From assembly GCA_021776235.1 (NCBI GenBank), contig JAJFGG010000010.1, positions 10,478 through 74,477 on the forward strand: DNA of 64,000 bases. Reading direction: 5' to 3'. Origin of the DNA: Alphaproteobacteria bacterium. GTDB taxonomy: Bacteria > Pseudomonadota > Alphaproteobacteria > GCA-2731375. Position numbers and translations under genes: made by a program. Under the pieces are notes generated by a model. That model saw nothing but the letters and a program-made list of their open reading frames with translations, had not been told where the DNA came from and did not search any database. This document shows, in pieces, positions 1 to 64,000 of this stretch. Positions within the stretch are counted from its first letter, which is position 1. Each line of letters begins with the position of its first letter.

Positions 1-47
1 AACAGAACCTGGATTGCGATTGACGGATAGGCAGTCTGAATTCTCAT
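1..47 (-). CDS. possible 5' end of an unidentified gene running off the window start (only ~15 codons visible: MRIQTAYPSIAIQVL...)
   Basis: ATG at 47 on the minus strand. A GGAGGGGG Shine-Dalgarno-like run sits 5 nt upstream. Too short to assign a function. Confidence 0.2.
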   Translation of the reverse strand, partial: MRIQTAYPSIAIQVL

Positions 48-233
48 TGGTCCCCCTCCAAACGCCAGGGTCAATGCCCTCGACCAGTTTGCCGCCGCCA
101 TCTCACGATACGCTGAGAGAGTAACGACTACCATGAAACGACGACCTGCTCTGATTTCAGGTTGTTACCCAGCGAGTCTTGCCGACTTCGTCCCACCCAA
201 CGCATCGGGCCGGCCTGTTGGGCAACGTCTGAT

Positions 234-1442
234 CTAGGACCCTACCAGCGATTTCAACGCCCAGGTGGGAACATCTCCGGCGTTGGGTGGGCGGCTCTGC
301 CACGGATCGCGTTGCTTCGCGAGGGCGCGCCCCGCGTCGAAAGCCGCACGCATCTGGGTTGGGTCGAAGGCGAGCACGTCATTGCCAATATCAACGTCGT
401 CCGGAATTCCAACCATCTTGTAGGAATAGCCGAGAAACTTTGTCCCGAAGTAAGACCTTGTCAGAGCTGTTTGCATGGACTGTTCCATCATCACGCTGAC
501 GGTCTTCGCCGCGACGCTGCCAAGAGCCCGGACCAGGGCCACGGGCGGCTGCGTAACCCTGCCGTTGTCAATCAGGTACAAAGTGCCCGGACCGTGCAGG
601 GGAGGATTGGGTGTCCGCGTGCCACCCATTCCTGGCACCACCAGATTTGAACGGGCGGCCCCGTCAACGAACAAGTGGCCATCTATTTCCACCGGTGGAA
701 AAATGATGGGGAACGAGGCCGAGGCCAGCAATACCTTGCGATAGAGCTTTAAATCGCCCGCTTTCGCTATCAGCGACATATTCCAGACCCAGGTCTGGCC
801 GTAATCGATGTTGGTGGTGCCGACAAACAACATACGATTATTTTCATACGCCGCTGCCACCCGTTTCAATGTCTCCGCCGTAACATACTTGGCAATCAAC
901 GCGCCCAACGGAGCGGTGTTTCTGAGTGAATCGACTCCGGCCAGGATCTGGAAGATCCCCCTCCTTTCGTAGATATCGTCCTTCGTGATCCGCGTGTACA
1001 TCTCTTCCAACTTTGCGTCATCGGCCGGGGTGCCGAGAAAGGCGTGCGTCGCCAGCAATGCGCCTGTGCTGACGCCGCCTACGACATCGAACCGCGGCCG
1101 CCGTCCGCTCTCGCGCCAACCAATGAGGAAACCGGCCCCAAAGGCGCCGTTCTGACCGCCGCCGGAGAGGCTAAGCACGTTCAACGCGTGTCCGCTTTCG
1201 CGCTCCAGATAGCGTACGAAATTATCACCAGGAATGGCCGCTACATCGGCAAACATGGGCGAAAGTTGTTTTGGATTCAGCGGTTCGTATCCATTCTGCA
1301 AAACGGCGTACTTTGGCACGTTTAGAGAGAGTACCCGCTCAGGAGGCGATCCACAGGCGGCCAGAAGCAGCAAAGCCAAAAGGGCGACTATGTGAAGGGC
1401 CGTGAAGCGCGCTGGGGCTAACATTTCTAACCTGTCTCCCAT
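234..1442 (-). CDS. patatin-like phospholipase family lipoprotein
   Basis: 402-aa ORF. N-terminal signal/lipobox LLAACGSP. Gly-rich oxyanion motif GGGQNGAFGAG. GXSXG nucleophile motif GVSTG. Catalytic DGA in FVDGAARSN. Confidence 0.8.
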   Translation of the reverse strand: MGDRLEMLAPARFTALHIVALLALLLLAACGSPPERVLSLNVPKYAVLQNGYEPLNPKQLSPMFADVAAIPGDNFVRYLERESGHALNVLSLSGGGQNGAFGAGFLIGWRESGRRPRFDVVGGVSTGALLATHAFLGTPADDAKLEEMYTRITKDDIYERRGIFQILAGVDSLRNTAPLGALIAKYVTAETLKRVAAAYENNRMLFVGTTNIDYGQTWVWNMSLIAKAGDLKLYRKVLLASASFPIIFPPVEIDGHLFVDGAARSNLVVPGMGGTRTPNPPLHGPGTLYLIDNGRVTQPPVALVRALGSVAAKTVSVMMEQSMQTALTRSYFGTKFLGYSYKMVGIPDDVDIGNDVLAFDPTQMRAAFDAGRALAKQRDPWQSRPPNAGDVPTWALKSLVGS

Positions 1443-1570
1443 TAAGAAATTGAACAGCTAGGACTTAGCGTTGGTCCCAAAAGCAAACATCCAAATGCCA
1501 AAGCAACCAAGATCCAATGAGCATTCTGAACGAAAAGCAAGGGATCGCGGCCACGGCCCCTCTTTACATC

Positions 1571-3322
1571 TTACTCGCCAAACCCCGGGTCACCACCGGC
1601 GTCGAACGGCAACTTGTCAAGGTGCGAGATAAACTCCATCGGATCGAATGGCAGTTTCTTCATATCTACCGGCGGCTTGGATAAAGCAATTGTCGCCGGT
1701 CGCGCATTGGAGATGCCGGTGTACGCTGGTCCGCGTTTGTGGTGTCGATCGGGGTACTTCTGCTTCCAAAGCTCATGTCTGGCCCGCATGCGTTTGAACG
1801 GCTCCTTGAAATGAAATCCGCCGACGACGATCGGATTGACCTCTCGATGATCGTTCAAAAGATCGAAAACCGAAGTGATCCCGGATTTGGCTTGCCCCGG
1901 ATCGGCAGAGATCCAGTGCATTTTATAATGATCCTTTACAGTCGCCGCCAATTCTGGCCCCTGGTAGATAAATACGTGGTCGCGGTGACCATAGGTATCG
2001 CCCTTGAGCAGCAATGCGGTCTGATCAATGCCATCGATTATGCGGTCGGTTGGGATATTGTCTTTTGCCCCAGCCAATCGTGCGAAAGTGGTGAATAGAT
2101 CGGTCTGATGAATAATATCGCCAGCCACTTGACCAGGCTCGATCATGCCCGGCCACAAGGCCGCGGCTGGAACGCGAACGCCGCCTTCGGTATAGTCACC
2201 CTTACCACCGCGGAACATACCCTCACCGAGACCAGCACCAGCGGGTGGATTGTGGGTCATCGGCCCATTATCGGCCATGGCAACGATAAGTGTGTTTTCC
2301 GCTATGCCCAAATCTTCGAGAGTTTTGCGCAGGAGAGCAATGTCAGGTTCGATCACTCGCTGATAGTTTTCGCCTACCATGCCCCGCTGGAGCGTTACCT
2401 TTTTAGGGCTGGGAATGAATGAGATCCACAGGGGCCACCAGGCGACGTAAAATGGCCTTTTTGCTTCGGCGCTTTGTCGGATGAATTCGATGGCCCGTTT
2501 ACGTCCCTCGACATCAAAATCATTGTAATCCTTCAGTTCCTTGGAGCCGTTACGCCATTCCTTGGCCTGCTCGCCTTTTTTGCCTTCAAGATAGAAAACA
2601 TAGGCTTCATCTTGAACAAAATTCTTATCAAGCTGGTAGGGATTTTTGGCAAGAAGTTCTTCCTTCATCCCGATGGTCGCATTCGCGCCCTCGCCGATTT
2701 TGTTGTAAAGGCTGGTGACTTGGTTGTAGAGCGCCCAAAAAGCAACATCAAAACCCTGGTTATGGGGATAAGATTCCTCCGTATCGCCTAAATGCTGCTT
2801 GCCGAAGAAGCCTGTGGCATATCCTGCACCAGAGAGCACCTCGGCAATTGTGACGTTCTCTGCCGCCAATCCGGTATACTCAATTGGAAATCCGATCTCC
2901 CACGTTCCCGTTCGAATGGCAATCTGTCCCGTCAATGATGCCGAGCGGCTCGGCGTGCAACCTGGTTCGGTATACATCCGGGCAAACAACATACCTTCCG
3001 CTGCCAGTTTGTTCAGGTTTGGTGTGTCGTAGCCGCGGATCTTTTGATAAATCCGGTCGCCAAAGGCCATCGGGGGCTGATCGTCCCACATGTAGTGAAT
3101 GATATTTGGCGGTGTGCCGTATTTTTTCCTTAATGCTGCAAGCCTTTGATCCAACTCTTTACCTTCGACTTCCCAGACTTTTCCGTTCTGAGCCTCCAGT
3201 ATGTAGTACTCGGCGTCGTGGACGATACTGTTCGCCGCTACTGCCGAATTTGTTGCGCCAAACGCAATCGTAGCACTCGTAATTAGGCCGGCTAACCAAA
3301 AGCCAAATTGTCGCTGCTTCAT
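1571..3322 (-). CDS. arylsulfatase (Cys-type sulfatase family)
   Basis: 583 aa. N-terminal signal peptide. Sulfatase signature CTPSRSASLTGQ (C-X-P-X-R). Conserved GKQHLGD metal-binding region. Confidence 0.9.
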   Translation of the reverse strand: MKQRQFGFWLAGLITSATIAFGATNSAVAANSIVHDAEYYILEAQNGKVWEVEGKELDQRLAALRKKYGTPPNIIHYMWDDQPPMAFGDRIYQKIRGYDTPNLNKLAAEGMLFARMYTEPGCTPSRSASLTGQIAIRTGTWEIGFPIEYTGLAAENVTIAEVLSGAGYATGFFGKQHLGDTEESYPHNQGFDVAFWALYNQVTSLYNKIGEGANATIGMKEELLAKNPYQLDKNFVQDEAYVFYLEGKKGEQAKEWRNGSKELKDYNDFDVEGRKRAIEFIRQSAEAKRPFYVAWWPLWISFIPSPKKVTLQRGMVGENYQRVIEPDIALLRKTLEDLGIAENTLIVAMADNGPMTHNPPAGAGLGEGMFRGGKGDYTEGGVRVPAAALWPGMIEPGQVAGDIIHQTDLFTTFARLAGAKDNIPTDRIIDGIDQTALLLKGDTYGHRDHVFIYQGPELAATVKDHYKMHWISADPGQAKSGITSVFDLLNDHREVNPIVVGGFHFKEPFKRMRARHELWKQKYPDRHHKRGPAYTGISNARPATIALSKPPVDMKKLPFDPMEFISHLDKLPFDAGGDPGFGE

Positions 3323-3707
3323 ATTTGCCCCACTGAATTTGCATTAGAAGTATCTTTAAGATGCCAATACTGTTCAAGATCATTCTTAGAAAAATTGCTA
3401 GTCGACCCTATGTCTCCAATTGGCATACTTTAATGGCACTGGCTCCGAGCATCGAATTCCGCTCGCACCCCAATAGCGAGCCAAACCCGACAAATCGATG
3501 ACTGTCGGGCCTGACCCTTTGCCGCCGCTCGCGTAACTGAGATCCCGGCGGTGATGACCCAGATAGCAGTTCCTGAAATCCGGGCCGGATATCACACTGC
3601 CAGGACGTGGCCGCAGACCCGGCAGAGCTGGAGTACGCCTACACCTTGGTCTCGTGCAGTGATGGGATGGCTCATCGCCGCACAGGGTGCGCCGGTCGTG
3701 ATCAAAG

Positions 3708-5597
3708 TCAGTGCGCTGATCCGCCACCTAGACCACGTTCACAGAATATCTCGTATTTGACGCTAAAGGACGCCAATACCTCATCGATTTTTTGGATCAA
3801 TTCATCATTCTTGTTTGCGCCGCTCACAGTGACCGTGGCCAATGTGCCGTGAACATCGCTGGCGCCGGCCGCCACGGTAATTTCCACGCCGGCCGCCTCG
3901 GCCACCGGGACAAGCAATTCCGTAAAGACCCGTTCAATTGCGTCCCATCGCAAGGCGGGTTTGAAGATCTTGCCCACGGCGGTTTGCGGCATGGTATCCA
4001 AGAGAAACAAGTTGACCGGGTTGGCCGCGCGTTCGGGAATATGCTCCCGTGCAAACGCCTGCAGTTCCTCGGCGCTGGCCTGGGCCCCTGGTTTCAGCTG
4101 CACATAGGCGACAGGTAATTCACCGGCATAGGAATCCGGCTTGCCAATGGCGGCGGCCAATTCCACGGCAGGGTGCTGATGCAGGGTTTCCTCGATCACC
4201 GCCGGGTCAATGTTGTGGCCGCCGCGAATAATCAGGTCCTTGGCCCGCCCGGTCAGCCAAAGCCGGCCCGCGCCATCAAAGCGGCCAAGATCGCCCGAAT
4301 TCAGCCAGCCATCCGGCAACAAAGCGCCGGCATTGTATTGTTCCTGAACATAACCGGGCGTGACACTGGGGCCGCCAATGACCACGACGCCAATTTCGTC
4401 CACATCGCAGTCCCGCATGATGCGGCCATCATCGTCCAGTTGCACCGCCCTGACCTGGCAATGGGGCATGACGATACCGGCGCTGCCGACGGCCGGTTCG
4501 CCGTTTCGCGGCAGCATGGTGACGAAGGATGTCGTCTCGGTCATGCCGTAACCTTCCAGCAGGGGCTTGCCCAGGCGTTCGTTCAAGGCCCGTCCAACCT
4601 CCGTCGGCATGGGGGCGCCGCCCGTGAAACCATGGCGCAGCGACGAGATATCGGCGTTGCCAATGGGAATATTCAACAACGCGCCAAATACCGTCGGCAC
4701 GGTGCCTAAAATGGTAATCCGGTGCTGATGGATAATCTGCCACATATCGCGCACCGTGGACGGGTCGCGGTAGCCGTTGGGCGCAAGGACGACCAGTGTC
4801 GTGCCATGGGCCAGGGGCACCAGACCGCAGACGATGGAACCGCCGATGTGGAACAGCGGCAGGCCCGTGGTCAGGCTGTCATCGGGGCCATAATCGATAG
4901 CGGCGCCGGTACTCCAAATCTGGCAGGCCTGCATGTAGTGGGTATGCTGGGCCAGTTTCGGCGTGCCTGTGGTACCGCCGGTGTGGAAGTAGGACGCTAT
5001 ATCGTGCGGCTGGATCTGCCGGCCGCTGATCAGATGGTCATCGGGGTAGGCCGCCCGGGTTTCAGAAAAGGATTTGATCCCGTCCGCCAAATCGCCGCTC
5101 CCCACCTGAAAGGTCACGGTCAGTTCCGGCAGGGCGGCGCGCAAGGTCTCCACCTTGGCCCAGATTTCGGGGCTCAATTGCGGGCCGGCTGCAACCAGAA
5201 TTCTACAATTGGCTGCCTGCAGGATCTTTACGATCTGCCAATCCTCCAACATCGGATTGACCGCGTTGACGATGCCCGCCGCCTCGCCGCCCAGAATGGT
5301 GCAGTAAGCCTCTTCGCACAACGGCAGCAGGAAGGACACGACCTCTCCCGGGCGCAGACCGTGGTCGTGGAACATGTTCGCCGTTTGGTAACAGTCAGCC
5401 ATGAACCGGCCATAGCTGACCTGCCGCGGTGGCGCCTCGACATCACCGGGCAGCAGAAATTTCAACGCAATGTTGTCCGGGTCTTCCTCGGCGCGCAGGC
5501 GGATGGCGTCAAAGGCGTTGGTTGCGGTCAGCAGGTCTTCCAGCGGCGTCTGTTCCAGCGCCCTGGCATCGGCATTGTCACGGATCAGGCTGCGCAT
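3708..5597 (-). CDS. AMP-dependent acyl-CoA synthetase/ligase with ~90-aa C-terminal extension
   Basis: 629 aa. AMP-binding motif YFHTGGTTGTPK. GYGMTE motif. Conserved C-terminal Lys in VGKIFK. Has extra C-terminal residues not typical of the family. Confidence 0.85.
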   Translation of the reverse strand: MRSLIRDNADARALEQTPLEDLLTATNAFDAIRLRAEEDPDNIALKFLLPGDVEAPPRQVSYGRFMADCYQTANMFHDHGLRPGEVVSFLLPLCEEAYCTILGGEAAGIVNAVNPMLEDWQIVKILQAANCRILVAAGPQLSPEIWAKVETLRAALPELTVTFQVGSGDLADGIKSFSETRAAYPDDHLISGRQIQPHDIASYFHTGGTTGTPKLAQHTHYMQACQIWSTGAAIDYGPDDSLTTGLPLFHIGGSIVCGLVPLAHGTTLVVLAPNGYRDPSTVRDMWQIIHQHRITILGTVPTVFGALLNIPIGNADISSLRHGFTGGAPMPTEVGRALNERLGKPLLEGYGMTETTSFVTMLPRNGEPAVGSAGIVMPHCQVRAVQLDDDGRIMRDCDVDEIGVVVIGGPSVTPGYVQEQYNAGALLPDGWLNSGDLGRFDGAGRLWLTGRAKDLIIRGGHNIDPAVIEETLHQHPAVELAAAIGKPDSYAGELPVAYVQLKPGAQASAEELQAFAREHIPERAANPVNLFLLDTMPQTAVGKIFKPALRWDAIERVFTELLVPVAEAAGVEITVAAGASDVHGTLATVTVSGANKNDELIQKIDEVLASFSVKYEIFCERGLGGGSAH

Positions 5598-5708
5598 GGC
5601 TCACGACCTCCTGTTTGGCATCGTCTTGCACAAAGTAATCATCCAGTCAGGCATAACTTATCCTAGAGAATGTCGAGGCTGGCTGGGCTCTGGTCTCGGG
5701 CGAACAAA

Positions 5709-6365
5709 TCAGCCGTCCAGATCCAGCGCCGCCGCCACGACCATTCTGGTGACATTCTCGACCAAAAGATCAATCTCCCGATCCCTCAAATGCCATTGGC
5801 GGAACGGCATAAAAGCCGTCAGAAACACCACGACTTCGGCCAACAAGCTGTAGCGCCCATGATCATCCTCGCGGCCTGTCAGGCGCCCAATATCGAAGGC
5901 GACCTTATCCACCAGGTCGGCATCCCTTTGCAGCAGCCGGCGCCGGTCCTCCACCGGCAGTCGCCCCGCTTCACGGTAGGCCAGCAAAATCGCCTGTGAA
6001 TTCTCGCGCCATGCAAACTGCAGGAAATTGCTGATATAGCTTTCAAGGTCAGTCGCGCTCGCGGTGTTGAATTCGGCCCGCATCGCATTGTCCGCACTGG
6101 GATTGTGCATGCGGTCGAGGATCCTGCGCAGGATATCCTCCTTGCCTTTCACATAGTCGTAGATCGACGCCTGGTTGACGGCCGAACGAGCGCAAATATC
6201 GCGTATGGTGGTGCTGCCATAGCCTTTTTCCAGAAACAGACCGAGGGCGGCATCCATGATTTGCTGACGTCTTCGGCGAACCAGTTTGCCGTCCTTGATG
6301 CGGCCACCATAGTCGTCAGAATCCGTCTGATGAGCGGCAGACGATGTCTTTTTTGTTTCGGGCAT
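5709..6365 (-). CDS. TetR/AcrR family transcriptional regulator
   Basis: 218 aa. N-terminal HTH region GYGSTTIRDICARSAVNQASIYDYVKGKEDIL. Sits 3 nt downstream of the ABC ATPase gene. Confidence 0.8.
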   Translation of the reverse strand: MPETKKTSSAAHQTDSDDYGGRIKDGKLVRRRRQQIMDAALGLFLEKGYGSTTIRDICARSAVNQASIYDYVKGKEDILRRILDRMHNPSADNAMRAEFNTASATDLESYISNFLQFAWRENSQAILLAYREAGRLPVEDRRRLLQRDADLVDKVAFDIGRLTGREDDHGRYSLLAEVVVFLTAFMPFRQWHLRDREIDLLVENVTRMVVAAALDLDG

Positions 6366-6367
6366 TT

Positions 6368-7360
6368 TTAATCAAACAGGTGACAGGCGACCGAATGGCC
6401 ATTGGCGGCTTGCTTGATTTCCGGTTCCTCCGTCCTGCAGCGATCCGTCACATAAGGGCAACGTGGATGGAAATGACAGCCGCTGGGTGGATTCAACGGG
6501 CTGGGCACCTCTCCTTCCAGGAAGATATGCTCTCGCGCGGCCTCGGCCCTCGGATTGGGAATGGGAACGGCGGCGAGCAAAGCCTTGGTGTAGGGATGCT
6601 TTGGCTCGTGGTACAAATCCAGGCGGCTCGCGGACTCGACGATTTTACCCAGATACATGACCACGATCCGGTCGGAGATATGGCGCACAACCGCAAGATC
6701 ATGGGCGATAAAAAGATAGGTCAGGCCCAGCCGTTCCTGCAGCTCTTCCAGGATGTTGATGACCTGCGCCTGGATAGAGACATCAAGCGCCGAAACGGGC
6801 TCGTCACAGACGATAAAGTCAGGATTTACGGCAAGGGCGCGGGCGATCCCGATACGCTGTCGCTGGCCGCCGGAAAACTCATGCGGGTAGCGGCCCCGCA
6901 TGGCGGGGTCCAGGCCGACTATTTCCAACAATTCCGCTATTCTTTCGTCGAATTCGGCGCGGCTACCCGCCATGTCGTGCACCACAAGCGGCTCGCCAAC
7001 TATGGTAGCGATGGACATCCGGGGATTCAGCGAGCCAAAAGGATCCTGATAGATCATTTGCATACGGCGGCGGACCGACCGCATTTCCGTCTTTGTATAA
7101 TTGGCGATGTTTTCGCCTTCGAAAATGATTTCTCCCGCCGTGACGGGCAACATGCGCAGGATCGCCAGGCCGGTGGTGGATTTGCCACAGCCGCTTTCAC
7201 CCACGAGGCCGACCGTTTCGCCGCGGTGCGCATGAAAACTGATGCCGTCAACGGCCTTTATGTCGCCGATGTGCCGCTTGAACAGGATGCCCTTTGCCAC
7301 CGGAAAGTGCACTTTGAGGTCACGCACCTCGAGAATTCGTTCTTCATTGCCCGTTGACAT
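6368..7360 (-). CDS. ABC transporter ATP-binding protein, DppF/OppF-like (system 1)
   Basis: Walker [13 protein letters not shown] signature LSGGQRQR. Walker [14 protein letters not shown]-terminal oligopeptide-type extension. Start chosen at [19 protein letters not shown], which overlaps the upstream ATPase stop by ~17 nt. The ORF track extends to 7504. Confidence 0.85.
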
Positions 7361-8321
7361 CAATCCAACACGCCTTCTTATGTTCATCAGCAACGGTTTC
7401 CAGTTCCGGGCGCTCCACGGCGCATCTGTCAATGGCATGGCGGCAACGCGGCCGAAATGGGCAACCGGGCGGGAGTTTCGCGAGATTTGGCGGCTGGCCT
7501 TCAATGGGGATCAGCTTTTCCTTGACGTCGTCATCCAGGTTCGGAATAGACGCCATGAGGCCGATGGTATAGGGGTGGCGCGGATCATCGTAGATACTGA
7601 TCGCGGTGCCGGATTCCACGATGCGTCCGGCGTACATCACGTTGACATGATCGGCGTACCGCGCCACTACGCCAAGATCATGGGTAATCAGGATCTGTGC
7701 GGCCCCTTGTTCCTGGGTCAGTTCCTTCAATAATTCCAGAACCTGCGCCTGCACTGTGACATCCAGTGCCGTGGTGGGTTCATCCGAGATGATCAGCTTT
7801 GGACTGCAGGATAGCGCCATGGCAATCATCACCCGTTGCCGCATGCCGCCTGAAAACTGATGCGGATAATCGCGCGCACGATTTTCACCGTCGGAAATTT
7901 GCACCTTGGCCAAAAGCTCGACGCAGCGGGCCATGGCGGCGTCCCGTGGCAAATTCTTGTGCACCTCGATGGGTTCGGCGACTTGTTCGCCAATGGTCAA
8001 AACCGGATTAAGGCTTGTCATTGGTTCCTGAAAGATCATGGCGATTTGATTACCCCGGACTTCGCGCACTTCTTCATCGCTCAATTCCAGCAGATCGCGG
8101 CCATCGAAAATGACCTCCCCATCGATAATTTCGCCCGGGGGACTGGGGATCAGGCCAAGTATGGAGAGCGCGGTAATGCTCTTGCCGGAGCCGCTTTCAC
8201 CGACAATGGCAAGGGTTTCGCCAGCCTGCACATCGAAACTGACGCCGTCCACGGCCTTCACGACTCCCGCATCCGTGAAGAAATGGGTCTTCAGGTTTTT
8301 GACTTGCAGAATGGCTGGCAC
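7344..8321 (-). CDS. ABC transporter ATP-binding protein, DppD/OppD-like (system 1)
   Basis: Walker A GESGSGKS. Signature FSGGMRQR. Walker [13 protein letters not shown]. Confidence 0.85.
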
Positions 8322-8472
8322 GAAAAAATCCTCTTGCGCTCAAAATGGCGGGCAATTCAAGCGCCGGCAAACTCGGGTCTATGGAATAATCAAATGAATG
8401 ACGATGCCGTGGCCGGGATGTGGGCCATTTGCCCACATCCCGGTGCGTCCACGATCATGGTAAGCGACAGGC

Positions 8473-10179
8473 TTAGAAACCCATCTTTTTCTTCATCTCC
8501 TGATCGATCCAGATCCGGGCATAAATCGGGCCTGGACGAACCGCGCCCACGCGCAATTCACCATTGTAGTTTTTCACCCATGGCCAATGGGCGCGATAGA
8601 ACACATCGGTCGGCAACCAGACATGGGGAACCTTTTCCTCGATAATGTAGCGGTTCAGGGCGACGAGTTCGCCTTGTGCCTTCGCCTCGTCGGTTTCCTT
8701 CGACATCGCCGTCCAACGTTTGTCAAAGCCTTCGTCCGCATGCATCGCCGGGTTCCAGGTCTGTCCGCTCACAAAACTCTTGCGCAGCACCTGAATTGGG
8801 TTGCCGCTGCCGTTGTTCATCAGATAACCGACGGACTGGGTCTCCTTGCGCATCTGTGAGCGGAAGGCGGCATATTCCAGCGGCTTGAGATCTATGGTGA
8901 CGCCAATCCGCTGATAATAAGCCTGCAGCATGGGAACCAGATCAACGTGATAGGGCGAACATGTGCAATACATCATCTCGAATGTAAGGCCATCCGGATA
9001 ACCGGCTTCCGCCAACAGGGCCTTGGCCTTCTTCGGGGCGTAGCTGAACAGCTCCTGACCCTTGGGCGAAAGCTTGTCGATCGGCGTATAGACGCTTTTC
9101 CAGGCGCTCGAGAACGGATAATTCAACGACGAGCCATCGCCATTCAGCAAGGTTTGCAGGATCTCCGGCTGGTTCACCGCCAGGTTCATCGCGCGGCGGA
9201 CCCGAACGTCGTTGAACGGCTTCTTGTCGTTGCGCAACGCAATGAACGTGCCCGTCGTGGACAGGCCTTTCTTTAGAACAAGCTCGGGCGCGGATTTCTT
9301 CAATTCATCCACGAACTGCCAGCGGATATTCTCCATGATGTCCGCTTTACCCGTGCGGATATTGGCAATCGCGGTCGCTTCGTCCTTGACCAAATGATAG
9401 ACCAGCTTGTTATTGAGCGGGAGCTTGTATGACTTGCCGCCGATTTTCGCACTGTCCCAATAGTCGTCGTTCTTGACATAGGTCTGATGGCTCGATTTCA
9501 CGACTTCCGTCACCTTGTAGGGACCGGAACCGATCGCATTCTTCCAATCGGCCCGCGCCTTGTCTTCAAGCTTGTGATACTCGGGGGGCAAAATAGCCGA
9601 GAAATAACCCCAGGCCAGGCGATAGGCCCAGTTGGCGTTGTATTCGTTCAGATGGGCGATGACCGTGTGCTTGTCTTTCGCTTCCCATCGGTCGATGAAG
9701 GCCCAGTAGTTGGGGATTTTGCGTTTCAACGTCCACATATGGGTGAAATGGTAGGCCACGTCGTCGGCGACGATTTCACGCTTTTCCATGACCCCCGGCT
9801 TCGTGGGCCAATACACACCCTTGCGGAGCTTGAACACCAGCTGCAGCGGATCTTTCTTCAGTTCAACGCTTTCAGCGATTTCACCGCGCATTTGATCCGG
9901 CGGGATATAGGCCTGAGCGACAAAATCATTGTCGTTGCTGCCACCCGGTCCGCGCGCTAAATCACCCGCGAACAGTTGATCCAGATGCAAACCATCATGG
10001 TTTTCCTTCCATATCCATTTTTGATAATCCCAGGACAGCGCGTTCAGCGTCCGGTAGTAGGATATGACATTTACCGTGCCACCCAGCTGTGGTTCCTCGG
10101 CGGAAGCGGCGCTGACCGCCCCCAGCGAAATGGTCGCGGCACATGCCCCGACCAGCCATTGTTTGATAGTCGACCTCAT
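8473..10179 (-). CDS. ABC transporter substrate-binding protein, family 5 (peptide/nickel type) (system 1)
   Basis: 568 aa. Signal peptide ending AASA. Length and overall composition typical of SBP_bac_5. Confidence 0.8.
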   Translation of the reverse strand: MRSTIKQWLVGACAATISLGAVSAASAEEPQLGGTVNVISYYRTLNALSWDYQKWIWKENHDGLHLDQLFAGDLARGPGGSNDNDFVAQAYIPPDQMRGEIAESVELKKDPLQLVFKLRKGVYWPTKPGVMEKREIVADDVAYHFTHMWTLKRKIPNYWAFIDRWEAKDKHTVIAHLNEYNANWAYRLAWGYFSAILPPEYHKLEDKARADWKNAIGSGPYKVTEVVKSSHQTYVKNDDYWDSAKIGGKSYKLPLNNKLVYHLVKDEATAIANIRTGKADIMENIRWQFVDELKKSAPELVLKKGLSTTGTFIALRNDKKPFNDVRVRRAMNLAVNQPEILQTLLNGDGSSLNYPFSSAWKSVYTPIDKLSPKGQELFSYAPKKAKALLAEAGYPDGLTFEMMYCTCSPYHVDLVPMLQAYYQRIGVTIDLKPLEYAAFRSQMRKETQSVGYLMNNGSGNPIQVLRKSFVSGQTWNPAMHADEGFDKRWTAMSKETDEAKAQGELVALNRYIIEEKVPHVWLPTDVFYRAHWPWVKNYNGELRVGAVRPGPIYARIWIDQEMKKKMGF

Positions 10180-10268
10180 TGTATTCCTCCTGTCATGAGA
10201 TATTGGCGATGTAGTGCTTGATCAAAGTCCGTCTCTACCTTTCGAAATTCACCTGCACAGCTTGCCAT

Positions 10269-11255
10269 TCAGGTCCTCCGCTTGTTCCGGGGCTTGCCGC
10301 CGCCGTAGCGGCCGCCGCCGCCGCGCAGCCGGGGGTCAAGTAAATCCCGCAAGGCGTCGCCAAACATGTTGATGCCGTACACAACGATTGTCAGCGCAAC
10401 GCCGGGCAGAATGGCCAGCCATGGGGCCAGAAACATATAGCTCTTGCCTTCGATGCTGAGCATGCCGCCCCAACTGGGGGCTGGTGGCGGGATGCCCAGA
10501 CCTAGGAAACTCAAACCGGACTCCGCCAGGATCACCGCCGCCAGGCGCGTGGTGAACAGCACGATCACCGGCGCCATGATGTTGGGCAGGATATGGCGCA
10601 GCAATATGCGCGGCGTCGAAGCGCCGATCGTTTGCGCCGCGTGCACATACATATTCTCCCGGGTCGACAAAACGGCGCCGCGCACAATTCGCGAACCGGC
10701 AATGCCGTACAGCAGTCCCAGCACCAGAATGACCTGCCACATACCCGGCCCGAGAATCGAGACCGCCACAATCAGTATGATCAGGTCCGGGAAGCTCATC
10801 CAGGCATCGACAAATCGCTGTGATGCCATGTCAATCCGGCCGCCAAAGAAGCCGGCCATCAGGCCCAGGGTAAGTGAAATGATGATGGACAGCGTCGTCG
10901 CCGAAAACGCAATGATGACGGAAATCCGCGCCCCATACACAATGCGGGAAAAGACATCCCGGCCAAGCTGGTCCGAGCCCAGCAGGTAGGTGCCCGTTTG
11001 CTTGTTGAAATCAGCGTCGAAGTAGGTGTATTCGCCACCCGGCGGCTTCAATTTATCCAGGGGATGAATAACGTTGAAACCCTCCGTCGCTATGAAGTCC
11101 GCGAATATCCCGGTCAACAGAAGAATAAGGAAGATAATTGCGCCAAAGGCGCCCAGGGGCTTCTCGCGAAAAAGTCGCCCAAGAAACTCGAGCACAAGGC
11201 TCCGCGGCCTGCTTGTTTTCGCCAATCCTTGTGCCGATGCTGTCGCTTCCGTCAT
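10269..11255 (-). CDS. ABC transporter permease, DppC/OppC-like (system 1)
   Basis: 328 aa. Multi-TM protein. Conserved EAA-type loop region (AAQTIGASTPRILLRHILPN). Confidence 0.85.
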   Translation of the reverse strand: MTEATASAQGLAKTSRPRSLVLEFLGRLFREKPLGAFGAIIFLILLLTGIFADFIATEGFNVIHPLDKLKPPGGEYTYFDADFNKQTGTYLLGSDQLGRDVFSRIVYGARISVIIAFSATTLSIIISLTLGLMAGFFGGRIDMASQRFVDAWMSFPDLIILIVAVSILGPGMWQVILVLGLLYGIAGSRIVRGAVLSTRENMYVHAAQTIGASTPRILLRHILPNIMAPVIVLFTTRLAAVILAESGLSFLGLGIPPPAPSWGGMLSIEGKSYMFLAPWLAILPGVALTIVVYGINMFGDALRDLLDPRLRGGGGRYGGGKPRNKRRT

Positions 11256-11318
11256 GTACCTGTTTAGCCTCGCTGCCGGAAATTCGGAAAACCGTTGGAA
11301 TAGTTATCGCGGTGTCAA

Positions 11319-12281
11319 TCAGTCATCATATCGGACCTTTGGATCGAGGAAGCCGTAGCATAGATCCACCACCAAATTGGTGGCGATGACAATAAGACCA
11401 ACGACCAGAAATATTCCCGTGATGACCGGATAATCCCGGGCTGACACGGATTCCAGAAGCAACTGCCCGATGCCTGGAATTGTAAAGATCTGCTCGATAA
11501 TGACCGTGCCGCCGATCAGGATGGGAACGAACAGCCCGATCAAGGTAATCACGGGGATCAATGCGTTCTTCATGGCGTGGCGCAGGATGATGACTCTTTC
11601 CTTCAGGCCCTTTGCCCAGGCGGTGCGGATATAGTCCTGGCGCAGCACCTCCAACATCATCGTGCGGGTCATGCGCATGGTCACGGCGGACAGGGCCAGA
11701 CCCAGAATTAGGCTTGGCGTCAGGAATACCTGCAAATTCCGGATGGGATCGTCCAGAAACGGAACAGCGCCTGTCGGCGTGCTCCAGCCCCACCAGATGG
11801 CCGGCATGATGACAACCATTGTGCCCAGCCAGAAACTCGGAATAGACAAGCCCAGAATGGAGATGGTCCGGCCCACATGATCGCCCAGGGTTTCCTGGTG
11901 AATGGCGGAGTAAATGCCGATCGGTATGGCGATGACCAGGGCGAAGAACAGCCCCAGGGCGCCCAGTTCAAGTGTGTAGGGCAGGCGCGCCTTGATATCG
12001 TCGATCACCGGCGTGTCCTGCCACAGGGAATTGCCCAGATCGCCGTGCAGGACCAGCTTTTTGGCCCATACCAGATACTGCACATAGATCGGCTCGTGCA
12101 GCCCCAGGGCCTCGGTGATTTGTGCCCGGGTCTCTCTGTCAGAGGCACCGAAATCATTCTCGCTCAACATCAAATCAATTATGTCGCCGGGAATGAGCCG
12201 GATAACTGAAAAGACGATGATGCTTGCAAAAAAAAGCGTTGGTATGAGGGCAAGCAATCTGCGGATCAGATATGTCTGCAT
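11319..12281 (-). CDS. ABC transporter permease, DppB/OppB-like (system 1)
   Basis: Binding-protein-dependent permease fold (TAWAKGLKERVIILRHAMKNAL). Start set at MQTYLIRRLLAL, which is preceded by GAGGGAGAATTC. The ORF track extends to 12335. Confidence 0.85.
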   Translation of the reverse strand: MQTYLIRRLLALIPTLFFASIIVFSVIRLIPGDIIDLMLSENDFGASDRETRAQITEALGLHEPIYVQYLVWAKKLVLHGDLGNSLWQDTPVIDDIKARLPYTLELGALGLFFALVIAIPIGIYSAIHQETLGDHVGRTISILGLSIPSFWLGTMVVIMPAIWWGWSTPTGAVPFLDDPIRNLQVFLTPSLILGLALSAVTMRMTRTMMLEVLRQDYIRTAWAKGLKERVIILRHAMKNALIPVITLIGLFVPILIGGTVIIEQIFTIPGIGQLLLESVSARDYPVITGIFLVVGLIVIATNLVVDLCYGFLDPKVRYDD

Positions 12282-12411
12282 GAATTCTCCCTCGACCGGC
12301 AGCCTGATCCGTATCTTCGGATTGATAACTGACAAATGTCAGATTGACCCCCCTGTCGGAAAGAGTCAATCCGGCCCCGGATCATGGAAATCCGCCCAAA
12401 GCACATTCGGG

Positions 12412-13629
12412 TTAACCGCCAAGACCCTTGGCGACACCCTTCGCAAGCAGGCCGGCGATCTGATCTTCATCGTAGCCCAATTCCGCCAAAACCGCCTCGG
12501 TATCCTGGCCCAGGCGTGGCGGCGGCGTTTTGACGCCCGCGCCGCCATGGGCCATCTTGAAGCCGACGCCGGGCACCCGGTAACCGCGTCCCGTGACCTC
12601 GTCGGCGATGCAATGGATCATGCCCCGTTCCACCAGTTGGCGGCTGTCCATGATCTCGGCCAGGCCACGCACCTTGCCTGCGGGAACGCCCAGGACGCTC
12701 AGGCGTTCCTCCCATTCCAAGGCCGTGGCGCCGGCAAAGGCCTTCGCCAGCGCGTCCTGAACTTCGGCGACGAATTCGGCATTGCCTCCCCAGTCCCGAA
12801 AGCGTGGGTCCGAAAGCAGATCCGGCCGCGCGATAGCCTGGGTCACCGCCTGTGCCTGGGCCGGCGCATTGGCGGCTAGAGCCAGCAGACCGTCCGCGGT
12901 TTCAAACATGCCCGAAAATGGACTGCCGCTGGCGGCCCGGTCGCCTTGCCGCGGCGGCGGCGTCAGGCCCTGCAGAAAGGGCGCCAGCATGGGCGCCATG
13001 ATGGCGATGGCTGCGTCCAACATGGCGACGTCGATGACCTGCCCCGCCCCGGAACGTTCGCGCTGAAACAGCGCCGAAGCGATGGCGAAAGCAGCCGAAA
13101 GACCGGCCACATAGTCGATCATGGGAAAGCCGACCCGGCGCGGCCGGCCGGCATCATCCCCATTTACCGCCATCATGCCCGAGACCGCCTGAACCACATG
13201 ATCATAGGCCGGACGCTGGGCCATGGGGCCGTCCTGGCCGTAGCCCGAGATGGCGCAATAGATCAAACGGGGATTATCACGCCGCAGATGCGCCGTGCCC
13301 AGTTCCAGGCGATCCATCACCCCGGGGCGGAAATTTTCCGTCAGAACATCCGCCGTTGCCGCCAGGCGCCGGACGATTTCCTTGCCTTCGGGCGCCTTCA
13401 GGTCGACCACCACGGAACGCTTATTGGCATTCTGGGCCAGGAAGCCCGGCCCCAATCCGGCCGCAGCCAGCTCTGGATCGCCGCCGCCGAAGCGCACGAA
13501 ATCCGAAGTGCCGGGTTGTTCAACCCGTATCACCTCTGCCCCAAGCAGAGCCAATTGATAGGTGCAATAAGGACCCGCCAGCACGCGTGTTAAGTCCAGA
13601 ACACGGACGCCGGCAAATGGACGGCTCAT
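12412..13629 (-). CDS. CoA-transferase family III (CaiB/BaiF-like)
   Basis: N-terminal GVRVLDLTRVLAGPYCTYQLALLGAEVIRVE is the hallmark of family-III CoA-transferases. Start set at MSRPFAGV. The ORF track extends to 13716. Confidence 0.85.
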   Translation of the reverse strand: MSRPFAGVRVLDLTRVLAGPYCTYQLALLGAEVIRVEQPGTSDFVRFGGGDPELAAAGLGPGFLAQNANKRSVVVDLKAPEGKEIVRRLAATADVLTENFRPGVMDRLELGTAHLRRDNPRLIYCAISGYGQDGPMAQRPAYDHVVQAVSGMMAVNGDDAGRPRRVGFPMIDYVAGLSAAFAIASALFQRERSGAGQVIDVAMLDAAIAIMAPMLAPFLQGLTPPPRQGDRAASGSPFSGMFETADGLLALAANAPAQAQAVTQAIARPDLLSDPRFRDWGGNAEFVAEVQDALAKAFAGATALEWEERLSVLGVPAGKVRGLAEIMDSRQLVERGMIHCIADEVTGRGYRVPGVGFKMAHGGAGVKTPPPRLGQDTEAVLAELGYDEDQIAGLLAKGVAKGLGG

Positions 13630-13775
13630 ATCTATGCAACTCCCAACGACTCGATTAGTGAAAGGAACGGTATTGCGCCCAAGCCACTTAGCGGTATCAT
13701 GATCTGGTCTCAACACCGGCTGGCTAATTGGGATAGGCTAAGCGAAAACAAACCACTTGGGACGGGGAGATTATC

Positions 13776-15308
13776 ATGAACAAGAAAGACCCAGTAACCA
13801 TCAATCTTCGCCGCGGCGCGGCTTTTATCCTGGCGGCATCGATTGCCGCCGTATCAGGCTCCGTTCAGGCAGGGCCGAAAAATGGCGGCACCCTGACGGT
13901 AGGCCTTGAAACCGACGTCAGGGGTTTCGATACCGTCAAAGGCGGCGTTTACGGCGTCTCGGGACGTACCGTGTCCGGTGCGATCGAAGAGCCACTGCTA
14001 ATGTACTCGGCTGATGGCAAGTGGGAGCCGCATTTGGCGACATCCTGGTCCAACAGCGATGACGGCAAAACCTGGACAGTGAAACTGCGCCAAGGCGTGA
14101 AGTTCCATGATGGCAGTGATTTTGATGCCGGCGATGTTGCGGCCCATTACAACCGGATCCTGGATCCCAAAAACAAATCCCGCTCGCGCGGCTTCATTAC
14201 CGCCATCAAGGGTGCGGAAGCGGTGGATGCGCACACCGTCCGCTTCACTCTCGTGCATCCTTGGCAGGGCTTTTTAGGGACGATCGGCGGCCGCGATATG
14301 GCTTCACTGATTGAATCGCCGGAGCAAACGGCATCGGGCAAGCAGAACCGTTCGCCCATTGGCACCGGACCGTACATTTTTCAGGAATGGCGCGGCGGCG
14401 ATCGCCTCATCGTAACCAAAAACCCGAATTATTGGGACAAGGACAAGATCCACCTGGATAAGATCGTTTATCGAATTCTGCCCGACCCCCAGACCCGTTT
14501 TCAGAGTCTCAAGGCCGGCGACGTGGATCTGGTCTGGACCGACCGCGGAAGTTCGATCGTCAACGCCAAAAAAGATAAATCCATAAACGTTTTCGTCCAG
14601 GATGGCGCCGGCTCGGGCCTGACTTTGCTGAATGCCAGCAAGCCGCCGCTCGACAACGAGATCGTGCGTCAGGCGGTCCGTCACGCCATGAATCAAAAGG
14701 CCGTCAATGCAGTTTTGTGGAAGAATACAAAAGCATTTGTCGAACATCCCACTGGCTTCAAATGCGGTGATGTGAGTTACCCGTATCACAACATGGAAAA
14801 AGCCAAGGAACTGGTGAAACAGTATGGCAAACCCATCAAGTTGCAGATGATTCACACAACCACGCCCCGTGGCCGTGAATTTGGCGAAATCAACCAGCAA
14901 CTGATGAAGAAGGCGGGCATCGAGTTGGAGTTGCTACCGGTTGATCAGAACATTCTGGTCAAACGGGTTTTCACCAACGAATACATGATGAGCGGCTGGC
15001 GTGTCGCGGACTCGATCGATGTTGGCGCGCAGCTCTTCGCACTTTCCTACTCCAAGAGCCCCTACAACATCACCCGCAACAAAAAACCGGAATTGGACCA
15101 ACTGGCCCTTGGTATGCGGACAGCGAAAACCATGGAGCTCAGGGAAAAGATGCAATGCAAATTGGCCGCATATATTAACAAGACCGGCAACATGGCCTTC
15201 GGCGGCGGCAATCGTTACCACATTATCACGCAGCCGAATATCAAGGGCATGCGGGCCTTCAGCTATGGCACGCCATATGTCTGGTATCTGTGGAAGGAAA
15301 ACGGTTAG
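13776..15308 (+). CDS. ABC transporter substrate-binding protein, family 5 (system 2)
   Basis: 510 aa. Signal peptide. GGGAG-like RBS upstream. SBP_bac_5-type sequence. Confidence 0.85.
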   Translation: MNKKDPVTINLRRGAAFILAASIAAVSGSVQAGPKNGGTLTVGLETDVRGFDTVKGGVYGVSGRTVSGAIEEPLLMYSADGKWEPHLATSWSNSDDGKTWTVKLRQGVKFHDGSDFDAGDVAAHYNRILDPKNKSRSRGFITAIKGAEAVDAHTVRFTLVHPWQGFLGTIGGRDMASLIESPEQTASGKQNRSPIGTGPYIFQEWRGGDRLIVTKNPNYWDKDKIHLDKIVYRILPDPQTRFQSLKAGDVDLVWTDRGSSIVNAKKDKSINVFVQDGAGSGLTLLNASKPPLDNEIVRQAVRHAMNQKAVNAVLWKNTKAFVEHPTGFKCGDVSYPYHNMEKAKELVKQYGKPIKLQMIHTTTPRGREFGEINQQLMKKAGIELELLPVDQNILVKRVFTNEYMMSGWRVADSIDVGAQLFALSYSKSPYNITRNKKPELDQLALGMRTAKTMELREKMQCKLAAYINKTGNMAFGGGNRYHIITQPNIKGMRAFSYGTPYVWYLWKENG

Positions 15309-15360
15309 GCCTGCAAGGCGCATGAATGTGCGGCGTCCGGACAACTAGTGGACACAGCAG

Positions 15361-16314
15361 ATGCGCTATCTCGCATCCAGGCTAGGGCATTTGCTGGCGG
15401 TCTTGTTCTCCGTCACCATTCTAACCTTTGTACTCGTGAACGTCCTGCCCGGCGATATCGCCTATGATATCGCCGGGCTCGACGCTTCGGAAAAAGAGGT
15501 TCAGGCCATCCGCGAGGATCTGGGCCTCAATCGACCGGTCTTTATTCGCTACGTCGAATGGCTGGGCGGCGTCCTGACGGGCGACTGGGGACAATCCTAC
15601 CGGACCGGCGAACCGGTCCTCGAAGCGATCATGAGCCGCTTCCCGGTGTCTTTGGAGCTGGTCATCATCGCTCAGGTCATCGCGCTGCTATTAGCGGTGC
15701 CACTTGGCGTTATCAGCGCCCTTCGCGCCAATAGCCGATTTGACAGAGTGGTCGCGGTTGCCGGTTTCTTCTGTCTGTCGATACCCAATTTTATGATGGC
15801 GATCATTCTGATCTACGTCTTTGGCCTTTGGCTGAATTGGTTACCGGTGACCGGTTATGAACCCATATCCGAGGGCCTTTGGGCCAACCTTAGAAATTTT
15901 ATTCTGCCGGCCTCCAGTTTTGCTCTTGCGGAATGGACCGTGCTGGCCCGCGTCCTGCGTTCCGACATGATTGGCGTGCTGCAGGAAGACTATATCTCCA
16001 TGGCCCGGGCCAAGGGCATGCCTGTGCGGCGGATCCTATGGGTTCATGCCATGCGGCCGTCCTCATTTTCATTGATCACCCTGCTCGGCCTGCAGGTTGG
16101 CGCGTTGATCGGCGGTTCAATCATTATTGAATCGATCTTCGCGCTACCCGGCGTCGGCCGCCTGCTGGTGGGTTCGGTTTTCGCCCGCGACTTCTTGATC
16201 ATTCAAGGCTGTATCACCTTGATCGCCGTAGCCTACGTCGTAATCAATTTTGCCGTCGACGTCTGTTATGCGCTGCTTGACCCAAGGGTCAGAACGGCGA
16301 GGTCCCATGGCTAG
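15361..16314 (+). CDS. ABC transporter permease, DppB-like (system 2)
   Basis: 317 aa. Multi-TM. Conserved motif SMARAKGMPVRRILWVHAMRPS. Confidence 0.85.
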   Translation: MRYLASRLGHLLAVLFSVTILTFVLVNVLPGDIAYDIAGLDASEKEVQAIREDLGLNRPVFIRYVEWLGGVLTGDWGQSYRTGEPVLEAIMSRFPVSLELVIIAQVIALLLAVPLGVISALRANSRFDRVVAVAGFFCLSIPNFMMAIILIYVFGLWLNWLPVTGYEPISEGLWANLRNFILPASSFALAEWTVLARVLRSDMIGVLQEDYISMARAKGMPVRRILWVHAMRPSSFSLITLLGLQVGALIGGSIIIESIFALPGVGRLLVGSVFARDFLIIQGCITLIAVAYVVINFAVDVCYALLDPRVRTARSHG

Positions 16315-17218
16315 TGCGACCACCCAGGAACGGCTCGATCAGACCGGCAACCAGGAGCAGGAAAACCAGGCCGCCCAGGCAGCTGCCCGTAAGCGGGCGC
16401 GGTATGGTCCGTTTTTCTGGGTCCCCCTGATTTGGCTGGGGACCATCGTTTTTTGCGCGGCCTTTGCGGATATCCTGCCCTTACAGCCAAATGACGAGAT
16501 GGATTTCACGGCCATCAGTTCGCCGCCCTGGGAAGCCGAGGGCCATATTATGGGCACCGATCTGCAGGGCCGCGATGTGCTCTCGCGTATTATCTACGGC
16601 GCCAGGGTCTCCCTGACCGTCGGCATTGTCGCCACCGTAATCGGTATGACGTTTGGCCTGATGATCGGCTTGCTGGCTGGTTATTACCGGGGCTGGGTCG
16701 AAACGGCGATTACGCTCGGTCTGGACACTTTGCTGGCCTTGCCGGCCTTGGTGATCCTCTTGTTGGCCTCGGTAATTTTCGGCGGCAGCCTGACCGTGGT
16801 CAGCGTTTCCTTGGGATTTCTTTTGATACCGGCCTTCGCCAGGGTCAGCCGGGCCAACACGCTGAACTTCGCGCAACGGGAATTCGTCGTTGCGGCAAAG
16901 GCGATGGGCGCGCGTGATGTGCGTATCATCGTACTGGAGATATTGCCGAATGTCGTTTTGCCGGTTGCCGCGTACGCCTTGGTCGTGGTCGCCTTCGCCA
17001 TCGTGGTCGAGGGCGCCTTGAGTTTCCTGGGCTTAAGTGTCCCTTCGCCGATGCCAAGCTGGGGCGGCATGATCGCCGAGGGGCGCGAGTCCCTGGGCGA
17101 AACGCCGCATATCAGCTTCATTCCGGCAACGGTGATGTTCCTGACCGTGCTGTCCTTCAATCTGGTTGGAGATGCTCTGCGCAGCAAACTCGCCGACCTG
17201 CGCGAGAGCGCGCTTTAG
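16307..17218 (+). CDS. ABC transporter permease, DppC-like (system 2)
   Basis: Start at MASATTQERL overlaps the previous stop by 8 nt. Multi-TM. Conserved motif AAKAMGARDVRIIVLEILPN. Confidence 0.85.
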   Translation: MASATTQERLDQTGNQEQENQAAQAAARKRARYGPFFWVPLIWLGTIVFCAAFADILPLQPNDEMDFTAISSPPWEAEGHIMGTDLQGRDVLSRIIYGARVSLTVGIVATVIGMTFGLMIGLLAGYYRGWVETAITLGLDTLLALPALVILLLASVIFGGSLTVVSVSLGFLLIPAFARVSRANTLNFAQREFVVAAKAMGARDVRIIVLEILPNVVLPVAAYALVVVAFAIVVEGALSFLGLSVPSPMPSWGGMIAEGRESLGETPHISFIPATVMFLTVLSFNLVGDALRSKLADLRESAL

Positions 17219-17230
17219 AGCGTGTCGCCG

Positions 17231-18226
17231 TCAATCCCCGGTCAATGGGAAATGGCAGGCCAGGGTATGGCCGGGGGCTATCTCTTCCAGCGGCGGGACG
17301 ACCTGGGTACAGAGATCCTGCGCCTTCGGGCAGCGGCTATTGAAGCGGCAGCCCGAAGGCGGGTTGATCGCGGACGGTAATTCACCTTCTTTCATGGCGA
17401 TGGGCTGAGGTGGGCGGCCCGGATCGGCCTCGGGAATGGCACTCAACAGGGCGGCGGTATAGGGATGCGCCGGCTGACGGTAGAGAGTGTCGGAATCGGC
17501 AAGCTCGCAAATTCGGCCCATATACATCACCGCAACCCGGTCGCAGACCACCTTGACCACGGAAAGGTCATGGGAAATGAACAGCATGGTCAGGTGATAG
17601 CGTTCCTTCATATCGAGAAGCAGATTGATGATCTGCGCCTGGATCGAGACGTCCAGCGCCGATACAGGTTCATCGCAGATCAGCATCGATGGTTCCGAGA
17701 CCAGCGCCCTGGCAATGCTGATACGCTGACATTGCCCGCCCGAGAACTGAAACGGCCGCCTGTCCAGTGAGGTTTCGGGGTCGAGGCCAACCGCCTCCAG
17801 AACCTCGCGAACCCGCGCCTTGCGCTCCTCCGGCGTGCCTTCGCCCATGACCACCAGCGGCATCTCGACGATATCCGAGACCTTTCGGCGTGGATTGAGC
17901 GAGGAAATCGGGTCCTGAAATATCATCTGGAACTGTTTTCGCTGGCGCCGCAGCTGACTGCCATTGAGCGCGGCGAGATCGACGCCGTTCAAGATGACTT
18001 TGCCCGAGGTCGGCGCGGGCAACTGCATCACGGCCCGCGCGGTGCTCGATTTGCCACAGCCTGACTCACCGACCAGGCCCAGCGTCTCACCCGGATAGAT
18101 GTCAAAACTGACACCGGAGACCGCATGCACCACTTCCCGTTTACCGAGACGAAATTCCATCACCATGTCCTCGACCCGCAGCACGGGATCGGGCATCGAC
18201 GTTTGTTGTGGTATTGCCGACGGCAT
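17231..18226 (-). CDS. ABC transporter ATP-binding protein, OppF-like (system 2, opposite strand to SBP/permeases)
   Basis: Walker [10 protein letters not shown]. Signature FSGGQCQR. Walker [13 protein letters not shown]. Start at ATG 18226-18224 forms a TAATG overlap with the upstream ATPase stop. An alternative start lies at 18196. Confidence 0.8.
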   Translation of the reverse strand: MPSAIPQQTSMPDPVLRVEDMVMEFRLGKREVVHAVSGVSFDIYPGETLGLVGESGCGKSSTARAVMQLPAPTSGKVILNGVDLAALNGSQLRRQRKQFQMIFQDPISSLNPRRKVSDIVEMPLVVMGEGTPEERKARVREVLEAVGLDPETSLDRRPFQFSGGQCQRISIARALVSEPSMLICDEPVSALDVSIQAQIINLLLDMKERYHLTMLFISHDLSVVKVVCDRVAVMYMGRICELADSDTLYRQPAHPYTAALLSAIPEADPGRPPQPIAMKEGELPSAINPPSGCRFNSRCPKAQDLCTQVVPPLEEIAPGHTLACHFPLTGD

Positions 18227-19212
18227 TATGCTGCCGTCTCCGCCACCGGCACGCCAACAGGCCGCCAACAGGCAAATGCGTGTTCGGACCCGACTTCGGA
18301 CGCCAAAACCGGTTCCTCTTCGCGGCACCGTTCCTCGGCCCTGGTGCAGCGCGGCGCAAAGCGGCAACCGGGCGGCGGATAGATCAAATTGGGCGGCTGC
18401 CCGCTGATGGTTCGCAGGCGGGCATGGGTTGGATGGTCAAGATGGGGAATACTCTCCATCAACGCCTGGGTGTAGGGCATTCGGGTATTGCCGAACAAGT
18501 CTTTGGTCGAGGATCGCTCGACCATCTTGCCGGCATACATCACTGCTATTTCATCTGTCCGCCCGGCCACCACGCCAAGATCATGAGTAATCAGGATCAT
18601 CGACATATTTCGTTCGCGCTGCTGTTCGCGCAGCAGATCCAGGATGCCCGATTGCACAGTGACATCCAGCGCCGTCGTCGGTTCGTCCGCGATCAGCAGC
18701 TTGGGTTCGCAGGCCAGCGCGATGGCAATTGCCACCCGCTGCCGGATGCCGCCTGATAGCTGATGCGGGTACTGATCGATGCGGCGTTCCGGCGCGGAAA
18801 TGCCAACTGCCCGCAACAACTCAACCCCGCGGTCGTGCGCTTCGGCCTTTGTCATGCCAAGATGATGGATCAGGGTTTCCGAGATCTGAGCCCCAACTTT
18901 CATCACCGGATTAAGCGAGGTCATGGGATCTTGGAAAATCATCGCCATATCCCGGCCCCTGATGGCGCGCAACTGCTTCTCGCCAAGAGCCCGCAGGTCC
19001 TGACCGTTGAACAGTATTCGGGCCCGCTCGGAAATCTTGGCGCTTGCGGGCAGCAGCCCCATCAAGGTACGGCACAGGATCGTCTTGCCACAGCCGGATT
19101 CTCCGACCAGACCCAGCGTGACCCCTTGTTTCAACGTAAACGACACGCCGTCGACGGCACGGACAAGACCTCGTGCCGTCATAAAATGGGTGTGCAGGTT
19201 CTCGACCCGCAA
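18226..19212 (-). CDS. ABC transporter ATP-binding protein, OppD-like (system 2)
   Basis: Walker A GESGCGKT. Signature LSGGIRQR. Walker [13 protein letters not shown]. Confidence 0.85.
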
Positions 19213-19423
19213 AAGCAGTTCCTGTTCGATGTGACCCCCCGGTATTGTGGGGAAAGTCTAGCCGAATAGGCGGGGGATGGAAATAGTCGGCGCGCGGAAG
19301 CCGGTCGCGAAAAATGCTAAGTCTGAGCGACCGCGGCCCCGGATTTTTTCGGTGCCCACCACCGCAATCTACCCTATCGTTAGGGCGATCCAATTTTTTC
19401 AAATCCTTGGGAGAGCGCCGAAT

Positions 19424-20320
19424 ATGTCCAACAGCCCCAGCCTTCGCGATCTGTTACAGGGCCCCGAAATCGTCGTGGCGCCGGGGGTCTATGACGCCTT
19501 TGGTGCCCTTATGGTGGAACGGGCCGGCTTTGCCGCAGCTTATCTGTCTGGCGCTTCAATTGCCTATACCCGCTTTGGCCGGCCGGACCTGGGCCTGGTG
19601 GGCATGGACGAGGTCGCCGCTGTTCTCTCGGCCATCGGCGAGCGGGTCCAGGTGCCGTTGATCGTCGATGCCGATACCGGCTATGGCAACGCCTTGAACG
19701 TGATCCGCACCGTCAAACTATTCGAGCGGAATGGCGCTGCCATTATCCAGTTGGAAGATCAGGACCTGCCCAAACGTTGCGGCCATCTGGCCGGCAAAAC
19801 CCTGGTGCCGGCGGCCGAAATGGTCGGCAAGATCAAGGCCGCCCTGGATGCCCGGCGCAGCGCGGACACCCTGATCATGGCCCGTACCGATGCTATCGCG
19901 GTCGAAGGCCTGGAAGCCGCGTTGGAGCGGGCCGAACGTTACCGCGAAGCCGGCGCCGACATCCTGTTCGTGGAAGCACCCCGGGACCTCGAGGAAATGC
20001 ATGCCGTCACCAGCCGCCTGGGCGGCCAAGTGCCCTTGCTGGCCAATATGGTGGAGGGCGGCAAGACCCCCATCCTGCCGGCCCGGGAATTACAGAACAT
20101 CGGCTATTCCATGGTCATCTTCCCGGGCGGCCTGGCCCGCGCGGTAGGTCATCTGATGGGCCGCTATCTTGACAGTCTGCGAAGCCACGGCGAAACCGGG
20201 CCTTTCCGTGACCAGATGATCGACTTTGACGAGATGAATGCGCTGATCGGCACGCCGGAAATGCTAGCCAGCGGCAACCGTTACGATGCGGCCAATTTTA
20301 CGAACGAGGATGAGCGCTGA
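19424..20320 (+). CDS. isocitrate lyase/PEP mutase superfamily enzyme (methylisocitrate-lyase-like, KRCGH motif)
   Basis: Start MSNSPSLRD has a GGAGAG RBS 10 nt upstream. Active-site loop DQDLPKRCGHLAGK matches the ICL/PrpB K-[KR]-C-G-H signature. 299 aa. Confidence 0.8.
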   Translation: MSNSPSLRDLLQGPEIVVAPGVYDAFGALMVERAGFAAAYLSGASIAYTRFGRPDLGLVGMDEVAAVLSAIGERVQVPLIVDADTGYGNALNVIRTVKLFERNGAAIIQLEDQDLPKRCGHLAGKTLVPAAEMVGKIKAALDARRSADTLIMARTDAIAVEGLEAALERAERYREAGADILFVEAPRDLEEMHAVTSRLGGQVPLLANMVEGGKTPILPARELQNIGYSMVIFPGGLARAVGHLMGRYLDSLRSHGETGPFRDQMIDFDEMNALIGTPEMLASGNRYDAANFTNEDER

Positions 20321-20398
20321 TCCAATTCCGCCTTGCCATGATGCCCGCAGAAAACTATCAGACCGGCGTCTTGCCGTGACACCGCGAAAGGCCAAGCC

Positions 20399-21817
20399 AT
20401 GAGTATTCTACCCGCCAATGGCAAACGGTTCGAGGTTCAGGTGCCCGTCGCGATCATTGGCGGCGGCGCCTGCGGCCTGGTCGCCGCCCTAACCCTGGCC
20501 GATGCCGGCATTGCGCCGCTGGTGTTGGAACGGGATGCCATGCCCACGGGTTCCACCGGATTATCATCGGGCATGATTCCAGCCTGTGGCACCGCCATGC
20601 AGCGTGCCGAAGGGGTCGAAGATACAGTCGAAATGCTGGTCCATGACATCCAGGCCAAGGCCCAGGATCAGGCCGACCCCGAAATCGTGCGGGCCGTCGC
20701 CGCGGCCTCCGGCCCCAGCGTGGAATGGCTGGTGGGGCGCCATGGGGTCGAACTGACACTGGTCGGCGGTTTCCTCTATCCGGGCTTTTCGGCCCTGCGC
20801 ATGCACGCCCCGCCCTCGCGCCAGGGGGCGGACCTGATGGCAGGCCTGTTGCGCGCCGCGGAAAACGCCGGCATCGACATCATGACCAATGCCAGGGTCA
20901 CCGATCTGGTGGCCGAGACCGATGGCCGCGTCGTCGGCCTGTGCCTGGAGCGGCCCGATGGAACAAGCGAGGAAATCGGCTGCCAGGCCCTGATCCTGGC
21001 TTGCAACGGTTTTGCCGGCAATCCGGCCATGGTGCGGCAGCATATCCCCGAAATGGCGGCGGCGGAATATTTCGGCCATCCTGGAAATCAAGGTGAGGCC
21101 GTCATCTGGGGCACGGCCCTGGGGGCGGCGGCGCGTCATATGAGTGCCTATCAGGGCCACGGGTCCGTCGCCACGCCCCACGGCATTTTGATAACCTGGG
21201 CCCTGATGATGAACGGCGGGTTCCAGATCAATAATCTCGGCCAACGCTTTTCCAACGAACACCACGGCTATTCAGAACAAGCGGTGGAAGTACTGGCCCA
21301 ACCGGACGGAATTGCCTGGCTGGTCTTCGACGACCGGCTGTTAGCGCTGGGTCACCAGTTCGAAGAGTTCAACCTTGCAGTAGCCGCGGGCGCCATCCGC
21401 CACGGCGCCGACAGCGCGGCCCTTGCCCAGGCCATCGACGTACCCGCCGGCGCCCTGGCCCGGACCCTGGCCGAGACAAATGCCCATGCGTTGGGAGATA
21501 GCAGCGACCGCTTTGGCCGTGATTTTACCAGCCAACCGGCATTGCAAGCGCCCTACCATGCCATCAAGGTTAGCGGCGCACTGTTCCATACCCAGGGGGG
21601 CCTGGAAATCGATGCGGGGGCAAGGGTGCTGCGCCCCGACGGCAGCCCCCTGCCGAACCTGTTTGCTGGCGGCGGGGCTGCATGCGGTATATCGGGCAGC
21701 CAGGTTTGGGGCTACCTTTCCGGCAACGGCTTGCTCACCGCGGTCAATCTCGGCCGCCTGGCGGGGCAGACGGCAGCCACCTATATCGCCGCAATCGAAA
21801 AGGGGTATGCGACATGA
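20399..21817 (+). CDS. FAD-dependent oxidoreductase (fumarate reductase / succinate dehydrogenase flavoprotein-like, FAD_binding_2 type)
   Basis: N-terminal Rossmann motif VAIIGGGACGLVAALTLA. C-terminal FAGGGAACGISG. 472 aa. Confidence 0.75.
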   Translation: MSILPANGKRFEVQVPVAIIGGGACGLVAALTLADAGIAPLVLERDAMPTGSTGLSSGMIPACGTAMQRAEGVEDTVEMLVHDIQAKAQDQADPEIVRAVAAASGPSVEWLVGRHGVELTLVGGFLYPGFSALRMHAPPSRQGADLMAGLLRAAENAGIDIMTNARVTDLVAETDGRVVGLCLERPDGTSEEIGCQALILACNGFAGNPAMVRQHIPEMAAAEYFGHPGNQGEAVIWGTALGAAARHMSAYQGHGSVATPHGILITWALMMNGGFQINNLGQRFSNEHHGYSEQAVEVLAQPDGIAWLVFDDRLLALGHQFEEFNLAVAAGAIRHGADSAALAQAIDVPAGALARTLAETNAHALGDSSDRFGRDFTSQPALQAPYHAIKVSGALFHTQGGLEIDAGARVLRPDGSPLPNLFAGGGAACGISGSQVWGYLSGNGLLTAVNLGRLAGQTAATYIAAIEKGYAT

Positions 21818-22641
21818 TTCAGGAACAGCAACGTAAGGCCGATGATTTCGCCACCCTGCACGCCGGACCGGAGACCTTTGTCATCCCAAATCCCTGGGAC
21901 ATCGGCACCACGAAGATTCTGACCGGCATGGGCTTCAAGGCGCTGGCGACGACATCGGCCGGCTATGCCTTCAGCCGGGGCCACATGGACGGCGTCGTTG
22001 GCCGGGACGAGATGTTGGCCCATGCCGGCGAACTTGTAGCGGCGACCCCCCTGCCCGTATCCGCCGATCTGGAAAACGGCTATGCCGACAGCCCGGATGG
22101 GGTGGCGGAAACCATTCGCCTGGCAGCGGGCACCGGCCTGGTCGGCGCCTCGATCGAGGATTTCACCGGTGACCGGGACGCGCCGATCTACGAAATAGGT
22201 CTGGCGGTGGAACGTATCGAGGCGGCCGTGGCCGCGGCACGGGAACAGAGCTTTCCTTTTGCCCTGACCGCCCGGGCGGAAAACTTCATTCGCGGCCGGC
22301 CCGACCTGGACGATACCTTGAAACGGCTGACAGCCTTTGAAGCGGCCGGGGCCGATGTTCTCTATGCGCCGGGCCTGCGCAGTCTGGAAGATATCCGCAC
22401 GGTCTGTCAGGCGGTCAGAAAGCCGGTCAACGTGGTCATGGGTTTGACAGGCAGCGATATGACCACGGCGCAATTGGCCGAGGCCGGAGTGCGCCGCATA
22501 AGCCTGGGCGGTGCTCTGGCCCGCGCCGCCCTGGGGGCTTTCATGAAGGCGGCCAGGGAAATCCAGGCCGGCGATTATTCCTTCATCGACAACGCCGCTG
22601 CATTTGCCGATATCTCGGCCCACATGCGGGCGCAAGAATAG
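21814..22641 (+). CDS. isocitrate lyase/PEP mutase superfamily protein (second paralog, lacks the KRCGH cysteine)
   Basis: Start MIQEQQ forms an ATGA overlap with the flavoprotein stop. ICL/PEPM-like fold motifs: PNPWDIGTTKIL, SADLENGYAD, GASIEDFTG. Confidence 0.75.
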   Translation: MIQEQQRKADDFATLHAGPETFVIPNPWDIGTTKILTGMGFKALATTSAGYAFSRGHMDGVVGRDEMLAHAGELVAATPLPVSADLENGYADSPDGVAETIRLAAGTGLVGASIEDFTGDRDAPIYEIGLAVERIEAAVAAAREQSFPFALTARAENFIRGRPDLDDTLKRLTAFEAAGADVLYAPGLRSLEDIRTVCQAVRKPVNVVMGLTGSDMTTAQLAEAGVRRISLGGALARAALGAFMKAAREIQAGDYSFIDNAAAFADISAHMRAQE

Positions 22642-22699
22642 GCGCACTGTCAAGGCTGTCTTCAAGGCGCGCTGGAAATAGATAATGACGAACTGGCGG

Positions 22700-24352
22700 T
22701 TAGCCTGCCGGCCCGAAAGACTCCGTGTGGATACAGCCCGAGGCGATGCCTTGGCGCTCCAGGTCCGTTTGGAGGCCGGCCATGAAACGGGTAGGGCCGC
22801 ATAGGAAGTAGTGAGTTTCGGCGTCATCAATCAGGCTCGCCAGAAGCGTGCCGTCAACGCGTCCCTTTCTGTCATAGTCAATGCCGGCCCTATCTTCGGG
22901 ACGCGGCCTGCTATAGGCGACATGGACCAGAATGTTGGGCCGTCGCGCCGCCAGTTTGCGCACCTCATGGGCCAGCGGATGATGACCGCCATCTCGCGCG
23001 ACATGGACGAACCAGACCGGGCGATCGCTGTTTTCGGCAGCTAGAGTGTGCAGCATGCTGACCATCGGTGTCATACCGACACCAGCGCTCACCAGCGCGA
23101 CCGGACATTTGCTGCATGACAGAATGAAGGCGCCGGCCGGTTTGCGGCTATCGAGGATGGCCCCCGTCTCGACGTGATCGTGCAGGTAACGTGAGGCAAG
23201 CCCCTGTGGATCGCGTTTGACAGTTATCCGGTAACGTTTGGTGCTCGGCGCGCCGGAAAGGGAATATGTGCGGCGAACCGGTTCGGTGAAATCCGGCGCA
23301 TCAAGCTCTAGCGGCAGATGCTGCCCGGACTCAAAGGTAGGAAGCGGGCCCGCATCCCGTGCCTCAAAGACAAAAGACGTCACATCTTCGCTCTCGCGGG
23401 TCTTCTCGATCAGGCGCAGGGAGCGCACGGCTTCCGCATCCGCGTCCCAGCGCAGAGGAACCGCGGCCGGCAGCTCGACAATCGCCTCGATATCAATGTT
23501 CACCAGACGCCGGGCGCCGGGAATGCGGGCCACGGCATCCGAGTCCCAATCAATTGTTGCCCGACCCGTCAATTGGAGCAGGCTGCCCGTTTCGAAATCC
23601 ACGAAAAGCAATCCCACGCGAGGCTCAAGAACAAGATTACCGATGGTGTTGAAATGGTTGTTGCCGGCATAGTCTGGGAATACCAGGTGCGCCTCGTCAA
23701 CGACCCGAATGAAGCCCCGTTCGCCACCCCTGTGCGAGGCATCCATGCCAAATGTCGCGTCTTCACCTTGATGGCGGTAGCCACTTGCAATGAAGAAGGT
23801 ATCGGCGGATTCAATCCAGGCCCGCTGCGAGGGCGTCAGGTGCGCGTTTCTCACAGGGCTTCCAGCCTGTTCGCCTTCGACCCGTCGCCAGGCGCGCTCG
23901 CGAATATACTGCGGGCAGTTGCCGAAGCTCTGTACCACGCCGCAGACGATGCCGCCGGCAGCGGGACTATCCAGAATGCGGCCGTTCATCCGGTTGCGCC
24001 GGCGGGTTGAGAGTTCGATCCCGAGGATGCCGATGTCAGCGCCCGGCACGAAAGCCTCTTCCAGGGCATCGCCCGTGACCGGCGTGCCGTCGATAACAAG
24101 GGATTTCGGGTCCGGTGAGGTCACAAAGGCTTCCGGCCCTGTCAGCAAGGTCGCCCACGGCCGCCCCGTCCCGTCACGGGCAGCGACAATCAGGTATGGC
24201 AACGCGGTATGAAAGGCACGGTGTTCGTCGGGAAGGTGGCTGCGCACCACCTTGCGGGCCCAGGCCTCGATGTCGCGGACACCAAGGCGTTCCTGAACCT
24301 GCCGTTCACCTGGATGAAACGGCGAACTGTCTTGGTTCCCAGCCCCGGACAT
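22700..24352 (-). CDS. fusion oxidoreductase: pyridoxamine-5'-phosphate-oxidase-like FMN-binding domain + ferredoxin-NADP-reductase-like FAD/NAD(P)-binding domains
   Basis: The N-terminal ~250 aa are PNPOx-like. The C-terminal part carries the FNR FAD motif RRTYSLSG and the NAD(P) motif GVGMTPMVSML. No 2Fe-2S cysteine cluster is present. Confidence 0.7.
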   Translation of the reverse strand: MSGAGNQDSSPFHPGERQVQERLGVRDIEAWARKVVRSHLPDEHRAFHTALPYLIVAARDGTGRPWATLLTGPEAFVTSPDPKSLVIDGTPVTGDALEEAFVPGADIGILGIELSTRRRNRMNGRILDSPAAGGIVCGVVQSFGNCPQYIRERAWRRVEGEQAGSPVRNAHLTPSQRAWIESADTFFIASGYRHQGEDATFGMDASHRGGERGFIRVVDEAHLVFPDYAGNNHFNTIGNLVLEPRVGLLFVDFETGSLLQLTGRATIDWDSDAVARIPGARRLVNIDIEAIVELPAAVPLRWDADAEAVRSLRLIEKTRESEDVTSFVFEARDAGPLPTFESGQHLPLELDAPDFTEPVRRTYSLSGAPSTKRYRITVKRDPQGLASRYLHDHVETGAILDSRKPAGAFILSCSKCPVALVSAGVGMTPMVSMLHTLAAENSDRPVWFVHVARDGGHHPLAHEVRKLAARRPNILVHVAYSRPRPEDRAGIDYDRKGRVDGTLLASLIDDAETHYFLCGPTRFMAGLQTDLERQGIASGCIHTESFGPAG

Positions 24353-24465
24353 TGATTGGTCTCCCCACCAGCTTCCCGGCGGAACGCAGAAGCCAGCACT
24401 GCATCTGCACCGCCTTGCTCCCCCGCCCTTTCATTTGCAGCATTGACAAAGTCTAGGCACCGCAA

Positions 24466-24768
24466 TTGCTGAAGTCCATGCATGCCAGCTATGGCCGTTT
24501 CATCTCTGAACGCTATCGCAACAGTTCCCTGGACGCGACGGTACCGGCAAACATTCGGCACGACATCACCGGCGCCTTCGGTCCGCGCCGCGTTCGACGA
24601 ACCGCACTGGTCAAAGGGGACCTTGCGGCGGGACGTCTTTTCGCGCCGTTGGATATATCCTTGCCGATCGAGGCAGCCTACTATGTGGTCGCGCCAGAAC
24701 AGACTGCGGATCTACCAAAGATCAAGGCGTTCCGGGAATGGCTGATTACAACCCTCGCAACAACGTAA
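24466..24768 (+). pseudogene. remnant of a LysR-family (GcvA-like) regulator: only the C-terminal ~70 aa of the effector domain
   Basis: TALVKGDLAAGRLFAPLDISLPIEAAYYVVAPEQTADLPKIKAFREWL matches the C-terminal consensus of GcvA-type LysR regulators. There is no HTH or N-terminal domain. Only 114 bp separate it from the divergent oxidoreductase gene. Confidence 0.6.
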
Positions 24769-24796
24769 TACGAGGCCGCCCTGACAGGATATAGCC

Positions 24797-25159
24797 ATGC
24801 CGTCGACACAAATTGGGCTTAAACGCGTTTACGAAACGGCTTCCACTGATGACGGATTACGACTGCTTGTCGAACGCCTTTGGCCACGTGGACTTACCAA
24901 GGCCGACGCCGCGATCGACCACTGGGTAAAGGATATTGCTCCAACCCCTACGCTGCGCACCTGGTATGGACACCGCCCGGAACGTTGGCAAGAGTTCCGC
25001 GCGCGCTATCGCCTGGAACTGGACGAAAACCAGGCAGCAATTAAGTCCCTGCGGGAATTGTGTGCGGGACAACAGGTAACATTCGTCTTTGCAGCCAAAG
25101 ATGTACTTCGCAATGGGGCCGTCGTGCTCAAGGAATATATTGACGAGAAAGGCGGTTGA
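24797..25159 (+). CDS. DUF488 (YeaO-like) family protein
   Basis: 120 aa. KRVYETASTDDGLRLLVERLWPRGLTKADAAIDHWVKDIAPTPTLRTWYGH is the conserved DUF488 core. Confidence 0.8.
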   Translation: MPSTQIGLKRVYETASTDDGLRLLVERLWPRGLTKADAAIDHWVKDIAPTPTLRTWYGHRPERWQEFRARYRLELDENQAAIKSLRELCAGQQVTFVFAAKDVLRNGAVVLKEYIDEKGG

Positions 25160-25303
25160 GGCTTGGCCATTGCCGACGGATGAGCCTTTTCCCTATCGAT
25201 CCGATAAATCGCCAACGGCCAACATCATTGATACTGACAATCATTATCAATAGCATTCGAATTTGCGCATCGGCACATGATGGGCCACATGGGGAGACGA
25301 CGC

Positions 25304-26695
25304 ATGGCGGAACGATTTGACGCGATCATCATTGGCACGGGTCAAGCGGGACCATCGCTGGCGCAACGGATGACCGGCGAAGGCATGAAAGTGGCAATTA
25401 TCGAGCGCAAACTGTTTGGCGGCACCTGTGTCAACGTTGGCTGTATACCGACCAAGACCCTGGTCGCCAGCGCGCGTGCCGCCTACATGGCGCGGCGGGG
25501 CGGCGACTTCGGTGTCGTTATTGATGGCGACATCAAGGTCGACATGAAGGCGGTCAAGGCCCGCAAGGACAGTGTGGTTCTGCAATCGAACCAGGGCGTC
25601 ACGAACTGGCTGAAGAATATGGATAACCTGAGCGTTTTTGAGGGCCACGGCCGTCTGGAAAGCGCCAATGCCGTCAGCGTGGACAGTGAAGCTGGCAGCG
25701 AACGGCTGGAAGCCGATAAGATCATCCTCAATGTCGGCGGCCGCGCCCTGGTGCCTGAAATGCCGGGCCTCGACGACATCGGCTATTACACCAACGCCAA
25801 TATAATGGACGTGGATTTTCTGCCCGAGCACCTGGTGATCATAGGTGGCAGTTACATCGGTCTGGAGTTCGCCCAGATGTACCGCCGCTTCGGCAGCCGC
25901 GTCACCGTCGTACAAAAGGGCGACCGGTTGATCCCACGCGATGATCCGGAGATTGGCGAAGCCGTCAGGGACATTCTCGAGAACGAAGGTATAGATATCA
26001 GATTGCAGGCGGAATGCGTTGGCTTCGCGAAGCGTGGCGGGCAGGTGGTGGTCAGTGCCAGCTGTGCGCCGGGCGATGAAGAGATTGTCGGCTCGCATGT
26101 GCTGCTGGCGGTGGGGCGTATCCCCAACACGGACGACCTGGGGCTGGCCGCGGCGGGCGTTGCAACCAACAGCCGCGGCTTTATCACGGTTGATGATCAA
26201 CTGGCCACCAACGTGCCGGGCATCTGGGCAATTGGCGATGCCAATGGCCGGGGCGCCTTTACCCATACCTCCTACAATGACTACGAAATACTCGCTGCCA
26301 ATATGTTCGACAATGATCCCAGGCGCGTTTCAGACCGCATTACGGCATACGGACTATTTATTGATCCGCCATTGGGCCGGGTTGGCATGACGGAGGCGGA
26401 GGTGCGCGCCTCCGGACGGCCGGCGTTGGTGGGAAAGATGATGATGACGCGTGTCGGCCGGGCCCGCGAACGCAGCGAGACCCAGGGTTTCATGCAAATC
26501 TTCATCGATGCCGAAAGCCATAAAATTCTGGGCGCGGCGATCCTCGGCATCGGTGGCGACGAGATCATCCACGCGTTGCTGGATGTTATGTACGCGGACG
26601 CGCCCTATACGGTGATACAACGCGCCATGCACATCCATCCCACTGTCACGGAATTAATCCCAACCATGCTGGGTGACCTGAAGCCGTTGGAATAG
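25304..26695 (+). CDS. class-I pyridine nucleotide-disulfide oxidoreductase (FAD, redox-active CVNVGC)
   Basis: Start MAERFDAIIIG has a GGGGAG RBS. Motifs GTGQAGPSLA and GGTCVNVGCIPTK give the redox-active disulfide. C-terminal dimerisation-domain His in HIHPT. Confidence 0.85.
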   Translation: MAERFDAIIIGTGQAGPSLAQRMTGEGMKVAIIERKLFGGTCVNVGCIPTKTLVASARAAYMARRGGDFGVVIDGDIKVDMKAVKARKDSVVLQSNQGVTNWLKNMDNLSVFEGHGRLESANAVSVDSEAGSERLEADKIILNVGGRALVPEMPGLDDIGYYTNANIMDVDFLPEHLVIIGGSYIGLEFAQMYRRFGSRVTVVQKGDRLIPRDDPEIGEAVRDILENEGIDIRLQAECVGFAKRGGQVVVSASCAPGDEEIVGSHVLLAVGRIPNTDDLGLAAAGVATNSRGFITVDDQLATNVPGIWAIGDANGRGAFTHTSYNDYEILAANMFDNDPRRVSDRITAYGLFIDPPLGRVGMTEAEVRASGRPALVGKMMMTRVGRARERSETQGFMQIFIDAESHKILGAAILGIGGDEIIHALLDVMYADAPYTVIQRAMHIHPTVTELIPTMLGDLKPLE

Positions 26696-26757
26696 ACGGT
26701 ATCGGAGACAAAAGGCGCCCTATACAGCGCTGAATTGACCAAATTGGGGATCCATCA

Positions 26758-27798
26758 GTGAATTCCTTGACACTTATCCTGGCGGCCGGGTTGGCCGCCG
26801 CTGTCGGTTTCGCCGCACACCGGGCCAGTCTTTGCTCGGTCCGTGCGGTCGAGGAAATCCTGACCACCCGACGGGCCTTTATGCTCGCCGGATTTATCAA
26901 GTCAGCGTTGTGGGTCGTTGCTGTTACGCTGTTTGCGGCCTGGGCATTTGCCGATAATTTTGTGCCGGCAAGTATCTGGCGGCTATCCGTTCTTTCCGTC
27001 GCCGGTGGCGCCATATTCGGCGTTGGCGCCGCCCTGAACGGCGGCTGCGCCTTCTCCACGTTGACGCGGTTTGGCAGCGGCGATGCCGGTATGGTGATGA
27101 CATTGGCCGGATTTGTCGCCGGCGCGGGTATATATGATCTTCTTGCCGCCAAAGGCCTCGCGGCGCCGCCTGTCGAGACCACGGCATTCCTGACAACACC
27201 AGCGACCTGGCGCATACCTATTACGCTGGCGCTCGTCACCTGGATGGCCTGGGAGATGGTGAAACTGCGCCGCCGCACCGATGGCCAAAGCTGGCGCCAA
27301 CGCATGCTCGCCTCCCGCTATCGTTTGTCTACGGCGGCCGTACTCATGGGTATCAGCAGTGGGCTCTTGTATGTCCTGATCGGCGTGTGGCCGTATACCC
27401 GCCTGTTCAGCCAGACAGCGCGACATATCGCCACCGGTGCACCGACCCCGCCGGCTATTCTCTGGCTGCTGTTCGCGGCCCTGCTTGGCGGCATCATATT
27501 GTCCGCCTGGCAGGGCCGCCGCTTCAGCGGGCAATGGCGCCCGCGGCCAAAGTGGATCAGATATGCCATCGGCGGCATCGTAATGGGCTTGGGCGCAGCC
27601 ATGGTACCAGGCGGGAACGACGTGCTGATACTGCATGCCATACCGTCGCTATCGCCGCATGCGGTACCGGCATTTCTAGCGATGCTTTTTGGTATCGCAG
27701 GGTCGTTGGCAGTGATGCGGGCGTTTGGCAGACAGATCCCGCGAATTGATTGTGGCGGTGACCTTTGTACCGCTGACGCAGACAGACCGGAGCCGTGA
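26758..27798 (+). CDS. YeeE/YedE-like (sulfur-transport family) inner-membrane protein
   Basis: 346 aa. Two-repeat polytopic membrane protein. Conserved Cys in RASLCS and LNGGCAFS. Family assignment made from memory of the YeeE/YedE pattern. Confidence 0.5.
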   Translation: MNSLTLILAAGLAAAVGFAAHRASLCSVRAVEEILTTRRAFMLAGFIKSALWVVAVTLFAAWAFADNFVPASIWRLSVLSVAGGAIFGVGAALNGGCAFSTLTRFGSGDAGMVMTLAGFVAGAGIYDLLAAKGLAAPPVETTAFLTTPATWRIPITLALVTWMAWEMVKLRRRTDGQSWRQRMLASRYRLSTAAVLMGISSGLLYVLIGVWPYTRLFSQTARHIATGAPTPPAILWLLFAALLGGIILSAWQGRRFSGQWRPRPKWIRYAIGGIVMGLGAAMVPGGNDVLILHAIPSLSPHAVPAFLAMLFGIAGSLAVMRAFGRQIPRIDCGGDLCTADADRPEP

Positions 27799-27886
27799 TT
27801 GTCATCGCCGCCGATACCCATAGGCCACGATATTGCCGCTTTTGCCGGCTCTAATTCTTTCCGCAACAGACGCAATTGAGAGAATG

Positions 27887-28672
27887 CTACCGCTCCATCG
27901 ATACTTTCGACGGTGGTAGGCCCATCACTTTACCGAAGGCAGCCGAGAAGGCGCTGGCGCTTCGGTAGCCATGCTGTTGCGCAACGCGAGAAATGGGTTC
28001 GCCCTGTGATAGCGCCTCAAGGGCGTTGTGGAAACGGATACGCTGGCGCCATCGATTAAAACTTATCCCCAGATCGCGCTCGAACAACCGGGCCAGCGTC
28101 CGTGTAGAGGCACCGGCAACCTCGGACCAGGCGTCCAGCGTCCGACGGTCCGAAGGATCGGCAAGCAGTTCGGCGCATAACCGTTGCAACCTTGCATCCT
28201 TGGGCAGTGGGATGTTCAGCGATAATTCGCGGGCCCGGCCAATCTCCTGTTCGATCATTTGCGCTATGAGGCCGCCCCGGCTGTCAGGTTCATACACGAC
28301 CGGCTCTTCGCTCAGGGCCAGGATCAATTCCCGCAGCAGATTGGAGACCGCGACAACAGTCAACGCGCGGGGCCGGCCATGGGTTGCCTTTGCATCGATA
28401 TACAACGTGCGCATATGGACCGCGCCATGCATGCTGACCGCGTGATAGGTTCCGGCGGGAATGTAAACGGCGCTGTCCCGGGGCACGATCCAAGCTTCCT
28501 GTTCGGTTCGCAACCGCATGATCCCGTCCGTCGCATAGAGCAGTTGATCGCGCTGGTGTTCATGAAGTGGAATGACAAACCCGTCGGCAAAGCTTTTGGA
28601 CATCATCCCAATTGCCTGGGGTAAATCCTGATAATCCCGTGGGTCCGTACTGCGAGTTTTCTGGGCAGTCAT
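27887..28672 (-). CDS. AraC-family transcriptional regulator with N-terminal cupin domain
   Basis: Start MTAQK is preceded by AGGAA. Cupin region VIPLHEHQRDQLLYATDG. C-terminal AraC HTH TRTLARLFERDLGISFNRWRQRIRFHNA and YRSASAFSAAF. Confidence 0.8.
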   Translation of the reverse strand: MTAQKTRSTDPRDYQDLPQAIGMMSKSFADGFVIPLHEHQRDQLLYATDGIMRLRTEQEAWIVPRDSAVYIPAGTYHAVSMHGAVHMRTLYIDAKATHGRPRALTVVAVSNLLRELILALSEEPVVYEPDSRGGLIAQMIEQEIGRARELSLNIPLPKDARLQRLCAELLADPSDRRTLDAWSEVAGASTRTLARLFERDLGISFNRWRQRIRFHNALEALSQGEPISRVAQQHGYRSASAFSAAFGKVMGLPPSKVSMER

Positions 28673-28830
28673 GATTCCTGCATCTTCAATGGAACGGATT
28701 TTGGCATAAACACGACGAAATTTGGCATGACATCGCATTTCCGCCAAGTGTAAATTGACATGATCGACCAATATGCGTGCCTTACGCGATTCTCCGGGAG
28801 GTGCGCGCCCATATAGGGGACTGCACGCTC

Positions 28831-30093
28831 ATGGAACGGGAACGGTTGTATTTCTTTATGCTGAACATTGGCCATTTCCTTGACCATTTGTTCACATTGG
28901 TTTTCGCGACGGTCGCCGCTTTGGTGCTGTATCGGGAATGGGGGATCGGCTATGCGGAGCTTCTGGCCTATGCAACGCCCGGATTTTTCGCCTTTGGTGT
29001 CTTCTCTTTGCCGGCAGGTTGGCTCGCCGACAAATGGAGCCGTGACGGTATGATGTGTGTGTTTTTCGTTGGCATTGGCCTTACGTCTATCGCCACCGGC
29101 TTTACCGAGACACCCTTGCAGATTGGCATTGGTTTGTTCGTGATCGGCATGTTTGCGGCCATATACCACCCCGTAGGTCTCGCCATCGTCACCACGAAAT
29201 GGCGCAACACCGGCATGCGGATCGCGGCAAACGGCGTGTGGGGTAATCTGGGGGTTGCCAGCGCCGCGCTCGTTGCCGGCTACCTGATTGACAATGGCGG
29301 TTGGCGCATGGCGTTTATTCTTCCGGGCATCTTCTCGATTGCCATGGGATTCGCTTACATGACCCTGCGCTGGAATAATATTCAGGCAGAGCGAAGAGCG
29401 ACGAAAGCGGCGGAAACCAAGGTCAAGGTAAGAGCGTCGCCGTCCTACCGGACAATGTTGATACGCGTATCGGCGATTGTGTTTTTGACGACCGCCGTGT
29501 CCTCGGTGATCTTTCAAGCGACAACATTCGCCTTGCCGAAAATTTTCGACGAACGTCTGCAGGGCCTTGCGACAGAACTGTCCGGGTTGACCGACCTCGT
29601 CGCCGGCGCGGGCCAGGGAGATGTGGCGACGGTAATCGGGACGCTGGCATTCATCGTATTCGCGGTGGCCTCAATCGCTCAGCTGGTGGTTGGCAGCATG
29701 CTCGACCGCTTCGGACCACGGCACGTCTTCATGGTTGTGGCGATCATCCAGCTGATCTTTTTCTCGGCGATGCCGGGTTTGACCGACGGGATCGCGCTCG
29801 CGGTGGCACTGGGCTTCATGCTCGGCGCCTTTGGCCAAATTCCCATCAACGATTACATGATCGGCAAGACCGCCAGCGGCGCCTACCGGGCGCGCATTTA
29901 TGGCGTTCGCTATGTCGTAAGTTTCACGGTTTTGGCAGTCGCCTTGCCGTTGATCGCATTCGTCTATCAAAATTGGGGCTTCGACACCCTGTTCCGCATC
30001 CTTGCCGGTGCCGCCGTGGTTATACTCATTGCCGTGACGATACTACCCAGACGGTTACCAAGCCCCGAAGCCGCGCCGGTCGCTGCAGAGTAG
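28831..30093 (+). CDS. MFS transporter
   Basis: Start MERERLYFF. 12-TM-like hydrophobic profile. MFS-like loop LADKWSRDGMM. Divergent from the AraC gene. Confidence 0.75.
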   Translation: MERERLYFFMLNIGHFLDHLFTLVFATVAALVLYREWGIGYAELLAYATPGFFAFGVFSLPAGWLADKWSRDGMMCVFFVGIGLTSIATGFTETPLQIGIGLFVIGMFAAIYHPVGLAIVTTKWRNTGMRIAANGVWGNLGVASAALVAGYLIDNGGWRMAFILPGIFSIAMGFAYMTLRWNNIQAERRATKAAETKVKVRASPSYRTMLIRVSAIVFLTTAVSSVIFQATTFALPKIFDERLQGLATELSGLTDLVAGAGQGDVATVIGTLAFIVFAVASIAQLVVGSMLDRFGPRHVFMVVAIIQLIFFSAMPGLTDGIALAVALGFMLGAFGQIPINDYMIGKTASGAYRARIYGVRYVVSFTVLAVALPLIAFVYQNWGFDTLFRILAGAAVVILIAVTILPRRLPSPEAAPVAAE

Positions 30094-30393
30094 AAATCAG
30101 CTGGCCACCTCTTAAAGATATAGTGCACATTTGTTACTTTTATCCGATAATGTAGGCAATCGTTAACAATCCATTGTCGGGCGAATGATTATGCGGGCTC
30201 TGCTCATAGAAATCGTTGCCGCCATTGTGAATCGCATCGATAGGATGCGGCATAACAATGGTTCCAAGCGCTGCAGCACCGCAGGTTTCGTAGGGTCTGC
30301 CCGTCAGAAAATCGTCGAAACATATCAACCATCGCCCGGCATCAGATAAGCGGCCGGGCCGATGCCAAGTCCTCTGCAATTGATAGCCATTCA

Positions 30394-33072
30394 ATGCAAA
30401 CAGAATTGACCCCTGATATAGACCAAGCAGGTCAACGGGCGATTCTAGAAGGGTCTCCGTTCGGGGTTTCAATTGTGGCCCTTGATTCCCTGAAACGCCT
30501 CTATGTGAACCAGCGGCTCGTCGAATTGTTTGGCGCGGTTTCGACGGTACAGTTGCTCTCGCAGCCATTGGCACAAAGTTTTGTTGATTCGGCTGACCTT
30601 GATCAATTGAGAGCGGCCGAGGCGGCGGGCGCGCCGATCACGGAGTTTGAGTCAGAAAGAATTCGCCCCGATGGGACGCGTTGGTGGGTCCGGCAGCACA
30701 GCAGACCGATAGAATTTGAAGGGCACGCCGCCGTTATCACCTGGCACGAAGACGTGACGGAGAAGAAGCGCATCAAGGCGACATTGGACGGGAAATCCGC
30801 GGCTCTGGGGAATGTTCTGGACAACATCGTTCAGGGTGTCGTGATGTTCGACAATTCGCAGCGCCTCGTGGTTTGGAACAAACCCTTCGAGAGTATCTTT
30901 CAATTTCCCGAGGACATACTGCAGGCGGGCGCCTCCAACAGGGATCTGGCGCTATTCATGGCCAGGAGAGGAGATTTTGGCGCCGGCGAGCCGACGGCGC
31001 TGGCGGAGAATCGATTGCGCGAAGTCTGGGGCGGCGATAGCACGCGCAGTGAAGTCAATATCCGCAAAGACAAAGCTTACGACGTTCGCTTCAACAGAAC
31101 CCCCAATGGCGGCCTGGTTATCACCTACACCGACATTACGGAACGCAAACGGGCCGAAGATGCCCTTCACGAAAGCGAAAGGCAAATTCGCACAATCACA
31201 GATTCACTGCCTGTACTCATCACATACATGAGCAAGGACCGGCGCGTTCAGTATATCAACAAGACCGCCGAGGCCTGGTACGGCCGGCCGACCAGCGAGG
31301 TTGTCGGGCAGACGGTTGCCGACCTGCTCGGAGAAGAGACACACGGCAAGTTGGGGCCCTACATTGCCAAGGCCATTGCAGGTGAACGGGTGACTTTCGA
31401 GGAGACGGTGAAGTACCCGGACGGCAAAACCCGGAATGTACAGATCACCTTCGTGCCGGATATAGCCGTGGAAGGCGATGTACGCGGATACTTCGGTCTC
31501 GTCGTCGACTTGACCGCGTCAAAACAGGCGGAAGCGGCGCTGCTAGCGGCCGAGACCTATCTTTCCAGTGCCATCGACAGCATCTCCGAAGGATTTATCC
31601 TGTACGACCAGAATGATAAATTCGTCATGTGCAACGACAGGTACAAGGATTTTTACCCAAAGATCAGGGACGCATTTGTTCCAGGCGCGAAGTTGGAGGA
31701 CCTTGCGCGAATTGCGTTCGAACGCGGCGCCGTGAAAGGTTCCGCCGAGTTTATCGAAAACTGGATGAACGTACGTCTTGCCCAGCAAAGATCCGGTCAA
31801 GGACTGCTCGAGCAGGAACTGCCTGATGGCCGTTGGCTTTTGTGCGGCGTCCGCAAAACGGTCGGTGGGTATACCGCCGGAATTCGCACCGATATCACGG
31901 AAATCAAGAAGGCCGCGGACGACCTGCGCCAGGCTCAGAAAATGGAGTCGATGGGCCAACTGACCGGCGGCGTAGCCCACGATTTCAATAACCTACTGGC
32001 GGTTATCATGGGCAATCTCGAACTCTTGCTCGCGCGGACCGAGCCCGACAGCAAGATTTCCACCTTGGCAGCGCGCGCCATCGCCGCCACGCAGCGTGGC
32101 GCCGATTTGACGGATCGTCTGTTGGCCTTTTCGCGCAAACAACCCTTGCAGCCGGTTTCCATCGACATAAACCAATTGGTCAAGGGCATGCAGGAACTGA
32201 TGGTTCGCACCCTGGGCCAAGCCATCGAGATCAATTTAATGCATGGTGCCGACCTTTGGCAATGCGAGGTCGATCCGGGGCAGCTGGAGAACGCCATCCT
32301 CAATCTGTCGATCAACGCCCGTGACGCCATGCCTCTGGGCGGTCGCCTGACGATCGAGGTTTCGAACGCCCATATCAACGACCCGACTTCGGCCGGCCTG
32401 GAGGGTCCAAATCCGGGCGAATATGTGCTGCTGGCGATCAGCGACACCGGGGCCGGCATGTCGGCGGATGTCATCGCGCAGGCATTCGAACCATTTTTCT
32501 CGACCAAGGAGGTGGGCAAGGGTAGCGGCCTTGGCCTCAGCATGGTTTACGGCTTCGCCAAGCAATCGGACGGCCATGTTGGAATTCACAGCAAGCCCGG
32601 CGAGGGCACGACCATAAGATTATATTTGCCGCGTTCCGCCAAAGCACCGACTACACAATCTGAAACAGGGGCCCAGATTGTCATCGATACAACGGCGCGC
32701 GGCGAGACCGTCATGGTGGTTGAGGATGATACCGACGTGCGCGCGGTGGCCGTCAGCTTCCTCGATGATCTGGGTTATGATGTGTGTGAAGCTGGTACCG
32801 CCGACGCCGCGCTGGCGCAGATTCGCCGAAACGGAGCGATCAATCTATTGGTCGCTGATGTCATCCTGCCTGGTGGCATGGACGGCCGGGCACTGGCGGA
32901 CACGGCATGCGGCCTGCTGCCGGACCTGAAGGTCTTGTACATGTCGGGCTATACCAAGGATGCAATGATCCATTATGGCCGCCTGGACGAAGGCGTACAG
33001 TTATTGGTGAAACCATTCGGCAAAGCCGACCTTGCGGTGAAGGTCCGACAGGTCCTGGACGGCGCGCAATAA
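30394..33072 (+). CDS. hybrid sensor histidine kinase/response regulator with multiple PAS/PAC domains
   Basis: 892 aa. PAS-like repeats. H-box HDFNNLLAVIMGNLELL. HATPase G-boxes. C-terminal receiver domain VMVVEDDTDVRAV...LLVADVILPGGMDG. Confidence 0.9.
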   Translation: MQTELTPDIDQAGQRAILEGSPFGVSIVALDSLKRLYVNQRLVELFGAVSTVQLLSQPLAQSFVDSADLDQLRAAEAAGAPITEFESERIRPDGTRWWVRQHSRPIEFEGHAAVITWHEDVTEKKRIKATLDGKSAALGNVLDNIVQGVVMFDNSQRLVVWNKPFESIFQFPEDILQAGASNRDLALFMARRGDFGAGEPTALAENRLREVWGGDSTRSEVNIRKDKAYDVRFNRTPNGGLVITYTDITERKRAEDALHESERQIRTITDSLPVLITYMSKDRRVQYINKTAEAWYGRPTSEVVGQTVADLLGEETHGKLGPYIAKAIAGERVTFEETVKYPDGKTRNVQITFVPDIAVEGDVRGYFGLVVDLTASKQAEAALLAAETYLSSAIDSISEGFILYDQNDKFVMCNDRYKDFYPKIRDAFVPGAKLEDLARIAFERGAVKGSAEFIENWMNVRLAQQRSGQGLLEQELPDGRWLLCGVRKTVGGYTAGIRTDITEIKKAADDLRQAQKMESMGQLTGGVAHDFNNLLAVIMGNLELLLARTEPDSKISTLAARAIAATQRGADLTDRLLAFSRKQPLQPVSIDINQLVKGMQELMVRTLGQAIEINLMHGADLWQCEVDPGQLENAILNLSINARDAMPLGGRLTIEVSNAHINDPTSAGLEGPNPGEYVLLAISDTGAGMSADVIAQAFEPFFSTKEVGKGSGLGLSMVYGFAKQSDGHVGIHSKPGEGTTIRLYLPRSAKAPTTQSETGAQIVIDTTARGETVMVVEDDTDVRAVAVSFLDDLGYDVCEAGTADAALAQIRRNGAINLLVADVILPGGMDGRALADTACGLLPDLKVLYMSGYTKDAMIHYGRLDEGVQLLVKPFGKADLAVKVRQVLDGAQ

Positions 33073-33101
33073 ACGCGGGCTCTCCTTTACACCAATGGTC
33101 A

Positions 33102-33272
33102 TTACTCCTCATCCCATTCGTCGGGCGGCTCGACGGCTGGGATGGTGTAACTTTCATTGAGCCAGCGACCCAGGTCTATGTCCGCGCAACGGCGCGAGCA
33201 GAAGGGATGATATTCCGCCGCTGCCTCTCGATCGCAGCTGGCGCAGGTGCGGCGATGCTTCGGTACAGTCAT
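33102..33272 (-). CDS. yacG: DNA gyrase inhibitor YacG (zinc-finger protein); not in the ORF track (<60 aa)
   Basis: 56 aa: MTVPKHRRTCASCDREAAAEYHPFCSRRCADIDLGRWLNESYTIPAVEPPDEWDEE. Carries the YacG CxxC...FCSxRCxxIDLGxW signature. Start abuts the rng stop. Confidence 0.75.
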   Translation of the reverse strand: MTVPKHRRTCASCDREAAAEYHPFCSRRCADIDLGRWLNESYTIPAVEPPDEWDEE

Positions 33273-34724
33273 TTATACCAATGGTCCTTGATATCGGCCT
33301 GTCGTGACCTCGAATGCGTCCAGTGCCAGGGTGTCATCCGCTGTCAATTCTACCCGCACGCCCCGGTCCCTGGCCAGTCCGGCCAGTATTTCTCCGTCTC
33401 CGCCGCCCAGATCCGCCACCACCGCCCGGGCGGCCCGGACAGCGAGGGTCCGGCCCTTTGCCGCAACGGCTTCGCGCAGGATGCGGTCCAGCAGGTTGTC
33501 TGCCACGGCGCGGGCCGTGGGCCGCAGGCCGCTGCCCTGGCACAGGGAACAGACTTCACCCAGACGCAGGGCCAGGGCCGGCTGGCGCCGGCGGCGGGTC
33601 AATTCAACCAGGCCCATTTCGGACATCCGGCCAAGGCGCAGCTGCGCCGGATCATCGGCCAACCAGTCTTGCAACCTTTGCAACAGGGCCGCAACCTGGC
33701 CCCGCCCCTGCATGGGGATGAAATCGATCACCACCCGGCCGCCTATTTCGCGCAAGCGCAATTGCCGGGCAATTTCCCTTGCCGCCTGGGTGTTGATTTC
33801 CCTTGCCAACCGGACTTGATCGCGGGCCCCGGCGTGGCGGGCGGAATCCACATCAATGGCGGTCAGGGCCTGAGTGTGCTCGATTATGAGCCGGCCACCC
33901 GATGGCAGGGCAACCTGCTGGGCCAGGGCTGTTTCGATCTGGTCTTCCAGGTCGTACTCCTGAAACAACGGCAGGGTCCCATCATGTATTTCAATGGCCG
34001 GTAATTTGCCGTCGCCGATGCCCGGGAACTGACGAAGATCAGCCATCAGAGGTCCGTCGTCGGCACGAATACGCCGCAGGGCCGGCCCCATATGCTCGCG
34101 CAGAATGGCGCCCAGGGGATCCTCGCCTGCATCCAGCAGCACAGGCGGCCGCGCGGAGCCGGCGGCTGTCTGAATGCCCTGCCAACGACGCCAGAGACCG
34201 TCGGCCTCCCGCGCCAGGCCGGCATCGTCCGTTGCCGCGGCCGCACGGCGCAGAATCAGGCCGCCGCCCAAACGCGTCTGAGTGGTTTTTGCCACAGCCA
34301 ACAGACGCTCCTGTTGCGTCCTGTCGGTGATACGGCCCGACAGGACGATGTCCTGGCCCTGAGGCAGTAGCACCATGGCCCGTCCCGCCAGACGCGGCCG
34401 CGCGCTCAGCTTTGCCCCCTTCTCCCCCTCGGCCTCGCGCTTGACCTGTACCAACAGGCTTTGCCCCTCCTGCACGGCGCGGCCAATGGGTGTGCCACGT
34501 TTGACGGCGGCATCGCGGGCCGGCAACAAACCGCTTCGGCCCTCGCCAATATCGATGAAGGCGGCATTCAAGTCACCCTGGACCGCGGTCACTCTGCCCA
34601 TGATGACCCGTTCAGGCAGGCGTGCGGCGCGCTCGGCAAGGTGCAGTTCCACCAACCGGCCGCCCTGGACCAGGGCAATTCGGTGGCGCCGCAGACCAGC
34701 ATTGATGAGGATTTCTTCAATCAT
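33273..34724 (-). CDS. rng: ribonuclease G / RNase E-family ribonuclease
   Basis: Start MIEEILINAG. S1 domain. Catalytic-region motif ALTAIDVDSARH. ~483 aa. The ORF track has a longer N-extension to 34910. Confidence 0.85.
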   Translation of the reverse strand: MIEEILINAGLRRHRIALVQGGRLVELHLAERAARLPERVIMGRVTAVQGDLNAAFIDIGEGRSGLLPARDAAVKRGTPIGRAVQEGQSLLVQVKREAEGEKGAKLSARPRLAGRAMVLLPQGQDIVLSGRITDRTQQERLLAVAKTTQTRLGGGLILRRAAAATDDAGLAREADGLWRRWQGIQTAAGSARPPVLLDAGEDPLGAILREHMGPALRRIRADDGPLMADLRQFPGIGDGKLPAIEIHDGTLPLFQEYDLEDQIETALAQQVALPSGGRLIIEHTQALTAIDVDSARHAGARDQVRLAREINTQAAREIARQLRLREIGGRVVIDFIPMQGRGQVAALLQRLQDWLADDPAQLRLGRMSEMGLVELTRRRRQPALALRLGEVCSLCQGSGLRPTARAVADNLLDRILREAVAAKGRTLAVRAARAVVADLGGGDGEILAGLARDRGVRVELTADDTLALDAFEVTTGRYQGPLV

Positions 34725-35340
34725 TCGGGCATCGCCCTTCAACCGCGTCAGAACCGCTTTGCACCGGATAGCCCAGGCCTTCCAACAGGTTTGCGGTTTC
34801 AAACAAAGGCAGGCCGACGACATTGGAATAAGAACCACGCAAAAATCGCACAAACCGTCCGGCGCGCCCTTGGATGGCATAGCCGCCCGCCTTGCCGCGC
34901 CACTCGTCACTGTCCAGGTACCAGTCGATCTCGGCCGGCGTCAATCGCTTGAAGGCCACCACACTGTCTACCAGACGCACCCGTTCCGGGCCCTTGGGGG
35001 CCGCCGCGGCAATAGCCGTAATGACATGATGACGCCGCCCCGACAACAGCTCCAGACAACGCCCGGCCTCCCGACGGTCGCCGGGTTTAGGCAGAATTCT
35101 GCGGCCGACCGCCACGACCGTATCGGCGCCCAGAATAAATTGCCCCGGCGCCTCTCGACGGATCAGGGCCATTTTACTCAGAGCCAGACGGCGGGCCAGT
35201 TGCGGTGGGGTTTCGTTGCGTAGTGGCGCTTCATCTAATTCGGCGGCTATGACCGAAGACGGCTGCAAACCGATTTGGACCAGCAGTTGCAGGCGGCGCG
35301 GTGACGCTGATGCCAGCACCAGATTGGGAGGTGAATTCAT
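34717..35340 (-). CDS. maf: Maf-family nucleoside triphosphate pyrophosphatase (septum formation protein Maf)
   Basis: LVLASASPRRLQLLVQIGL N-terminal Maf signature. 207 aa. Confidence 0.85.
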   Translation of the reverse strand: MNSPPNLVLASASPRRLQLLVQIGLQPSSVIAAELDEAPLRNETPPQLARRLALSKMALIRREAPGQFILGADTVVAVGRRILPKPGDRREAGRCLELLSGRRHHVITAIAAAAPKGPERVRLVDSVVAFKRLTPAEIDWYLDSDEWRGKAGGYAIQGRAGRFVRFLRGSYSNVVGLPLFETANLLEGLGYPVQSGSDAVEGRCPND

Positions 35341-35381
35341 GCCGGCATCATGGCGAATTCAGGCGCGCCATGGCGGCCAGT

Positions 35382-35600
35382 TTATTTGTAACGGTAGGTG
35401 ATCCGGCCCTTGGAAAGATCGTAGGGCGTCATCTCGACCAGCACCTTGTCGCCGGCCAGCACCCGGATCCGGTGCTTGCGCATTTTGCCCGCAGTGTGAG
35501 CCAAAACCTCGTGCTCGTTTTCAAGCACGACACGGAACATCGCATTGGGCAACAGTTCCATGACCGTACCCGGAAATTCCAGTAATTCCTCTTTCGCCAT
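35382..35600 (-). CDS. infA: translation initiation factor IF-1
   Basis: 72 aa. [72 protein letters not shown] is near-canonical IF-1. Confidence 0.95.
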
Positions 35601-35786
35601 CAGCTATCCCTTGGTTGCACTGTGAAGAGCCCCAAAATGGGAATGAAAAAGGAAAAAAGCAAGTGATTTGAGGCTGGCGGAAACAAAACCTGCCCATTGC
35701 CGGACATTGCGCCGACGTCATTCCCGCCTTCCAATGCGCCTCACGGTGCCATCTTGCACCGATGCGGCAAACCCCAGGTTGGGTTT

Positions 35787-35975
35787 CTAACTGCTCGATT
35801 CGAGCTGTCGTATGAGGTCTTTTATCTTCAGCTTCTCTTTTTTGAGGGAGCTGATCCGTATTTCATCTGGGTAAACTTGCGTATTCTCTACCTCGATTTC
35901 GCCGTCCAGCAGATGGTGGCGCTGGCGCAGTTCCTCAATCTCGGTCTCCACTTTCATACCTTGCCTCCTAAGCAA
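35787..35975 (-). CDS. DUF465 (YdcH-like) small protein
   Basis: 62 aa. Coiled-coil EIEELRQRHHLLDGEIE...LKKEKLKIKDLIRQLE pattern typical of DUF465. The true start may be the internal MKVETE. Confidence 0.55.
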   Translation of the reverse strand: MLRRQGMKVETEIEELRQRHHLLDGEIEVENTQVYPDEIRISSLKKEKLKIKDLIRQLESSS

Positions 35976-36252
35976 ATTATGATTCCATATTTAAACACCA
36001 GAACCGATTGACGGCAAGGATACTGGATCGATTTATGGCAGAATTCGCTCGAACCATGCGCCGTCATTTGGCCGGCAGTTCGGATCTACTGGCCAGGGCA
36101 CTGTCAGACAATTCTGCTTCGTTTCCAGGCGTGCTCGGGCAAATGGCTCATGGACGCCGTCAAATGACCTTGTATAGTTCGGATCTACTTTTGGCTGGGG
36201 TCCGAATGCCCCTGGCCGGTGTTCAAACGCCGCAATAAAGGAATGCAGGTCC

Positions 36253-36450
36253 TTGGAAAAGACCGAAATTGAGGCACGTATTATTGCCTTGCAGCAGGAG
36301 CATCGCGATCTGGATGGCGCCATTGCAGCCCTGTTTGAAAAAGGCGCGTTTGACCAATTGCAGTTACAGCGCATGAAAAAGCGCAAATTGGCTTTGCGCG
36401 ACCTGATCGGCCGTCTCGAGGCACACCTGGTCCCAGATATTATTGCCTGA
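36253..36450 (+). CDS. DUF465 (YdcH-like) small protein, paralog
   Basis: 65 aa. EIEARIIALQQEHRDLDGAIAAL...LQRMKKRKLALRDLIGRLE. Confidence 0.55.
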   Translation: MEKTEIEARIIALQQEHRDLDGAIAALFEKGAFDQLQLQRMKKRKLALRDLIGRLEAHLVPDIIA

Positions 36451-36571
36451 AGGCCGGGGCTGGCCGATACGCTCGGGTCGGATGCAACGCCGCACTGACA
36501 GAACCACAGGTCGGTGGGCGCGATTTGTCAGATCAAAGTGCCCCACGGCATGACAGCCATGGTCCCTAATA

Positions 36572-37309
36572 TTATCCGCGGCGGGTCTTCAGTGAGTTTT
36601 TTTGCGCGTACATGGCACGGTCCGCGGCATCCATGGCTTCCTGCGCCGACTGCCCTTGTTTGAAGGTGGTGATGCCGTAAGACGCTGTAATTGTTAGCTT
36701 AACACCGCCATGTTCCACAGGCGCATTCATGATGGCCTGGGCCAGTTGCCGGCCCTTTATCAACGCTTGGTCTGCGTCCGTATGGCTCAAAATTACGCCG
36801 AACTCATCGCCGCCGAGACGCCCCAAAAGGTCGGATTCACGCAGGTTTTCCGATAAGATACTAGCGACATGCAGCAGGGCCGCATCACCGGCCGCATGGC
36901 CATGCTTGTCGTTGATTTCCTTAAAGTCGTTCAGATCCAAATAAACCAGGCTGGAAACGGCATTATAGCGCTCGTTGTAGGAGATCACCCGGCTCATCTC
37001 CCGCACGAATGCGCGGCGATTTGGAATGGGAACCAAAGTGTCCTGGTCCGCCAGGCGTTCCATATGTGCCAAGCGGCTGTTCGCCCTCTCGACCTCGCCC
37101 CGCAGGTTCTCCACCTCTTGCATCAAGGTCATTATGGCCTGCCGCACTTTCGGCGTCAGTTCCGGCTCCGGAATTCCCATAACCGACGCGCTGTCGGTGG
37201 GCGCGGCACCACCAAGGTCGGAAGACGAGGCATAACTGGCCGCCGCCGACGCGGGATTGCGGCGTTGCGGCGTCGTGGCTCTGGTTGGGCGCGTTTCGGT
37301 AATCTTCAT
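36572..37309 (-). CDS. GGDEF-domain diguanylate cyclase (N-terminal coiled coil, no recognisable sensor domain)
   Basis: GGDEF active site LGGDEFGV. Conserved RRAFVREM...YLDLNDFKEINDKHGHAAGD. Confidence 0.85.
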   Translation of the reverse strand: MKITETRPTRATTPQRRNPASAAASYASSSDLGGAAPTDSASVMGIPEPELTPKVRQAIMTLMQEVENLRGEVERANSRLAHMERLADQDTLVPIPNRRAFVREMSRVISYNERYNAVSSLVYLDLNDFKEINDKHGHAAGDAALLHVASILSENLRESDLLGRLGGDEFGVILSHTDADQALIKGRQLAQAIMNAPVEHGGVKLTITASYGITTFKQGQSAQEAMDAADRAMYAQKNSLKTRRG

Positions 37310-37656
37310 CAGCTTAATGTCTACCTTCCGTACCGAAGATCATGCACGGCCAGGGCATAGATCTTCACCTAGTCTAAAGGTTAACAAAGCAAGGGTTAAT
37401 AAAACCTTCTGCGAATCCCGAAATATTATTGTATATCGAAATTCTAATCGTTGTTGAGGGGATTTTCGGGGCTGGTGTGGCGGATCTTGAATTCACCGCG
37501 TTGAATGCGACAGGCGGGCAAGTCCGCTTTGTTTCCTCGGGCTGCCGCCGCTGAAATTCACGGTGGGTCTAAACCCGCCAAGGACCTATAATCGCATGCT
37601 AAAATGGCCTGCCGACGGGCTGGACTACGGCGCAGTGTATTGCTTTAGCGCGGAGA

Positions 37657-38157
37657 ATGGATATGACGGAAGCTGAACCACGGATTGGGGTTATCATGGG
37701 CAGCCGCTCCGACTGGTCGACCATGCGCCATGCAGTCGAGGTTCTGGAAGAATTGGGCATCTCGGTAGAGAGCCGGGTCATATCCGCACACCGCACGCCG
37801 AAGCGCCTTTACGATTATGCGGCCGGCGCCGCCGAACGAGGCCTTTCGGTGATCATCGCAGGTGCCGGCGGGGCGGCCCATTTGCCCGGCATGACCGCCG
37901 CCATGACCAATCTGCCGGTGCTGGGCGTGCCGGTGGAAAGCAAGGCATTGCAGGGCATGGATAGCCTGCTTTCCATTGTGCAGATGCCCGCGGGCATTCC
38001 GGTGGGCACTCTGGCCATTGGCCGCGCCGGCGCCGTCAATGCCGGCCTGATGGCCGCTGCCATCGTAGCGTTGCACGATCCGGACATAGCCGCCGCGCTG
38101 GCCGCCTGGCGCGCCCGGCAAACCGATGCCGTGCCAGATCAGCCTGCCGAGGTCTGA
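37657..38157 (+). CDS. purE: N5-carboxyaminoimidazole ribonucleotide mutase
   Basis: [27 protein letters not shown] and [14 protein letters not shown] are canonical PurE motifs. Confidence 0.9.
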
Positions 38158-38162
38158 CAGTA

Positions 38163-39257
38163 ATGGCCCCTCTTCCCCCCGGTAGCCGCATCGGCATTCT
38201 GGGCGGCGGCCAATTAGGCCGGATGCTGGCCCTGGCGGCGGCGCCCCTTGGCTTCCGCTGTCATATCTTCGGACCAGAAGAACAGCCGCCGGCAGGTCAG
38301 GTCGCCGACAGTGTCACCATAGCGGATTATTTGGACGAGGCGGCCCTGAGCGCCTTCTCCGGATCCGTGGACGTGGTGACACTGGAGTTTGAAAACGTCC
38401 CCGCCGCCTGTTTGGATTTCCTCGCCCAAACGGTGTCCGTCCGCCCCGGCGCCAACGCCCTGGCCACAGCCCAGGACCGCCTGGTCGAGAAGGACTTTGC
38501 CGGCACCATCGGCGCCGCTACCGCGCCCTATGCGACTATCGACAGTCTTACCGACCTGGAAGGCGCAGTAGTCAAGATCGGCCCCCGGGCGGTGCTGAAG
38601 ACACGGCGCCTGGGCTATGACGGAAAAGGTCAGGTCATGCTGGATCAAGGTGCCGATCTCGGTCTGGCATGGCAGGCCCTGGGCGGGGCGCCGTCTATCC
38701 TGGAAGGCTACATCCCCTTTGATGGCGAAATCTCTGTCATCGCCGCGCGGGCCCTGGACGGTACCATCGGGGCCTTTCCCCCAATCGCCAACCAGCACCG
38801 AAATCATATTCTGGACAGATCGAAGGTTCCCGCGGATTTAAACCCGGCCCAGTCCAACCGCGCCATGGCCATAGCCACTGATCTGGCCACGGCGCTGGAC
38901 TATGTCGGTGTGCTGGCGGTGGAAATGTTCGTCGTGGGTGATGAACTGCTGGTCAATGAATTCGCCCCACGGGTTCATAACTCCGGCCATTGGAGCATCG
39001 AGGGCGCGGTGACCAGCCAGTTCGAACAGCATATTCGGGCCATCTGCGGCCTGCCCCTGGGCGCAATGACGCTGCGGGGCCGGGTCGAGATGGAAAATCT
39101 GATTGGTGACGATGTGAAACAGGTGCCCAGCCTGTTGGCGGAGCCGGGGGCCCATGTGCACCTTTACGGCAAGACGGAGGTCCGCCCCGGCCGCAAGATG
39201 GGCCACGTGACCCGCGTCTGGCCAGGCGATGATTTGCCAAAGCGCGGCGCACCATGA
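38163..39257 (+). CDS. purK: N5-carboxyaminoimidazole ribonucleotide synthase
   Basis: RIGILGGGQLGRMLALAA N-terminus. ATP-grasp fold. Sits immediately after purE. Confidence 0.9.
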   Translation: MAPLPPGSRIGILGGGQLGRMLALAAAPLGFRCHIFGPEEQPPAGQVADSVTIADYLDEAALSAFSGSVDVVTLEFENVPAACLDFLAQTVSVRPGANALATAQDRLVEKDFAGTIGAATAPYATIDSLTDLEGAVVKIGPRAVLKTRRLGYDGKGQVMLDQGADLGLAWQALGGAPSILEGYIPFDGEISVIAARALDGTIGAFPPIANQHRNHILDRSKVPADLNPAQSNRAMAIATDLATALDYVGVLAVEMFVVGDELLVNEFAPRVHNSGHWSIEGAVTSQFEQHIRAICGLPLGAMTLRGRVEMENLIGDDVKQVPSLLAEPGAHVHLYGKTEVRPGRKMGHVTRVWPGDDLPKRGAP

Positions 39258-40294
39258 TCTGGGGCCTGGGTACGCGGCTGCTGCACCTGCTGGACCCTGA
39301 AACCGCCCATCGTCTGACCATCCGTGCCCTGCGCCTGGGCCTGGGCCCAAGTATTGCCCCCAGCCACGATGCCATCCTGGCCAGCCACCATTGGGGCCTG
39401 GATTTTCCCACCCCCCTGGGTATCGCAGCCGGCTTTGACAAGAATGCCGAGGTGCCGGGACAAATCGCGCGAATGGGTTTCAGCTTTGTCGAAATAGGCT
39501 CCGTCACGCCACGGCCACAACCCGGCAATCCACGGCCCCGGTTGTTTCGCCTGGGCGCCGACCACGCGGTCATCAATCGCAACGGCTTCAATAATGACGG
39601 CCTGGACGCGCTGGCCCGGCGGCTGGGGCGCCTGCAGAACCGCCGTTTCGTGCTAGGCGCCAATCTGGGCGCCAACAAGGACAGCGCGGACCGGATTGCC
39701 GACTATGCCGCGGGCGCGGCGGCATTGGGGCCCTTGGTTGACTATGTGGTGATCAACGTATCCTCGCCCAACACGCCGGGTTTACGGGAACTGCAAAGCC
39801 GGTCGCATTTGGAAGCTCTGTTGGACGGCGTGCGCCGGGCCTGCGCACAGCCGCCGCCCATTCTGGTCAAGATCGCCCCGGATTTCGACGACGAAGGTCT
39901 GGCCGACCTGGCAGCAAACCTGCTGGACCTGGCGGTGGACGGCGTGATCATCGCCAATACCACCATCGGCCTGCGTGATGGTCTGAAAAGCCCCCATCGC
40001 GGCGAGACCGGCGGTCTGAGCGGCCGGCCCCTGTTCGCCTTCTCCACCGCGCAACTGGCCGCCTTTTACTGCCATACCAAGGGCCGCATCCCTTTGATCG
40101 GCGTCGGCGGCATCGACAGTGCGGATAGCGCCTATGCCAAAATCCGCAATGGCGCTTCCCTGATCCAGTTATACACCGGCCTGGTCTATCAAGGCCCCGA
40201 CCTGGTCCCCGCCATCACAGCGGGCCTGGCCGACCGTCTGCGCCAAGACGGCTTTGCAAATGTCTCGGAGGCCGTGGGCGCGGATTTGCGCTAG
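39254..40294 (+). CDS. pyrD: dihydroorotate dehydrogenase (quinone), class 2
   Basis: N-terminus LLHLLDPETAHRLTIRAL. Motifs NRNGFNNDGLD, VVINVSSPNTPGLR and IGVGGIDSADSAYAKIRNGASLIQLYTGLVYQGP. Confidence 0.9.
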   Translation: MIWGLGTRLLHLLDPETAHRLTIRALRLGLGPSIAPSHDAILASHHWGLDFPTPLGIAAGFDKNAEVPGQIARMGFSFVEIGSVTPRPQPGNPRPRLFRLGADHAVINRNGFNNDGLDALARRLGRLQNRRFVLGANLGANKDSADRIADYAAGAAALGPLVDYVVINVSSPNTPGLRELQSRSHLEALLDGVRRACAQPPPILVKIAPDFDDEGLADLAANLLDLAVDGVIIANTTIGLRDGLKSPHRGETGGLSGRPLFAFSTAQLAAFYCHTKGRIPLIGVGGIDSADSAYAKIRNGASLIQLYTGLVYQGPDLVPAITAGLADRLRQDGFANVSEAVGADLR

Positions 40295-40333
40295 CGCAGG
40301 TTTTATTTCTAATTACGCATTCCAGGCCGCGAC

Positions 40334-40385
40334 GGCGGCCCGGCGCTAATGCGCCGCCCTCGCGGAACGGTGCGCTTTGGCGCAC
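40334..40385. terminator. two GC-rich hairpins between convergent pyrD and maeB (putative bidirectional terminators)
   Basis: CGGCGC-TAAT-GCGCCG (6-bp stem) and GTGCGC-TTTG-GCGCAC (6-bp stem). No clear U-tract. Confidence 0.35.
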
Positions 40386-40445
40386 AAGCGTGAGCGACGA
40401 GAGCTAGACCTGATTCGACGAATATCGAAACTGGTCTAGACCCGG

Positions 40446-42716
40446 TCAGCGGCGCGCGGCCTCGTGGGCGGCCAGGGCGGCCATGTTGACCAGATCGCCA
40501 ACCGAGGCGCCCATGGCGGCGATCTGCACCGGCTTTGACAGGCCCACCAGGATCGGCCCAATGACCGTACAGCGGCCCAGTTCCTGCAACAGCTTGGACG
40601 AGATGTTGGCCGAATGCAGCGCCGGCATAATCAGAACATTGGCCGGCCCGGACAGGCGGCAAAAAGGATAGAGCTCCTTCAGTTCCGGGTTCAGGGCCAC
40701 ATCCGCCGACATTTCGCCATCATATTCAAAATCCGTGACCCTGGAATCCATCAGTGAAACCGCCTCGCGCACCCGGTCGGATGTGGGCCAGCCAGGGTCG
40801 CCAAAGTTTGAATAGGACATCATCGCCACCCGGGGCTCGTGTCCCAGGCGGCGGGCGACCTCGGCTGTTTGCATGGCAATATCGGCCATCTCCACCGAGG
40901 ACGGCAGCTCGTGCACGGTGGTATCCGCCACGAATACCGTCTGGCCGCGCGCCAGCACCATGGACAAGCCAAAAACCCGCCGCCCTGATTGCGCGTCAAT
41001 CACCCGGCGCACGTCGTCATAGGCGGCGTTGTAGCTGCGTGTCACGCCCGTCACCAAAGCATCCGCATCCCCCACCGCCACCATACAGGAGGCATAGATG
41101 TTGCGGTCTTGATTGACCAGGCGCTGGCAATCCCGGTACAGATAACCGCGGCGCTGCAAACGCTCGTACAGGAAGTCGCTATAGCGGTCGTTACGTTCCT
41201 GGGTAAGGCGCGCGTTTAGGATTTCCACGCCTTCCAGGCTGTCCAGGCCCAACCGTTCCATGGTCTCGGAAACCCGGTCCTCGCGGCCGATCAGCACCGG
41301 CATGCCATAGCCGGATTCGTAAAAGCTGAGCGCGGCGCGGATCACCCGCTCCTCCTCGCCCTCGGCAAAAACCACCCGCTTGTTCTCGGTCCGCACCTGA
41401 TCAAAGATCAATTGCAGGGTACCGGCGGTGGGGTCGAGACGGCGGCGCAGCTCCAGGGCATAGGCCGCCTCGTCTTCGATCCCATGGCGGGCAACGCCGG
41501 TGCGGATCGCCGCCTTGGCCACGGCCATGGGAATTTCCGTCATCAGCCGCGGATCAAAGGGGGCGGGGATGATGTATTCCGGACCATACCGCAGGTTGGC
41601 CTTGCCATAGGCTTCCGCCACCTCGTCGGGGACATCCTGGCGCGCCAGTTCCGCCAGAGCCTGGGCCGCGGCGACCTTCATATCTTCGTTGATGGAAACG
41701 GCGCGCACATCCATGGCGCCACGGAAAATATAGGGAAAGCCCAGGACATTGTTGACCTGATTCGGATAATCGGACCGCCCCGTAGCCACGATGGCGTCAC
41801 CGCGAACTTCGGCGACTTCCTCGGGCGTGACCTCCGGATCGGGATTCGCCATGGCAAATATGATCGGCTTTGGCGCCATGGAGGCAACCATGGCCGGCGA
41901 CAGGGCGCCACGGGCGGACAGGCCAAAGACCGCGTCGGCGCCATTCATGGCCTCTTCCAAGGTGCGCAGATCGGTCGCCACCGCGTGGGCCGATTTCCAC
42001 TGGTTCATACCGTCTTCCCGGCCCTGATAGATCACGCCCCTGGTGTCGCAGATAATGACATTATCGCTCTGCATGCCCAGAGCCTTGACCAGTTCAACGC
42101 AGGCGATGCCGGCGGCACCGGCCCCGTTTACGACCAGCTTGGTGTCCGCGAATTCGCGCCCGGTCAGATCCAGAGCATTGATCAACCCGGCGGCGGCGAT
42201 GATTGCCGTACCGTGTTGATCATCGTGAAAGACGGGGATATCCATCAATTCGCGCAAGCGATGCTCGATCACGAAGCAATCAGGCGCCCGGATATCCTCC
42301 AGATTGATGCCGCCAAAGCCCTTGCCCAGAAACCGCACGCAATTGACGAATTCGTCCACGTCTTCGGTATCGACCTCAATATCAATGGAATCCACGTCCG
42401 CGAAGCGCTTGAACAGCACTGCCTTGCCTTCCATCACCGGCTTTGCTCCCAGCGGGCCCAGATTGCCCAGGCCCAGCACCGCCGTGCCGTTGGAGATAAC
42501 GGCGACCAGATTACCCTTGGAGGTGTAGTCATAGGCCGAATCCGGGTCTTCGACGATGCGCAGACAGGGCGCCGCCACGCCGGGCGAATAGGCCAGGCTC
42601 AAATCCCGCTGGGTCGCCATGGGTTTGGTCGGCGAAATGGACAGCTTGCCGGGCCGCCCCTCGGCATGAAAGCGCAAGGCCTCCTCATTGCGATAGGTAT
42701 TGTCCATATCCACCAT
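40446..42716 (-). CDS. maeB: NADP-dependent malic enzyme with C-terminal phosphotransacetylase-like domain
   Basis: 756 aa. Malic-enzyme N-terminal motifs LSLAYSPGVAAPC and VVNGAGAAGIA. PTA-like C-terminal half. Confidence 0.9.
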   Translation of the reverse strand: MVDMDNTYRNEEALRFHAEGRPGKLSISPTKPMATQRDLSLAYSPGVAAPCLRIVEDPDSAYDYTSKGNLVAVISNGTAVLGLGNLGPLGAKPVMEGKAVLFKRFADVDSIDIEVDTEDVDEFVNCVRFLGKGFGGINLEDIRAPDCFVIEHRLRELMDIPVFHDDQHGTAIIAAAGLINALDLTGREFADTKLVVNGAGAAGIACVELVKALGMQSDNVIICDTRGVIYQGREDGMNQWKSAHAVATDLRTLEEAMNGADAVFGLSARGALSPAMVASMAPKPIIFAMANPDPEVTPEEVAEVRGDAIVATGRSDYPNQVNNVLGFPYIFRGAMDVRAVSINEDMKVAAAQALAELARQDVPDEVAEAYGKANLRYGPEYIIPAPFDPRLMTEIPMAVAKAAIRTGVARHGIEDEAAYALELRRRLDPTAGTLQLIFDQVRTENKRVVFAEGEEERVIRAALSFYESGYGMPVLIGREDRVSETMERLGLDSLEGVEILNARLTQERNDRYSDFLYERLQRRGYLYRDCQRLVNQDRNIYASCMVAVGDADALVTGVTRSYNAAYDDVRRVIDAQSGRRVFGLSMVLARGQTVFVADTTVHELPSSVEMADIAMQTAEVARRLGHEPRVAMMSYSNFGDPGWPTSDRVREAVSLMDSRVTDFEYDGEMSADVALNPELKELYPFCRLSGPANVLIMPALHSANISSKLLQELGRCTVIGPILVGLSKPVQIAAMGASVGDLVNMAALAAHEAARR

Positions 42717-43100
42717 TCCCTCAATCTTCGGCGGCCCGGAAAACCAGACCGCTAAACACTAACCTCGTCCAAAGCAGGCAGAAGATACAGCATTTGCGGG
42801 TGGTTTTCACAACCCTTTCAGGCCTACCAACTAGTTCAGATGGTATTTTGGCAACCACAATGTGACCGAAGTATGAGCAAATACGTGGCTGTTAACCGAT
42901 TGGAAAAAACCAGTTACTCAGTTCATCTTCGACCGATTGCAGCGACTGGCGCGATCACCGTGCCACAACAGGGTTTTATTCTTCCAACCGCCGGTTAAAA
43001 CTGACGACCTGGCCTGGAAAAAAGTACCGGGTTTTGTTAGCCTTTGCCGGCATTCAGTCCCGGCGAATTCCGTCAGGACATTGAAATTATTGAGTAAATC

Positions 43101-45827
43101 ATGAGCACAGCAGCGACGGCGGGGACTGACAAGCCGACGCCCATGATGGAACAGTTCCTGGCGATAAAGGCGCAGTACGACGATTGTCTGCTGTTCTACC
43201 GCATGGGCGACTTCTATGAGATGTTTTTTGATGACGCGGTCAAGGCGGCCGAGGCCCTGGATATTGCCCTGACTAAACGGGGCAGGCATCGGGGCGCCGA
43301 TATCCCCATGTGCGGCGTACCCGTACATGCCGCCGATAGTTATCTGGCGCGGCTGATCCGCAAGGGTTTCCGCGTCGCCGTGTGCGAGCAGACGGAGGAC
43401 CCGTCGGAAGCGAAAAAGCGCGGCGGCAAAACCGTGGTCCGGCGCGCCGTGGTGCGCCTGGTGACGCCGGGCACCTTGACCGAGGAAACCTTGCTGGACG
43501 CCCGCGCCAACAATTATCTCGCCGTCCTGGCCCGGGTACGGGGCGCCAATGCCCTGGCCTGGCTGGACCTGTCCACGGCGGAGTTCCTGACCGCGCGGGT
43601 TGATACCGGGGCGATTGCCTCTGAACTGGCCCGCCTGTCGCCGGGGGAACTGGTGGTTTCGGATGCCCTGCTGGCGGCCCCCGAGGCCGAGCCGGGGGGC
43701 GGCGAATGGCGCCAGGACTGGGCTGACCGGATCACGCCCTATGCCGACGCGCGCTTTGATTCAGGCTCGGGCGAAAGACGCCTGCAAGCCTTGTACAAGG
43801 TCGCAGCCCTGGATGCCTTTGGTGATTTCAGCCGGGCCGAATTGGCGGCCTGCGGCGCCCTGGTGGAATATCTGGAAATGACCCAGGTGGGCCGCCTGCC
43901 CCGCCTATCGCCCCCGCGCCAGGTTGAAACCCGCGAGACCATGGCGATCGACCCCGCGACCCGGCGCAATCTGGAGCTGACCCGAACCCTTGCGGGCGAT
44001 ATTCCCGGCAGCCTGCTGGCCACCATCGACCGCACGGTGACAGGCGCCGGAGCCAGATTGTTGATCCAGCATCTTTCGGCGCCGCTGATGGCGCCCCAGG
44101 CGATCAACCGCCGCCTGGACATGGTCGACTATTTCATTGCCGGTGAACGCCTGCGCCAGGATTTGCGCGGCATTTTGCGCCAGGCTCCGGATATGGCGCG
44201 GTCCCTGGCCCGCCTGGGGCTGGAGCGCGGCGGGCCGCGGGATCTGGCCGCCATTCGCGATGGGCTGGCCGCGACCCATGGCTTGGGCCGGCTGTTGGCG
44301 GCAGCCGAACTGCCCCTGCCCCCGGACGGCATCATGGCGGCGGCCAGGGATCTGGGCCAACACGATACCCTGGTGGACGAACTGTCCAATGCCCTGGCCG
44401 CGGAACTGCCCTTGAGCAACCGGGATGGCGGCTTCATGGCGCCAGGTTACCGCCCCGACCTGGATGAATTACGCAGCCTGCGCGATGCCTCGCGCAAGCT
44501 GATTGTGGGCTTGGAGGCAGACTATCGCCGGCAGGCCGGGATCGACAACCTGAAGATCAAGCATAACCGGGTTCTGGGCTATTTCATCGAGGTTGCGGCC
44601 CGCCGCGCCGATGGCCTGATGGCGGCGCCTTTGAACGAGGTCTTTATCCATCGCCAGACCATGGCCAACGTGGTGCGCTTTTCCACCGTCGAACTGGGCG
44701 ATCTGGAACGTCGCATCGCCGAGAGCGCGGACAAGGCCCTGGCCCTGGAACTGGAATTATATTCCGAACTGGCGGCAGGCGTTTTGGCGCAGGCCACGGC
44801 CATCGGCCTGGCCGGCGGGGCCATGGCGGCTCTGGACGTCGCCGCCGCCAACGGTGAAATGGCCGCATCTGAACGTTTCTGCCGGCCCGTGGTGGACAAC
44901 AGCCAGGCCTTCCATATCGAGGGTGGCCGTCACCCGGTGGTCGAGGCGTCCCTGATGGCGCGCAACGAAGGCGCCTTTATCGCCAACGATTGCGTTTTGG
45001 GCGGCGAGGCGGGCGCTGGGACGGATGATGAAGCCCGGATCTGGCTGGTAACCGGCCCCAACATGGCAGGCAAGAGTACCTTTTTGCGGCAGAACGCGTT
45101 GATTGCCATTCTGGCCCAGATGGGCAGCTATGTCCCGGCCACCCGGGTTCGCATGGGGTCCGTGGACCGCCTGTTCAGCCGGGTCGGCGCGGCGGACGAT
45201 TTGGCGCGGGGGCGGTCCACCTTCATGGTGGAGATGGTGGAGGCCGCGGCAATTCTGAACCAGGCCTCGCCCCGGTCCCTGGTGATCCTGGACGAGATTG
45301 GCCGCGGCACGGCAACCTATGACGGCCTGTCCATCGCCTGGGCGGCGGTGGAACATCTGCACCAGGTGAATGGCTGCCGGGCCCTGTTCGCGACCCATTA
45401 TCACGAGCTGACCGCCCTGGCCGGCAAACTGGATGGCCTGGCCAATGTCACCATGCGGGTCAGGGAGTGGCAGGGCGATGTGGTCTTCCTGCACGAGGTC
45501 GCGCCCGGCGCCGCGGACCGTTCCTATGGCATCCAGGTCGCCAAACTGGCGGGGCTGCCCGCCTCGGTCATCGGGCGGGCCGAGGTGGTGCTGGCCGGCC
45601 TGGAAGATGGCGAGGCCCCCGGCCGCAATATCGGCCGCGAGGGCGCGGCCCGCCTGGCCGACGATCTGCCCCTGTTCGCCGCCACCCGGCCTACCTCGGG
45701 CAGCAGCAAAAAGCAAAACGAGCCATCCGCCCTGGAACAGGCCCTGGCCGACGTCCTACCCGACAACCTCAGCCCCCGCGAGGCCCTGGAGCTGATCTAT
45801 CGGTTGAAGGCCGCGGCGGAAGACTAA
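43101..45827 (+). CDS. mutS: DNA mismatch repair protein MutS
   Basis: 908 aa. N-terminus [34 protein letters not shown]. Walker [14 protein letters not shown]. Motif [23 protein letters not shown]. Confidence 0.95.
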
Positions 45828-45844
45828 TATTCTGGGTGTAATGG

Positions 45845-46387
45845 ATGAAGGTACCAGCCGACGAAGTTATCCTTACTGATCGCTGCCGGCTACGGTACCC
45901 GGATGAGGCCGACATCCCGCATGTCTGGTCTGCCTCGCTTGTGCCTGGGTTCAACGACGGCTTGGCCTGGGAGCACCCCAAGAATGCCAAAGAGCTGGAG
46001 GCTAGGCTCAAGGAGACGAGGGAAGCCTGGGCCAAAGGCAGCGCCTATGCCTGGACAGCCGAATGCCCTGAAACCGGCAGCTTCATCGGCCGAATTGTCA
46101 TCCGCCGTGAGGACAAGCCAGGGGCATGGGCAATAGGTTACTGGATACACCCGGCGCACCAGGGAGCCGGCTATGCCACGGAAATCGCCTCGGCGATTGT
46201 GAATTTCGGATTTTGCCGGTTAGGCGCGACCGCCATTCGCGCGGCGCATGCCACCTGGAACGATGCCAGCGGGAAGGTTCTGCAACGTATCGGCATGAGA
46301 TTCGTAGGCTCCAATCCAAAGGGCTTTCAAAAACGCGGCAAATGGGTGGAGGAGTACGAATACGAAATCCACCCTACACCGCGGTGA
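45845..46387 (+). CDS. GNAT-family N-acetyltransferase (RimJ/RimL-like)
   Basis: 180 aa. Acetyl-CoA binding region [27 protein letters not shown]. Confidence 0.85.
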
Positions 46388-46481
46388 TGCCGCCGTCGAC
46401 GACCAGTTCGGCGCCGGTGACGTGGCGGGCTTCGTCGGACGCCAGGAACAGGATGCAATTGGCCACGTCCACCGCCTGGGC
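46388..46481 (-). pseudogene. 94-bp duplicated fragment of the 3' end of the SDR gene at 51149-51961
   Basis: 46388-46481 matches 51163-51256 at 93 of 94 positions. It continues straight from the GNAT stop exactly as in the native GNAT'/SDR junction. Confidence 0.75.
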
Positions 46482-46967
46482 GGCGGTGGAGCATTTACAC
46501 CAGGTGAATGGCTGCCGGGCCCTGTTCGCGACCCATTATCACGAACTGACCGCCCTGGCCGGCTAATTGGATGGCTTGGCCAACGTCACCATGCGGGGCA
46601 GGGAATGGCAGGGCGATGTGGTCTTCCTGCACGAGGTCGCGCGCGGTGCCGCGGACCGTTCCTATGGCATCCAGGTCGCCAAGCTGGCGGGACTGCCCCC
46701 TTCGGTCATCGGCCGGGCCGAGGTGGTGCTGGCCAGCCTGGAAGATGATGAGGCTTTCGGCTGCAATGGCGGCCGCGAAGGCGCGGCCCGGCTGGCGGAT
46801 GACCTACCTCTGTTCGCCGCCACCCGGCCGACCTCGGGCAGCAGTAAAAGCCGCAACGAGCCGTCGGCCATGGAACAAGCCCTGGCCGACGTTCTGCCCG
46901 ATAGCCTCAGCCCCCGCGAGGCCCTGGACCTGATCTATCAATTGAAGGCAGCCGCAGAGCTAGATTG
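46474..46967 (+). pseudogene. diverged partial duplicate of the mutS 3' end (last ~160 codons) with in-frame stop
   Basis: About 90% nt identity to 45336-45830. The stop-interrupted copy decodes [52 protein letters not shown]... A TAA at ~46564 replaces the Lys codon. The fragment begins inside a microhomology shared with the SDR fragment. Confidence 0.85.
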
Positions 46968-47170
46968 ATTGGCATCGAAGCCAGTCTCTACACGATCCCG
47001 CAAGTTTCAAGCGTCACAGTGTTCGAAAATACACCACTCCTTCGAATGCTTAGCGAGTCTGAGCGCACAAACAATAGCCACCCCATAGCTAACCAATTGA
47101 ATCTATTCGACTAGCAATGAGGCAGTGATCGTAGCGTCCCCTTTCTCCACAAGATAGCATCAATGACAAG

Positions 47171-47470
47171 GTGCTGGTAACGGAACGGAGCGCCTCCTTT
47201 GGCCACAATATTTTAGTCTGTGATATGCGTACCATGCCGGTATTGAAAGGTTTGAGCCAACCGGTGGTGTTCGATGCCACCCATTCGGTGCAGCAGTCGG
47301 GCTGCCAGGGTGGCTCTCGGGCGGGCAACGGGGAATGGTGCCCGTGCTGGCCCGCGCCGCGGTTGCCATTGGGGTCGCGGCGTGCTTCATGGAAAGTCAT
47401 GAAGACCCCAGCAGTGTGCTTGCAAGGACACGGCGACATGACCTCACCAATCTGTGCGCGTCAACTAGTG
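47171..47470 (+). pseudogene. remnant of 3-deoxy-8-phosphooctulonate synthase gene (kdsA-like), 5'-truncated and frameshifted
   Basis: Frame 1 reads [41 protein letters not shown], matching the KdsA ...LCERG...VIFDVTHSLQ...GGxSGG region. After a frameshift, [21 protein letters not shown] matches the downstream KdsA ...ARAAVAxGxxGLFxExHPDP region. Confidence 0.6.
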
Positions 47471-48573
47471 TGACGCCGCGCCCACACCACCGGAAGTAAT
47501 GCAGAAATTATTGCAAATAACAAAAAATAGACCCCCAGCCCAGAACTAATAGCTAACCCATTTAATGGAGGACCGCACGCTGCACCAAAAAGTATAGCCG
47601 CCGTAAGACGCTGTCCAACAAATTGAGGGTTCGTTCTGGCAACTGATGCCTGCAGTTTCGCCGCCAATGTGTTGAATGTTAGCTCGAAACAAGTCAGTGC
47701 GAAAAAGAATATTATATTGCTTCGCGCCAAGTATATGACCAAGATGCTAACAGAAAGAATGAGACCCAGGATCAGAAATCCACTCTTTCTATCCTGGTGA
47801 CGCGTTCTTGACGCCGCATACAAAAGCCATGAACCGCTGACGAGCTTCATGCCAACAAGAGACCAAACCGTGCCTCCCACCGCCATACCATGGGCAACTG
47901 CATTTTCGACCAGAAAAGCGAGGAAACCAGTTTGGCCGGCAAACAGGACGAATACCACGAGTAGTCCGCTATATCGCGGACCATTCGGTGCGGCTCCGCT
48001 ATCTCTTGGGCTGTGGGTTGTAAAGGATTCTACTGGCTTATAAAAACTTAGACCTACAATCAACGCAATGGAAAACGAGAGTGATAGAAACAACACAGTC
48101 GATCCGTAGGATTCGAGCGCTTTGCCAATTTCGAGAATTGCCGCAACAACACCAGCCAACAGAAGAACTATAGCTAGGCGCAGCGTAAATGCAAATGCCT
48201 GACGACAATAATTTGACGCAACATAGATACCCAAGTACTGAAATAATCCACAACTTAAACCTGTGAGAAACCACCCAATATACAATACGAGCTCCGCATT
48301 GTACAGTGACACAGCCAACCCCAACAACAGCAACACCGCAGAAAAAAACGCTGTTCTCACTCCTATCGAGTGAATATTCGCTAATGGTAATAGCAGCGAT
48401 GTTAGAAGTTGGCCCCCCAATAGAAAGAAAGCAATCCACCCGGCTTTTGCTGCTGAAATTCCTAGACCAGTGGCAACAACATGAACAATTAGCGGCATTA
48501 AGTGTAATGGGAGAGATCCAACGGCCGATAATAAGCTAGCCGAAAGAAGATTTCCTAAACCCTTCGGCATCAT
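47461..48573 (-). CDS. polytopic membrane protein, possibly MFS-type transporter/exporter
   Basis: 370 aa. ~10-12 predicted hydrophobic helices. No diagnostic catalytic motif. Low GC relative to the flanks. Confidence 0.55.
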
Positions 48574-48866
48574 TTTATCAAATGCAACATTAACAGTTCT
48601 TGAGAGCTTGTTGGCGCTGTCCTCGGTAGGCTACAGTGTTCGCCAATCGTAAAAAAGGATGTAGTTCGAGACTTAGTTTGGTGCACTTGAACCTATGGCT
48701 ATCTGAGTAAAAGATGAATTGGCTAGCCTACTGGCGAATAGACATTCTTTTATTTACCTCTGGCCGTATGGAACTTCGGTCGATAGACAAAATAAGCAAC
48801 TGGCATGCACATGGGCCCGACATTTCCTTCTAACACACAAGTCGTGAACAATTCGATCTCATATGA

Positions 48867-49655
48867 CTAATTGTTATCAGTCTTGGATCGACGACGAGCA
48901 CTTACGCCATAAGACCCAGTCGTGTGATCATCAGCCTTTGGATCTGCGTCTCTAATTGTTTTACGGAAGCCGCTCCAATCGTCATTCGACATCTCAGCAA
49001 TTCCGTCGGGATTAGATTGATTTGTGTCAATGTTATTTCTGCCTAACGTCGCTTCAGAGTAACACTCTCTCCGTACTGGCTGAACTTGGAATAACGGTTT
49101 CCACTTCGAAATCGTAATTTCACGGTTAGTAGAGATCAGCCGTATATTAACAAAGAGGGGAAGGGGTTTAAAACGGTCAGTCTCGACGATGCCTTCATAA
49201 CAAGCAAAGCTGGTACTTTGCGGAAAATTGGCCAATGGACGTATGAGGACGCTCCAGTCTGAAACGGTACTTACGAACAATCCGGACCAGATTTGCACTA
49301 TACCAGGTACGAAAAGACACGACAGGTATGGTGGTGCTCGTCCCTGAAGGTCGACAGGTGCAAATTTATTCCACTGATCCAAAAATTCGTCCTCGAATTG
49401 TACCGATGACAATGCGCGCCAGTCATCTTCATGTCTATAAAAAACTTCAGAGCCGGTCCACATCAAACCAATATCAGTTGGTGGGAATACATACCAGCCG
49501 TAGGCAGAAGCCGTCCGCACTGGTTCACAATATTGATATGACGCAACCGGTAATGTTCCCAATGCGGATTTGTCGGCTCGCATGGGCGGGATTGCGTCCG
49601 GATAGATATTCTGAAATCTAACTATATTTTCCATGGAACTTCCAACCATCTTCAA
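48867..49655 (-). CDS. hypothetical protein (no recognisable domain)
   Basis: 262-aa ORF in the low-GC islet. Same orientation as the flanking genes, and the coding-like codon usage is consistent along its length. The probable start is the internal MENIVRF. Confidence 0.5.
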   Translation of the reverse strand: MKMVGSSMENIVRFQNIYPDAIPPMRADKSALGTLPVASYQYCEPVRTASAYGWYVFPPTDIGLMWTGSEVFYRHEDDWRALSSVQFEDEFLDQWNKFAPVDLQGRAPPYLSCLFVPGIVQIWSGLFVSTVSDWSVLIRPLANFPQSTSFACYEGIVETDRFKPLPLFVNIRLISTNREITISKWKPLFQVQPVRRECYSEATLGRNNIDTNQSNPDGIAEMSNDDWSGFRKTIRDADPKADDHTTGSYGVSARRRSKTDNN

Positions 49656-49680
49656 CCCCGCCCGAGAAATACTAATTCGT

Positions 49681-49941
49681 CTACGTTTTGCGGATGTGCG
49701 TCGCCACTCTAGGAGAGATTAAGCCTCCGCCTGTCTGTGTTCCTGTGGATGTTTTCGTGGTGGCAGTCTTCATGACACGCGCGTAGTGCGTCGCCACCTT
49801 CGGAGAGATAACTCCACCGCCTGTCTGTGTTTTTGCGGATGTTTTCGGGCCGGCGGCATTCGTGATGCGCGCATGGTGGGTTGCGACTTTTGGAGAGATA
49901 ACTCCTCCCCCTATTTGCGTCTTGGCTTTTTGCATCGTCAT
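49681..49941 (-). CDS. small internally repetitive protein (3 x ~28-aa repeats: TQ(I/T)GGG(V/L)ISP(K/R)VATH..)
   Basis: 86-aa ORF fully covered by three 84-bp tandem DNA repeats. The repeat phase preserves the reading frame. It is the first gene after the AT-rich region. Confidence 0.5.
   Translation of the reverse strand: MTMQKAKTQIGGGVISPKVATHHARITNAAGPKTSAKTQTGGGVISPKVATHYARVMKTATTKTSTGTQTGGGLISPRVATHIRKT
49690..49941. repeat. imperfect 84-bp tandem repeat, 3 copies
   Basis: Units start near 49690, 49774 and 49858. Each shares the core GTCGCCAC(C/T)T..GGAGAGAT(A/T)A(C/G)(T/C)CC(A/T)CC(G/C)CCTGTCTGTGT. Confidence 0.8.
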
Positions 49942-49944
49942 ACA

Positions 49945-50171
49945 CCTTCTCTATTGGTCCAAAGAACGCCTACTATAGGCAGTAAAAATATACCTTGAGT
50001 GAATCATAATTGCAATATTAAATTCGTATCTATTATTAGAATATTTTTATGAAAGTAATACTCTCAATTCACGTATAAATACATTATTGAGTTGTAAATC
50101 ATATTATTACTCTTATTTTATTTGACATAATGACAACTATATCTCTATTTTTGTGCATAAGTATTCGATAA
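49945..50171. promoter_or_regulatory. extremely AT-rich (~25% GC) intergenic block, putative divergent promoter / xenogeneic-silencing target
   Basis: About 230 bp of A/T runs (TATAAATACATTATTGAG, TTATTTTATTTGACATAATGAC) in an otherwise >60% GC genome. It sits upstream of the minus-strand three-gene islet operon and the plus-strand small ORF. Confidence 0.4.
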
Positions 50172-50417
50172 ATGAGCATTAATGGTATGTTAGGAAGCTG
50201 TTTTGAGAGTCGGGGCCGGAGATTACGCGGCGCAAATTTCTGCGATGATTTTGCACAATTTGTACCTCAACCACCTGAGGATCAGTCTAAAGTTGTAGCC
50301 ACCAGCGCTCATAATCGAATCATTGGCGTCACCCCGCACAATTGGGGTCAGCACAACTGGGATCTACCATCGAATTTTGAGGAATTCCGCTGCTGTTGTG
50401 CGGTGGGTATGTGGTGA
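50172..50417 (+). CDS. hypothetical small ORF (81 aa, Cys-rich C-terminus FRCCCAVGMW)
   Basis: An ORF only. It starts right at the edge of the AT-rich block. There is no motif support. Confidence 0.25.
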   Translation: MSINGMLGSCFESRGRRLRGANFCDDFAQFVPQPPEDQSKVVATSAHNRIIGVTPHNWGQHNWDLPSNFEEFRCCCAVGMW

Positions 50418-50519
50418 ACGCGCGATTGCGAGTTATCCACATATCCAGCGCTCACGATGCAAGATTGTTTATTCGTTTGCGGATGGCGGTTGTGGCGGTC
50501 GGGGTATAGGCTGTCACTG

Positions 50520-51162
50520 ACGGGAGTGTGGCTGCGCCCGCAATTTGGCGGCGGTGATGCCACCAGGCCTACGGCCAGTTCATGGCCGACGGGACGCGTG
50601 ACCGCGGCTTTGTTCTAGTCGATGGCTTGCAGGGGGCGGTGACGGCGGACAGTGTTCTGGGTGGGGAAGGCTGTCGCGCCGGCCTGCCGGCGCCTATTGC
50701 CAGGCGGGTAGCGAGGTGGTGAAGCGCCAGTGCCATCTGACCCGGCCCTCTCTGGCCGGCCTGCGTGCAGGGGCGGCGAGCAACGAGCGGACCTGGATGC
50801 AAGCGCAACAGGCGACGTCTATGCCCGGACCGCTAAGTCCCTATACACAAGCTTGTTCATAGGTCGAATTGTCACCCGCCGCGAGGGCAAACCAGGAGTC
50901 TGGCCAATCGGAGTCTGGATCCATCCAGAGCACCAGGGGAACGGCTATGCCACACAAAATTGCGTTCGCCCTCGTAGACTTCGGGTTTATGCGGCTGGGC
51001 GCCAGTGCCATTCGTGCCGCACACACGACCTGGAACGATGCAAGCCGGAAGGTTCTTCAACGCATCGGCATGAAATTCATCGGCATAAATTCAAAGGGTT
51101 TCCAAAAGCGCGGCACTTGGGTCGAGGAATACGGGTATGAAATCCGCCTCACAGCGCCGTAA
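50520..51162 (+). pseudogene. degraded second copy of the GNAT acetyltransferase gene (frameshifted; recognisable from ~50800)
   Basis: FIGRIVTRREGKPGVWPIGVWIHPEHQGNGYAT and [55 protein letters not shown] are ~80% nt identical to 46082-46387. Contains a 1-nt indel. The 3' end overlaps SDR-A convergently by 14 nt. The left boundary is uncertain. Confidence 0.65.
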
Positions 51163-51946
51163 TGCCGCCGTCGACGACCAGTTCGGCGCCGGTGACGTGG
51201 CGGGCTTCGTCGGACGCCAGGAACAGGATGCAGTTGGCCACGTCCACCGCCTGGGCCGGCTCGCCCATGGGGATGCGCCGGATCGAGGCCGCCAGGGCTT
51301 TCTCAGGGTCACCGCCGCCCATGCGCATGACCAGATCGCCCATGTCGGTCCGGATGGTGCCCGGATGCACGGAATTACAGCGGATGCCCAGGCCCTTGCG
51401 GGCGCAATCGATGGCCACGGATTTGCTCATCTGCCGCACCGCGCCTTTCGAGGCGCCGTAGGCCACCGCGCCGGGCGTGCCCACCAACCCGGCGATGGAG
51501 GACAAATTGACGATGGAACCGCCGCCCGCGCCGCCCTTCTCACGGCCGCCATCCGCGGTCATGGCCGCCACGCCATACTTGCAGCCCAGGAAGACACCTT
51601 CCACATTTACCGCCTGCACCGCGCGCCATTGTTCCAGGTCCGTCTGGTCCAGGAACTGATAGGGCGTGGTGGCAAGGATGCCTGCGTTGTTAATCAAAAT
51701 ATCCGGGCGGCCGTGGTGCGCGGCCACAGCCTGCATAATACGCTGCCAATCCGCTTCCTGGCGCACGTCCTGCTGCAAAAAGGCCGCCTTGCCGCTCAGT
51801 TCGTCAGCCACGGCCTGGCCCGCCTCGGTGTTCACGTCGGTGATGGTGACCATGGCGCCTTCTTCCGCCAGCAGGCGGGCCGTGGCCCGGCCTATGCCGG
51901 TGCCCCCGCCCGTTACAATGGCGACCTTGCCTTCGACCCGGCCCAT
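51149..51946 (-). CDS. SDR-family oxidoreductase (paralog A)
   Basis: TGGGTGIGRA cofactor motif. Catalytic YGASK. Start taken at MGRVEGK. The ORF track extends to 51961. Confidence 0.85.
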   Translation of the reverse strand: MGRVEGKVAIVTGGGTGIGRATARLLAEEGAMVTITDVNTEAGQAVADELSGKAAFLQQDVRQEADWQRIMQAVAAHHGRPDILINNAGILATTPYQFLDQTDLEQWRAVQAVNVEGVFLGCKYGVAAMTADGGREKGGAGGGSIVNLSSIAGLVGTPGAVAYGASKGAVRQMSKSVAIDCARKGLGIRCNSVHPGTIRTDMGDLVMRMGGGDPEKALAASIRRIPMGEPAQAVDVANCILFLASDEARHVTGAELVVDGGITAL

Positions 51947-51965
51947 CTGCAAACCTCCCAAAGGC

Positions 51966-52775
51966 CTAAATAGCTGTCATGCCGCCATCGACAACCAACT
52001 CGGCGCCGGTCACATGGCGAGCCTCGTCAGAGGCCAGGAACAAAATGCAATTCGCCACATCCACCGCCTGACCCGGTTCGCCCATGGGTATGACCTTGAT
52101 CCGGGCCGCCCATTTGGCGTCCGCATCGCCAGCGCCCAGGTTCATGACCTGATTACCCATATTTGTGACGATGACGCCCGGGTGCACGGAATTACAACGG
52201 ATGCCCAGGCCTTTGCGGGCGCAATCGATGGCCACGGACTTGGTCATCTGACGCACCGCGCCTTTCGAGGCGCCATAGGCCACCAGATGCGGCGTACTGA
52301 TCAGACCGGCGACGGACGACATATTGACGATGGCGCCGCCGCCGTCACCACCCCGAGGGCGTTTTTGGGCCCGGCCACTGTCGGCTGTCATGGCCGCCAC
52401 TCCATATTTGCAGCCCAGGAAGACACCTTCCACATTGACCGTCTGCACGGCCCGCCATTGCTCCATATCCGTATCGGCCAATTCCTGGCTGTTGCCAGTA
52501 GCCAGAATACCCGCGTTGTTGATCAGAATATCCGGGCGGCCGTGGCGTTCCGCGACCGCCGTCATCAGGTTTTGCCAGCTCGCCTCTTCCCGCACGTCAT
52601 GTCGTACAAAGGCCGCATCGCCGCCCAATTCAGCAACCACGGCCTGGCCGCTTTCGGCATCAAATTCCGCGATGGTGACAATAGCGCCTTCTTCCGCCAG
52701 GCGGGTGGCGGCAGCCCGGCCAATGCCCGTACCACCGCCCGTAACGATCGCAATTTTTCCCTCTACGCGGCCCAT
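51966..52775 (-). CDS. SDR-family oxidoreductase (paralog B, ~75% aa identity to A)
   Basis: TGGGTGIGRAAA and YGASK motifs. A 4-nt gap separates it from paralog A. Confidence 0.85.
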   Translation of the reverse strand: MGRVEGKIAIVTGGGTGIGRAAATRLAEEGAIVTIAEFDAESGQAVVAELGGDAAFVRHDVREEASWQNLMTAVAERHGRPDILINNAGILATGNSQELADTDMEQWRAVQTVNVEGVFLGCKYGVAAMTADSGRAQKRPRGGDGGGAIVNMSSVAGLISTPHLVAYGASKGAVRQMTKSVAIDCARKGLGIRCNSVHPGVIVTNMGNQVMNLGAGDADAKWAARIKVIPMGEPGQAVDVANCILFLASDEARHVTGAELVVDGGMTAI

Positions 52776-52805
52776 GATGGTGCCTCCCTTTGCTTGCCTT
52801 TACCT

Positions 52806-53273
52806 CTATAAATCAAAAGCCCAATAGCGCCCGGTCGCGCCCAACAGCATCGTGATCAACCCCAGCACCAGGTTCATCCCGACAATTTTGCGAATTTTGG
52901 CCTGTTGGGCGCCGGCGGCGGCAAAGTCCTCTACATCCAGATGTTCCTTGAGCCGGCGATAGGGGCCAAAATAGAGATGCAGAAACAGCCCTATCATTAT
53001 CCAGCCCAAGGCTTGCATCAAATGCACATGCAGGCCCAGGCCGGCGAAGCCGCCAAGATAAATAAAGACCATCATATAGCCGCTGATCAGAAGCGCCGCG
53101 ATGGCCATCCAGACCCGCGAGAAAAAACGCCGAAAAACGCCACGCCACAGCACCAGACGCTGGGGCGGCGGCAAATGCAATTCAGCCGCCGGCCTCAGAC
53201 ACTGGTGGGCGAAATACATCCCCCCGACCCAAAATACAGCCGCCAGAAAATGTACGGCATTCCATAGTCCCAT
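52806..53273 (-). CDS. small polytopic membrane protein (CopD/HemJ-like fold, uncertain)
   Basis: Start MGLWNAVHFLAAVFWVGGMYF has an AGGGG RBS. Four hydrophobic helices. Heads the SDR-B/SDR-A operon. Confidence 0.45.
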   Translation of the reverse strand: MGLWNAVHFLAAVFWVGGMYFAHQCLRPAAELHLPPPQRLVLWRGVFRRFFSRVWMAIAALLISGYMMVFIYLGGFAGLGLHVHLMQALGWIMIGLFLHLYFGPYRRLKEHLDVEDFAAAGAQQAKIRKIVGMNLVLGLITMLLGATGRYWAFDL

Positions 53274-53417
53274 GTTTACGCCCCTAGTGTCCTGAGTCTG
53301 CAGTACGATCCTAGACCATAGCGGCGGCAAATTCACACGATTTGCCCGCGCACCACCGGAACGGATCGGTTATGCTGCGGACCAAATTCAATTCGGTCCC
53401 CGAAAGGAAAAGAAATC

Positions 53418-54194
53418 GTGGCCATGAACCTGTTTGATTTGACCGGCAAAGTTGCCGTTGTTACCGGATCCACCAAAGGTATTGGCAGAGCCATGGCCGA
53501 AGCGATGGCCGAGCACGGCGCCAGAGTAGTGATTACCTCGCGCAAGGCGGATCTGTGTGACGAGGTCGCTGCCGGGATCAATGCTTCGGGCGGCGAAGCT
53601 ATCGCAGTGCCGTGCAATGTCTCGCACAAGGATCAGATGGAAAACCTGTTGGAAACGACGCGCAGGACCTGGGGGCAGATCGATATTCTGATCCTGAACG
53701 CCGCCGTCAATCCGTACTACGGCTCGGCCCTGGACATTCCGGATTCCGCTTTCGACAAGACGATGGACGTCAACATCAAATGCAACCTGGCCTTTTGCCG
53801 TGAAGTAATACCCGAGATGCAGGCCCGCAAGGACGGCGCCATCATGATCGTATCCTCCATCGGCGGCCTGCGCGGCAGCACCGTTCTGGGCGCCTATTGC
53901 ATATCGAAGGCGGCTGATATGCAGATCGTGCGCAATCTCGCCGCCGAATTCGGCAAGGACAACATCCGCGTCAACTGTATCGCGCCAGGCCTGGTCAAGA
54001 CCAACTTTGCCCGCGCCCTGTACGAAGATCCGGAAATCGCCGCCGCCCGCTCCAACGCCACGCCCATGCGGCGTTTGGGCGAACCCGAAGACCTTGCCGG
54101 GATCGCAGTTTATCTGGCATCGAAGGCCGGCTCATGGACCACCGGTCAGGTTTTCTGTATCGATGGCGGCGTAACCACTACCGGTGAAGGCTGA
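53418..54194 (+). CDS. SDR-family oxidoreductase (paralog C)
   Basis: VTGSTKGIGRAMA cofactor motif. YCISKAA catalytic Tyr/Lys motif. Confidence 0.85.
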   Translation: MAMNLFDLTGKVAVVTGSTKGIGRAMAEAMAEHGARVVITSRKADLCDEVAAGINASGGEAIAVPCNVSHKDQMENLLETTRRTWGQIDILILNAAVNPYYGSALDIPDSAFDKTMDVNIKCNLAFCREVIPEMQARKDGAIMIVSSIGGLRGSTVLGAYCISKAADMQIVRNLAAEFGKDNIRVNCIAPGLVKTNFARALYEDPEIAAARSNATPMRRLGEPEDLAGIAVYLASKAGSWTTGQVFCIDGGVTTTGEG

Positions 54195-54224
54195 CGCGAC
54201 TGGCAAAGATTGGGAACTTGAGGC

Positions 54225-57017
54225 ATGGCGAAGGGGGATGCATTCACCAAGCGGCGCGAGGTCATCGACCGCGCGGCCTTGAGCCATGCCTTGAGCGAAC
54301 TGGCGGAGGCGCATGCACCGGATTCCCCCGCCCTGCGCGGCGAGGTTTTGCAGCAGTTGAAGGAGGCGCTGGCCGCCGGTCGGGCGGAGGTCCACCGCCG
54401 ATTTGAAGCCGGAGCCAGCGGCAATCTGGTGCTGGTGGCCAACTGCTATCTGTTGGATCAGCTGATCCGAAGCCTTTATGACTTCACCACTGACGTTGTC
54501 TTTCGCGCCACCAATCCCACCGCCTCGGAACGTCTCGGCCTGGTTGCCATTGGCGGCTATGGCCGCGGTGAATTGGCGCCGCAGTCGGATATCGATCTAC
54601 TGTTTCTACTGCCCTACAAGCAAACCCCTTGGGGAGAGCAGGTGGTCGAGTTCATCCTCTACTTGCTGTGGGATTTGGGCCTGAAAGTGGGCCATGCCAC
54701 CCGTACGGTGGATGAATGCATACGGCTATCCCGTAGCGATATAACCATTCGCACCACGCTGCTGGAGGGGCGCTATCTGTGGGGTGACGAGGCGCTGTTC
54801 CAGGAATTGAAAACCCGCTTCGACAAAGAGATCGTGGCCGACAGCGGCCCGGATTTCATCGAAGGCAAATTGGCGGAGCGGAATGAACGCCACCAGCGCG
54901 TCGGCGACAGCCGCTATCTGTTGGAACCGAACGTCAAGGACGGCAAGGGCGGCCTGCGTGATCTGCACACCCTGTTCTGGATCGCCAAATATCTTTACCG
55001 TGTCGATGATGTAGCGCAATTAATCGAAAAAGGCGTCTTCACCAAGCAAGAGTACCGCCTGTTCACCAAGGCCGAAACCTTTCTGCGCACAGTACGCTGC
55101 CAATTGCATTATCTGGCGAAACGGCCCGAAGAACGTCTGACTTTCGATGTCCAGCCGGAACTGGCCGCCCACCTGGGTTATACCGACCATGCGGGCGCCA
55201 CGGGCGTGGAACGCTTCATGAAACATTACTTCCTGGTCGCCAAGGATGTCGGCGATCTGACCCGGATATTTTGCGCCGCCCTGGAAGATCAGCACAGGCG
55301 GCAGCCCCGATTTCGCCTGCCCCGGTTCGGCTTGCACAAGCGCGAGGTTGATGGCTTCCAGGTCGAGGGCGGCCGGATAAGCCTGCTGCACGAGGATGAC
55401 TTCCGCCGCGATCCGGTGAAGTTGATCCGTCTGTTTCATGTCGCGCATGAAAAAGATCTGGATATCCACCCCCAGGCACTGCGCCTGATCACCCGAAATT
55501 TACGCCTGATCAATGACAAACTGCGCCATAACGACGAGGCGAACCGCCTGTGCCTGGAAATTTTTTCATCCAAAAAGAACCCGGAAACCACGCTGCGGCG
55601 GATGAATGAAGCCGGCGTATTCGGGCGTTTCATCCCTGATTTCGGCCGGGTCGTGGCGCAGATGCAGCACGATATGTATCACGTCTATACAGTGGACGAG
55701 CATACCATCCGGGCCATGGGCATCCTGGCCCGAATAGAAGACGGCAGCCTGAGCGCGGATCATCCGTTGTCGAGCGAAGTGATCGGCAAAATCAAAATGC
55801 GCCGGGTGTTGTACGTAGCGCTGCTGTTGCACGATATCGCCAAGGGCCGGGGCGGCGATCATTCCGTGTTAGGGGCGGAGGTGGCCGAACAACTGTGCCC
55901 GCGCCTGGGCATGGACCCGGCAGAAACTGAAACGGTGGCCTGGCTGGTGCGCCGGCATCTCGCCATGGCCCATACCGCTTTCAAACGCGATCTGGATGAC
56001 CCTAAAAGCATCAGCGACTTTGTCGAAGTGGTACAGAGCCCGGAACGGCTGAAGCTGCTGGTCGTGCTGACGGTTTGCGACATCCGCGCCGTCGGGCCGG
56101 GCATATGGAACGGCTGGAAGGGGCAATTACTGCGCGATCTCTATAGCCGGGCCGAGGAGTACATGCTGGGCGGCCAGCCTTTGGCAAACCGGGAGGAGCG
56201 CGCGGCGGCGGTAAAGGACGCGTTGCGCGAAAAATTGCAGGATTGGCCGGCGGCAGAGCTGGAACGGCAATTGGATCGCGGCGCCGCCGCATTCTGGTTG
56301 TCGGCTGATCTGTCCGACCATGAATATTGGGCCCGTTTAATGCGCACGGCGGATGAAGCCGGGCAAGCAATTACGGTTGACACCCGGGTGCACCCATTCG
56401 AATCCATCACCGAACTCACCGTCTATACTGCTGATCACCCGGGTCTATTCTCCGGACTGGCGGGGGCCATTACGCTCGCCGGCGCAAGCATCGCCGGCGC
56501 GCGAATTTTTACGACCATGGACGGTATGGCACTGGATGTTTTCACGATCCAGGACATGGCCGGCCAGCCCATCTCGCGGCCGGAAAGCATCGCGCGGCTG
56601 CGCAACACCATTGACAAAATTCTCAGCGGCAAGTTGCTGCTGTCGGTGGCGCTGAGCGAACGGCGCAGCCATCTGCCGGGCCGGGCCAGCGTCTTCACCG
56701 TGCAGCCCAATGTGATTATCGACAATGATGCTTCCCGCACCCACACGGTGATAGAAGTCAGCGGCCGCGACCGCCCGGCCCTGTTGCATGATTTGACCAA
56801 GGCATTTTACGGGCTGTCCCTGACCATCGCCAATGCCCGCATCGCGACCTATGGCGAACGGGCCGTCGACGTTTTTTATGTCAAGGATCTGTTCGGCCTG
56901 AAAATCACCTCGGCCATCCGGCTTGATACCATTCGTCAGCGCCTATTGGCCGCTCTGGCGGAGCCGGACGAGGCGGCCGCCGCCCCGGATGCCAAGAGCA
57001 ACGTCGCCACCGCGTGA
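54225..57017 (+). CDS. glnD: bifunctional [protein-PII] uridylyltransferase / uridylyl-removing enzyme
   Basis: 930 aa. Nucleotidyltransferase region GGYGRGELAPQSDIDLLFL. HD domain LLHDIAKGRGGDH. Two C-terminal ACT-like domains. Confidence 0.9.
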   Translation: MAKGDAFTKRREVIDRAALSHALSELAEAHAPDSPALRGEVLQQLKEALAAGRAEVHRRFEAGASGNLVLVANCYLLDQLIRSLYDFTTDVVFRATNPTASERLGLVAIGGYGRGELAPQSDIDLLFLLPYKQTPWGEQVVEFILYLLWDLGLKVGHATRTVDECIRLSRSDITIRTTLLEGRYLWGDEALFQELKTRFDKEIVADSGPDFIEGKLAERNERHQRVGDSRYLLEPNVKDGKGGLRDLHTLFWIAKYLYRVDDVAQLIEKGVFTKQEYRLFTKAETFLRTVRCQLHYLAKRPEERLTFDVQPELAAHLGYTDHAGATGVERFMKHYFLVAKDVGDLTRIFCAALEDQHRRQPRFRLPRFGLHKREVDGFQVEGGRISLLHEDDFRRDPVKLIRLFHVAHEKDLDIHPQALRLITRNLRLINDKLRHNDEANRLCLEIFSSKKNPETTLRRMNEAGVFGRFIPDFGRVVAQMQHDMYHVYTVDEHTIRAMGILARIEDGSLSADHPLSSEVIGKIKMRRVLYVALLLHDIAKGRGGDHSVLGAEVAEQLCPRLGMDPAETETVAWLVRRHLAMAHTAFKRDLDDPKSISDFVEVVQSPERLKLLVVLTVCDIRAVGPGIWNGWKGQLLRDLYSRAEEYMLGGQPLANREERAAAVKDALREKLQDWPAAELERQLDRGAAAFWLSADLSDHEYWARLMRTADEAGQAITVDTRVHPFESITELTVYTADHPGLFSGLAGAITLAGASIAGARIFTTMDGMALDVFTIQDMAGQPISRPESIARLRNTIDKILSGKLLLSVALSERRSHLPGRASVFTVQPNVIIDNDASRTHTVIEVSGRDRPALLHDLTKAFYGLSLTIANARIATYGERAVDVFYVKDLFGLKITSAIRLDTIRQRLLAALAEPDEAAAAPDAKSNVATA

Positions 57018-57403
57018 CTTTGCCGAAATAACTTGGTCCGCGCGATCCTGCATTGAGGCACGTCGCGGTTATTCTGAACCATTTGACCAGTTTTCCAGGC
57101 CCCGTTTGCAGGCGCCGTTCGCGGGCCGATATGGGCATCGGCCAACGCAGAAATGACAATTATACAATATGGCGCTTGAAGCTGGATGATAAACGGACAC
57201 CGACTTAACAGTGCCAGCCTTCCGATTGGTGCCATAAGCTGCCGTCAACCCGGTGCAGGTCAATTTTAATGTACGGACAAGTAAAGACGTTGAATTTTGA
57301 ACCCCAACAGAGAGATTTAGCCAGGTATTGCAATGGCCGGTTGTATTTGCAGTTCAAATGCAGACATAGTGATCTAATCGGCGGAATTCATTGCGCCAGC
57401 TTC

Positions 57404-59188
57404 TTAGGACTCATCTCCATTCTTCAGGCCTAAACGATAAAGCGATTCTATCGCCCGTACAGCGCGTACCTGAGAGGGTGTCCAACGCTGTATCCAGTGC
57501 TTGGGCGAAATCTCGTTTGGCTTAAAATCCATTCTGGAAATAACATTTCTGGCATCGGTGTCACGACCGAGTGCAGCATAGGTTGCAGCACGATACGCCT
57601 CCATGTTTGGCGCGTCAGGGCCGCCGATTAAGATATTACGTTCAAATGCAATGATCGCATCGTCATACCGCTGAATATTGTAATAGGCCATGCCAAGGAT
57701 ATTCAAATAAGGTGTCCCGGGCTCCAGAGGGTCCAGGCGAATGGCTTCCAACAAGGGCGAAATCGCTTCTTTCGATTTACCGGCAAACATCAACACACCG
57801 CCGAGCCATTGATGGGCGAGTGGATCGCCAGGATTAAGCGCTACTGCTCGACGAACTTGTTTTACGGCTAGGTCTGTTTTGCCGGACAATGCGTAAGCTA
57901 GGCCCAGCATCGCGTGGCCACTAGCGAAACCGTCATCGAGCTTTATCGCCCTTTCCGCTAACTCGATCGCCTTCTTTAAGTCGGATTCCAGTTGCGCCGA
58001 GTGTCTGAAAAGAACCATGTATGAGTGAACCTGGGACAAACCGGCATATCCGCCCGGGAAATCTGGCTCCAAGGCAATGACACGCTTATGGAGCGATCGT
58101 GAGGATTCCACACGGGCGCGTTCGTTTGGTGGATTTATTCCTACTGTCGCGCGACGCAACAAATCAATTGCTTGGTAGTTGCTCGTATTTCGAAGATAGA
58201 TTCGTTGGCTAACATCATCGTCGATAGTGACCGAAAGGGCACCAGCTATGCGTTCCGACAATCTGTCCTCCAATTCAAACAGATCGTTCGTTTGTCCCTC
58301 GAAGCGTTCGGCAAAAAGAGCTTCGGTGGTCTCGGTATCGATCAACTGGACACTGATCCGAACCCGGTCGGACTGGACTCCCAAAGATCCTCTGACCACG
58401 TGCGTGACGCCGTGGTTTATCCTTAGTACTTCCAAAGGGATGGCGTTTTTTGCGGCTGTTATTGAAGATCGGATCGCCATTACCGATAGACCTGATAACT
58501 TCGAGAGATTGGTTGTTACAGCGTCAAGATAACCTGTGGATATCCTGTCGGAAATCGCGCTACCCTCCAGCCCGGTTAGAGGTAAAACAACGATAAAAGG
58601 CTTGCTCCGAGAAATTGCGCCGGACTGCTCGAGTTTTTGATTGGCAGGCATTTTATCAGCGTACTGCGAAGTAAAAACTCCAGCCCCAAGGATCATATAA
58701 CCGACAGCCACAAGAAATCCCGCTGCGACAGCGATGGACACAACAATGCGTAAACTCAGATTAGGATTTCCTCTGGCCCCAGGAAGAAATTTAACAAAAG
58801 CGTTCGCCTGAGGGCCATCGGGTGGATGTTCTGACTTTAAAAACCGGGGAACATAGGAGCCGGAGATCATTTCTATGTGTACTGGGTCGTCCCTTCCGGA
58901 TGTCAAATAATAATGGCTGAGTTTCCGACGAAGCCTCGCAGCGGTTACCCGAACAATCGAGTCGACACTCGCCCCCTCTTCCGCACCGCGTTTAAATACG
59001 TCTAAGGCAATTGTTGTCGCTTTAATACCATCCGATCTCCCTTCGAGCGCTTCTTCAACGATGTATTGTAAGAAGCCGGATAATCTGGCCGTACCTTGAA
59101 ACTCGTCACTTCTCAATACGCGCTCAAGGGCATTTCTAACCTCTGTCACGGTTACATTTGATTGCGTATCGTTTTCAGATTCAAGCAT
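57404..59188 (-). CDS. membrane-anchored transcriptional regulator: N-terminal winged-helix (OmpR/CadC-type) DNA-binding domain, one TM helix, C-terminal TPR repeats
   Basis: N-terminal VRNALERVLRSDEFQGTARLSGFLQYIVEEALEGRSDGIKATTIALDVF (trans_reg_C-like). Hydrophobic segment VVSIAVAAGFLVAVGYMILGAG. TPR-like A..Y...G repeats in the C-terminal half. Confidence 0.6.
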   Translation of the reverse strand: MLESENDTQSNVTVTEVRNALERVLRSDEFQGTARLSGFLQYIVEEALEGRSDGIKATTIALDVFKRGAEEGASVDSIVRVTAARLRRKLSHYYLTSGRDDPVHIEMISGSYVPRFLKSEHPPDGPQANAFVKFLPGARGNPNLSLRIVVSIAVAAGFLVAVGYMILGAGVFTSQYADKMPANQKLEQSGAISRSKPFIVVLPLTGLEGSAISDRISTGYLDAVTTNLSKLSGLSVMAIRSSITAAKNAIPLEVLRINHGVTHVVRGSLGVQSDRVRISVQLIDTETTEALFAERFEGQTNDLFELEDRLSERIAGALSVTIDDDVSQRIYLRNTSNYQAIDLLRRATVGINPPNERARVESSRSLHKRVIALEPDFPGGYAGLSQVHSYMVLFRHSAQLESDLKKAIELAERAIKLDDGFASGHAMLGLAYALSGKTDLAVKQVRRAVALNPGDPLAHQWLGGVLMFAGKSKEAISPLLEAIRLDPLEPGTPYLNILGMAYYNIQRYDDAIIAFERNILIGGPDAPNMEAYRAATYAALGRDTDARNVISRMDFKPNEISPKHWIQRWTPSQVRAVRAIESLYRLGLKNGDES

Positions 59189-59404
59189 TATTTTGGCATG
59201 ATAACTAGTATTATTCTCTGCGGCAAGCTCGAAGAATAGCGGAAAAATGCCAGCAAATTAAACTCATTTCCACCCTTCATCAGCTACCTTGTCACCGTTA
59301 CATGGCCCGCGCTGAAACCGTGTGACCAGTAGTTTCGTCGGTCGAATCTTGTTTTGTTATGGTGAATTATCAAACAATGATGTGAAGAGGCGTTTCAGCG
59401 ATCG

Positions 59405-59635
59405 ATGTCCAAGATTGAAAATCCAGCATTACAGAGGTTTCCTCAGCAGGAGGCTCAAATCAAAGAATTGATGAAGCGCGAAAAGGATTTCGCCTGCATC
59501 TGCCGCGATTATGCCGAGATTGTCTATCAAATCAGTGAGACTGAACGCTCGACTGGGCAGAGTGTTGGTGCTTTGGCCGATCTCATCGAACTACGCTCGG
59601 ATCTTGAACGCGATATTCTAGACCGACTTGCCTAA
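59405..59635 (+). CDS. hypothetical small protein (76 aa)
   Basis: An ORF only, in the intergenic space between the regulator and the sulfatase. Charged, helical-looking sequence. Confidence 0.3.
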   Translation: MSKIENPALQRFPQQEAQIKELMKREKDFACICRDYAEIVYQISETERSTGQSVGALADLIELRSDLERDILDRLA

Positions 59636-59732
59636 TGCAGTCCCGTATCGACGGCTCTCAAGCAGGTCGACGATAAAAACAGGAGAGAACGATGCGTAAA
59701 CGTGTTTTCAGAACGGAAGAAGGAGCAATAAC

Positions 59733-61382
59733 ATGAGTATCCATTCAACAAGACGCTGCATGGTGACACAGGTGCAGGCGGCGCCAGTCCGAACCAGGCT
59801 GTCGGGTATTTTGGCAAAATCCGCTCTATGGTTGGGCCTTCTGCCCCTGGCACTGACGCCCTCATTCTCACACGCCATTCAGCCAGACGCCGAATATCTC
59901 GTCCGCGAAAAACAATTCGGCGATCAGTGGTCTGCCGAAGACAAGCAGGTCCAGAAAAAACTGACTGCACTTGAGGAGAAATTTGGCAAGAAGCCGAATA
60001 TCATCTTCATCCTGGCGGACGACATTGGCTACACCGAACTCGGGTCATACGGCGGCGGCAAGGTCCGAGGGTTTGCGACACCCCGCCTCGATGAGATGGC
60101 CGATGAGGGCATGCGCTTCCTACAGTTTTATTCCGAGCCATCTTGCACTCCCACGCGCGCGGCATTGATGAGCGGGCGGCATCCGGTACGGATGGGGCTT
60201 CTCGGCGTCCTGTTCCCTGGCACATCGGGCATGGGACTTGCAGATGAGGAATTGACCGTAGCGGAACTACTGTCCGGAGCGGGCTACCACACGGGCATGT
60301 TCGGCAAATGGCATCTGGGCAATGATCAGGGCATGACCCCTATCGAGCAAGGCTTCGACGAAGCCATTTGGCACGAAGGCAATGCACCCTGGTGGAGCCT
60401 CTATCACGGCGTCAAAGGCTCCGACAATGCCGGGTACGTCAACATTGGCGCTCTCTTTTGGGCACCGGGCCCAGATAACTTCTCTTACGACACCGGCGGA
60501 ATCCTGAGTGGCAAAAAGGGCGAGGCACCAAAGGTCGTCGAGCCATTTACCTTGGAAGGCTACGACACCATGGACTCCGACGTCGCCGATGACGTGATCG
60601 ATTTCGTCGAGCGGCATGCGGATAGCGACAGGCCGTTCTTCGCCTATTTCGCTGGAAAGGGAAATCACTTCTGGGGCGCGCATCCCGACTTCATGAACCA
60701 GCCCGCCGGCACCAACAACAGCGCGCAGATGGCCGAACACGACCACAACGTTGGACGGGTGCTCGACAAGCTGGAAGGACTCGGCATCGCGGATAACACG
60801 CTTGTCGTTTGGATGAGTGACAACGGACCGATGTATGCCATGCATCCGCACGGCGGCTATTCGCTGCTGCGCGGCGAAAAGGGCGACACTTGGGAGGGCG
60901 GCGTGCGTGTGCCCGCAATGGTCTGGTGGCCTGGCATGATCGAGGCGGGTCAGGAACCGGTCGACATCATCCAGGTGACCGACATGTTCACCACGGCGGC
61001 CGCCATTGCCGGGGTAAAGTCCGACATTCCCAGTGACCGTGTCACCGATGGTGTTGATCAACGCGCGCTCTTCCTTCTGGGCGAAGGCAAGTCCCGCCGC
61101 GACTACATCTTCCACTACAACAAAGAGAAGCTCGAAGCGGTGCGGAAGGACCAGCTTAAATTTCGCACCAAGCCTGAGAAGCATCACCACAATTGTTACA
61201 ACCTGCACCATGATCCCGATGAGCGTTATCCTGATTTGGCCCGCTATTGCCTATGGGCCGGCCCGGGGTTCGGCAAGATGATTCAGGATCATAAGGCGAT
61301 GATCGAGAAATTCCCGCATCGGGTTCAGAACGTCTATCAGCGTGAATTCGACTACCCATTCGATCCGAATCCAAACCAGTAG
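59733..61382 (+). CDS. arylsulfatase (Cys-type sulfatase family), second copy
   Basis: Signal peptide. Signature CTPTRAALMSGR. GKWHLG metal-binding region. GAAGGAG RBS upstream. Confidence 0.9.
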   Translation: MSIHSTRRCMVTQVQAAPVRTRLSGILAKSALWLGLLPLALTPSFSHAIQPDAEYLVREKQFGDQWSAEDKQVQKKLTALEEKFGKKPNIIFILADDIGYTELGSYGGGKVRGFATPRLDEMADEGMRFLQFYSEPSCTPTRAALMSGRHPVRMGLLGVLFPGTSGMGLADEELTVAELLSGAGYHTGMFGKWHLGNDQGMTPIEQGFDEAIWHEGNAPWWSLYHGVKGSDNAGYVNIGALFWAPGPDNFSYDTGGILSGKKGEAPKVVEPFTLEGYDTMDSDVADDVIDFVERHADSDRPFFAYFAGKGNHFWGAHPDFMNQPAGTNNSAQMAEHDHNVGRVLDKLEGLGIADNTLVVWMSDNGPMYAMHPHGGYSLLRGEKGDTWEGGVRVPAMVWWPGMIEAGQEPVDIIQVTDMFTTAAAIAGVKSDIPSDRVTDGVDQRALFLLGEGKSRRDYIFHYNKEKLEAVRKDQLKFRTKPEKHHHNCYNLHHDPDERYPDLARYCLWAGPGFGKMIQDHKAMIEKFPHRVQNVYQREFDYPFDPNPNQ

Positions 61383-61517
61383 TGCTACAGCCCAGCGGCA
61401 CGTGAACTTCGCGGGCCGCTGGGTTCTCACTGCCGCAAAAAATGTCACCCTACCTAAGAATATGGAAAGCCCCCATGAAAGTGAGTGAAATCAATAGTCT
61501 TGGAAGGAGCAGGTACT

Positions 61518-62966
61518 ATGTCTAAGGACGACGACCAACAGAATGATCAAGGACCATTCGAACCTCGTCGACGTAATTTCTTGAAGGCAAGCGCCGCAGT
61601 TGGCGGGGCGGCGACGACGGCTGCAATGTTAGGTGGCGCCTCGACGGCATCTTCTGCCACGGGCGATAACGAACAGAAAAACCCTTATGGCGACCGCCCG
61701 GGCGGCGGCATCAGTTTGCCGGATTACTACAAACCCTGGCCGGCGATCAAAAACCGCAATATGTACCTGCCAGGCACCGAAATCCTGCCGAAGAATGAAA
61801 TGCGGGTGACGTTTTTAGGGAGCTCTCCCTGGCCGCCGAACAGACTGCAAAAAGGCACTTCAATGCTGGTCGAGCTCGGCAACGGCACGTTGCAGCCCAG
61901 GCGCTTTTTCTTCGACCTTGGTAACGGCAGTATTGGCCACGCGATCGCCTTGCAGGTCCCCGCAGCGCTGATCAACGACATCTTCATCAGCCATCTGCAC
62001 GCCGATCATTTCGCTGATCTCCCCTACATGTATCCGTTTCGGGCTTTTTCGGGCGGATTTACGCCCTTGCGGGTATACGGCCCGTCCGGACGAACGCCGG
62101 AACTCGGAATCAAACACCTAGTGAAACACATGAAGGAGATGTGTCGCTGGCACGAAGAAAATTTCGACGCCTGCCCTATCGGCGACGGCTTCGATATCCA
62201 GGTTACCGAGTTCGATTGGAAAAAACGAAACGGCATCTGCTACGACAAGGACGGCGTGAAGGTGCGGCACTGGCCGCGCAGTCACGTGAAAGACGGCGCC
62301 TCGGCCTTTCGCCTTGATTGGGAAGAAGCCGGCTTGTCCTTCGTTTGGACCGGGGATGGCCGGCCGGACGAACTGTCCGCCGAATATGGCAAGGGCGCGG
62401 ATGTTTTTGTCACCGAAGGTACGATCGACACACCGGAACTTTCGGCGCTGAAGGTCGGCTCCCCGGCCGAGCTGTGGAAGTACACCATCGATATTTATCA
62501 CACCATGTATTACGCCGCTGGCTATCTGTTCAAACAGGCCCAACCGCGCATGGCCGCGATCTGCCATTTCGAATGGTCCGGCGATCAGCTTGCCGCCGAG
62601 TCTATTGCCGAGGTCAGGTCGCACTGGGACGGCCTGTTCATGTTCGGCATGGATCTCAAGGTCATCAACGTGACTAAAGATGCGATCTGGGCGCGGGATG
62701 CGGTGATCTCCGATGGTGCGGCACCTGCTTCGATGGATCCGCGCTGGTTCGTTCCGCCAGGCGAAAAACTGCCCGAAACAATCGAGTTCCCAACACCAAA
62801 AATACCGCGTGAAATGCAACAAGAGCAGTTCGTGCGTGATTTGGAGATTGATCCAAAGCTCTACTATCCGACCGGTGCCTATCGGCAACCAGTGCAGAAA
62901 TGGCCGGGTATCACCCTAAACCCGCGCGAGATGCTAAAAGCGAAGGGCATCAAGATAGACGAGTAG
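61518..62966 (+). CDS. Tat-secreted metallo-beta-lactamase-fold hydrolase
   Basis: Start MSKDDD with an AAGGAG RBS. Twin-arginine motif RRNFLKASAAVGGAATTAA. MBL motif ISHLHADHFADL (HxHxDH). Confidence 0.75.
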   Translation: MSKDDDQQNDQGPFEPRRRNFLKASAAVGGAATTAAMLGGASTASSATGDNEQKNPYGDRPGGGISLPDYYKPWPAIKNRNMYLPGTEILPKNEMRVTFLGSSPWPPNRLQKGTSMLVELGNGTLQPRRFFFDLGNGSIGHAIALQVPAALINDIFISHLHADHFADLPYMYPFRAFSGGFTPLRVYGPSGRTPELGIKHLVKHMKEMCRWHEENFDACPIGDGFDIQVTEFDWKKRNGICYDKDGVKVRHWPRSHVKDGASAFRLDWEEAGLSFVWTGDGRPDELSAEYGKGADVFVTEGTIDTPELSALKVGSPAELWKYTIDIYHTMYYAAGYLFKQAQPRMAAICHFEWSGDQLAAESIAEVRSHWDGLFMFGMDLKVINVTKDAIWARDAVISDGAAPASMDPRWFVPPGEKLPETIEFPTPKIPREMQQEQFVRDLEIDPKLYYPTGAYRQPVQKWPGITLNPREMLKAKGIKIDE

Positions 62967-62976
62967 CCCGAACATT

Positions 62977-63023
62977 TGCGTTGCCACCGGCTTTCCCAGC
63001 CGTCGCTGTTCGGTGGCAACGCA
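62977..63023. other. 13-bp perfect inverted repeat (TGCGTTGCCACCG-N21-CGGTGGCAACGCA), stem-loop just after the MBL gene
   Basis: Read directly. GC-rich stem. No U-tract follows. Confidence 0.5.
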
Positions 63024-63045
63024 TCAGGCCAACCACAGAGGATCT

Positions 63046-64000
63046 ATGATGAACATTGAATCGGGTAACATACTGGCCCCCGCGCCCCGTACCGATGTGA
63101 TTGCAATTGATGGGAGAGATCCGATCCCGGTAACGCTCCTGACCGGTTTTCTCGGTGCTGGGAAGACAACACTTTTGAACCGGATTCTCTCCGGCGATCA
63201 CGGGTTGAAGGTGGGGGTGCTGGTTAATGACTTCGGTGCGATTAATATCGATGCCGAACTCGTCGACGGTGTTGAAGAAAACACCATCAGCCTCACCAAC
63301 GGCTGTGTATGTTGTGAAATCCGCGATGATCTGGTCCGTTCTCTCGAGCAACTATTGACGAGAGAGGAGGCTGTTGACTATGTGCTTCTGGAAGCGAGCG
63401 GCGTCTCCGATCCGGAAGGGATTGTCATGACCTTTCTGGATAAAAGGTACGAAAAGCTGCTGCGACTGGACAGCATCACCTGCATCATCGATGCCGAAGG
63501 GATTTTCACGGACGGCGACAATGACGCGCTGAATAAACTTAAACTACGGCAGATTGGTTTTGCCGACCTGGTGGTGTTGAACAAGGTCGATCTGGTTGGT
63601 AGCGAGCATATCGAAGTGATCAGAGACTGGATTGATCAGCAGATCAACAGGATTAGGATAATCGAAGCTACTCAATGCGATGTGCCGTTGGAAATACTGC
63701 TCGCAGTCGGGCGTTTCGATCCGATCAACGCGATATCGAAGCCGGTTTTGGCAGACGGAAACTCCCATGCTCACGCCCATGCTCACGACCACGCCCATGC
63801 GGCCGCCAGCAATATGTTCGATACCTGGACTTTTGAAACCAGCCAACCGATCTCTCTTAGCGCATTACGGCAGATGATCCGAAAAGAGCTACCGGCATCT
63901 GTTTACCGCTGCAAAGGATTGGTGTTGACCTCTGAGGCGCCGAAAAAACGCTATGCTCTCCAGGCAGTTGGGAGACGGGCCGAGCTGATTGAGTTGGGTG
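63046..64000 (+). CDS. COG0523 / CobW-family G3E GTPase (putative zinc metallochaperone), 3' end beyond window
   Basis: Walker A GFLGAGKTTLLNRIL. CxCC motif GCVCCE. His-rich stretch HAHAHAHDHAHAA. AGAGGA RBS. The ORF runs off the window end, so it is absent from the ORF track. Confidence 0.8.
   Translation, partial: MMNIESGNILAPAPRTDVIAIDGRDPIPVTLLTGFLGAGKTTLLNRILSGDHGLKVGVLVNDFGAINIDAELVDGVEENTISLTNGCVCCEIRDDLVRSLEQLLTREEAVDYVLLEASGVSDPEGIVMTFLDKRYEKLLRLDSITCIIDAEGIFTDGDNDALNKLKLRQIGFADLVVLNKVDLVGSEHIEVIRDWIDQQINRIRIIEATQCDVPLEILLAVGRFDPINAISKPVLADGNSHAHAHAHDHAHAAASNMFDTWTFETSQPISLSALRQMIRKELPASVYRCKGLVLTSEAPKKRYALQAVGRRAELIELG

Follow-up and report, generated by a model that had tools for sequence, protein, structure and literature searches.

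Three consecutive genes, here called A, B and C, lie within a 64-kb stretch of DNA (the window) from an uncultured marine Rhodospirillaceae-like alphaproteobacterium. By sequence, A and B are orthologues of the lyase and the flavoprotein of a wider operon, which seems to encode a widespread, uncharacterised pathway breaking down small ring-shaped amides. C, judged by its relatives and its retention pattern, is a lineage-specific addition that works independently of both. Our preferred reading, to which we give an even chance of being right as a whole, is that A, B and C would form one co-transcribed catabolic operon of composite origin, in which A and B would supply the lower pathway of the wider operon and C would be separate from it.

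Organisation and conservation of the three genes

All three genes are intact and lie on the same strand (Table 1). A Shine-Dalgarno sequence (GGGAGAG, 19409-19415) precedes A, whose start at 19424 is backed by full-length orthologues of the same length, and 78 nt separate A from B. The domain calls of an earlier note on this DNA agree with Pfam for all three proteins, and the cysteine loop that it reported in A and found missing from C is confirmed in the sequence. The note had also taken the ATGA overlap between B and C to imply stoichiometric co-expression. The overlap is real, and the same one occurs in loci L002, L006, L007, L011 and L176. Only about half of the 12 A-B-C loci have a 4-nt overlap; in the others 3-22 nt separate the two genes, and in several of these a Shine-Dalgarno-like GGAG can be recognised. 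The implication drawn from the overlap was not borne out: C is kept after loss of B. In compact bacterial operons the 4-nt overlap is the commonest gene junction and carries no implication of a stoichiometric complex.

Table 1 Features of the window discussed in the text
Feature	Position	Strand	Description or basis
Gene A	19424-20320	+	298 aa; Pfam PEP_mutase (1e-45) and ICL (1e-16)
A, codons of K117-R118-C119-G120-H121	19772-19786	+	Catalytic gating loop; alignment
Gene B	20399-21817	+	472 aa; FAD_binding_2 (2e-49)
B, Tyr291 codon	21269-21271	+	Position of catalytic acid Arg402 of flavocytochrome c3 (Shewanella); ungapped alignment to 1d4c, 1jrz
Gene C	21814-22641	+	275 aa; PEP_mutase (4e-76)
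ATGA overlap, B stop/C start	21814-21817	+	Sequence
Divergent oppD1-A intergenic region	19213-19423		Six orthologous spacers compared
Conserved box GGAAATAGTCGG	19279-19290		Six orthologous spacers
Conserved box CTACCCTATCGTTA	19369-19382		Six orthologous spacers
Opp/Dpp-type ABC importer 1	13776-19212		Pfam and NCBIfam
Importer 1, SBP	13776-15308	+	Pfam and NCBIfam
Importer 1, permeases	15361-17218	+	Pfam and NCBIfam
Importer 1, ATPases	17231-19212	-	Pfam and NCBIfam
Linked minus-strand block	3708-13716	-	Annotation
CoA-transferase III	12412-13716	-	Minus-strand block
Opp-type importer 2	6368-12335	-	Minus-strand block
TetR	5709-6365	-	Minus-strand block
Acyl-CoA synthetase	3708-5597	-	Minus-strand block

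The 12 distinct related loci, all marine Rhodospirillaceae-like, carry the genes in the same order. Each gene is under purifying selection, with dN/dS of 0.07-0.15 for A, 0.12-0.15 for B and 0.12-0.17 for C; this recurrence, together with the range of 0.07-0.17 per gene, shows that the arrangement is not due to chance. The three genes do not form a fixed unit, since C comes from a stand-alone family and relatives have dropped B, or A and B, while C stayed. Intact C is retained in four relatives, in three of which it adjoins fragments of the deleted genes: A and B are both gone from L081, and B from L170 and L171, with remnants still visible in each case. B was lost and A retained in L083 and L170, and the abundant L083-type locus has A adjacent to C. 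The earlier note had treated the triplet as a unit; this holds for the 12 related loci but not beyond them, as neither A nor B occurs in any of 80 more distant C loci and some relatives have lost B or both A and B.

The independent deletion of B or of A and B in several close relatives, and the upstream pathway steps missing from the locus, would also be expected if A and B were a decaying leftover without current function here and only C mattered. We consider this distinctly unlikely, because A and B have their full length, uninterrupted by frameshifts or stop codons, keep all their catalytic residues, show dN/dS of 0.07-0.15 against seven relatives and have been retained as a pair in the 12 loci.

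A resembles petal death protein rather than PrpB

Alignment of A to E. coli PrpB and to petal death protein (PDP) showed that the catalytic and metal residues are kept (K117-R-C-G-H121, D55, D82, D84, E111, R154 and E184), R154 and E184 being the equivalents of PrpB Arg158 and Glu188. A has the fold of PrpB and also its methyl pocket (F182, I232, P234). Its best NCBIfam match is prpB (1e-86) and its top PDB matches include several 2-methylisocitrate lyases, so that A could be read as an ordinary 2-methylisocitrate lyase of the methylcitrate cycle, with B as a succinate-type dehydrogenase. However, A reaches only 290.3 bits against a cut-off of 354.4 for TIGR02317 (prpB) and 247.3 against 353 for NF008455. 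Thr212, Arg241 and Arg270 are the residues that hold the succinate moiety in E. coli PrpB; only Arg241 is kept in A (Arg239), whereas Thr212 and Arg270 are replaced by Val210 and Phe268, and both replacements are found in 58/58 A orthologues. Neither the genes annotated in the window nor those annotated in related loci include prpC, prpD or acnD, and prpF is likewise missing from those annotated in the window. In other genomes A is accompanied by LeuCD-like hydratases and amidohydrolases, and B lacks the fumarate- and succinate-binding arginines. Assignment of A to PrpB is, on these grounds, highly improbable, and the standard methylcitrate cycle that the earlier note had envisaged as an outcome was not found.

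A shares with PDP (1ZLP), a broad-specificity (2R)-alkylmalate/oxaloacetate lyase, the KxCGH loop, the motif NMVEGGKTP (NMIEGGKTP in PDP), an identical FVEAP motif and a Phe at the position of PrpB Arg270. The two differ in that the Arg241 equivalent present in A is absent from PDP, which is a plant protein without operon context. In the PDB search A matched fungal dimethylmalate lyase (DML) with E=1e-48, a similarity comparable to that with PrpB and PDP. The 26 active-site positions predicted for A are identical (26/26) across the 58 orthologues, in marine and full-operon loci alike. From the sub-cut-off scores, the two missing succinate-binding residues, the PDP-like motifs and the lack of prp genes nearby, we infer that A is a Cys-loop C-C lyase of the ICL/PEPM superfamily, like PDP and DML, and not PrpB.

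The Pfam name PEP_mutase, a weak match of A to CPEP phosphonomutase and the label 'phosphonomutase' given by depositors to some PDB relatives might point to phosphonate metabolism, with A and C acting as PEP mutase, carboxy-PEP mutase or phosphonopyruvate hydrolase. This is extremely improbable, as every mutase or hydrolase model scores far below its cut-off (for A, 231 against 420 for CPEP phosphonomutase, then 111 against 320 and 100 against 374 bits; for C, 47 against 420 and 41 against 320), A has the KRCGH loop of lyases and no annotated locus contains phosphonate genes.

B is a flavoprotein with two active-site arginines replaced by tyrosine

The best PDB match of B is the soluble fumarate reductase flavocytochrome c3 (E=2e-59). 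B shares the FAD_binding_2 fold of this enzyme and of its relatives TcuA and the 3-ketosteroid dehydrogenases, and it keeps the equivalents of His365 and His504 (H254 and H397). In contrast to flavocytochrome c3, it carries neither a haem nor an FMN domain; Arg402 is replaced by Tyr291, the same substitution as in the 1JRZ mutant chain, and Glu378 by Trp267. Arg545, which binds a carboxylate in flavocytochrome c3, corresponds to Tyr439, a less certain assignment that adjoins a 3-residue gap. Both tyrosines are invariant in 15 B homologues. B scores 237.3 against a cut-off of 285.45 for TIGR01813 (flavocytochrome c/soluble fumarate reductase) and 142 against 369 and 95 against 373 for the TcuA models, and no NCBIfam model reached its cut-off. 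Fumarate reductase was rejected as the identity of B on account of the two tyrosines and the TIGR01813 score; the description 'fumarate-reductase-type' in the earlier note fits the fold but not these two positions.

In KstD-type desaturases tyrosines are the catalytic residues, and the enzymes act next to a carbonyl. B is a cytoplasmic FAD-only flavoprotein of the flavocytochrome c/KstD/TcuA superfamily and probably acts as a C-C desaturase. Unlike TcuA, it has no TcuB-like gene adjacent to it, and no electron-transfer partner is encoded nearby, which counts against the preferred reading. So does the loss of the two dicarboxylate-binding arginines, given that the substrate of B may then be a neutral ring (succinimide or lactam) instead of a free acid; B would in that case act before ring opening, and the window has no ring-opening genes.

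A and B belong to a wider operon

For the wider operon we use the name 'cyclic amide to alkylmalate' operon. The layout met most often in the surroundings of 80 B relatives is LeuC-like, LeuD-like, A, HyuB, HyuA, isochorismatase and B, preceded in some cases by GntR; it is complete in 20 loci and partial in many, and in Azospirillum oryzae these genes make up a single annotated operon. In a tblastn search with the proteins of one such operon (L077), A and B of the window matched over their full length at 62% and 59% identity, and B shares the invariant residues of the operon's flavoprotein family. The same search found only A and B in the 64-kb window, and no hydratase, ring-opening or amidase gene. 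A LeuCD/DmdAB-type hydratase lies beside the A orthologue in most full operons; its absence from the window, where it would be expected between B and A, had escaped the earlier note. A literature search found no paper on an operon of the LeuCD/A/ring-opening/isochorismatase/B type.

The type of ring-opening gene varies by genome and may be HyuB/HyuA, two PuuE-like proteins or an amidohydrolase. L088 encodes two PuuE-like CE4 proteins instead of HyuBA (best PDB match PuuE allantoinase, E=7e-34), and cyclic-imide hydrolysis by an enzyme of the PuuE fold has been documented (PMC11424739). On pHV4 of Haloferax volcanii, the B homologue is found with LeuCD, isochorismatase, an amidohydrolase and, in the place of A, a CoA-transferase together with an HMG-CoA-lyase-like protein, an arrangement that fits a citramalate-type intermediate cleaved as the free acid or the CoA ester.

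The full operon resembles known systems of cyclic amide and imide catabolism (imidase with half-amidase, N-methylhydantoinase with N-carbamoylsarcosine amidase, and PuuE allantoinase) in that an amidase of the isochorismatase family accompanies the hydrolase that opens the ring (HyuAB, PuuE-like or amidohydrolase). The known imide pathways, however, end at succinate, without flavoprotein, hydratase and lyase, and the window differs from them in having no ring-opening or amidase genes. The enzyme-family logic of the operon is also that of the steps with which Eubacterium barkeri completes the fermentation of nicotinate, where 2,3-dimethylmaleate hydratase (DmdAB), of the LeuCD family, forms a 2,3-dialkylmalate and 2,3-dimethylmalate lyase (Dml), a KxCGH enzyme of the ICL/PEPM superfamily, yields pyruvate and a short acid; A orthologues adjoin a hydratase of the 'LeuD/DmdB family'. 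In contrast to E. barkeri, the A/B operon has a cyclic-amide hydrolase, an amidase and a flavoprotein instead of the B12 mutase and isomerase, and the window has no hydratase.

C is a cysteine-less protein of a stand-alone family

C keeps the metal-site residues, and D85, E87, E115, D116, R154, N206 and R237 are invariant, but its loop, SIEDFTGDRDAPIYEI, has no K-x-C-G-H and the equivalent of Glu188 is Pro. The acid (Cys) and the base (Glu) that the lyases use are thus both missing, so that C is no ICL-type lyase. Its residues 5-269 match 4LSB_A with E=4e-88, and the match of C to 2ZE3 (DFA0005) has E=1e-42; its gating loop, EDFTGDRDAPIY, is short and Cys-less. C is by these matches a clear member of the widespread stand-alone 4LSB/DFA0005 family. 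4LSB is a structural-genomics entry labelled 'lyase/mutase', and a literature search on 4LSB and DFA0005 found no function. The nearest Cys-less superfamily member with a known function is PA4872, a decarboxylase of oxaloacetate and 3-methyloxaloacetate, to which C (in a comparison with 3b8i) shows only a remote match (E=1.5e-6). In the preferred reading C would be an enzyme that binds Mg2+ and a 2-oxoacid, most likely acting on the latter through enolate chemistry of the decarboxylase or hydrolase type.

C might instead complete a self-sufficient three-enzyme unit, either hydrating the unsaturated acid between B and A in place of an Fe-S LeuCD-type enzyme or decarboxylating an oxaloacetate-type product of A, with the ATGA overlap reflecting a functional B-C pair. 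Such a unit would agree with the presence of C exactly in the lineage without LeuCD-like genes at the locus, with a B-C junction that is always tight (-4 to +22 nt), with the A-C adjacency of the L083-type locus, with the situation in L069, where another PEPM-family protein without the Cys, distinct from C, adjoins LeuCD close to A-B, and with the decarboxylase activity of PA4872. We nevertheless regard it as rather unlikely, given the survival of C through the deletions in L081, L170 and L171, its distance from PA4872 and the genomic setting of its relatives at 51-71% identity, which stand alone, no neighbour recurring across 80 loci. To our knowledge the ICL/PEPM superfamily contains no hydratase, which counts against that role for C.

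Proposed pathway and genomic neighbourhood

Orthology, gene structure, conservation, active-site residues and the patterns of gene loss are observed, whereas the substrates, the order of the steps and each catalytic activity are here what we infer. In the full operon of the preferred reading, a small cyclic amide or imide would be opened by ATP-dependent HyuB/HyuA, PuuE-like CE4 hydrolases or an amidohydrolase, three unrelated enzyme types that would serve this first step in different genomes, and an isochorismatase-family cysteine hydrolase would then remove the remaining amide. B would desaturate the alkyl-substituted succinyl compound, a LeuCD/DmdAB-type Fe-S hydratase would hydrate the double bond, and A would cleave the 2-alkylmalate to pyruvate (or a close 2-oxoacid) and a short carboxylic acid. 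Only B and A would be left of this operon in the lineage of the window. Since the hydratase needed between them is absent from the 64 kb, the chain is broken as far as is visible; the step may be provided by a gene outside the window or be unneeded for the imported compound. The loss of B from L083 and L170, which kept A, implies that A is not strictly dependent on B and counts against the preferred reading. The earlier note's general idea of a route for a substituted dicarboxylate, with a dehydrogenation and dimethylmalate- or alkylmalate-type lyase chemistry, is supported by the occurrence of A and B orthologues in operons with a LeuCD/DmdAB-type hydratase.

A more specific proposal, very unlikely to hold in all its parts, is that alkyl-substituted succinimides and maleimides would be broken down by a widespread, so far undescribed pathway of which A and B are the markers, with C replacing the Fe-S hydratase in the marine lineage. 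The substrates would be monopyrrole fragments from photo-oxidised chlorophylls, bacteriochlorophylls and haems. After ring opening and a maleamate-type amidase, B would convert saturated rings or acids to unsaturated ones, a DmdAB-like hydratase would add water and the PDP-like lyase would cleave ethyl- or methyl-malates; the Mg-dependent ICL/PEPM fold of C would be an iron-sparing stand-in for the hydratase. If true, this would suggest a physiological substrate for the plant petal death protein.

The ABC importer, CoA-transferase and acyl-CoA synthetase pointed out in the earlier note are real neighbours and are conserved in related loci. Importer 1 adjoins A-B-C in L002, L004, L010, L011 and L176, shares the strand of A-B-C in L006 and adjoins C alone in L081. 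Importer 2 adjoins A in L003, L008, L009 and L083, and the acyl-CoA synthetase (ligase) adjoins A in L007 and importer 1 in L081. In the preferred reading the Opp/Dpp-type importers would take up the substrate, and the CoA-transferase and acyl-CoA synthetase would activate the acid product. The usual ligands of Opp/Dpp-type binding proteins are peptides, opines and metal chelates, not simple dicarboxylates, which counts against this reading. A consensus promoter scan of the spacer between oppD1 and A was uninformative; comparison of the six orthologous spacers identified two conserved boxes, which are probably promoter or operator elements.

The A-B-C triplet and its conservation

The earlier note had described two ICL/PEPM enzymes around a fumarate-reductase-type flavoprotein, coupled by an ATGA junction, and had proposed an uncharacterised dicarboxylate route for them. 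As an interpretation this proved partly right. Its observation of the genes was confirmed: A (the KRCGH lyase gene), B (the FAD_binding_2 flavoprotein gene) and C (the gene for a Cys-less ICL/PEPM-fold protein) are all intact on the plus strand, with domains as called, and the TGA of B overlaps the ATG of C as ATGA. A is preceded, at a distance of 8 nt, by the ribosome-binding site GGGAGAG, and 78 nt separate A from B. The catalytic loop of A is K117-R-C-G-H121, the short loop of C (EDFTGDRDAPIY) contains no cysteine, as had been noted, and the mutual identity of the two proteins is only 28%. On its upstream side the triplet borders the divergently oriented ATPase genes of an Opp/Dpp-type ABC importer; on its downstream side it meets a convergent PNPOx-FNR fusion gene. 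A promoter and terminator scan of the locus gave no convincing consensus and a result no better than shuffled sequence. Two boxes, GGAAATAGTCGG and CTACCCTATCGTTA, lie in the spacer between A and oppD1, an ATPase gene of importer 1; they are kept across six orthologous spacers that are otherwise divergent and may represent divergent -10 elements or an operator.

We fetched 80 loci (L-numbers) from species-representative genomes using B as the anchor. The eleven closest (B identity 78-87%) all come from marine or brackish Rhodospirillaceae or alphaproteobacterial MAGs and carry A-B-C in the same order, one of them truncated. Look-ups anchored on C added the A-B-C loci L172, L173 and L176. The triplet is thus conserved elsewhere, in 12 distinct loci with C identity down to 71%. 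Pairwise dN/dS against seven relatives lay at 0.07-0.15 (A), 0.12-0.15 (B) and 0.12-0.17 (C), indicating that all three genes are maintained by selection. The B-C junction is tight at every A-B-C locus: the ATGA overlap is found in the window, L002, L006, L007, L011 and L176, and the gap at the remaining loci is 3-22 nt, several having a visible Shine-Dalgarno-like GGAG. In L003 and L172 the called B ends 11 nt before C.

Features of the window and of the loci compared with it
Feature	Location	Strand	Remarks
Acyl-CoA synthetase	window 3708-5597		
TetR	window 5709-6365		
Opp-type importer 2	window 6368-12335		
CoA-transferase III	window 12412-13716		
Opp-type importer 1	window 13776-19212		
Box GGAAATAGTCGG	window 19279-19290		oppD1-A spacer
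Box CTACCCTATCGTTA	window 19369-19382		oppD1-A spacer
A	window 19424-20320	+	298 aa; Pfam PEP_mutase + ICL
B	window 20399-21817	+	472 aa; Pfam FAD_binding_2
C	window 21814-22641	+	275 aa; Pfam PEP_mutase alone, 4e-76
PNPOx-FNR fusion	window 22700-24352	-	550 aa; PNPOx-like FMN domain + flavohaemoprotein-type FAD/NAD reductase module
~10.6-kb stretch between C and rng	window 22700-33100		PNPOx-FNR fusion, pyridine-nucleotide disulphide oxidoreductase, sulphur-transport protein, AraC, MFS transporter, PAS hybrid histidine kinase
Low-G+C stretches	window 47461-49655; 57404-59188		
Full operon	L077 1-9400; L174 440608-452114		L174, Azospirillum oryzae plasmid NZ_CP054616
Variant operons	L088 3711-10404; L175 570870-580252		L175, Haloferax volcanii pHV4
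A-B with Cys-less PEPM-family protein	L069 7636-11592		Stellaceae MAG
Gene remnants directly upstream of intact C	L170 6891-7004; L081 7796-7988; L171 6860-6979		B pieces, plus A piece in L081
PAS_5-like ORF	L007 7304-7822; L170 6221-6736	-	172 aa; also L008, L009
GMC oxidoreductase 3' of C	L007 10237-11865; L083-L085 8822-10450		L008, L009 two copies each
Copper amine oxidase 3' of C	L002 9049-10974; L081 8918-11365		

A is a predicted alkylmalate lyase

The alignment of A to E. coli PrpB is unambiguous. Retained in A are the catalytic loop, the acidic metal ligands (D55, D82, D84 and E111), the equivalents of Arg158, Glu188 and Arg241, and the hydrophobic pocket (F182, I232 and P234), which in PrpB receives the C2 methyl group. 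Two of the residues that bind the succinate moiety in PrpB are changed, Thr212 to Val and Arg270 to Phe. In its NMVEGGKTP and FVEAP motifs and in Phe268, A agrees with the petal death protein and not with PrpB. A falls below the cut-off of both PrpB models, and neither prpC nor prpD occurs among the annotated genes across the window. A methylcitrate cycle, one of the outcomes that the earlier note had named as refuting its proposal, was rejected on the PrpB cut-offs, the changed residues and the lack of prp genes among those annotated. The most economical reading is that A is a 2-alkyl- or 2,3-dialkylmalate lyase giving pyruvate, in a role that would correspond to that of Dml, which acts after DmdAB in nicotinate fermentation.

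B is not a fumarate reductase

B is a cytoplasmic, FAD-only protein whose best solved relatives are flavocytochrome c fumarate reductases (E=2e-59); none of the NCBIfam models reaches its cut-off. Where the alignment runs without gaps, B retains His365 and His504 but has Tyr291 in place of the catalytic acid Arg402 and Trp267 in place of Glu378; Arg545 aligns to Tyr439 beside a short gap. Both tyrosines are invariant across the B family, which, with the replacement of the two arginines, indicates that B is not a fumarate reductase. Assignments as fumarate reductase, aspartate oxidase or TcuA were all rejected on the missing active-site arginines and unmet HMM cut-offs. The mutant chain of flavocytochrome c 1JRZ has a tyrosine at 402 that aligns with Tyr291, whereas the other chains have arginine; this mutant is reportedly essentially inactive as a fumarate reductase. 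Related ketosteroid-type desaturases typically use tyrosine-based chemistry and act beside a carbonyl. The substrate of B may be either the free alkylsuccinate or the ring before opening.

A and B belong to a wider modular operon

Relatives of B at ~60% identity lack C and have an A orthologue ~4.4 kb upstream; they include Thalassobaculum, Hwanghaeella, Ferrovibrio, BAL199, Rhodobacteraceae, Hyphomicrobiales and some Burkholderiales. In L077 Hydantoinase_B, Hydantoinase_A and an isochorismatase-family hydrolase are encoded between A and B. Ahead of them come genes for a GntR/UTRA regulator and for a LeuC/LeuD-like hydratase of archaeal type ('LeuD/DmdB family'). The commonest order, [GntR] LeuC-like, LeuD-like, A, HyuB, HyuA, isochorismatase, B, was complete in 20 of the 80 loci and partial in many more, and shorter forms (LeuCD-A-B, or A-B alone) were also seen. 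In Azospirillum oryzae these genes are annotated as a single operon, which follows a Liv-type ABC transporter. All 26 positions inspected in A are identical between marine and full-operon proteins except for one variable surface position, implying that the A of the window almost certainly acts on the same substrate as that of the full operon.

The ring-opening step is taken by three unrelated enzyme kinds according to lineage: HyuB/HyuA, two PuuE-like CE4 proteins, or an amidohydrolase. The CE4 proteins (Polysacc_deac_1) stand in for HyuB/HyuA in L088 and L013, and their best solved relative is PuuE allantoinase (E=7e-34); a PuuE-fold enzyme is documented as a cyclic-imide hydrolase (PMC11424739). 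On Haloferax volcanii pHV4 a 44%-identical B homologue occurs with LeuCD, an isochorismatase and an amidohydrolase-family protein, and a CoA-transferase and an HMG-CoA-lyase-like protein take A's place. The lyase step thus has two alternatives by lineage, a free-acid lyase or a CoA-transferase with a CoA-ester lyase. The closest solved relatives of the operon isochorismatase are the cysteine hydrolases RutB and biuret hydrolase. Together the two non-orthologous replacements would pin down which kinds of reaction the pathway runs and in what order. The conserved functions would be the opening of a cyclic amide or imide, hydrolysis of the remaining amide, a flavin-dependent step, a LeuCD-type hydration, and a final step that splits a 2-hydroxy-2-alkyl dicarboxylate, either free or as its CoA ester. 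A literature search on the full operon and on cyclic-imide gene clusters found no published function.

For A and B we likewise infer activities, substrate and step order. B would desaturate an alkyl-substituted succinyl compound, a LeuCD-type hydratase would add water, and A would cleave the alkylmalate to pyruvate and a short acid, which a neighbouring ligase or CoA-transferase would activate. No hydratase, ring-opening enzyme or amidase was found in the window. The genes for these steps may lie in another part of the genome, or the imported compound may need none of them; that C fills the gap left by the missing genes is less likely.

The triplet by itself is a modest finding. It matters chiefly because it leads to an uncharacterised, modular catabolic operon, frequent among marine, plant-associated and soil Alphaproteobacteria and also present in haloarchaea. 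The enzyme replacements open the pathway to direct tests in culturable organisms, among them Azospirillum, Sulfitobacter and Haloferax volcanii. Three routine mis-annotations are corrected: that of A as 'methylisocitrate lyase', of B as 'fumarate reductase flavoprotein' and of C as 'PEP mutase'.

In the Stellaceae locus L069, A-B is followed by an NMT1-type ABC transporter and bacterial-type LeuC/LeuD, and then by genes for a Cys-less PEPM-family protein distinct from C (loop EDQLRGKKQPGDSG) and for the E1 subunit of a 2-oxoacid dehydrogenase. A-B and a Cys-less member of the superfamily are here paired for a second time, independently.

C is retained where B or A+B was lost

C shares 60-65% identity with the structural-genomics protein 4LSB and is a clear relative of DFA0005 (2ZE3); to our knowledge neither has a known function, and a literature search found none. 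C retains the residues of the metal and oxyanion site: D59, D85, E87, E115, R154, N206 and R237. It has no Lys-Cys-His loop and carries a proline at the lyase Glu188 position, so it cannot act as an ICL-type lyase. Phosphonate metabolism was rejected for A and C on profile (HMM) scores. The 80 more distant relatives of C (51-71% identity) are lone genes, with neither A nor B near them in these metagenomic loci and no neighbouring family in more than four; 41 of the 80 offered 3 kb or more of flanking sequence on one side.

Closer relatives record losses around C. L170 keeps A and C, separated by a 37-codon remnant in which the first ~26 codons of B are fused to the last few. L081 and L082 keep C alone, with fragments of the A 5' end and B 3' end just upstream, and in L171 C lies behind a fragment of the B 3' end. 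The abundant L083 type has A, C and a GMC oxidoreductase without B. The remnants are molecular fossils, recording that close relatives deleted B or A+B independently of one another. These patterns indicate that A-B-C is ancestral to the marine clade and that B or A+B was lost repeatedly while C was retained, which is evidence against an obligate B-C pair. The locus is eroding around C within the marine clade; the triplet is a lineage-specific, partly eroding catabolic operon.

The isochorismatase adjoining C in L171 was considered as the full-operon amidase and is not that enzyme. A 4-nt overlap couples the GMC oxidoreductase gene translationally to the 3' end of C; the gene also occurs where B is missing (L083) and has no copy in the window. 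Nor does the window hold a copy of the copper amine oxidase found 3' of C in L002, its closest relative, and in L081, where an acetyltransferase follows. A PAS_5-like ORF on the opposite strand between A and B widens the gap to ~700 nt and might be a sensor or regulator gained by a sub-lineage.

Genomic context

The window contains the fullest version of a fluid island. Importers 1 and 2 are paralogous and lie side by side (6368-19212). The binding-protein and permease genes of importer 1 lie on the plus strand, and its two ATPase genes run convergently to them on the minus strand. This split is kept in relatives except L006, where all are co-directional and importer 1 and A-B-C share one strand. 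Across relatives the gene abutting A belongs to importer 1, importer 2 or the synthetase. The best structural relatives of the binding proteins (SBP 5U4O of unknown function, HbpA, agropinic-acid AgaA, NikA, DppA and AccA) are too distant and mixed to indicate one substrate.

In L176 importer 1 and A-B-C are followed by yacG-rng-maf-infA, an arrangement that is probably the ancestral site. The ~10.6 kb of other genes between C and rng in the window is missing from the otherwise syntenic L176 and is probably an insertion. The PNPOx-FNR fusion within it has no globin domain and scores 244 bits against NF009805, over its reductase half only. Further downstream, two stretches have a G+C of 0.46-0.49 (versus about 0.6) and a third-position GC of 0.43-0.49; one encodes a TPR protein, and both were probably acquired horizontally.

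Follow-up and report, generated by a model that had tools for sequence, protein, structure and literature searches.

How did 94 nt from the end of one gene come to be fused to the end of another? The question is raised by a locus in a 64,000-nt stretch of alphaproteobacterial DNA, which as a whole we call the window. Here an intact mutS is followed by an intact GNAT acetyltransferase gene, and directly after the GNAT stop codon an orphan 3′ end of a short-chain dehydrogenase gene, SDR-A, runs into a second, truncated copy of the mutS 3′ end (mutS′). A low-GC island, a truncated GNAT copy (GNAT′) and the intact SDR-A come next. An earlier note, made from the sequence alone, had read this arrangement as the footprint of homology-facilitated illegitimate recombination (HFIR), probably involving foreign DNA.

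Anatomy of the locus and of the joint

The features, in the order of their coordinates, are:

40446-42716, minus strand: malic enzyme
43101-45827, plus strand: resident mutS, intact (908 aa, all five MutS domains by Pfam)
45335-45343, plus strand: CGCCTGGGC in resident mutS, at the position homologous to the start of the putatively captured mutS′ (alignment)
45845-46387, plus strand: resident GNAT acetyltransferase, intact (180 aa; Pfam Acetyltransf_3, 1e-23)
46374-46481, minus strand: orphan SDR-A 3′ end, copy c1 (alignment and translation), of which 46374-46387 overlaps the end of GNAT
46388-46481: 94-nt direct repeat of c1, left anchor copy, 93/94 identical to 51163-51256
46473-46481, no strand: illegitimate joint, 9-nt microhomology CGCCTGGGC common to SDR-A and mutS
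46482-46967, plus strand: mutS′, 3′ end of a mutS allele of a lineage 'D', probably captured (final ~165 codons)
46965-46967: natural stop codon of mutS′
46968-50790, no strand: low-GC island, ~3.8 kb
~47210-47420, plus strand: kdsA scrap, frameshifted
47461-48573, minus strand: membrane ORF, 370 aa, nearest homologue 47% identical
48867-49655, minus strand: DUF6065 ORF
49681-49941, minus strand: 86-aa ORF made of 90-nt repeats
50420-50790: stretch of 63-68% GC, no match anywhere
50795-51162, plus strand: GNAT′, 5′-truncated GNAT pseudogene (start approximate, ~50795)
51163-51256, minus strand: c2, second copy of the 94-nt repeat and 3′ end of intact SDR-A
51149-51961, minus strand: SDR-A, short-chain dehydrogenase, intact (Pfam; the likely start gives 265 aa)
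51966-52775, minus strand: SDR-B, tandem paralogue of SDR-A
beyond SDR-B: CopD-like gene

The 94 nt of c1 differ from c2 at a single position (46458, A, against 51233, G), and the two copies have a perfect run of 71 nt in common. Since c2 runs on into the intact SDR-A, it has the form of the homologous anchor of HFIR. At the other end of the hybrid, the 9-nt motif CGCCTGGGC occurs in mutS (45335-45343), in SDR-A (51248-51256) and at the switch point itself (46473-46481); with one mismatch allowed, the shared motif reaches 14 nt, from 46468 (TCCA[C/T]CGCCTGGGC). The sequence flanking the 9 nt is unrelated, with SDR-A before and mutS after the motif, as in a microhomology joint. By our own calculation, the chance that a random junction shows a 9-nt overlap is ~1e-5 at this base composition. 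The join thus appears to be microhomology-mediated, yet its site is not special but one of many possible, because 44 SDR-A positions share a same-strand 9-mer with mutS.

Beyond the joint, mutS′ (46467-46958) aligns with mutS (45329-45820) over 492 nt without a single indel and with 438 identities (89.0%). It is interrupted by one in-frame stop codon, the TAA at 46564-46566. On these points the earlier note was accurate: the 94 nt after the GNAT stop do copy the SDR-A junction, the sequence does switch at CGCCTGGGC into a ~90% identical, stop-interrupted mutS 3′ end, the motif lies in both parents at the coordinates given above, and a near-identical anchor combined with a 9-14-nt microhomology joint is the anatomy expected of HFIR.

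The island begins directly after the natural stop codon of mutS′, in the same gap that is variable in relatives (see below). Over most of its length its GC content is 31-50%, compared to 60-70% in the flanks, so that it is compositionally foreign. In searches of its ORFs against Pfam, NCBIfam and PADLOC, only DUF6065 and the kdsA scrap were recognized, and no mobility or defence genes; the frame-joined peptide of the scrap matches positions 176-243 of 273 in the 3-deoxy-8-phosphooctulonate synthase profile (E = 7e-27). No ORF within 46968-50800 has an integrase or transposase domain, neither tRNA genes nor terminal inverted repeats were found at the island, and an Rfam search returned only a sub-threshold chance hit. 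The locus therefore lacks mobile-element machinery and does not have the features of a site-specific island or integrative element; its 94-nt direct repeats consist of coding sequence from the end of SDR-A. Comparisons of the island with all fetched related loci by blastn and tblastx gave no match.

Relatives, the empty site and the resident flanks

A protein search with full-length MutS yielded relatives of 95, 89, 89, 85, 84, 83 and 82% identity. The nearest named relative is a Rhodospirillaceae MAG (80%), and in a scan of species-representative genomes with the C-terminal 308 aa of MutS, whose list was filled by matches to conserved motifs, the best of the matches listed was 71% identical. 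Exact-sequence look-ups with MutS, with SDR-A in versions of 270 and 265 aa and with the island membrane protein gave no entry. The nearest relatives are two metagenome contigs, L082 (Logan) and L170 (JGI), which are 98.9% identical to each other and 92-94% identical to the window at the nucleotide level. In both, mutS, GNAT and SDR-A are contiguous, as the earlier note had suggested checking, and SDR-A extends well past the 94 nt; they thus represent the empty site. Compared to them, no resident sequence is missing from the window. Instead of the deletion of recipient DNA that is usual in HFIR, the 94 nt have been duplicated.

More distant relatives differ in what lies between mutS and SDR-A. 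In L083 and L084 (89%) and in L088 and L089 (83%), the two genes stand tail to tail with their stop codons 10-105 nt apart and without GNAT, followed downstream by SDR-B, CopD, another SDR and GlnD. L085 (89%) has an AbiEii pair in the gap, L087 (82%) has mutS followed by GNAT and an FAD oxidoreductase, and L086 (85%) has unrelated content after mutS. Because distant relatives have either the tail-to-tail arrangement or other cargo at this place, the convergent mutS/SDR-A gap is an insertion hot spot across the lineage.

The same relatives allow the flanks of the insert to be assigned. Comparison of mutS with L082 shows 91-96% identity in every 300-nt segment. Its 159 mismatches and 86 shared-derived sites give no sign of a breakpoint along the whole gene; by this measure mutS is of a single resident type, 'R', over its full length. 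The GNAT gene, which has the same location in L082, is 88% identical to its counterpart there. On the other side, SDR-A, of which L170 has the full gene, shows a phylogenetic breakpoint at ~51690-51730 (Fisher P = 3e-8 at the best position). To the right of ~51720 the window is a close sister of L170, with 10 mismatches, 17 shared-derived sites and 4.1% divergence, whereas outgroups are 16-22% away. To the left it is not: here we counted 59 mismatches, 4 shared-derived sites and 10.3% divergence from L170, and this discordant segment of 540 nt adjoins the insert. Judged from these patterns, both outer flanks are of the resident type R, sister to L082 and L170, in contrast to the block that they enclose.

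These 540 discordant nt may represent the part of SDR-A that the donor contributed at the anchor. We considered the breakpoint as an anchor crossover in the lineage of the window, which is unproven, as L170 is anomalously diverged even from the resident copy c1: over the 94 nt, 7 sites separate L170 from c1 and only 1 separates c1 from c2. This pattern fits better with a recombinant at this place in the L082/L170 lineage, or with later homogenisation of c1 and c2.

Origin of mutS′ and of the inserted block

The nonsense codon and two radical substitutions (V to G and P to R) at positions invariant in all relatives mark mutS′ as non-functional today. Its divergence from mutS has another character. 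In comparisons at the nucleotide level, mutS′ branches outside the pair formed by the mutS of the window and that of L082 (89.0 and 87.8% identity, versus 92.3% within the pair), and it has kept ancestral residues, shared with outgroups, where the window and L082 have shared derived ones. We polarised the substitutions by means of as many as five outgroups and obtained, for the mutS′ branch, 17 synonymous against 6-9 non-synonymous changes; of the 9 nominal non-synonymous changes, 1 is the SDR-A-derived base at the junction and 2 lie in the ambiguous last codon. Under random mutation of this sequence, 27-32% of changes would be expected to be synonymous, and the binomial probability of at least 17 synonymous changes in 25 is 2e-5 to 2e-4.

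This excess is a mark of purifying selection. No selection at the protein level can act on a 3′ fragment from which 2.2 kb of the gene is missing, and therefore most of the 11% divergence of mutS′ arose within a working mutS of another lineage, which we call D, and not in a decaying local duplicate. Signs of decay are few, namely the nonsense codon and the two radical substitutions, and indels are absent; together they indicate that mutS′ has been a fragment only recently, for a period that we estimate at roughly 4-7 substitutions.

We consider it probable (about 60%) that ~4.7-5.3 kb of DNA from a diverged relative, comprising a mutS 3′ end, the low-GC island, a truncated GNAT and perhaps part of SDR-A, was captured by pairing at SDR-A and joined through microhomology. 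That the inserted DNA came from another genome is supported by the substitution pattern of mutS′ and by the GC content of the island and its absence from the related loci. Our searches for lineage D found no genome of it: no homologue of the island membrane protein exceeded 47% identity, a scan of JGI metagenomes for DUF6065 gave nothing, and a scan with the GNAT/GNAT′ alignment had a best match of 44%.

The foreign, mosaic origin favoured by the earlier note is thus supported by the mutS′ branch, whereas the argument given for it there, the unequal divergence of the pieces (99, 90 and 80% identity), is weak, since their rank order largely reflects gene-specific rates. Orthologues show the same order. 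In the 94-nt end of SDR-A the window has only 2-3 differences to L083 and 4-5 to L085, whose mutS 3′ ends are 11-14% diverged from its own; taken over the orthologues with 2-5 differences in this segment, the divergence of the mutS 3′ end is 11-16%. GNAT in turn evolves faster than mutS (88% identity between window and L082, compared to 92% for the mutS 3′ end). The order SDR-A end > mutS > GNAT therefore seems to be largely a property of the genes. Because the 94-nt segment evolves slowly, its 93/94 identity is compatible with a divergence between donor and recipient: one difference in 94 nt lies within expectation, and neither gene conversion, which we had considered as a necessary cause, nor unequal ages of the pieces would be needed.

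GNAT′ itself is less similar to GNAT than the earlier note had it; the value of ~80% is reached only when the 94 nt are included, and the GNAT part alone is ~73-75% identical. Its initial ~65 codons are missing, and near 50955 the reading frame is broken by a single +1 frameshift. Like mutS′, it is sister to a pair formed by the window and L082 genes, and among GNAT homologues in the databases none was closer to GNAT′ than the window's own GNAT. The sharp change from ~75% to 99% identity at 51162/51163 may have an alternative cause, in that a heteroduplex at the anchor was repaired to the recipient type, GNAT′ being too divergent to pair.

The earlier note had also allowed for a microhomology-mediated duplication, which our results disfavour. 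In such a scenario, a 1138-nt unit (mutS 3′ end, GNAT and first 94 nt of SDR-A) was duplicated in tandem in an ancestor, the island entered the second copy and the redundant copies decayed. The geometry is exactly head to tail, with the novel joint at CGCCTGGGC and a spacing of 1138 nt between the mutS copies, and the unequal identities of the three pieces, as they follow gene-specific rates also seen between orthologues, would be no obstacle. In situ duplication would, though, make both units products of the same genome and of equal age, which is not what we observe: the mutS 3′ fragment, although it cannot be selected as a protein, shows the excess of synonymous changes described above. As both mutS′ and GNAT′ lie outside the pair of window and L082/L170, the duplication would further have to predate their split and to have been lost again in L082 and L170, and c1 and c2 would have to have been homogenised later. 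We therefore regard this origin as unlikely.

No more probable, in our view, is an artefact of assembly or library construction, either as a contig chimera of co-occurring R and D strains or as a chimeric read junction. The source may be metagenomic and has few close relatives, and the island membrane protein is recorded only from the NCBI source and not from the Logan run that contains the GNAT contig. Against this, the 9-nt overlap is far below any k-mer or overlap length used by assemblers, a chimera would need two misjoins given that both flanks are of the resident type, and the stop codon and radical substitutions at invariant positions show that mutS′ is not the end of the working mutS of a second strain. 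The Logan contig (SRR15505512, 949 nt) is identical to positions 45468-46416 of the window. Its first base is also the first of a 37-nt run common to mutS and mutS′, and its last 31-mer is the final one found in copy 1 alone, ahead of the stretch that c2 also has. Its ends thus fall where 31-mers shared with mutS′ and c2 begin, so that both contexts seem to be present in the read set.

We would place lower a displacement of the kind in which the backbone is of type D, with a resident order of mutS_D, island, GNAT′ and SDR-A. Incoming DNA with the 3′ part of mutS, GNAT and 94 nt of SDR-A would have recombined homologously in mutS and illegitimately at CGCCTGGGC, pushing the old mutS end downstream. 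The final architecture would be the same, and this model has as its signature a full-length gene with orphan 3′ ends downstream (PMC5361080). As mutS′ carries a nonsense codon, the exchange might even have rescued a TAA-bearing mutS, and horizontal exchange of mutS alleles is known, as PMC4209514 states with reference to Denamur 2000 and Brown 2001. What speaks against displacement is that its anchor should lie in the 5′ part of mutS and the incoming DNA form the new 3′ end, as in Rhs/T6SS-type events, whereas there is no breakpoint anywhere in mutS and the right flank is resident. From ~51720 onward, SDR-A is the sister of L170 (4.1%, 17 shared-derived sites), and its ratio to the outgroup distance is 0.2-0.25, as opposed to ~0.8 for the D type. 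One stop codon among ~4-7 changes after the event is, moreover, expected from decay alone.

Still less probable is a recent tandem duplication in situ followed by homologous replacement of the second copy by a D-type allele with its island. It would account for the 93/94 identity of c1 and c2 as that of a recent intragenomic duplicate, and for the difference of L170 from both copies, but it confines the left crossover to the 24 nt between the start of homology at 46467 and the first D-type base at 46491, and needs two rare events where one is enough.

Finally, one can ask whether mutS′ has been retained as an active modulator of the mutation rate, acting as a dominant-negative fragment or giving rise to a mutator allele by recombination with mutS. 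Directly after the TAA of mutS′ an ORF restarts (46567-46968, 133 aa) that takes in the last part of domain V and the C-terminal oligomerisation region of MutS. Such a putative fragment would loosen mismatch repair and the barrier to recombination, a mutator allele could arise if mutS and mutS′, 89% identical over 492 nt, recombined upstream of the TAA, and either would help to explain why the gap keeps trapping DNA of diverged relatives, but we give this idea very little credence.

Capture model and comparison with known systems

In the capture that we favour, the recipient would have started from the mutS-GNAT-SDR-A arrangement of its nearest relatives today, with SDR-A convergent to the other two genes. 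In lineage D, ~11% divergent in the nucleotide sequence of mutS, the low-GC island would already have entered the gap between mutS and GNAT and truncated GNAT. We infer this donor arrangement, because no genome of lineage D was found and no island homologue exceeds 47% identity. A linear or circularised fragment of D, reaching from within mutS_D over the island and GNAT′ up to or into the 3′ end of SDR-A, would then have entered an R-type cell, where homology let one of its ends pair with the resident SDR-A. The opposite end, which lies within mutS_D, would have been joined to the resident strand at CGCCTGGGC, 86-94 nt inside SDR-A, and it is this position of the join that would leave 94 nt flanking the insert as direct repeats. 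A variant with the same product would form the joint first, in a circular intermediate, and follow it with a single crossover within the 94 nt. In either case the three resident genes stayed intact, the island ORFs are intact too, and the mutS end and GNAT′ are dead passengers. We infer RecA-type pairing and an illegitimate join as the mechanism, and the route by which the DNA entered, the place where the joint formed and the extent of the donor tract into SDR-A are likewise part of the model. The structure predicts that recombination between c1 and c2 would precisely remove the 4775-nt insert.

Several known systems resemble this locus in part. Microhomology-mediated tandem duplication, by replication slippage or template switching, also produces a head-to-tail arrangement with a novel joint, here at a 9-nt microhomology, but the second unit in the window appears to be the allele of another lineage and contains 3.8 kb of extra DNA.

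In Escherichia coli and Salmonella, the mutS-rpoS (o454-nlpD) region is polymorphic and mutS alleles are mosaic, according to the account in PMC4209514, which cites Denamur et al. 2000 and Brown et al. 2001. The window shares with this region a strain-variable hot spot just downstream of mutS and the presence of mutS sequence from another lineage. It differs in that the organism is unrelated, a Rhodospirillaceae-like alphaproteobacterium, and the neighbouring gene is SDR-A; further, its working mutS is not mosaic, and the foreign mutS sequence forms a separate, dead fragment.

Orphan 3′ gene ends are found in Rhs, CDI and T6SS effector-immunity arrays, where they are explained by a displacement model (PMC5361080). 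The likeness lies in the order of the elements, where a full-length gene is followed by cargo and this in turn by the orphan 3′ end of a diverged allele of that gene, together with the cargo it had before, and in the explanation by one-sided homologous recombination with an illegitimate join. In contrast to these arrays, it is the orphan and island that appear to have come into the window, next to a resident full-length gene, since the flanks on both sides are resident; the gene concerned, mutS, has a housekeeping role and no polymorphic toxin tip, and there has been a single round and not an array.

The closest match is HFIR, in which a homologous anchor is combined with a joint at a microhomology of 3-10 nt, and which, in the summary given by PMC6382021, is known from natural transformation in Acinetobacter baylyi, Streptococcus pneumoniae and Pseudomonas stutzeri (de Vries & Wackernagel 2002; Prudhomme et al. 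2002; Meier & Wackernagel 2003). The window shares with it a single anchor (the 3′ end of SDR-A), a joint at a short G+C-rich microhomology, non-homologous DNA beside the anchor and the absence of site-specific machinery, but it is a natural and not an experimental footprint, and its 9 nt are at the long end of the reported 3-10. In classical HFIR, some recipient DNA is usually lost where the illegitimate joint forms, and here the window is atypical in two respects: with the joint inside the anchor gene, 94 nt of the target were duplicated and no recipient DNA was lost, and the foreign DNA appears to be a diverged allele of the same locus.

Nevertheless, the event is of a known kind, an ordinary HFIR footprint that reveals no new mechanism or function, and the overall interpretation of the earlier note was essentially right, for partly different reasons, given the weight that the mutS′ branch now carries. 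One-sided HFIR footprints are well characterised in the laboratory and seldom readable in wild genomes, because one usually no longer has the sequences of the parents. In the window, the two parents of the joint lie within the same 6 kb, close relatives preserve the empty site and the mutS end can be dated by its substitutions as recently dead, making the locus a clean natural example of how the neighbourhood of a housekeeping gene may gain an island without mobile-element machinery.

Breakpoint within SDR-A and the dehydrogenase cluster

Comparison of the window with L170, one of its two nearest relatives, places a phylogenetic breakpoint within SDR-A, at about 51690-51730. To the right of it, the window and L170 are close sisters (17 shared-derived sites, 10 mismatches), whereas to the left they are not (4 shared-derived sites, 59 mismatches). 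SDR-A belongs to a cluster of three short-chain dehydrogenase genes:

51149-52775, SDR-A and SDR-B
53418-54194, third short-chain dehydrogenase gene

SDR-A and SDR-B are tandem paralogues with about 75% nucleotide identity, and the 94-nt repeat formed by the SDR-A 3' end is also similar to the 3' end of SDR-B (84.6% over 91 nt). The 3' end of SDR-A is unusually diverged in the nearest relatives, L082 and L170, which have 6-7 differences in 94 nt, compared to 2-5 in more distant genomes. Their GNAT genes carry a premature TAG, giving a product of 171 aa rather than 180 aa:

L082 3376-3891, GNAT with premature TAG
L170 893-1408, GNAT with premature TAG

In the window, GNAT and SDR-A converge, and their coding sequences share 14 nt (51149-51162 and 46374-46387), such that the SDR-A stop falls within the end of GNAT. 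The two copies of this overlap differ at 5 of 14 positions, as against 1 of 94 in the adjoining repeat. Such strong divergence fits a constraint imposed on each copy by a different gene, GNAT or SDR-A.

Contents and right end of the island

The region between mutS' and GNAT', the 5'-truncated GNAT pseudogene, contains the following features:

47210-47420, + strand, kdsA scrap with a frameshift, covering about 70 of the 273 residues of 3-deoxy-8-phosphooctulonate synthase
49681-49941, - strand, 86-aa ORF of tandem repeats (repeats 49696-49926; unit about 90 nt, ~77% identical)
50420-50790, GC-rich stretch (63-68% GC) that separates GNAT' from the low-GC island

No second kdsA occurs elsewhere in the window, and the scrap may represent a further, second scar of illegitimate recombination. 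Its GC content is 57-59%, and it is surrounded by the low-GC island. The repeat ORF had no family match; the sequence that comes after it (49950-50250) has 31% GC. For the GC-rich stretch, a homologue was absent from the window and from every locus fetched, and the GNAT homology of GNAT' begins only to its right, at about 50795.

Independent contig and cargo in relatives

Window positions 45468-46416 are identical to L001, an independent short-read contig (Logan, SRR15505512), whose ends coincide exactly with the boundaries of the sequence common to both copies. Records of the island's membrane protein come from the NCBI source alone, with none from Logan.

Among more distant relatives, the cargo near mutS varies:

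L085 8130-9891, AbiEii pair in the mutS/SDR-A gap
L086 9730-10557, unknown gene
L087 3427-5485, GNAT and FAD oxidoreductase
L088 1097-6810, ABC peptide-transporter operon separating the malic enzyme gene from mutS

Follow-up and report, generated by a model that had tools for sequence, protein, structure and literature searches.

Several small gene clusters for RiPPs, ribosomally made and post-translationally modified peptides, combine a short precursor gene with few enzymes and a transporter. The pantocin A cluster paaPABC of Pantoea agglomerans encodes a short precursor, one or two tailoring enzymes and the MFS exporter PaaC; PaaP carries one core and a leader, PaaA is ThiF/E1-like, PaaB is an Fe/2OG enzyme, and the end product is a small molecule cut out of the peptide. 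The islet described here has a minimal RiPP-like layout and a putative MFS exporter in common with this cluster; however, enzymes of the PaaA and PaaB types are absent and a leaderless multi-core precursor is paired with a DUF6065 protein instead. The microcin C cluster mccABCDEF, often found on mobile, low-GC DNA, encodes a tiny precursor, a nucleotide-using enzyme and the MFS pump MccC, which exports a peptide conjugate of ~1 kDa. A tiny precursor, a putative modifying enzyme and an MFS pump likewise occur in the islet, although nucleotide use by DUF6065 is speculative, and both the E1-like adenylyltransferase (MccB) and the C-terminal Asn on which it acts are missing.

Multi-core precursors are known from fungal dikaritins (ustiloxin UstA), cyanobactins (PatE) and plant orbitides, and hydrophobic cores rich in Gly and Pro typify small cyclic peptides. 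As in the islet, short conserved cores stand in tandem, variable spacers between them carry basic processing sites, and the number of copies differs between relatives. Their enzymes are DUF3328 oxidases, subtilisin-like PatA/PatG or prolyl oligopeptidases, whereas the cassette encodes no homologues of these; it comes from bacteria (Pseudomonadota), and its precursor lacks both a signal and a leader peptide.

A low-GC islet beside mutS

In the window (the whole 64-kb stretch of DNA analysed), the cassette occupies a low-GC islet between a mutS–GNAT pair and two SDR genes, with gene debris at its edges. The compositional drop noted in the original prediction was confirmed, with a GC content of 0.47 in the module and 0.59 in the flanks. 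Values of 0.40–0.51 extend across 47550–50400 (local flanks 0.60–0.72), the minimum of 0.31 lies at 49950–50249 (300-nt window), and the 48–50 kb bin is the lowest in the whole window, which has a mean of 0.58.

The flanking debris named beforehand was recovered by blastn, Pfam and phmmer. A 3' fragment of mutS (46467–46968, plus strand) comprises the last ~165 codons of the gene and has an in-frame stop at 46564–46566. Positions 46467–46958 are 89% identical to 45329–45820 with zero indels (blastn); the fragment matches Pfam MutS_V (E = 2e-11) and shows a pN/pS of 0.21. By these comparisons the fragment is foreign (xenologous), and the cassette came in along with it. Absent from the original prediction was a scrap of 100 nt from the 3' end of an SDR gene (46381–46481, minus strand, repeat family D4), detected by blastn, with the microhomology GTCCACCGCCTGGGC at 46467–46481 in its junction; the scrap marks the illegitimate junction. 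In blastn comparisons, 46036–46481 aligned with 50810–51256 at 79% and 46373–46478 with 51965–52070 at 82% identity.

A frameshifted 3' remnant of kdsA (KDO8P synthase; 47171–47499, plus strand) has ORFs in two frames; its part 47171–47340 matches KDO8P synthases in the PDB (phmmer, E = 2e-17), and Pfam assigns the remnant to DAHP_synth_1 (E = 2.4e-4). On the other side, a GNAT pseudogene (50795–51162, plus strand; repeat families D2 and D6, blastn) is 5'-truncated and frameshifted, with two overlapping frames. It is 71–82% identical to the intact GNAT gene at 45845–46387 (79% by blastn over 50810–51162), and its C-terminal piece matches Acetyltransf_3 (E = 8e-6). Integrase or transposase domains were not found among the small ORFs, nor was any tRNA in the 64-kb window. 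The islet is edged instead by the xenologous mutS fragment and the GNAT pseudogene, with a microhomology junction. As the original prediction proposed, the best explanation is horizontal acquisition of a self-contained cassette, given the GC mismatch with the flanks and the pN/pS of the mutS fragment. The locus is a clean case of gene gain beside mutS via homology-facilitated illegitimate recombination.

The three genes of the cassette

The islet holds three intact genes, all on the minus strand as had been predicted (ORFs 49681–49941, 48867–49655, and 47461–48573). Upstream of the first lies an AT-rich control region (49942–50175, minus strand), recognized by its GC content and sigma-70-like −35/−10 pairs. 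Its block 49985–50175 has 21.5% GC, and promoter-like sites, which are consensus matches only, are located on the minus strand at 50067–50038, 50032–50003, and 50015–49987.

The first gene (49681–49941) is precursor-like and was delimited by its ORF, a unit profile and homologues upstream of other DUF6065 genes. Its 86-aa product starts with MTMQKA and continues with 2.7 units of 30 aa; every unit has a conserved 15-aa core, TQxGGG(V/L)ISP(K/R)VATH, and a variable basic spacer. Repeats had been predicted for this protein and are present, but not as three copies of 28 aa: Tandem Repeats Finder gave a period of 90 nt (30 aa) in 2.4–2.7 copies with 77% matches (49696–49912, minus strand; direct repeat family D8). 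The unit profile detected three domains of 30–31 bits each (E = 6.6e-26) and matched only this ORF in the six frames of the 64-kb window (next best E = 0.057). Between units 1 and 2, the core codons differ by nine synonymous changes and one non-synonymous change, the spacer codons by one and eight, respectively. By this codon comparison, the core repeats are under purifying selection on amino acids rather than on RNA structure or codon identity. The protein has neither a signal peptide nor a leader, and units start 1–6 residues past the Met (window: MTMQKAKTQIGGG; at another locus: MKKVQFGAG in L022). An SD-like GAAGG was read from the sequence 4 nt upstream of the ATG. The exact 86-aa sequence is absent from the protein collection, and the small ORF is seldom called as a gene.

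The longest ORF of the second gene (48867–49655) begins with a TTG at 49655 and encodes 262 aa. Most likely, translation starts at the ATG at 49634, as the resulting 255 aa (48867–49634, minus strand) agree with the database protein P0001; a GGAAG motif was read 5–6 nt upstream of this ATG. The product had been described as free of any recognisable domain, but it matches Pfam DUF6065 (PF19541; 40.3 bits against a cut-off of 26.6, E = 3.4e-10), as do 27 of 27 aligned homologues, and homologues on Rhizobium plasmids are labeled "DUF6065 family protein" in RefSeq. That no member belongs to a nameable family held only insofar as DUF6065 is uncharacterised; it is a named Pfam family, and the membrane protein is MFS-like.

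Two methods assigned DUF6065 a dUTPase-like β-barrel (jelly-roll/β-clip) fold, with conserved flexible extensions at both termini around this core. Across 81 homologues of 40–100% identity, conservation reaches 98% or more at about 30 positions, and the invariant residues include Cys36, Glu37, Gln114, Asn136, Glu147, Glu151, Gln183, Tyr242, and Arg247, a pattern that looks enzyme-like at the sequence level; the protein has no conserved His and no recognizable cofactor motif. DUF6065 shares 8–17% identity with the trimeric dUTPase/dCTP deaminase superfamily, and homology to it was not detected by sequence: hhalign of the DUF6065 profile with E. coli Dut and with a three-sequence dUTPase profile gave probabilities below 1%, and Pfam dUTPase/DCD did not match the protein or its homologues at E ≤ 1. 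As this profile match is non-significant, nucleotide use is speculative. Likenesses to dUTPase motifs (IWSG, GIVETD, PLFQ) were matched by eye only. Unlike dUTPases, DUF6065 has ~100 extra residues with an invariant Cys-Glu motif of its own, and its genomic partner is a peptide gene rather than nucleotide metabolism. One family member is fused to the HD-like domain DUF6817. Pfam found no RRE or any further domain in any cassette protein. We regard DUF6065 as a putative cytoplasmic peptide-modifying enzyme.

The third gene (47461–48573, minus strand) encodes a polytopic membrane protein of 370 aa from an orphan, divergent MFS family, a putative exporter. Its AF2 model (pLDDT 87.1) shows 12 long helices, with the central loop at 183–197, and Foldseek retrieved OxlT, NorA, MdfA, and MCT1 at probability 1.0 (TM 0.65–0.75). 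The protein itself has no Pfam match; MFS_1 is matched weakly by 4 of 20 homologues (best E = 5.7e-5), and the L087 homologue is precomputed as MFS_1. By its model, the protein has the 12-TM MFS fold with two-fold pseudo-symmetry and is a divergent MFS transporter.

Recurrence of the cassette in other genomes

A profile search for DUF6065 yielded 604 clusters at 50% identity; among species-representative genomes, at least 217 carry the family, all of them Alpha-, Beta-, or Gammaproteobacteria, and they originate from soil, freshwater, marine, and rhizobial habitats. Comparing neighbourhoods, the check that had been suggested for co-occurrence, showed that the three genes recur in conserved order in other Pseudomonadota, in many genomic settings unrelated to one another. 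In 69 of 82 related loci, a motif-agnostic test found an ORF with internal repeats that lies on the strand of DUF6065 and ends no more than 300 nt upstream of it, against a background of 3.4% in other ORF segments. The test failed at the remaining 13, some of which have single or divergent units. Matches of the unit profile are almost exclusively ORFs that end 29–170 nt upstream of the enzyme gene; some of these ORFs are called as genes, for example in L087 (MRQIQVGGGIISPKVAVH..., three units).

Across loci, the unit follows the pattern basic, hydrophobic, x, hydrophobic, Gly, x(2-5), [Ser/Ala]-Pro, x, hydrophobic, and its type covaries with the enzyme clade. The clade types are GGGxISPxVxxH, VRYGxGxAP/IRFGxGxAPASLRK, VEVGNGAIAPKVA, VSMGGMRSPYLA, VRLGGxSPSLPPVR, and VRLGGGKKPF. 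Copy number ranges from 1 to 15 among close relatives, in ORFs of 60–320 aa. Near-universal residues are Gly, Pro, and hydrophobics only, i.e. none with a reactive side chain. Strict upstream position together with covariation of unit and enzyme is typical of precursor–enzyme pairs.

Of 78 loci, 55 have a polytopic transporter gene no more than 1.6 kb away, and in 45 it follows immediately on the same strand; these 45 comprise 24 EamA/DMT, 17 orphan MFS and a remainder including a canonical MFS_1. Homologues of the islet's membrane protein follow DUF6065 directly in about 17–20 loci. A fixed exporter position is filled by non-homologous transporters of small-molecule types, which is non-orthologous replacement. 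In 47 of 82 loci, the cassette has a neighbour with TPRs and a BTAD, class III cyclase-like or Crp plus cyclase output domain. As in RRNPP (Rap/NprR/PlcR/PrgX) signalling and with SARP/BTAD cluster-situated regulators, the gene of such a cytoplasmic protein thereby adjoins a small-peptide gene; however, these putative regulators are not RRNPP homologues and an Opp-type importer is not linked. No TPR regulator adjoins the islet in the window, where the nearest TPR gene (57404–59188, 7.5 kb off) has a different, membrane-anchored architecture. The gap ahead of the MFS gene is 293 nt in the islet compared to 7–120 nt at other loci. With the regulator absent and this gap unusually long, the cassette may be poorly expressed here.

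A RiPP-like reading and its alternatives

We favour, with a probability of roughly 60%, the interpretation that the cassette represents a new RiPP-like class with a leaderless multi-core precursor, acquired horizontally. A ribosomal precursor gene with a conserved core adjoins a putative modifying enzyme, as in RiPP clusters; a leader or follower peptide or an RRE was not found in the cassette, so that recognition would have to sit within each unit. The comparison across loci supports the predicted architecture of repeated-core precursor, tailoring protein and exporter; that the peptide is the substrate of DUF6065, is modified to a small product and secreted, we infer. We found no description of the three-gene system in the literature or in curated models, in line with its having been proposed as undescribed, and no competing defence-system, RNA or tRNA feature was found (PADLOC models: zero matches at E ≤ 0.1 for the three proteins).

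Under the RiPP-like reading, transcription would start in the AT-rich block and continue through the three genes. In the 86-aa leaderless precursor, every 30-aa unit would contain its own recognition and core segment, TQxGGGxISPxVATH, with basic residues on either side. Cytoplasmic DUF6065 would recognize each unit and act on the Gly-rich/X-Pro segment by modification or excision, general peptidases would cut at the basic spacers, and the MFS protein would export the small end product. A protease and an ABC/C39 exporter are absent from the cassette. As MFS and EamA exporters usually carry cargo far smaller than a 17–30-aa unit, a trimming step must be assumed. Our leading guess for the reaction is cofactor-independent backbone chemistry via the invariant Cys/Glu, by which the Gly...X-Pro segment would be cleaved, cyclised or isomerised; an NTP-dependent modification, hinted at by the predicted fold, comes second. 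Otherwise, the known roles of the dUTPase-like fold are in hydrolysing and deaminating nucleotides; to our knowledge, the fold has never been tied to peptide chemistry, and we know of no RiPP enzyme with it.

It is this fold that lends some plausibility to an unlikely alternative, in which DUF6065 works on a nucleotide-like or other small metabolite moved by the MFS or EamA protein, and the peptide is not a substrate but a multivalent inhibitor, activator or scaffold of a probably oligomeric enzyme, by analogy with dUTPase–Stl type partnerships. Transporters of small-molecule types, the fusion to HD-like DUF6817 and near-universal peptide residues devoid of reactive side chains would suit such an arrangement. 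Retention of the five conserved dUTPase motifs is, however, not demonstrable in the sequence, a range of 1–15 units among close relatives fits a fixed regulator less well than a stoichiometric substrate, and both the strict upstream position and the unit/enzyme covariation argue for a precursor. Very unlikely, too, is a reading without any part in biosynthesis, in which the small ORF encodes a translated leader, or else a lysine-rich, metal-binding or structural repeat protein, and simply precedes or regulates an ordinary two-gene DUF6065–transporter operon. Ribosomes could stall at its X-Pro and Pro-Pro motifs (for example LPPRV, MPPRV), the peptide is of low complexity and basic, and the ORF is rarely annotated and its exact sequence missing from the protein collection; but many clades have a single Pro per unit, selection acts on the amino-acid core and not on RNA structure or codon identity, the unit motif covaries with the enzyme, and ORFs of 60–320 aa with up to 15 units far exceed known regulatory leaders.

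A further doubt concerns activity at this locus and leaves the identity of the cassette unaffected. The islet could be inert cargo, a recent, regulator-less remnant heading for decay like the nearby debris. Pseudogenes all around, the missing TPR regulator that adjoins 47 of 82 related loci, the long gap before the MFS gene and a GC mismatch strong enough to imply recent arrival fit this view. We nevertheless consider it improbable, as all three ORFs are undamaged and match their homologues in length, promoter-like sites and SD-like sequences accompany them, and the core repeats show purifying selection. The cassette could conceivably, if doubtfully, be the production arm of a peptide-derived signalling or natural-product system widespread in Pseudomonadota, in which the MFS or EamA pump exports the product and the cytoplasmic TPR-cyclase or TPR-BTAD protein encoded beside most cassettes senses it.

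If the RiPP-like interpretation is correct, DUF6065 would define a new class of ribosomal peptide natural products, given its nucleotide-type fold, leaderless precursors with up to 15 cores, small-molecule exporters and a compact, widespread family. A domain of unknown function would gain a function, and a three-gene, easily transplanted system would become available for finding new peptide chemistry. It may also reveal a peptide-derived signal in Gram-negative bacteria; were the signalling role true, a dUTPase-fold enzyme would turn each unit into a diffusible small molecule, and Gram-negative bacteria would have, with new enzymology, a functional counterpart to RRNPP peptide quorum sensing.

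Composition and origin of the islet

The GC content fell from 0.60-0.72 in mutS and GNAT to 0.40-0.51 across 47550-50400 (300-nt windows), with a minimum of 0.31 at 49950-50249. The bin at 48-50 kb had the lowest GC of all 2-kb bins in the window, and an AT-rich block at 49985-50175 contained only 21.5% GC. Three intact head-to-tail ORFs on the minus strand make up the cassette: a repeat-peptide ORF (49681-49941, 86 aa), the DUF6065 ORF (48867-49655, 262 aa from a TTG, or 255 aa from the ATG at 49634, as in the matching database protein P0001) and a membrane-protein ORF (47461-48573, 370 aa). From left to right we found mutS (43101-45827), GNAT (45845-46387), a 100-nt scrap of an SDR 3' end (46381-46481), a 3' fragment of mutS (mutS', 46467-46968), a kdsA remnant (47171-47499; KDO8P synthase match, E 2e-17), the cassette, the AT-rich block, a GNAT pseudogene (GNAT', 50795-51162) and two SDR genes on the minus strand (51149-51961 and 51966-52775). 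The GC scan, the ORF calls and the remnant matches confirmed, with minor corrections, the original prediction of a low-GC islet with three ORFs and flanking debris.

The gap between the DUF6065 and membrane-protein genes (48574-48866) comprised 293 nt of non-coding sequence, compared to 7-120 nt in related cassettes; neither an ORF nor a unit-profile or Rfam match was found in it. Domain searches of the small ORFs in 50172-50808 and of the antisense ORF across the kdsA remnant (47089-47439) returned no domains. The tandem SDR paralogues, 4 nt apart, shared 73-84% nt identity; the scrap segment 46373-46478 was 82% identical to the second of them, and a longer segment (46036-46481) 79% identical to the first.

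The mutS' fragment was 89% identical to the 3' end of the resident mutS over 492 nt, without any indel. As the differences were mostly synonymous (pS 0.276, pN 0.058, ratio 0.21), both copies diverged as working genes in separate lineages; the same ratio and the lack of indels disfavoured a tandem duplication in situ followed by decay. GNAT' and the SDR 3' end were 79% identical to the resident copies. At the junction of the scrap and mutS' (46467-46481), about 15 nt, GTCCACCGCCTGGGC, were common to both partners. This is microhomology at an illegitimate recombination junction and, together with the pN/pS of mutS', points to homology-facilitated illegitimate recombination beside mutS. In the simplest history, a fragment from a related donor, consisting of the mutS 3' end, debris, cassette, GNAT' and SDR, would have recombined via SDR homology and would have been joined illegitimately at the microhomology, and the resident mutS and GNAT would have stayed intact. 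The module had a GC content of 0.47 against 0.59 in its flanks, the largest mismatch among 50 comparable loci (median difference -0.017), and its arrival in this genome was therefore recent. No integrase or transposase domains were detected in the small ORFs searched, no tRNA was found in the window, and an Rfam search of the islet and the whole window gave nothing credible; from these searches, nothing suggests a classical mobile element.

The repeat peptide and its counterparts upstream of DUF6065

Tandem Repeats Finder detected one array (49696-49912, 2.4 copies, 77% matches) with a period of 90 nt, and the repeat is therefore 30 aa long instead of the 28 aa proposed originally. Comparing units 1 and 2, 10 of the 15 codons of the core (TQxGGGVISPKVATH) differed, 9 synonymously and 1 non-synonymously, while in the spacer 9 of 14 codons differed, 1 synonymously and 8 non-synonymously. 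This codon pattern indicates that the ORF is translated in this frame and that purifying selection is confined to the core. A unit profile, built from sequences mostly of other genomes, was compared to the six-frame translation of the window and matched only the 49681-49941 ORF (E 6.6e-26; next 0.057). SD-like motifs could be read off the sequence before the ATG of the peptide (GAAGG) and of DUF6065 (GGAAG), and the AT-rich block contained sigma-70-like -35/-10 pairs on the minus strand, which are consensus matches only. A word-based homologue search of the protein collection yielded no candidate for the peptide, and its exact sequence was absent from this collection, i.e., it is not called there as a gene.

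Scanning species-representative genomes, we obtained 217 loci with DUF6065 relatives, of which 80 were kept. They came from Alpha-, Beta-, and Gammaproteobacteria (Polaromonas, Variovorax, Bradyrhizobium, Roseomonas, Sulfurifustis, Hyphomicrobiales, Burkholderiales); six metagenome or genome loci and Rhizobium plasmids were added. At enzyme identities of at least about 45%, a same-strand ORF just upstream carried 1-15 copies of a unit with the pattern K-x-V-Q-[FM]-G-[GSA]-G-x-I-[SAP]-P-x-V-x-x-H-[LV]-x-K-K. The precursors of three such loci contained 14-15 (L022), 12 (L005) and 7 perfect 18-aa units (L002), and that of a fourth (L087) reads MRQIQVGGGIISPKVAVHVQKAAKPKVQTGGGIISPKV... Nearly all ORFs that matched the unit profile had their end 29-170 nt upstream of the enzyme gene. 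Enzymes of 40-47% identity were also preceded by a repeat ORF, with variant units such as SRRVRYGxGxAP...AIRFGxGxAPASLRK*, VEVGNGAIAPKVA, KVSMGGMRSPYLAR, KVRLGGxSPSLPPVR, KVRLGGGKKPF, TAMGAIHKPAALKKH and DDGKVHIANKSPAFD. The units share the succession basic, hydrophobic, x, hydrophobic, Gly (occasionally Ala), x(2-5), [Ser/Ala]-Pro, x, hydrophobic; only Gly, Pro and hydrophobic residues are near-universal, and His is not. As the units start within a few residues of the Met, there is no leader, and many precursors stop right after ...SP[AS][FL].

Since regular expressions for the unit recovered only 39 of 82 loci and missed many variants, we used a motif-agnostic test instead, which demanded at least 8 identities out of 12 between two segments of the upstream same-strand ORF. 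It was positive in 69 of 82 loci, against a rate of 3.4% in the remaining ORF segments. Several high-GC antisense clusters from single-linkage clustering of the neighbouring ORFs were spurious and were disregarded. When the enzymes were clustered by identity, the loci sorted by unit type, as is expected if an enzyme co-evolves with its substrate. L011 and L030 each possessed two precursor genes: in L011 (Polaromonas aquatica chromosome) one with 4 units lies upstream of DUF6065 (5650-5970) and one with 10 units behind the MFS gene (7905-8585), and in L030 both lie upstream. The flanking genes were otherwise unrelated across loci (ribosomal-protein and flagellar genes, dehydrogenases, toxin-antitoxin pairs), and it is therefore the cassette as such that is inherited as a unit. 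The co-occurrence of the three genes, for which a neighbourhood check had been proposed, was thus found across otherwise unrelated contexts.

DUF6065, the transporter slot and neighbouring TPR proteins

The original prediction saw no recognisable domain in the 262-aa protein and could name no family for any of the three. The 255-aa form does belong to the Pfam family DUF6065 (40.3 bits, cut-off 26.6), for which Pfam has no function on record, and the membrane protein adopts an MFS fold; the statement held for the 86-aa peptide, which has no family in Pfam or NCBIfam. A word-indexed search returned 375 DUF6065 relatives, the closest non-self ones being 62-65% identical, and an exhaustive profile search of 1.84 billion representatives gave 604 clusters at E <= 1e-3, almost without exception single-domain proteins some 250 aa long. 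The AlphaFold model, built from 27 homologues (pLDDT 79.7, core >90), had an all-beta core; DUF6065 is a conserved, enzyme-like protein with a predicted dUTPase-like fold. No link to dUTPases was found at the sequence level; the homology was not significant, and motif correspondences noted by eye are speculation.

Among 81 homologues of 40-100% identity, the following residues were at least 98% conserved (numbered from the ATG at 49634): D21, G26, P29, C36, A42, S43, G46, W47, F50, G61, W72, P93, P102, Q114, W116, G118, W127, N136, E147, E151, P159, L160, N163, T169, P180, Q183, P186, W220, Y242 and R247; E37, beside C36, was 96% conserved. No conserved His was present in these homologues, and a His compensating in enzyme clades with His-less peptides was ruled out, as no such residue exists. 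The Cys-Glu motif and a C-terminal G-x-Y...R-x-R-x-K arm lie in low-confidence segments of the model and are probably mobile. Residues 113-194 weakly matched phrog_7084 (E 3.4e-6), a phage family without assigned function; tblastn against 50,697 phage genomes gave no match. In a single member, P0263 (452 aa), DUF6065 is fused with an HD-like domain (DUF6817, E 2.8e-15; weak HD_4), possibly a hint at nucleotide or phosphoester chemistry, possibly a gene-calling artefact. On the Sinorhizobium medicae plasmid pMl1 (L085, 3384-4597), a more remote DUF6065 (28% identity) and a 169-aa ORF free of repeats overlap, next to genes for an amidohydrolase, a SAM methyltransferase and an S8 peptidase; in the wider Pfam family, DUF6065 therefore also has partners of other types.

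The 370-aa membrane protein belongs to a small orphan family of 20 relatives, several of them on the same contigs as DUF6065 matches. It has no Pfam domain, and 4 of the 20 relatives gave weak MFS_1 matches. Its model (pLDDT 87.1) showed a 12-helix MFS fold matching OxlT, NorA, MdfA and MCT1 (probability 1.0, TM 0.65-0.75). Of 78 loci with sufficient sequence, 55 had a polytopic membrane ORF within 1.6 kb, and in 45 of these it came immediately downstream, in the same orientation: 24 EamA/DMT, 17 orphan MFS of the window's type and 4 others including canonical MFS_1. Two unrelated transporter superfamilies in one slot argue for transport being functionally required. Both classes usually transport small metabolites, and neither is an ABC/C39 peptide exporter.

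A soluble protein of 450-990 aa flanked the cassette in 47 of 82 loci (e.g., L011:3727-5508, L064:7610-10177, L083:3091-5139), encoded either divergently from the peptide gene or convergently after the transporter. Its N-terminal output domain varied (weak class III cyclase homology, BTAD, or Crp-type cNMP-binding plus HTH plus cyclase) and was followed by a TolB_N-like region and C-terminal TPR repeats; no transmembrane segment was found in these proteins. Proteins of the BTAD-TPR type commonly act as cluster-situated activators of secondary-metabolite genes, and TPR domains are peptide-binding. The flanking protein is a candidate dedicated regulator or sensor. The islet in the window has no such adjacent gene. 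A minus-strand gene 7.5 kb away (57404-59188), in the second low-GC patch (57100-59700, GC 0.43-0.51) between glnD and a sulfatase-like gene, encodes a protein of 594 aa that has a single TM helix (148-166) as well as TPR repeats and a TolB_N-like region. It shared 24-28% identity (best E 2e-22) with the soluble cyclase/BTAD-TPR proteins in their sensor part, although its TM helix sets its architecture apart from theirs; possibly it is functionally linked to the islet as the missing regulator.

Proposed working and relation to known systems

The three-gene cassette is intact and transcribable, its membrane protein has an MFS fold, the linkage is tight and widespread, and peptide and enzyme co-vary. 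This comparative evidence supported the predicted architecture of precursor, tailoring protein and exporter, the modification itself being putative. The 86-aa peptide would be a leaderless multi-core precursor. DUF6065 would recognise each unit, probably through the basic, hydrophobic, x, hydrophobic strand, and alter the Gly-rich/X-Pro segment; cellular peptidases would cleave in the basic spacers, and the transporter would send a small product out. Among the invariant residues of DUF6065 are Cys, Glu, Gln and Asn but not His, and it carries no cofactor motif. Our leading guess for the reaction, by analogy, is a cofactor-independent backbone chemistry, i.e., cleavage/transpeptidation, cyclisation or epimerisation/isomerisation; our second guess, given the fold and the precedent of the MFS-exported microcin C, is an NTP-dependent modification.

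DUF6065 might instead act on a small nucleotide-like metabolite, with the repeat peptide as a multivalent regulator. We consider this unlikely, and still less likely that the small ORF serves as a leader or encodes a structural protein: copy-number variation, strict gene order, co-variation and the codon pattern favour a precursor over these readings. That the cassette is inert in this genome we likewise hold to be improbable.

In its logic, the cassette resembles a RiPP cluster. It comes closest to pantocin A and microcin C, which have minimal clusters with MFS exporters, and to the multi-core precursors of dikaritins, cyanobactins and orbitides. The enzymes of all five are missing from the cassette, as are a leader, an RRE, a protease and an ABC exporter. 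We know of no precedent for the fold of DUF6065 in peptide modification, and no paper was found in the literature on DUF6065, PF19541 or dUTPase with RiPPs. The three proteins are covered by no NCBIfam model, and PADLOC gave no match. The cassette is therefore put forward as a candidate for a new RiPP class; it is less probable, the chance being slim, that together with the TPR proteins it constitutes a new peptide-derived signalling system.

Follow-up and report, generated by a model that had tools for sequence, protein, structure and literature searches.

A tandem-repeat gene next to a DUF6065 gene in an alphaproteobacterium is a candidate multi-unit precursor of a RiPP-like pathway

Repeat-containing precursors with several cores are known from a number of RiPP systems, among them the cyanobactin precursor PatE, the graspetides plesiocin and microviridins, and the fungal dikaritin precursor UstA. 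In microcin C, an enzyme attaches a nucleotide to the peptide. The locus described here lies in a 64,000-nucleotide stretch of alphaproteobacterial DNA (the window) and is a minimal three-gene form of a wider cluster type, consisting of a candidate precursor gene made of tandem repeats, a gene for a DUF6065 protein, and a gene for a divergent MFS-type membrane protein (Table 1). We estimate a probability of roughly 60% that the repeat gene encodes a multi-unit precursor (or substrate) of a RiPP-like pathway and heads a unit of three genes on a horizontally acquired low-GC island.

The ORF list contains an ORF of 86 codons, from ATG to TAG, at positions 49681-49941. The coordinates given by the first-pass annotation are exact, with the addition that the gene lies on the minus strand. 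The complete protein is MTMQKAKTQIGGGVISPKVATHHARITNAAGPKTSAKTQTGGGVISPKVATHYARVMKTATTKTSTGTQTGGGLISPRVATHIRKT, and the same gene is called on a public contig that is identical to the window locus. A second ATG at 49935 (MQKAK...) is better spaced from the Shine-Dalgarno-like AGAAGG than the first, and this start agrees with the MQK or MKK starts of the orthologues.

The ORF repeats in frame with a period of 90 nt (30 aa). Its self-identity is 67% at lag 90 and 20–33% at every other lag from 60 to 120, which places the repeat well above chance. The 84-nt period proposed there is replaced by this one, since lag 84 yields an identity of only 23%. Tandem Repeats Finder reports the array at 49696-49912 with a period of 90, 2.4 copies, 77% matches and no indels, and a separate repeat search pairs 49696-49785 with 49786-49875 at 77% identity. 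The array is composed of two full 90-nt units and an incomplete third of 57 nt that ends at the stop codon, rather than of three full units; the three unit peptides themselves had been quoted correctly. Each unit starts with a 17-aa module, TQxGGGxISPxVATHxA, which is followed by a variable linker of 13 codons. No leader peptide or signal peptide is detectable in the window's 86-aa protein.

Table 1. Coordinates of the features of the repeat locus, as positions in the window
Feature	Positions	Strand	Basis
Repeat gene, candidate multi-unit precursor peptide (86 aa)	49681..49941	-	ORF list, public gene call, homologous ORFs upstream of DUF6065
Unit 1, 30 codons: module TQIGGGVISPKVATHHA (49870-49920) and linker RITNAAGPKTSAK	49831..49920	-	Lag identity, codon comparison
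Unit 2, 30 codons: module TQTGGGVISPKVATHYA (49780-49830) and linker RVMKTATTKTSTG	49741..49830	-	Lag identity, codon comparison
Unit 3, truncated, 19 codons: TQTGGGLISPRVATHIRKT; stop codon 49681-49683	49684..49740	-	Lag identity, codon comparison
Unit peptide as 19-mer: TQTGGGVISPKVATHYARV			
DUF6065 protein, candidate peptide-modifying or peptide-processing enzyme	48867..49655	-	Pfam PF19541, AlphaFold2, Foldseek
370-aa polytopic membrane protein, divergent MFS-type, candidate exporter	47461..48573	-	Clusters with ORFs directly downstream of DUF6065
AT-rich upstream region (36% GC), likely promoter of the three-gene unit	49942..50200	-	Consensus promoter matches, Shine-Dalgarno-like AGAAGG
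Left imperfect direct repeat, 3' end of GNAT gene	46021..46481		Repeat search, GC profile
Right direct repeat, 71-82% identical to the left; holds GNAT fragment 50869-51162	50795..51256		Repeat search, Pfam

A codon comparison of units 1 and 2 reveals two parts that evolve differently. In the module (the first 17 codons), 10 differences are synonymous and 2 are non-synonymous, and the dN/dS between the units, a calculation that the first-pass annotation had proposed, is about 0.02. This synonymous excess points to strong purifying selection on the protein module. In the linker (13 codons), by contrast, 2 differences are synonymous and 10 are non-synonymous. The description of the differences as mostly conservative thus holds for the module and fails for the linker. 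The small gene is real and is under purifying selection.

A word-index protein search with the 86-aa protein retrieved no homologue, so that the repeat family is visible only through the neighboring enzyme. We examined the best 80 DUF6065 genomic loci from GTDB species representatives. These loci come from alpha-, beta- and gamma-proteobacteria, with Polaromonas, Variovorax, Rhodoferax, Bradyrhizobium, Bosea, Nisaea, Roseomonas, Sulfurifustis and numerous MAGs among them, and the DUF6065 carriers come from soil, freshwater and the sea. In 71 of the 80 loci, a co-oriented ORF just upstream of DUF6065 contains 2-15 tandem units of a related motif, where a repeat ORF was defined by an internal-repeat score of at least 9 of 14; this score is reached by 2.6% of the other six-frame segments. 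No repeat ORF is found in 8 or 9 of the loci, two of which are contigs cut just upstream of DUF6065. A median of 82 nt separates the precursor stop from the DUF6065 match, and 60 of 67 such gaps are shorter than 150 nt.

A profile HMM of the unit, iterated to convergence, gives significant matches in 33 loci, all of them upstream of DUF6065 except for one orphan unit; this specificity for the DUF6065 neighborhood was assessed within the 80 loci. Against the 64-kb window, the profile matches a single site, the repeat ORF itself. Scans of JGI metagenome contigs with the precursor and with a three-sequence alignment yielded degenerate pattern matches, none of which was confirmed by tblastn. The gene pair of repeat ORF and DUF6065 is conserved together with its neighbors. 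Together with the low dN/dS of the module, the recurrence of frame and motif upstream of DUF6065 and the restriction of the profile matches to that position support the earlier proposal that selection acts on the protein and not on a non-coding repeat.

In the clade of the window (88 units from 21 loci), the consensus is V-Q-M-G-[GSA]-G-X-I-S-P-x-V-K-A-H-L-[QA]-K-K, with T also found at position 1; a more general form for this clade is V/T-Q-Φ-G-G-G-X-I-S-P-x-V-x-x-H. G4 (87/88), G6 (88/88), I8 (83/88), P10 (87/88) and H15 (86/88) are nearly invariant. Position 7 is hypervariable and is occupied by L, W, I, V, F, A and others. Basic residues follow His15, and K, R and H are abundant throughout the units. 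In distant clades a reduced core, Φ-G-x-G-x-x-x-P, is observed, as in VRYGAGSAPRVVR, GKVRLGGQSPSLP and VEVGNGAIAPKVALHR. Species differ in the number of units (2 to 15) and in the period (17 to about 30 aa). Dibasic linkers are seen in the Polaromonas precursors, and a conserved N-terminal stretch of the precursor is seen only in a two-unit Burkholderiales subtype.

Some loci depart from the simple arrangement. The Polaromonas aquatica chromosome (L005:4677-8433) carries two tandem pairs of precursor and DUF6065 genes, separated by an MFS gene; one precursor has 4 units and the other 10. The orphan single unit, VHFGGGWVSPPDVKEHVRQ, is located at L014:8715-8957 on the minus strand, about 3 kb from the 11-unit main precursor and on the opposite strand from it. 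In one protein (P0164), a unit-like sequence, GRIRFGAAAAKPP, is in frame with the DUF6065 domain, as a natural fusion or through a mis-called start.

The DUF6065 gene of the window follows the repeat gene on the same strand after 25-46 nt. It encodes 262 aa from a TTG start, while public calls begin at M3 or M8 (260 or 255 aa), and the protein matches PF19541 with an E-value of 3.4e-10 and 40.3 bits (cut-off 26.6). A protein search finds 375 homologues, and an exhaustive HMM search gives 625 clusters at 50% identity. A full-text literature search, to which most papers in subscription journals are external, returned no mention of DUF6065, PF19541 or such a cluster. NCBIfam holds no model for the precursor, the DUF6065 enzyme or the transporter.

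Two independent AlphaFold2 models of DUF6065 were obtained, from 26 sequences (mean pLDDT 72) and from 95 sequences (pLDDT 85.5, pTM 0.80). For both models, only trimeric dUTPases are among the PDB matches listed by Foldseek, with a probability of 1.00, a TM-score of up to 0.75 on the target, an rmsd of about 3 Å over ~120 residues and an identity of 9-11%. The models thus show a predicted dUTPase-like beta-barrel, whose core matches the trimeric dUTPase/dCTP deaminase superfamily. At the sequence level, the protein has no match to the Pfam dUTPase family (PF00692) at E-values up to 1, a sequence-profile search of the PDB matched no chain at E-values up to 10, and an hhalign comparison with E. 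coli Dut is not significant (probability 0.1%). By eye, the DUF6065 blocks 134-143, 154-162 and 187-193 are similar in order and spacing to dUTPase motifs II-IV, and EGIVETD (154-160) looks like GLIDSDY of E. coli Dut, a likeness to which alignment tools gave no support. DUF6065 differs from the dUTPases by some 110 extra residues, by an invariant Cys that they lack and by the absence of their glycine-rich C-terminal motif V.

Invariant or near-invariant polar residues in 80 DUF6065 sequences are D28, C43, Q121, N143, E154, E158, D160, N170, T176, Q190 and R254. Cys43 is present in 80 of 80 and in 95 of 95 sequences and has a conserved acidic residue next to it. No His is conserved across the 80 sequences, and a Pfam scan reveals no RRE-like recognition domain. 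In one distant family member (P0242), a DUF6817/HD_4-like domain of phosphohydrolase type is fused to DUF6065.

The third gene encodes a membrane protein without a match in a Pfam scan. In 13-15 other loci, the ORF that immediately follows DUF6065 falls into one cluster with this protein, and 4 of 12 members of this transporter family match MFS_1 (best E-value 6.9e-8). Across the 80 loci, the gene directly downstream of DUF6065 belongs to EamA in 30 and to the divergent MFS family in 13, with 5 more within 5 kb. Several of the remaining loci have further ORFs of an MFS- or EamA-like type at this place, and about one third of the 80 have neither transporter family. The spacer between the DUF6065 and MFS genes of the window (48574-48866) is unusually long, at 293 nt. 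Orthologous MFS proteins of two related loci (L082 and L084) have 20-25 additional N-terminal residues and gaps of less than 80 nt, and the window transporter may therefore be 5'-truncated or mis-started.

Fuller clusters are found in close relatives. In L082 (65% identity), the co-oriented genes encode, in order, a cyclase-TPR regulator, a PAP2 enzyme, a 158-aa protein, an S8 subtilase without a signal peptide, a 3-unit precursor, DUF6065, the MFS protein and a Crp-type regulator. The PAP2-superfamily enzyme is soluble, and our own inspection finds its KX6RP, PSGH and RX5HX3D motifs intact. L084 (58% identity) has the same layout, with a Peptidase_A4 protein (E-value 4e-29) in place of the subtilase, and the Polaromonas and Rhodoferax loci also contain S8 and PAP2 genes. 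The soluble PAP2 proteins of L082:2091-3320, L084:5158-6150 and L005:1623-2732 start with Gly-rich tandem repeats (GGA x13, VGN x6 and GGVSG x7, respectively). The PAP2 genes and the HD_4-like fusion hint faintly that the chemistry may involve phosphate groups or nucleotides. In the window, no peptidase, PAP2 or adjoining regulator gene is present near the cluster. PADLOC gives no defense-system match in the region and has no model for any of the three cluster proteins.

TPR regulators, counted from a length of 300 aa upward, occur in 53 of the 80 loci and are 600-850 aa in size. These regulators share a conserved C-terminal part with TolB-like and TPR regions, and their N-terminus is a class III cyclase, a cNMP-binding/Crp-HTH region with a cyclase, or a BTAD domain. 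In NCBIfam they match HilA/EilA and TIGR04510 weakly and at the level of domains. The latter, named "putative peptide modification system cyclase", and the SARP/BTAD-TPR regulators resemble the present system in that a class III cyclase or BTAD domain combined with TPR is located near most DUF6065 clusters, an architecture that NCBIfam already links to a putative peptide-modification system. The resemblance to TIGR04510 is confined to the domain level, at 24 bits against a cut-off of 400, and the window has no adjoining regulator. The nearest related protein in the window is encoded 8 kb from the cluster, at 57404-59188 on the minus strand. It has 594 aa, with one predicted membrane helix followed by TolB-like and TPR regions, and is 24-26% identical to the DUF6065-linked regulators; its gene is part of another low-GC segment (49% GC, at 58-60 kb).

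The three genes of the window occupy a stretch with 43-50% GC, compared with 60-69% in the flanks. The stretch is bounded by imperfect direct repeats and contains a second copy of the mutS 3' end (46467-46766, 92% identical to 45329-45628), together with fragments of a MutS_V ORF (46567-46968), a DAHP-synthase-family gene (47171-47473) and a GNAT gene. This island, 46021-51256, looks like a horizontally acquired segment, with foreign DNA that brought along a mutS-GNAT junction of its own and was apparently inserted by recombination. The island is adjoined by a tandem pair of short-chain dehydrogenase paralogues (51149-51961 and 51966-52775, minus strand; 73-84% identical in DNA). Since the peptidase, PAP2 and regulator genes of the relatives are missing and the island is full of pseudogene fragments, the copy in the window could be reduced or inactive, a remnant on a decayed island. 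A 3.6-kb scan for sigma-70-like promoters gave 9 sites against 5.4 expected in shuffles, and four of the 9 fall ahead of the repeat gene, at 50067-49987 on the minus strand. These matches point weakly to a likely promoter of the three-gene unit; no Crp-type operator was found in this region.

The multi-unit precursor reading brings these elements together as follows. The precursor would be a small, leaderless protein in which each unit combines a conserved module of ~17 aa with a linker that is free to vary. DUF6065, as a dUTPase-fold protein with the invariant Cys43 and the conserved Glu154, Glu158 and Asp160, would recognize each module and modify or excise it. The linkers would then be cut by a peptidase, which in close relatives may be the cytoplasmic S8 subtilase or A4 peptidase of the cluster and in the window genome would have to be a housekeeping protease. 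The small product would leave the cell by the MFS transporter, or by EamA in other genomes, and in most relatives the cluster-linked TolB-like and TPR regulator would control or sense the system. Action on the peptide, release of the units, export of the product and all details of the chemistry are inferred.

As in RiPP clusters, a short precursor gene adjoins a conserved candidate tailoring enzyme in the same orientation. Of the exporter and protease that such clusters encode, the window has a candidate exporter and no peptidase; peptidase genes occur in the L082, L084 and Polaromonas clusters. The nearly invariant positions and the hypervariable position 7 of each unit might correspond to the recognition and variable parts of RiPP precursors; the window peptide has no separate N-terminal leader, and DUF6065 no RRE-like domain. 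The suggestion of the first-pass annotation that each unit might be a separately released core peptide would fit the comparative picture, in which the unit number varies, the linkers are variable and in some cases dibasic, and S8 or A4 peptidases and exporters are encoded nearby. On the other side stand the missing leader and RRE-type domain, the reduced gene set of the window, the 8 or 9 loci without a repeat ORF and the third of loci without either transporter family. The usual cargo of MFS and EamA transporters is small molecules, among which a product of 17-30 aa would be exceptional. We also know of no precedent for the dUTPase fold as a peptide-modifying enzyme or in RiPP biosynthesis, and DUF6065 could therefore act on something else.

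Phage dUTPases are known targets of repressor proteins, and the PDB matches of DUF6065 include dUTPase-Stl repressor complexes (6h4c and 8p8o), so that this fold can be regulated by protein partners. The product of the repeat gene could accordingly be an intact, very basic, disordered intracellular protein that binds or regulates DUF6065 through its modules, as a multivalent inhibitor, scaffold or substrate mimic, while the transporter and the regulators serve a small-molecule function. The basic composition of the units, the lack of a leader, signal peptide or cluster peptidase in the window and the usual cargo of the transporters are compatible with such a role, and the HD-like fusion hints at nucleotide metabolism. 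We nevertheless consider it unlikely, at about one chance for every few given to the precursor reading. Between 2 and 15 units, free linkers and a hypervariable position inside the module are typical of multi-core precursors and unexpected for a stoichiometric partner. The recruitment of two peptidase families to the same position in close relatives and the dibasic linkers of Polaromonas also speak against an intact binding protein.

The strict conservation of Cys43 and its acidic neighbor raises the question of whether DUF6065 is itself a Cys-dependent peptidase or transpeptidase, which would excise and perhaps cyclize the modules without tailoring, giving an unmodified or head-to-tail cyclized product. 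Precursor, one enzyme and exporter would then suffice, as in the window and many other loci. This reading is improbable, since DUF6065 has no conserved His or other classical partner of a Cys protease, its fold matches no known peptidase, and the separate S8 and A4 peptidases of close relatives would be redundant.

A more specific form of the precursor reading concerns the chemistry. In principle, a dUTPase-fold enzyme could attach a nucleotide as in microcin C. With a nucleotide triphosphate as donor, the DUF6065 enzyme might transfer a nucleotidyl or phosphoryl group to the invariant Ser-Pro or His of each module; in fuller clusters, PAP2 phosphatases or an HD-like domain would then trim the attached group. 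The short product, once released, would be exported by MFS or EamA and sensed by the TolB-like/TPR cyclase or transcription regulators, and DUF6065 would define a new class of ribosomal peptide natural product. The logic of such a peptide-based signaling circuit in Proteobacteria would be analogous to that of the TPR-receptor peptide systems of Firmicutes. We regard this scheme as speculative and give it little credence as a whole.

The first-pass annotation had also suggested that the repeat number could vary between strains in a contingency-like manner. In a contingency locus, slippage in the tandem repeat would alter the protein from strain to strain. The tandem repeat does lie inside a coding region, and the number of units differs between species. 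At the DNA level, however, the units are only 60-76% identical, with dS from 0.55 to above 2, and no long identical tract is available for slippage. Synonymous sites are near saturation, which indicates an old duplication, and a period that is a multiple of three would not switch the frame. The only other copy of the window locus that was found (L081) is 100% identical. A contingency locus is thus very improbable. That the ORF is a chance reading of a non-coding repeat or a structured RNA, an idea prompted by the overlapping ORFs at 49709-49945 (minus strand) and 49786-49998 (plus strand), is refuted, as far as computation reaches, by the frame-specific conservation pattern, by the encoding of the same peptide motif in diverged DNA of more than 70 genomes, and by an Rfam scan of the region that gave no family match and only two sub-threshold chance matches.

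If the precursor reading is correct, the locus represents a widespread, uncharacterized peptide-maturation system, for which the 625 DUF6065 clusters (50% identity) extend over alpha-, beta- and gamma-proteobacteria and whose key enzyme would have a fold not known to be tied to peptide chemistry. Its precursors would carry 2-15 cassettes, each with one built-in hypervariable position. A Pfam DUF would gain a function, and RiPP genome-mining tools, which now miss these clusters, would gain an enzyme class. The link to cyclase/TPR regulators might in addition reveal peptide signaling in Gram-negative bacteria.

Compared with the multi-core RiPP precursors (PatE, plesiocin and microviridins, UstA), the repeat gene shares the tandem short motifs, the variable linkers and the variable copy number. 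As in those systems, the precursor gene adjoins a presumed enzyme gene, peptidases and exporters are found nearby, and some linkers are dibasic. The window precursor differs from them in having no N-terminal leader, and its partner enzyme is the DUF6065 protein with its predicted dUTPase fold. Pfam scans of the window genes and of the neighbors in the related loci detect no PatA/PatG protease, ATP-grasp ligase or UstYa/DUF3328 protein. Microcin C (mccABC) and pantocin A (paaPABC) provide a parallel for the size of the cluster, with a short precursor, one or two enzymes and an MFS pump for a small peptide-derived product; the precursor described here is repetitive and much longer, and a Pfam scan finds no ThiF/MccB-like or PaaA-like enzyme in the window cluster. 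The system resembles multi-core and minimal MFS-linked RiPP clusters in its logic, without their defining enzymes, and is a candidate for a new RiPP class.
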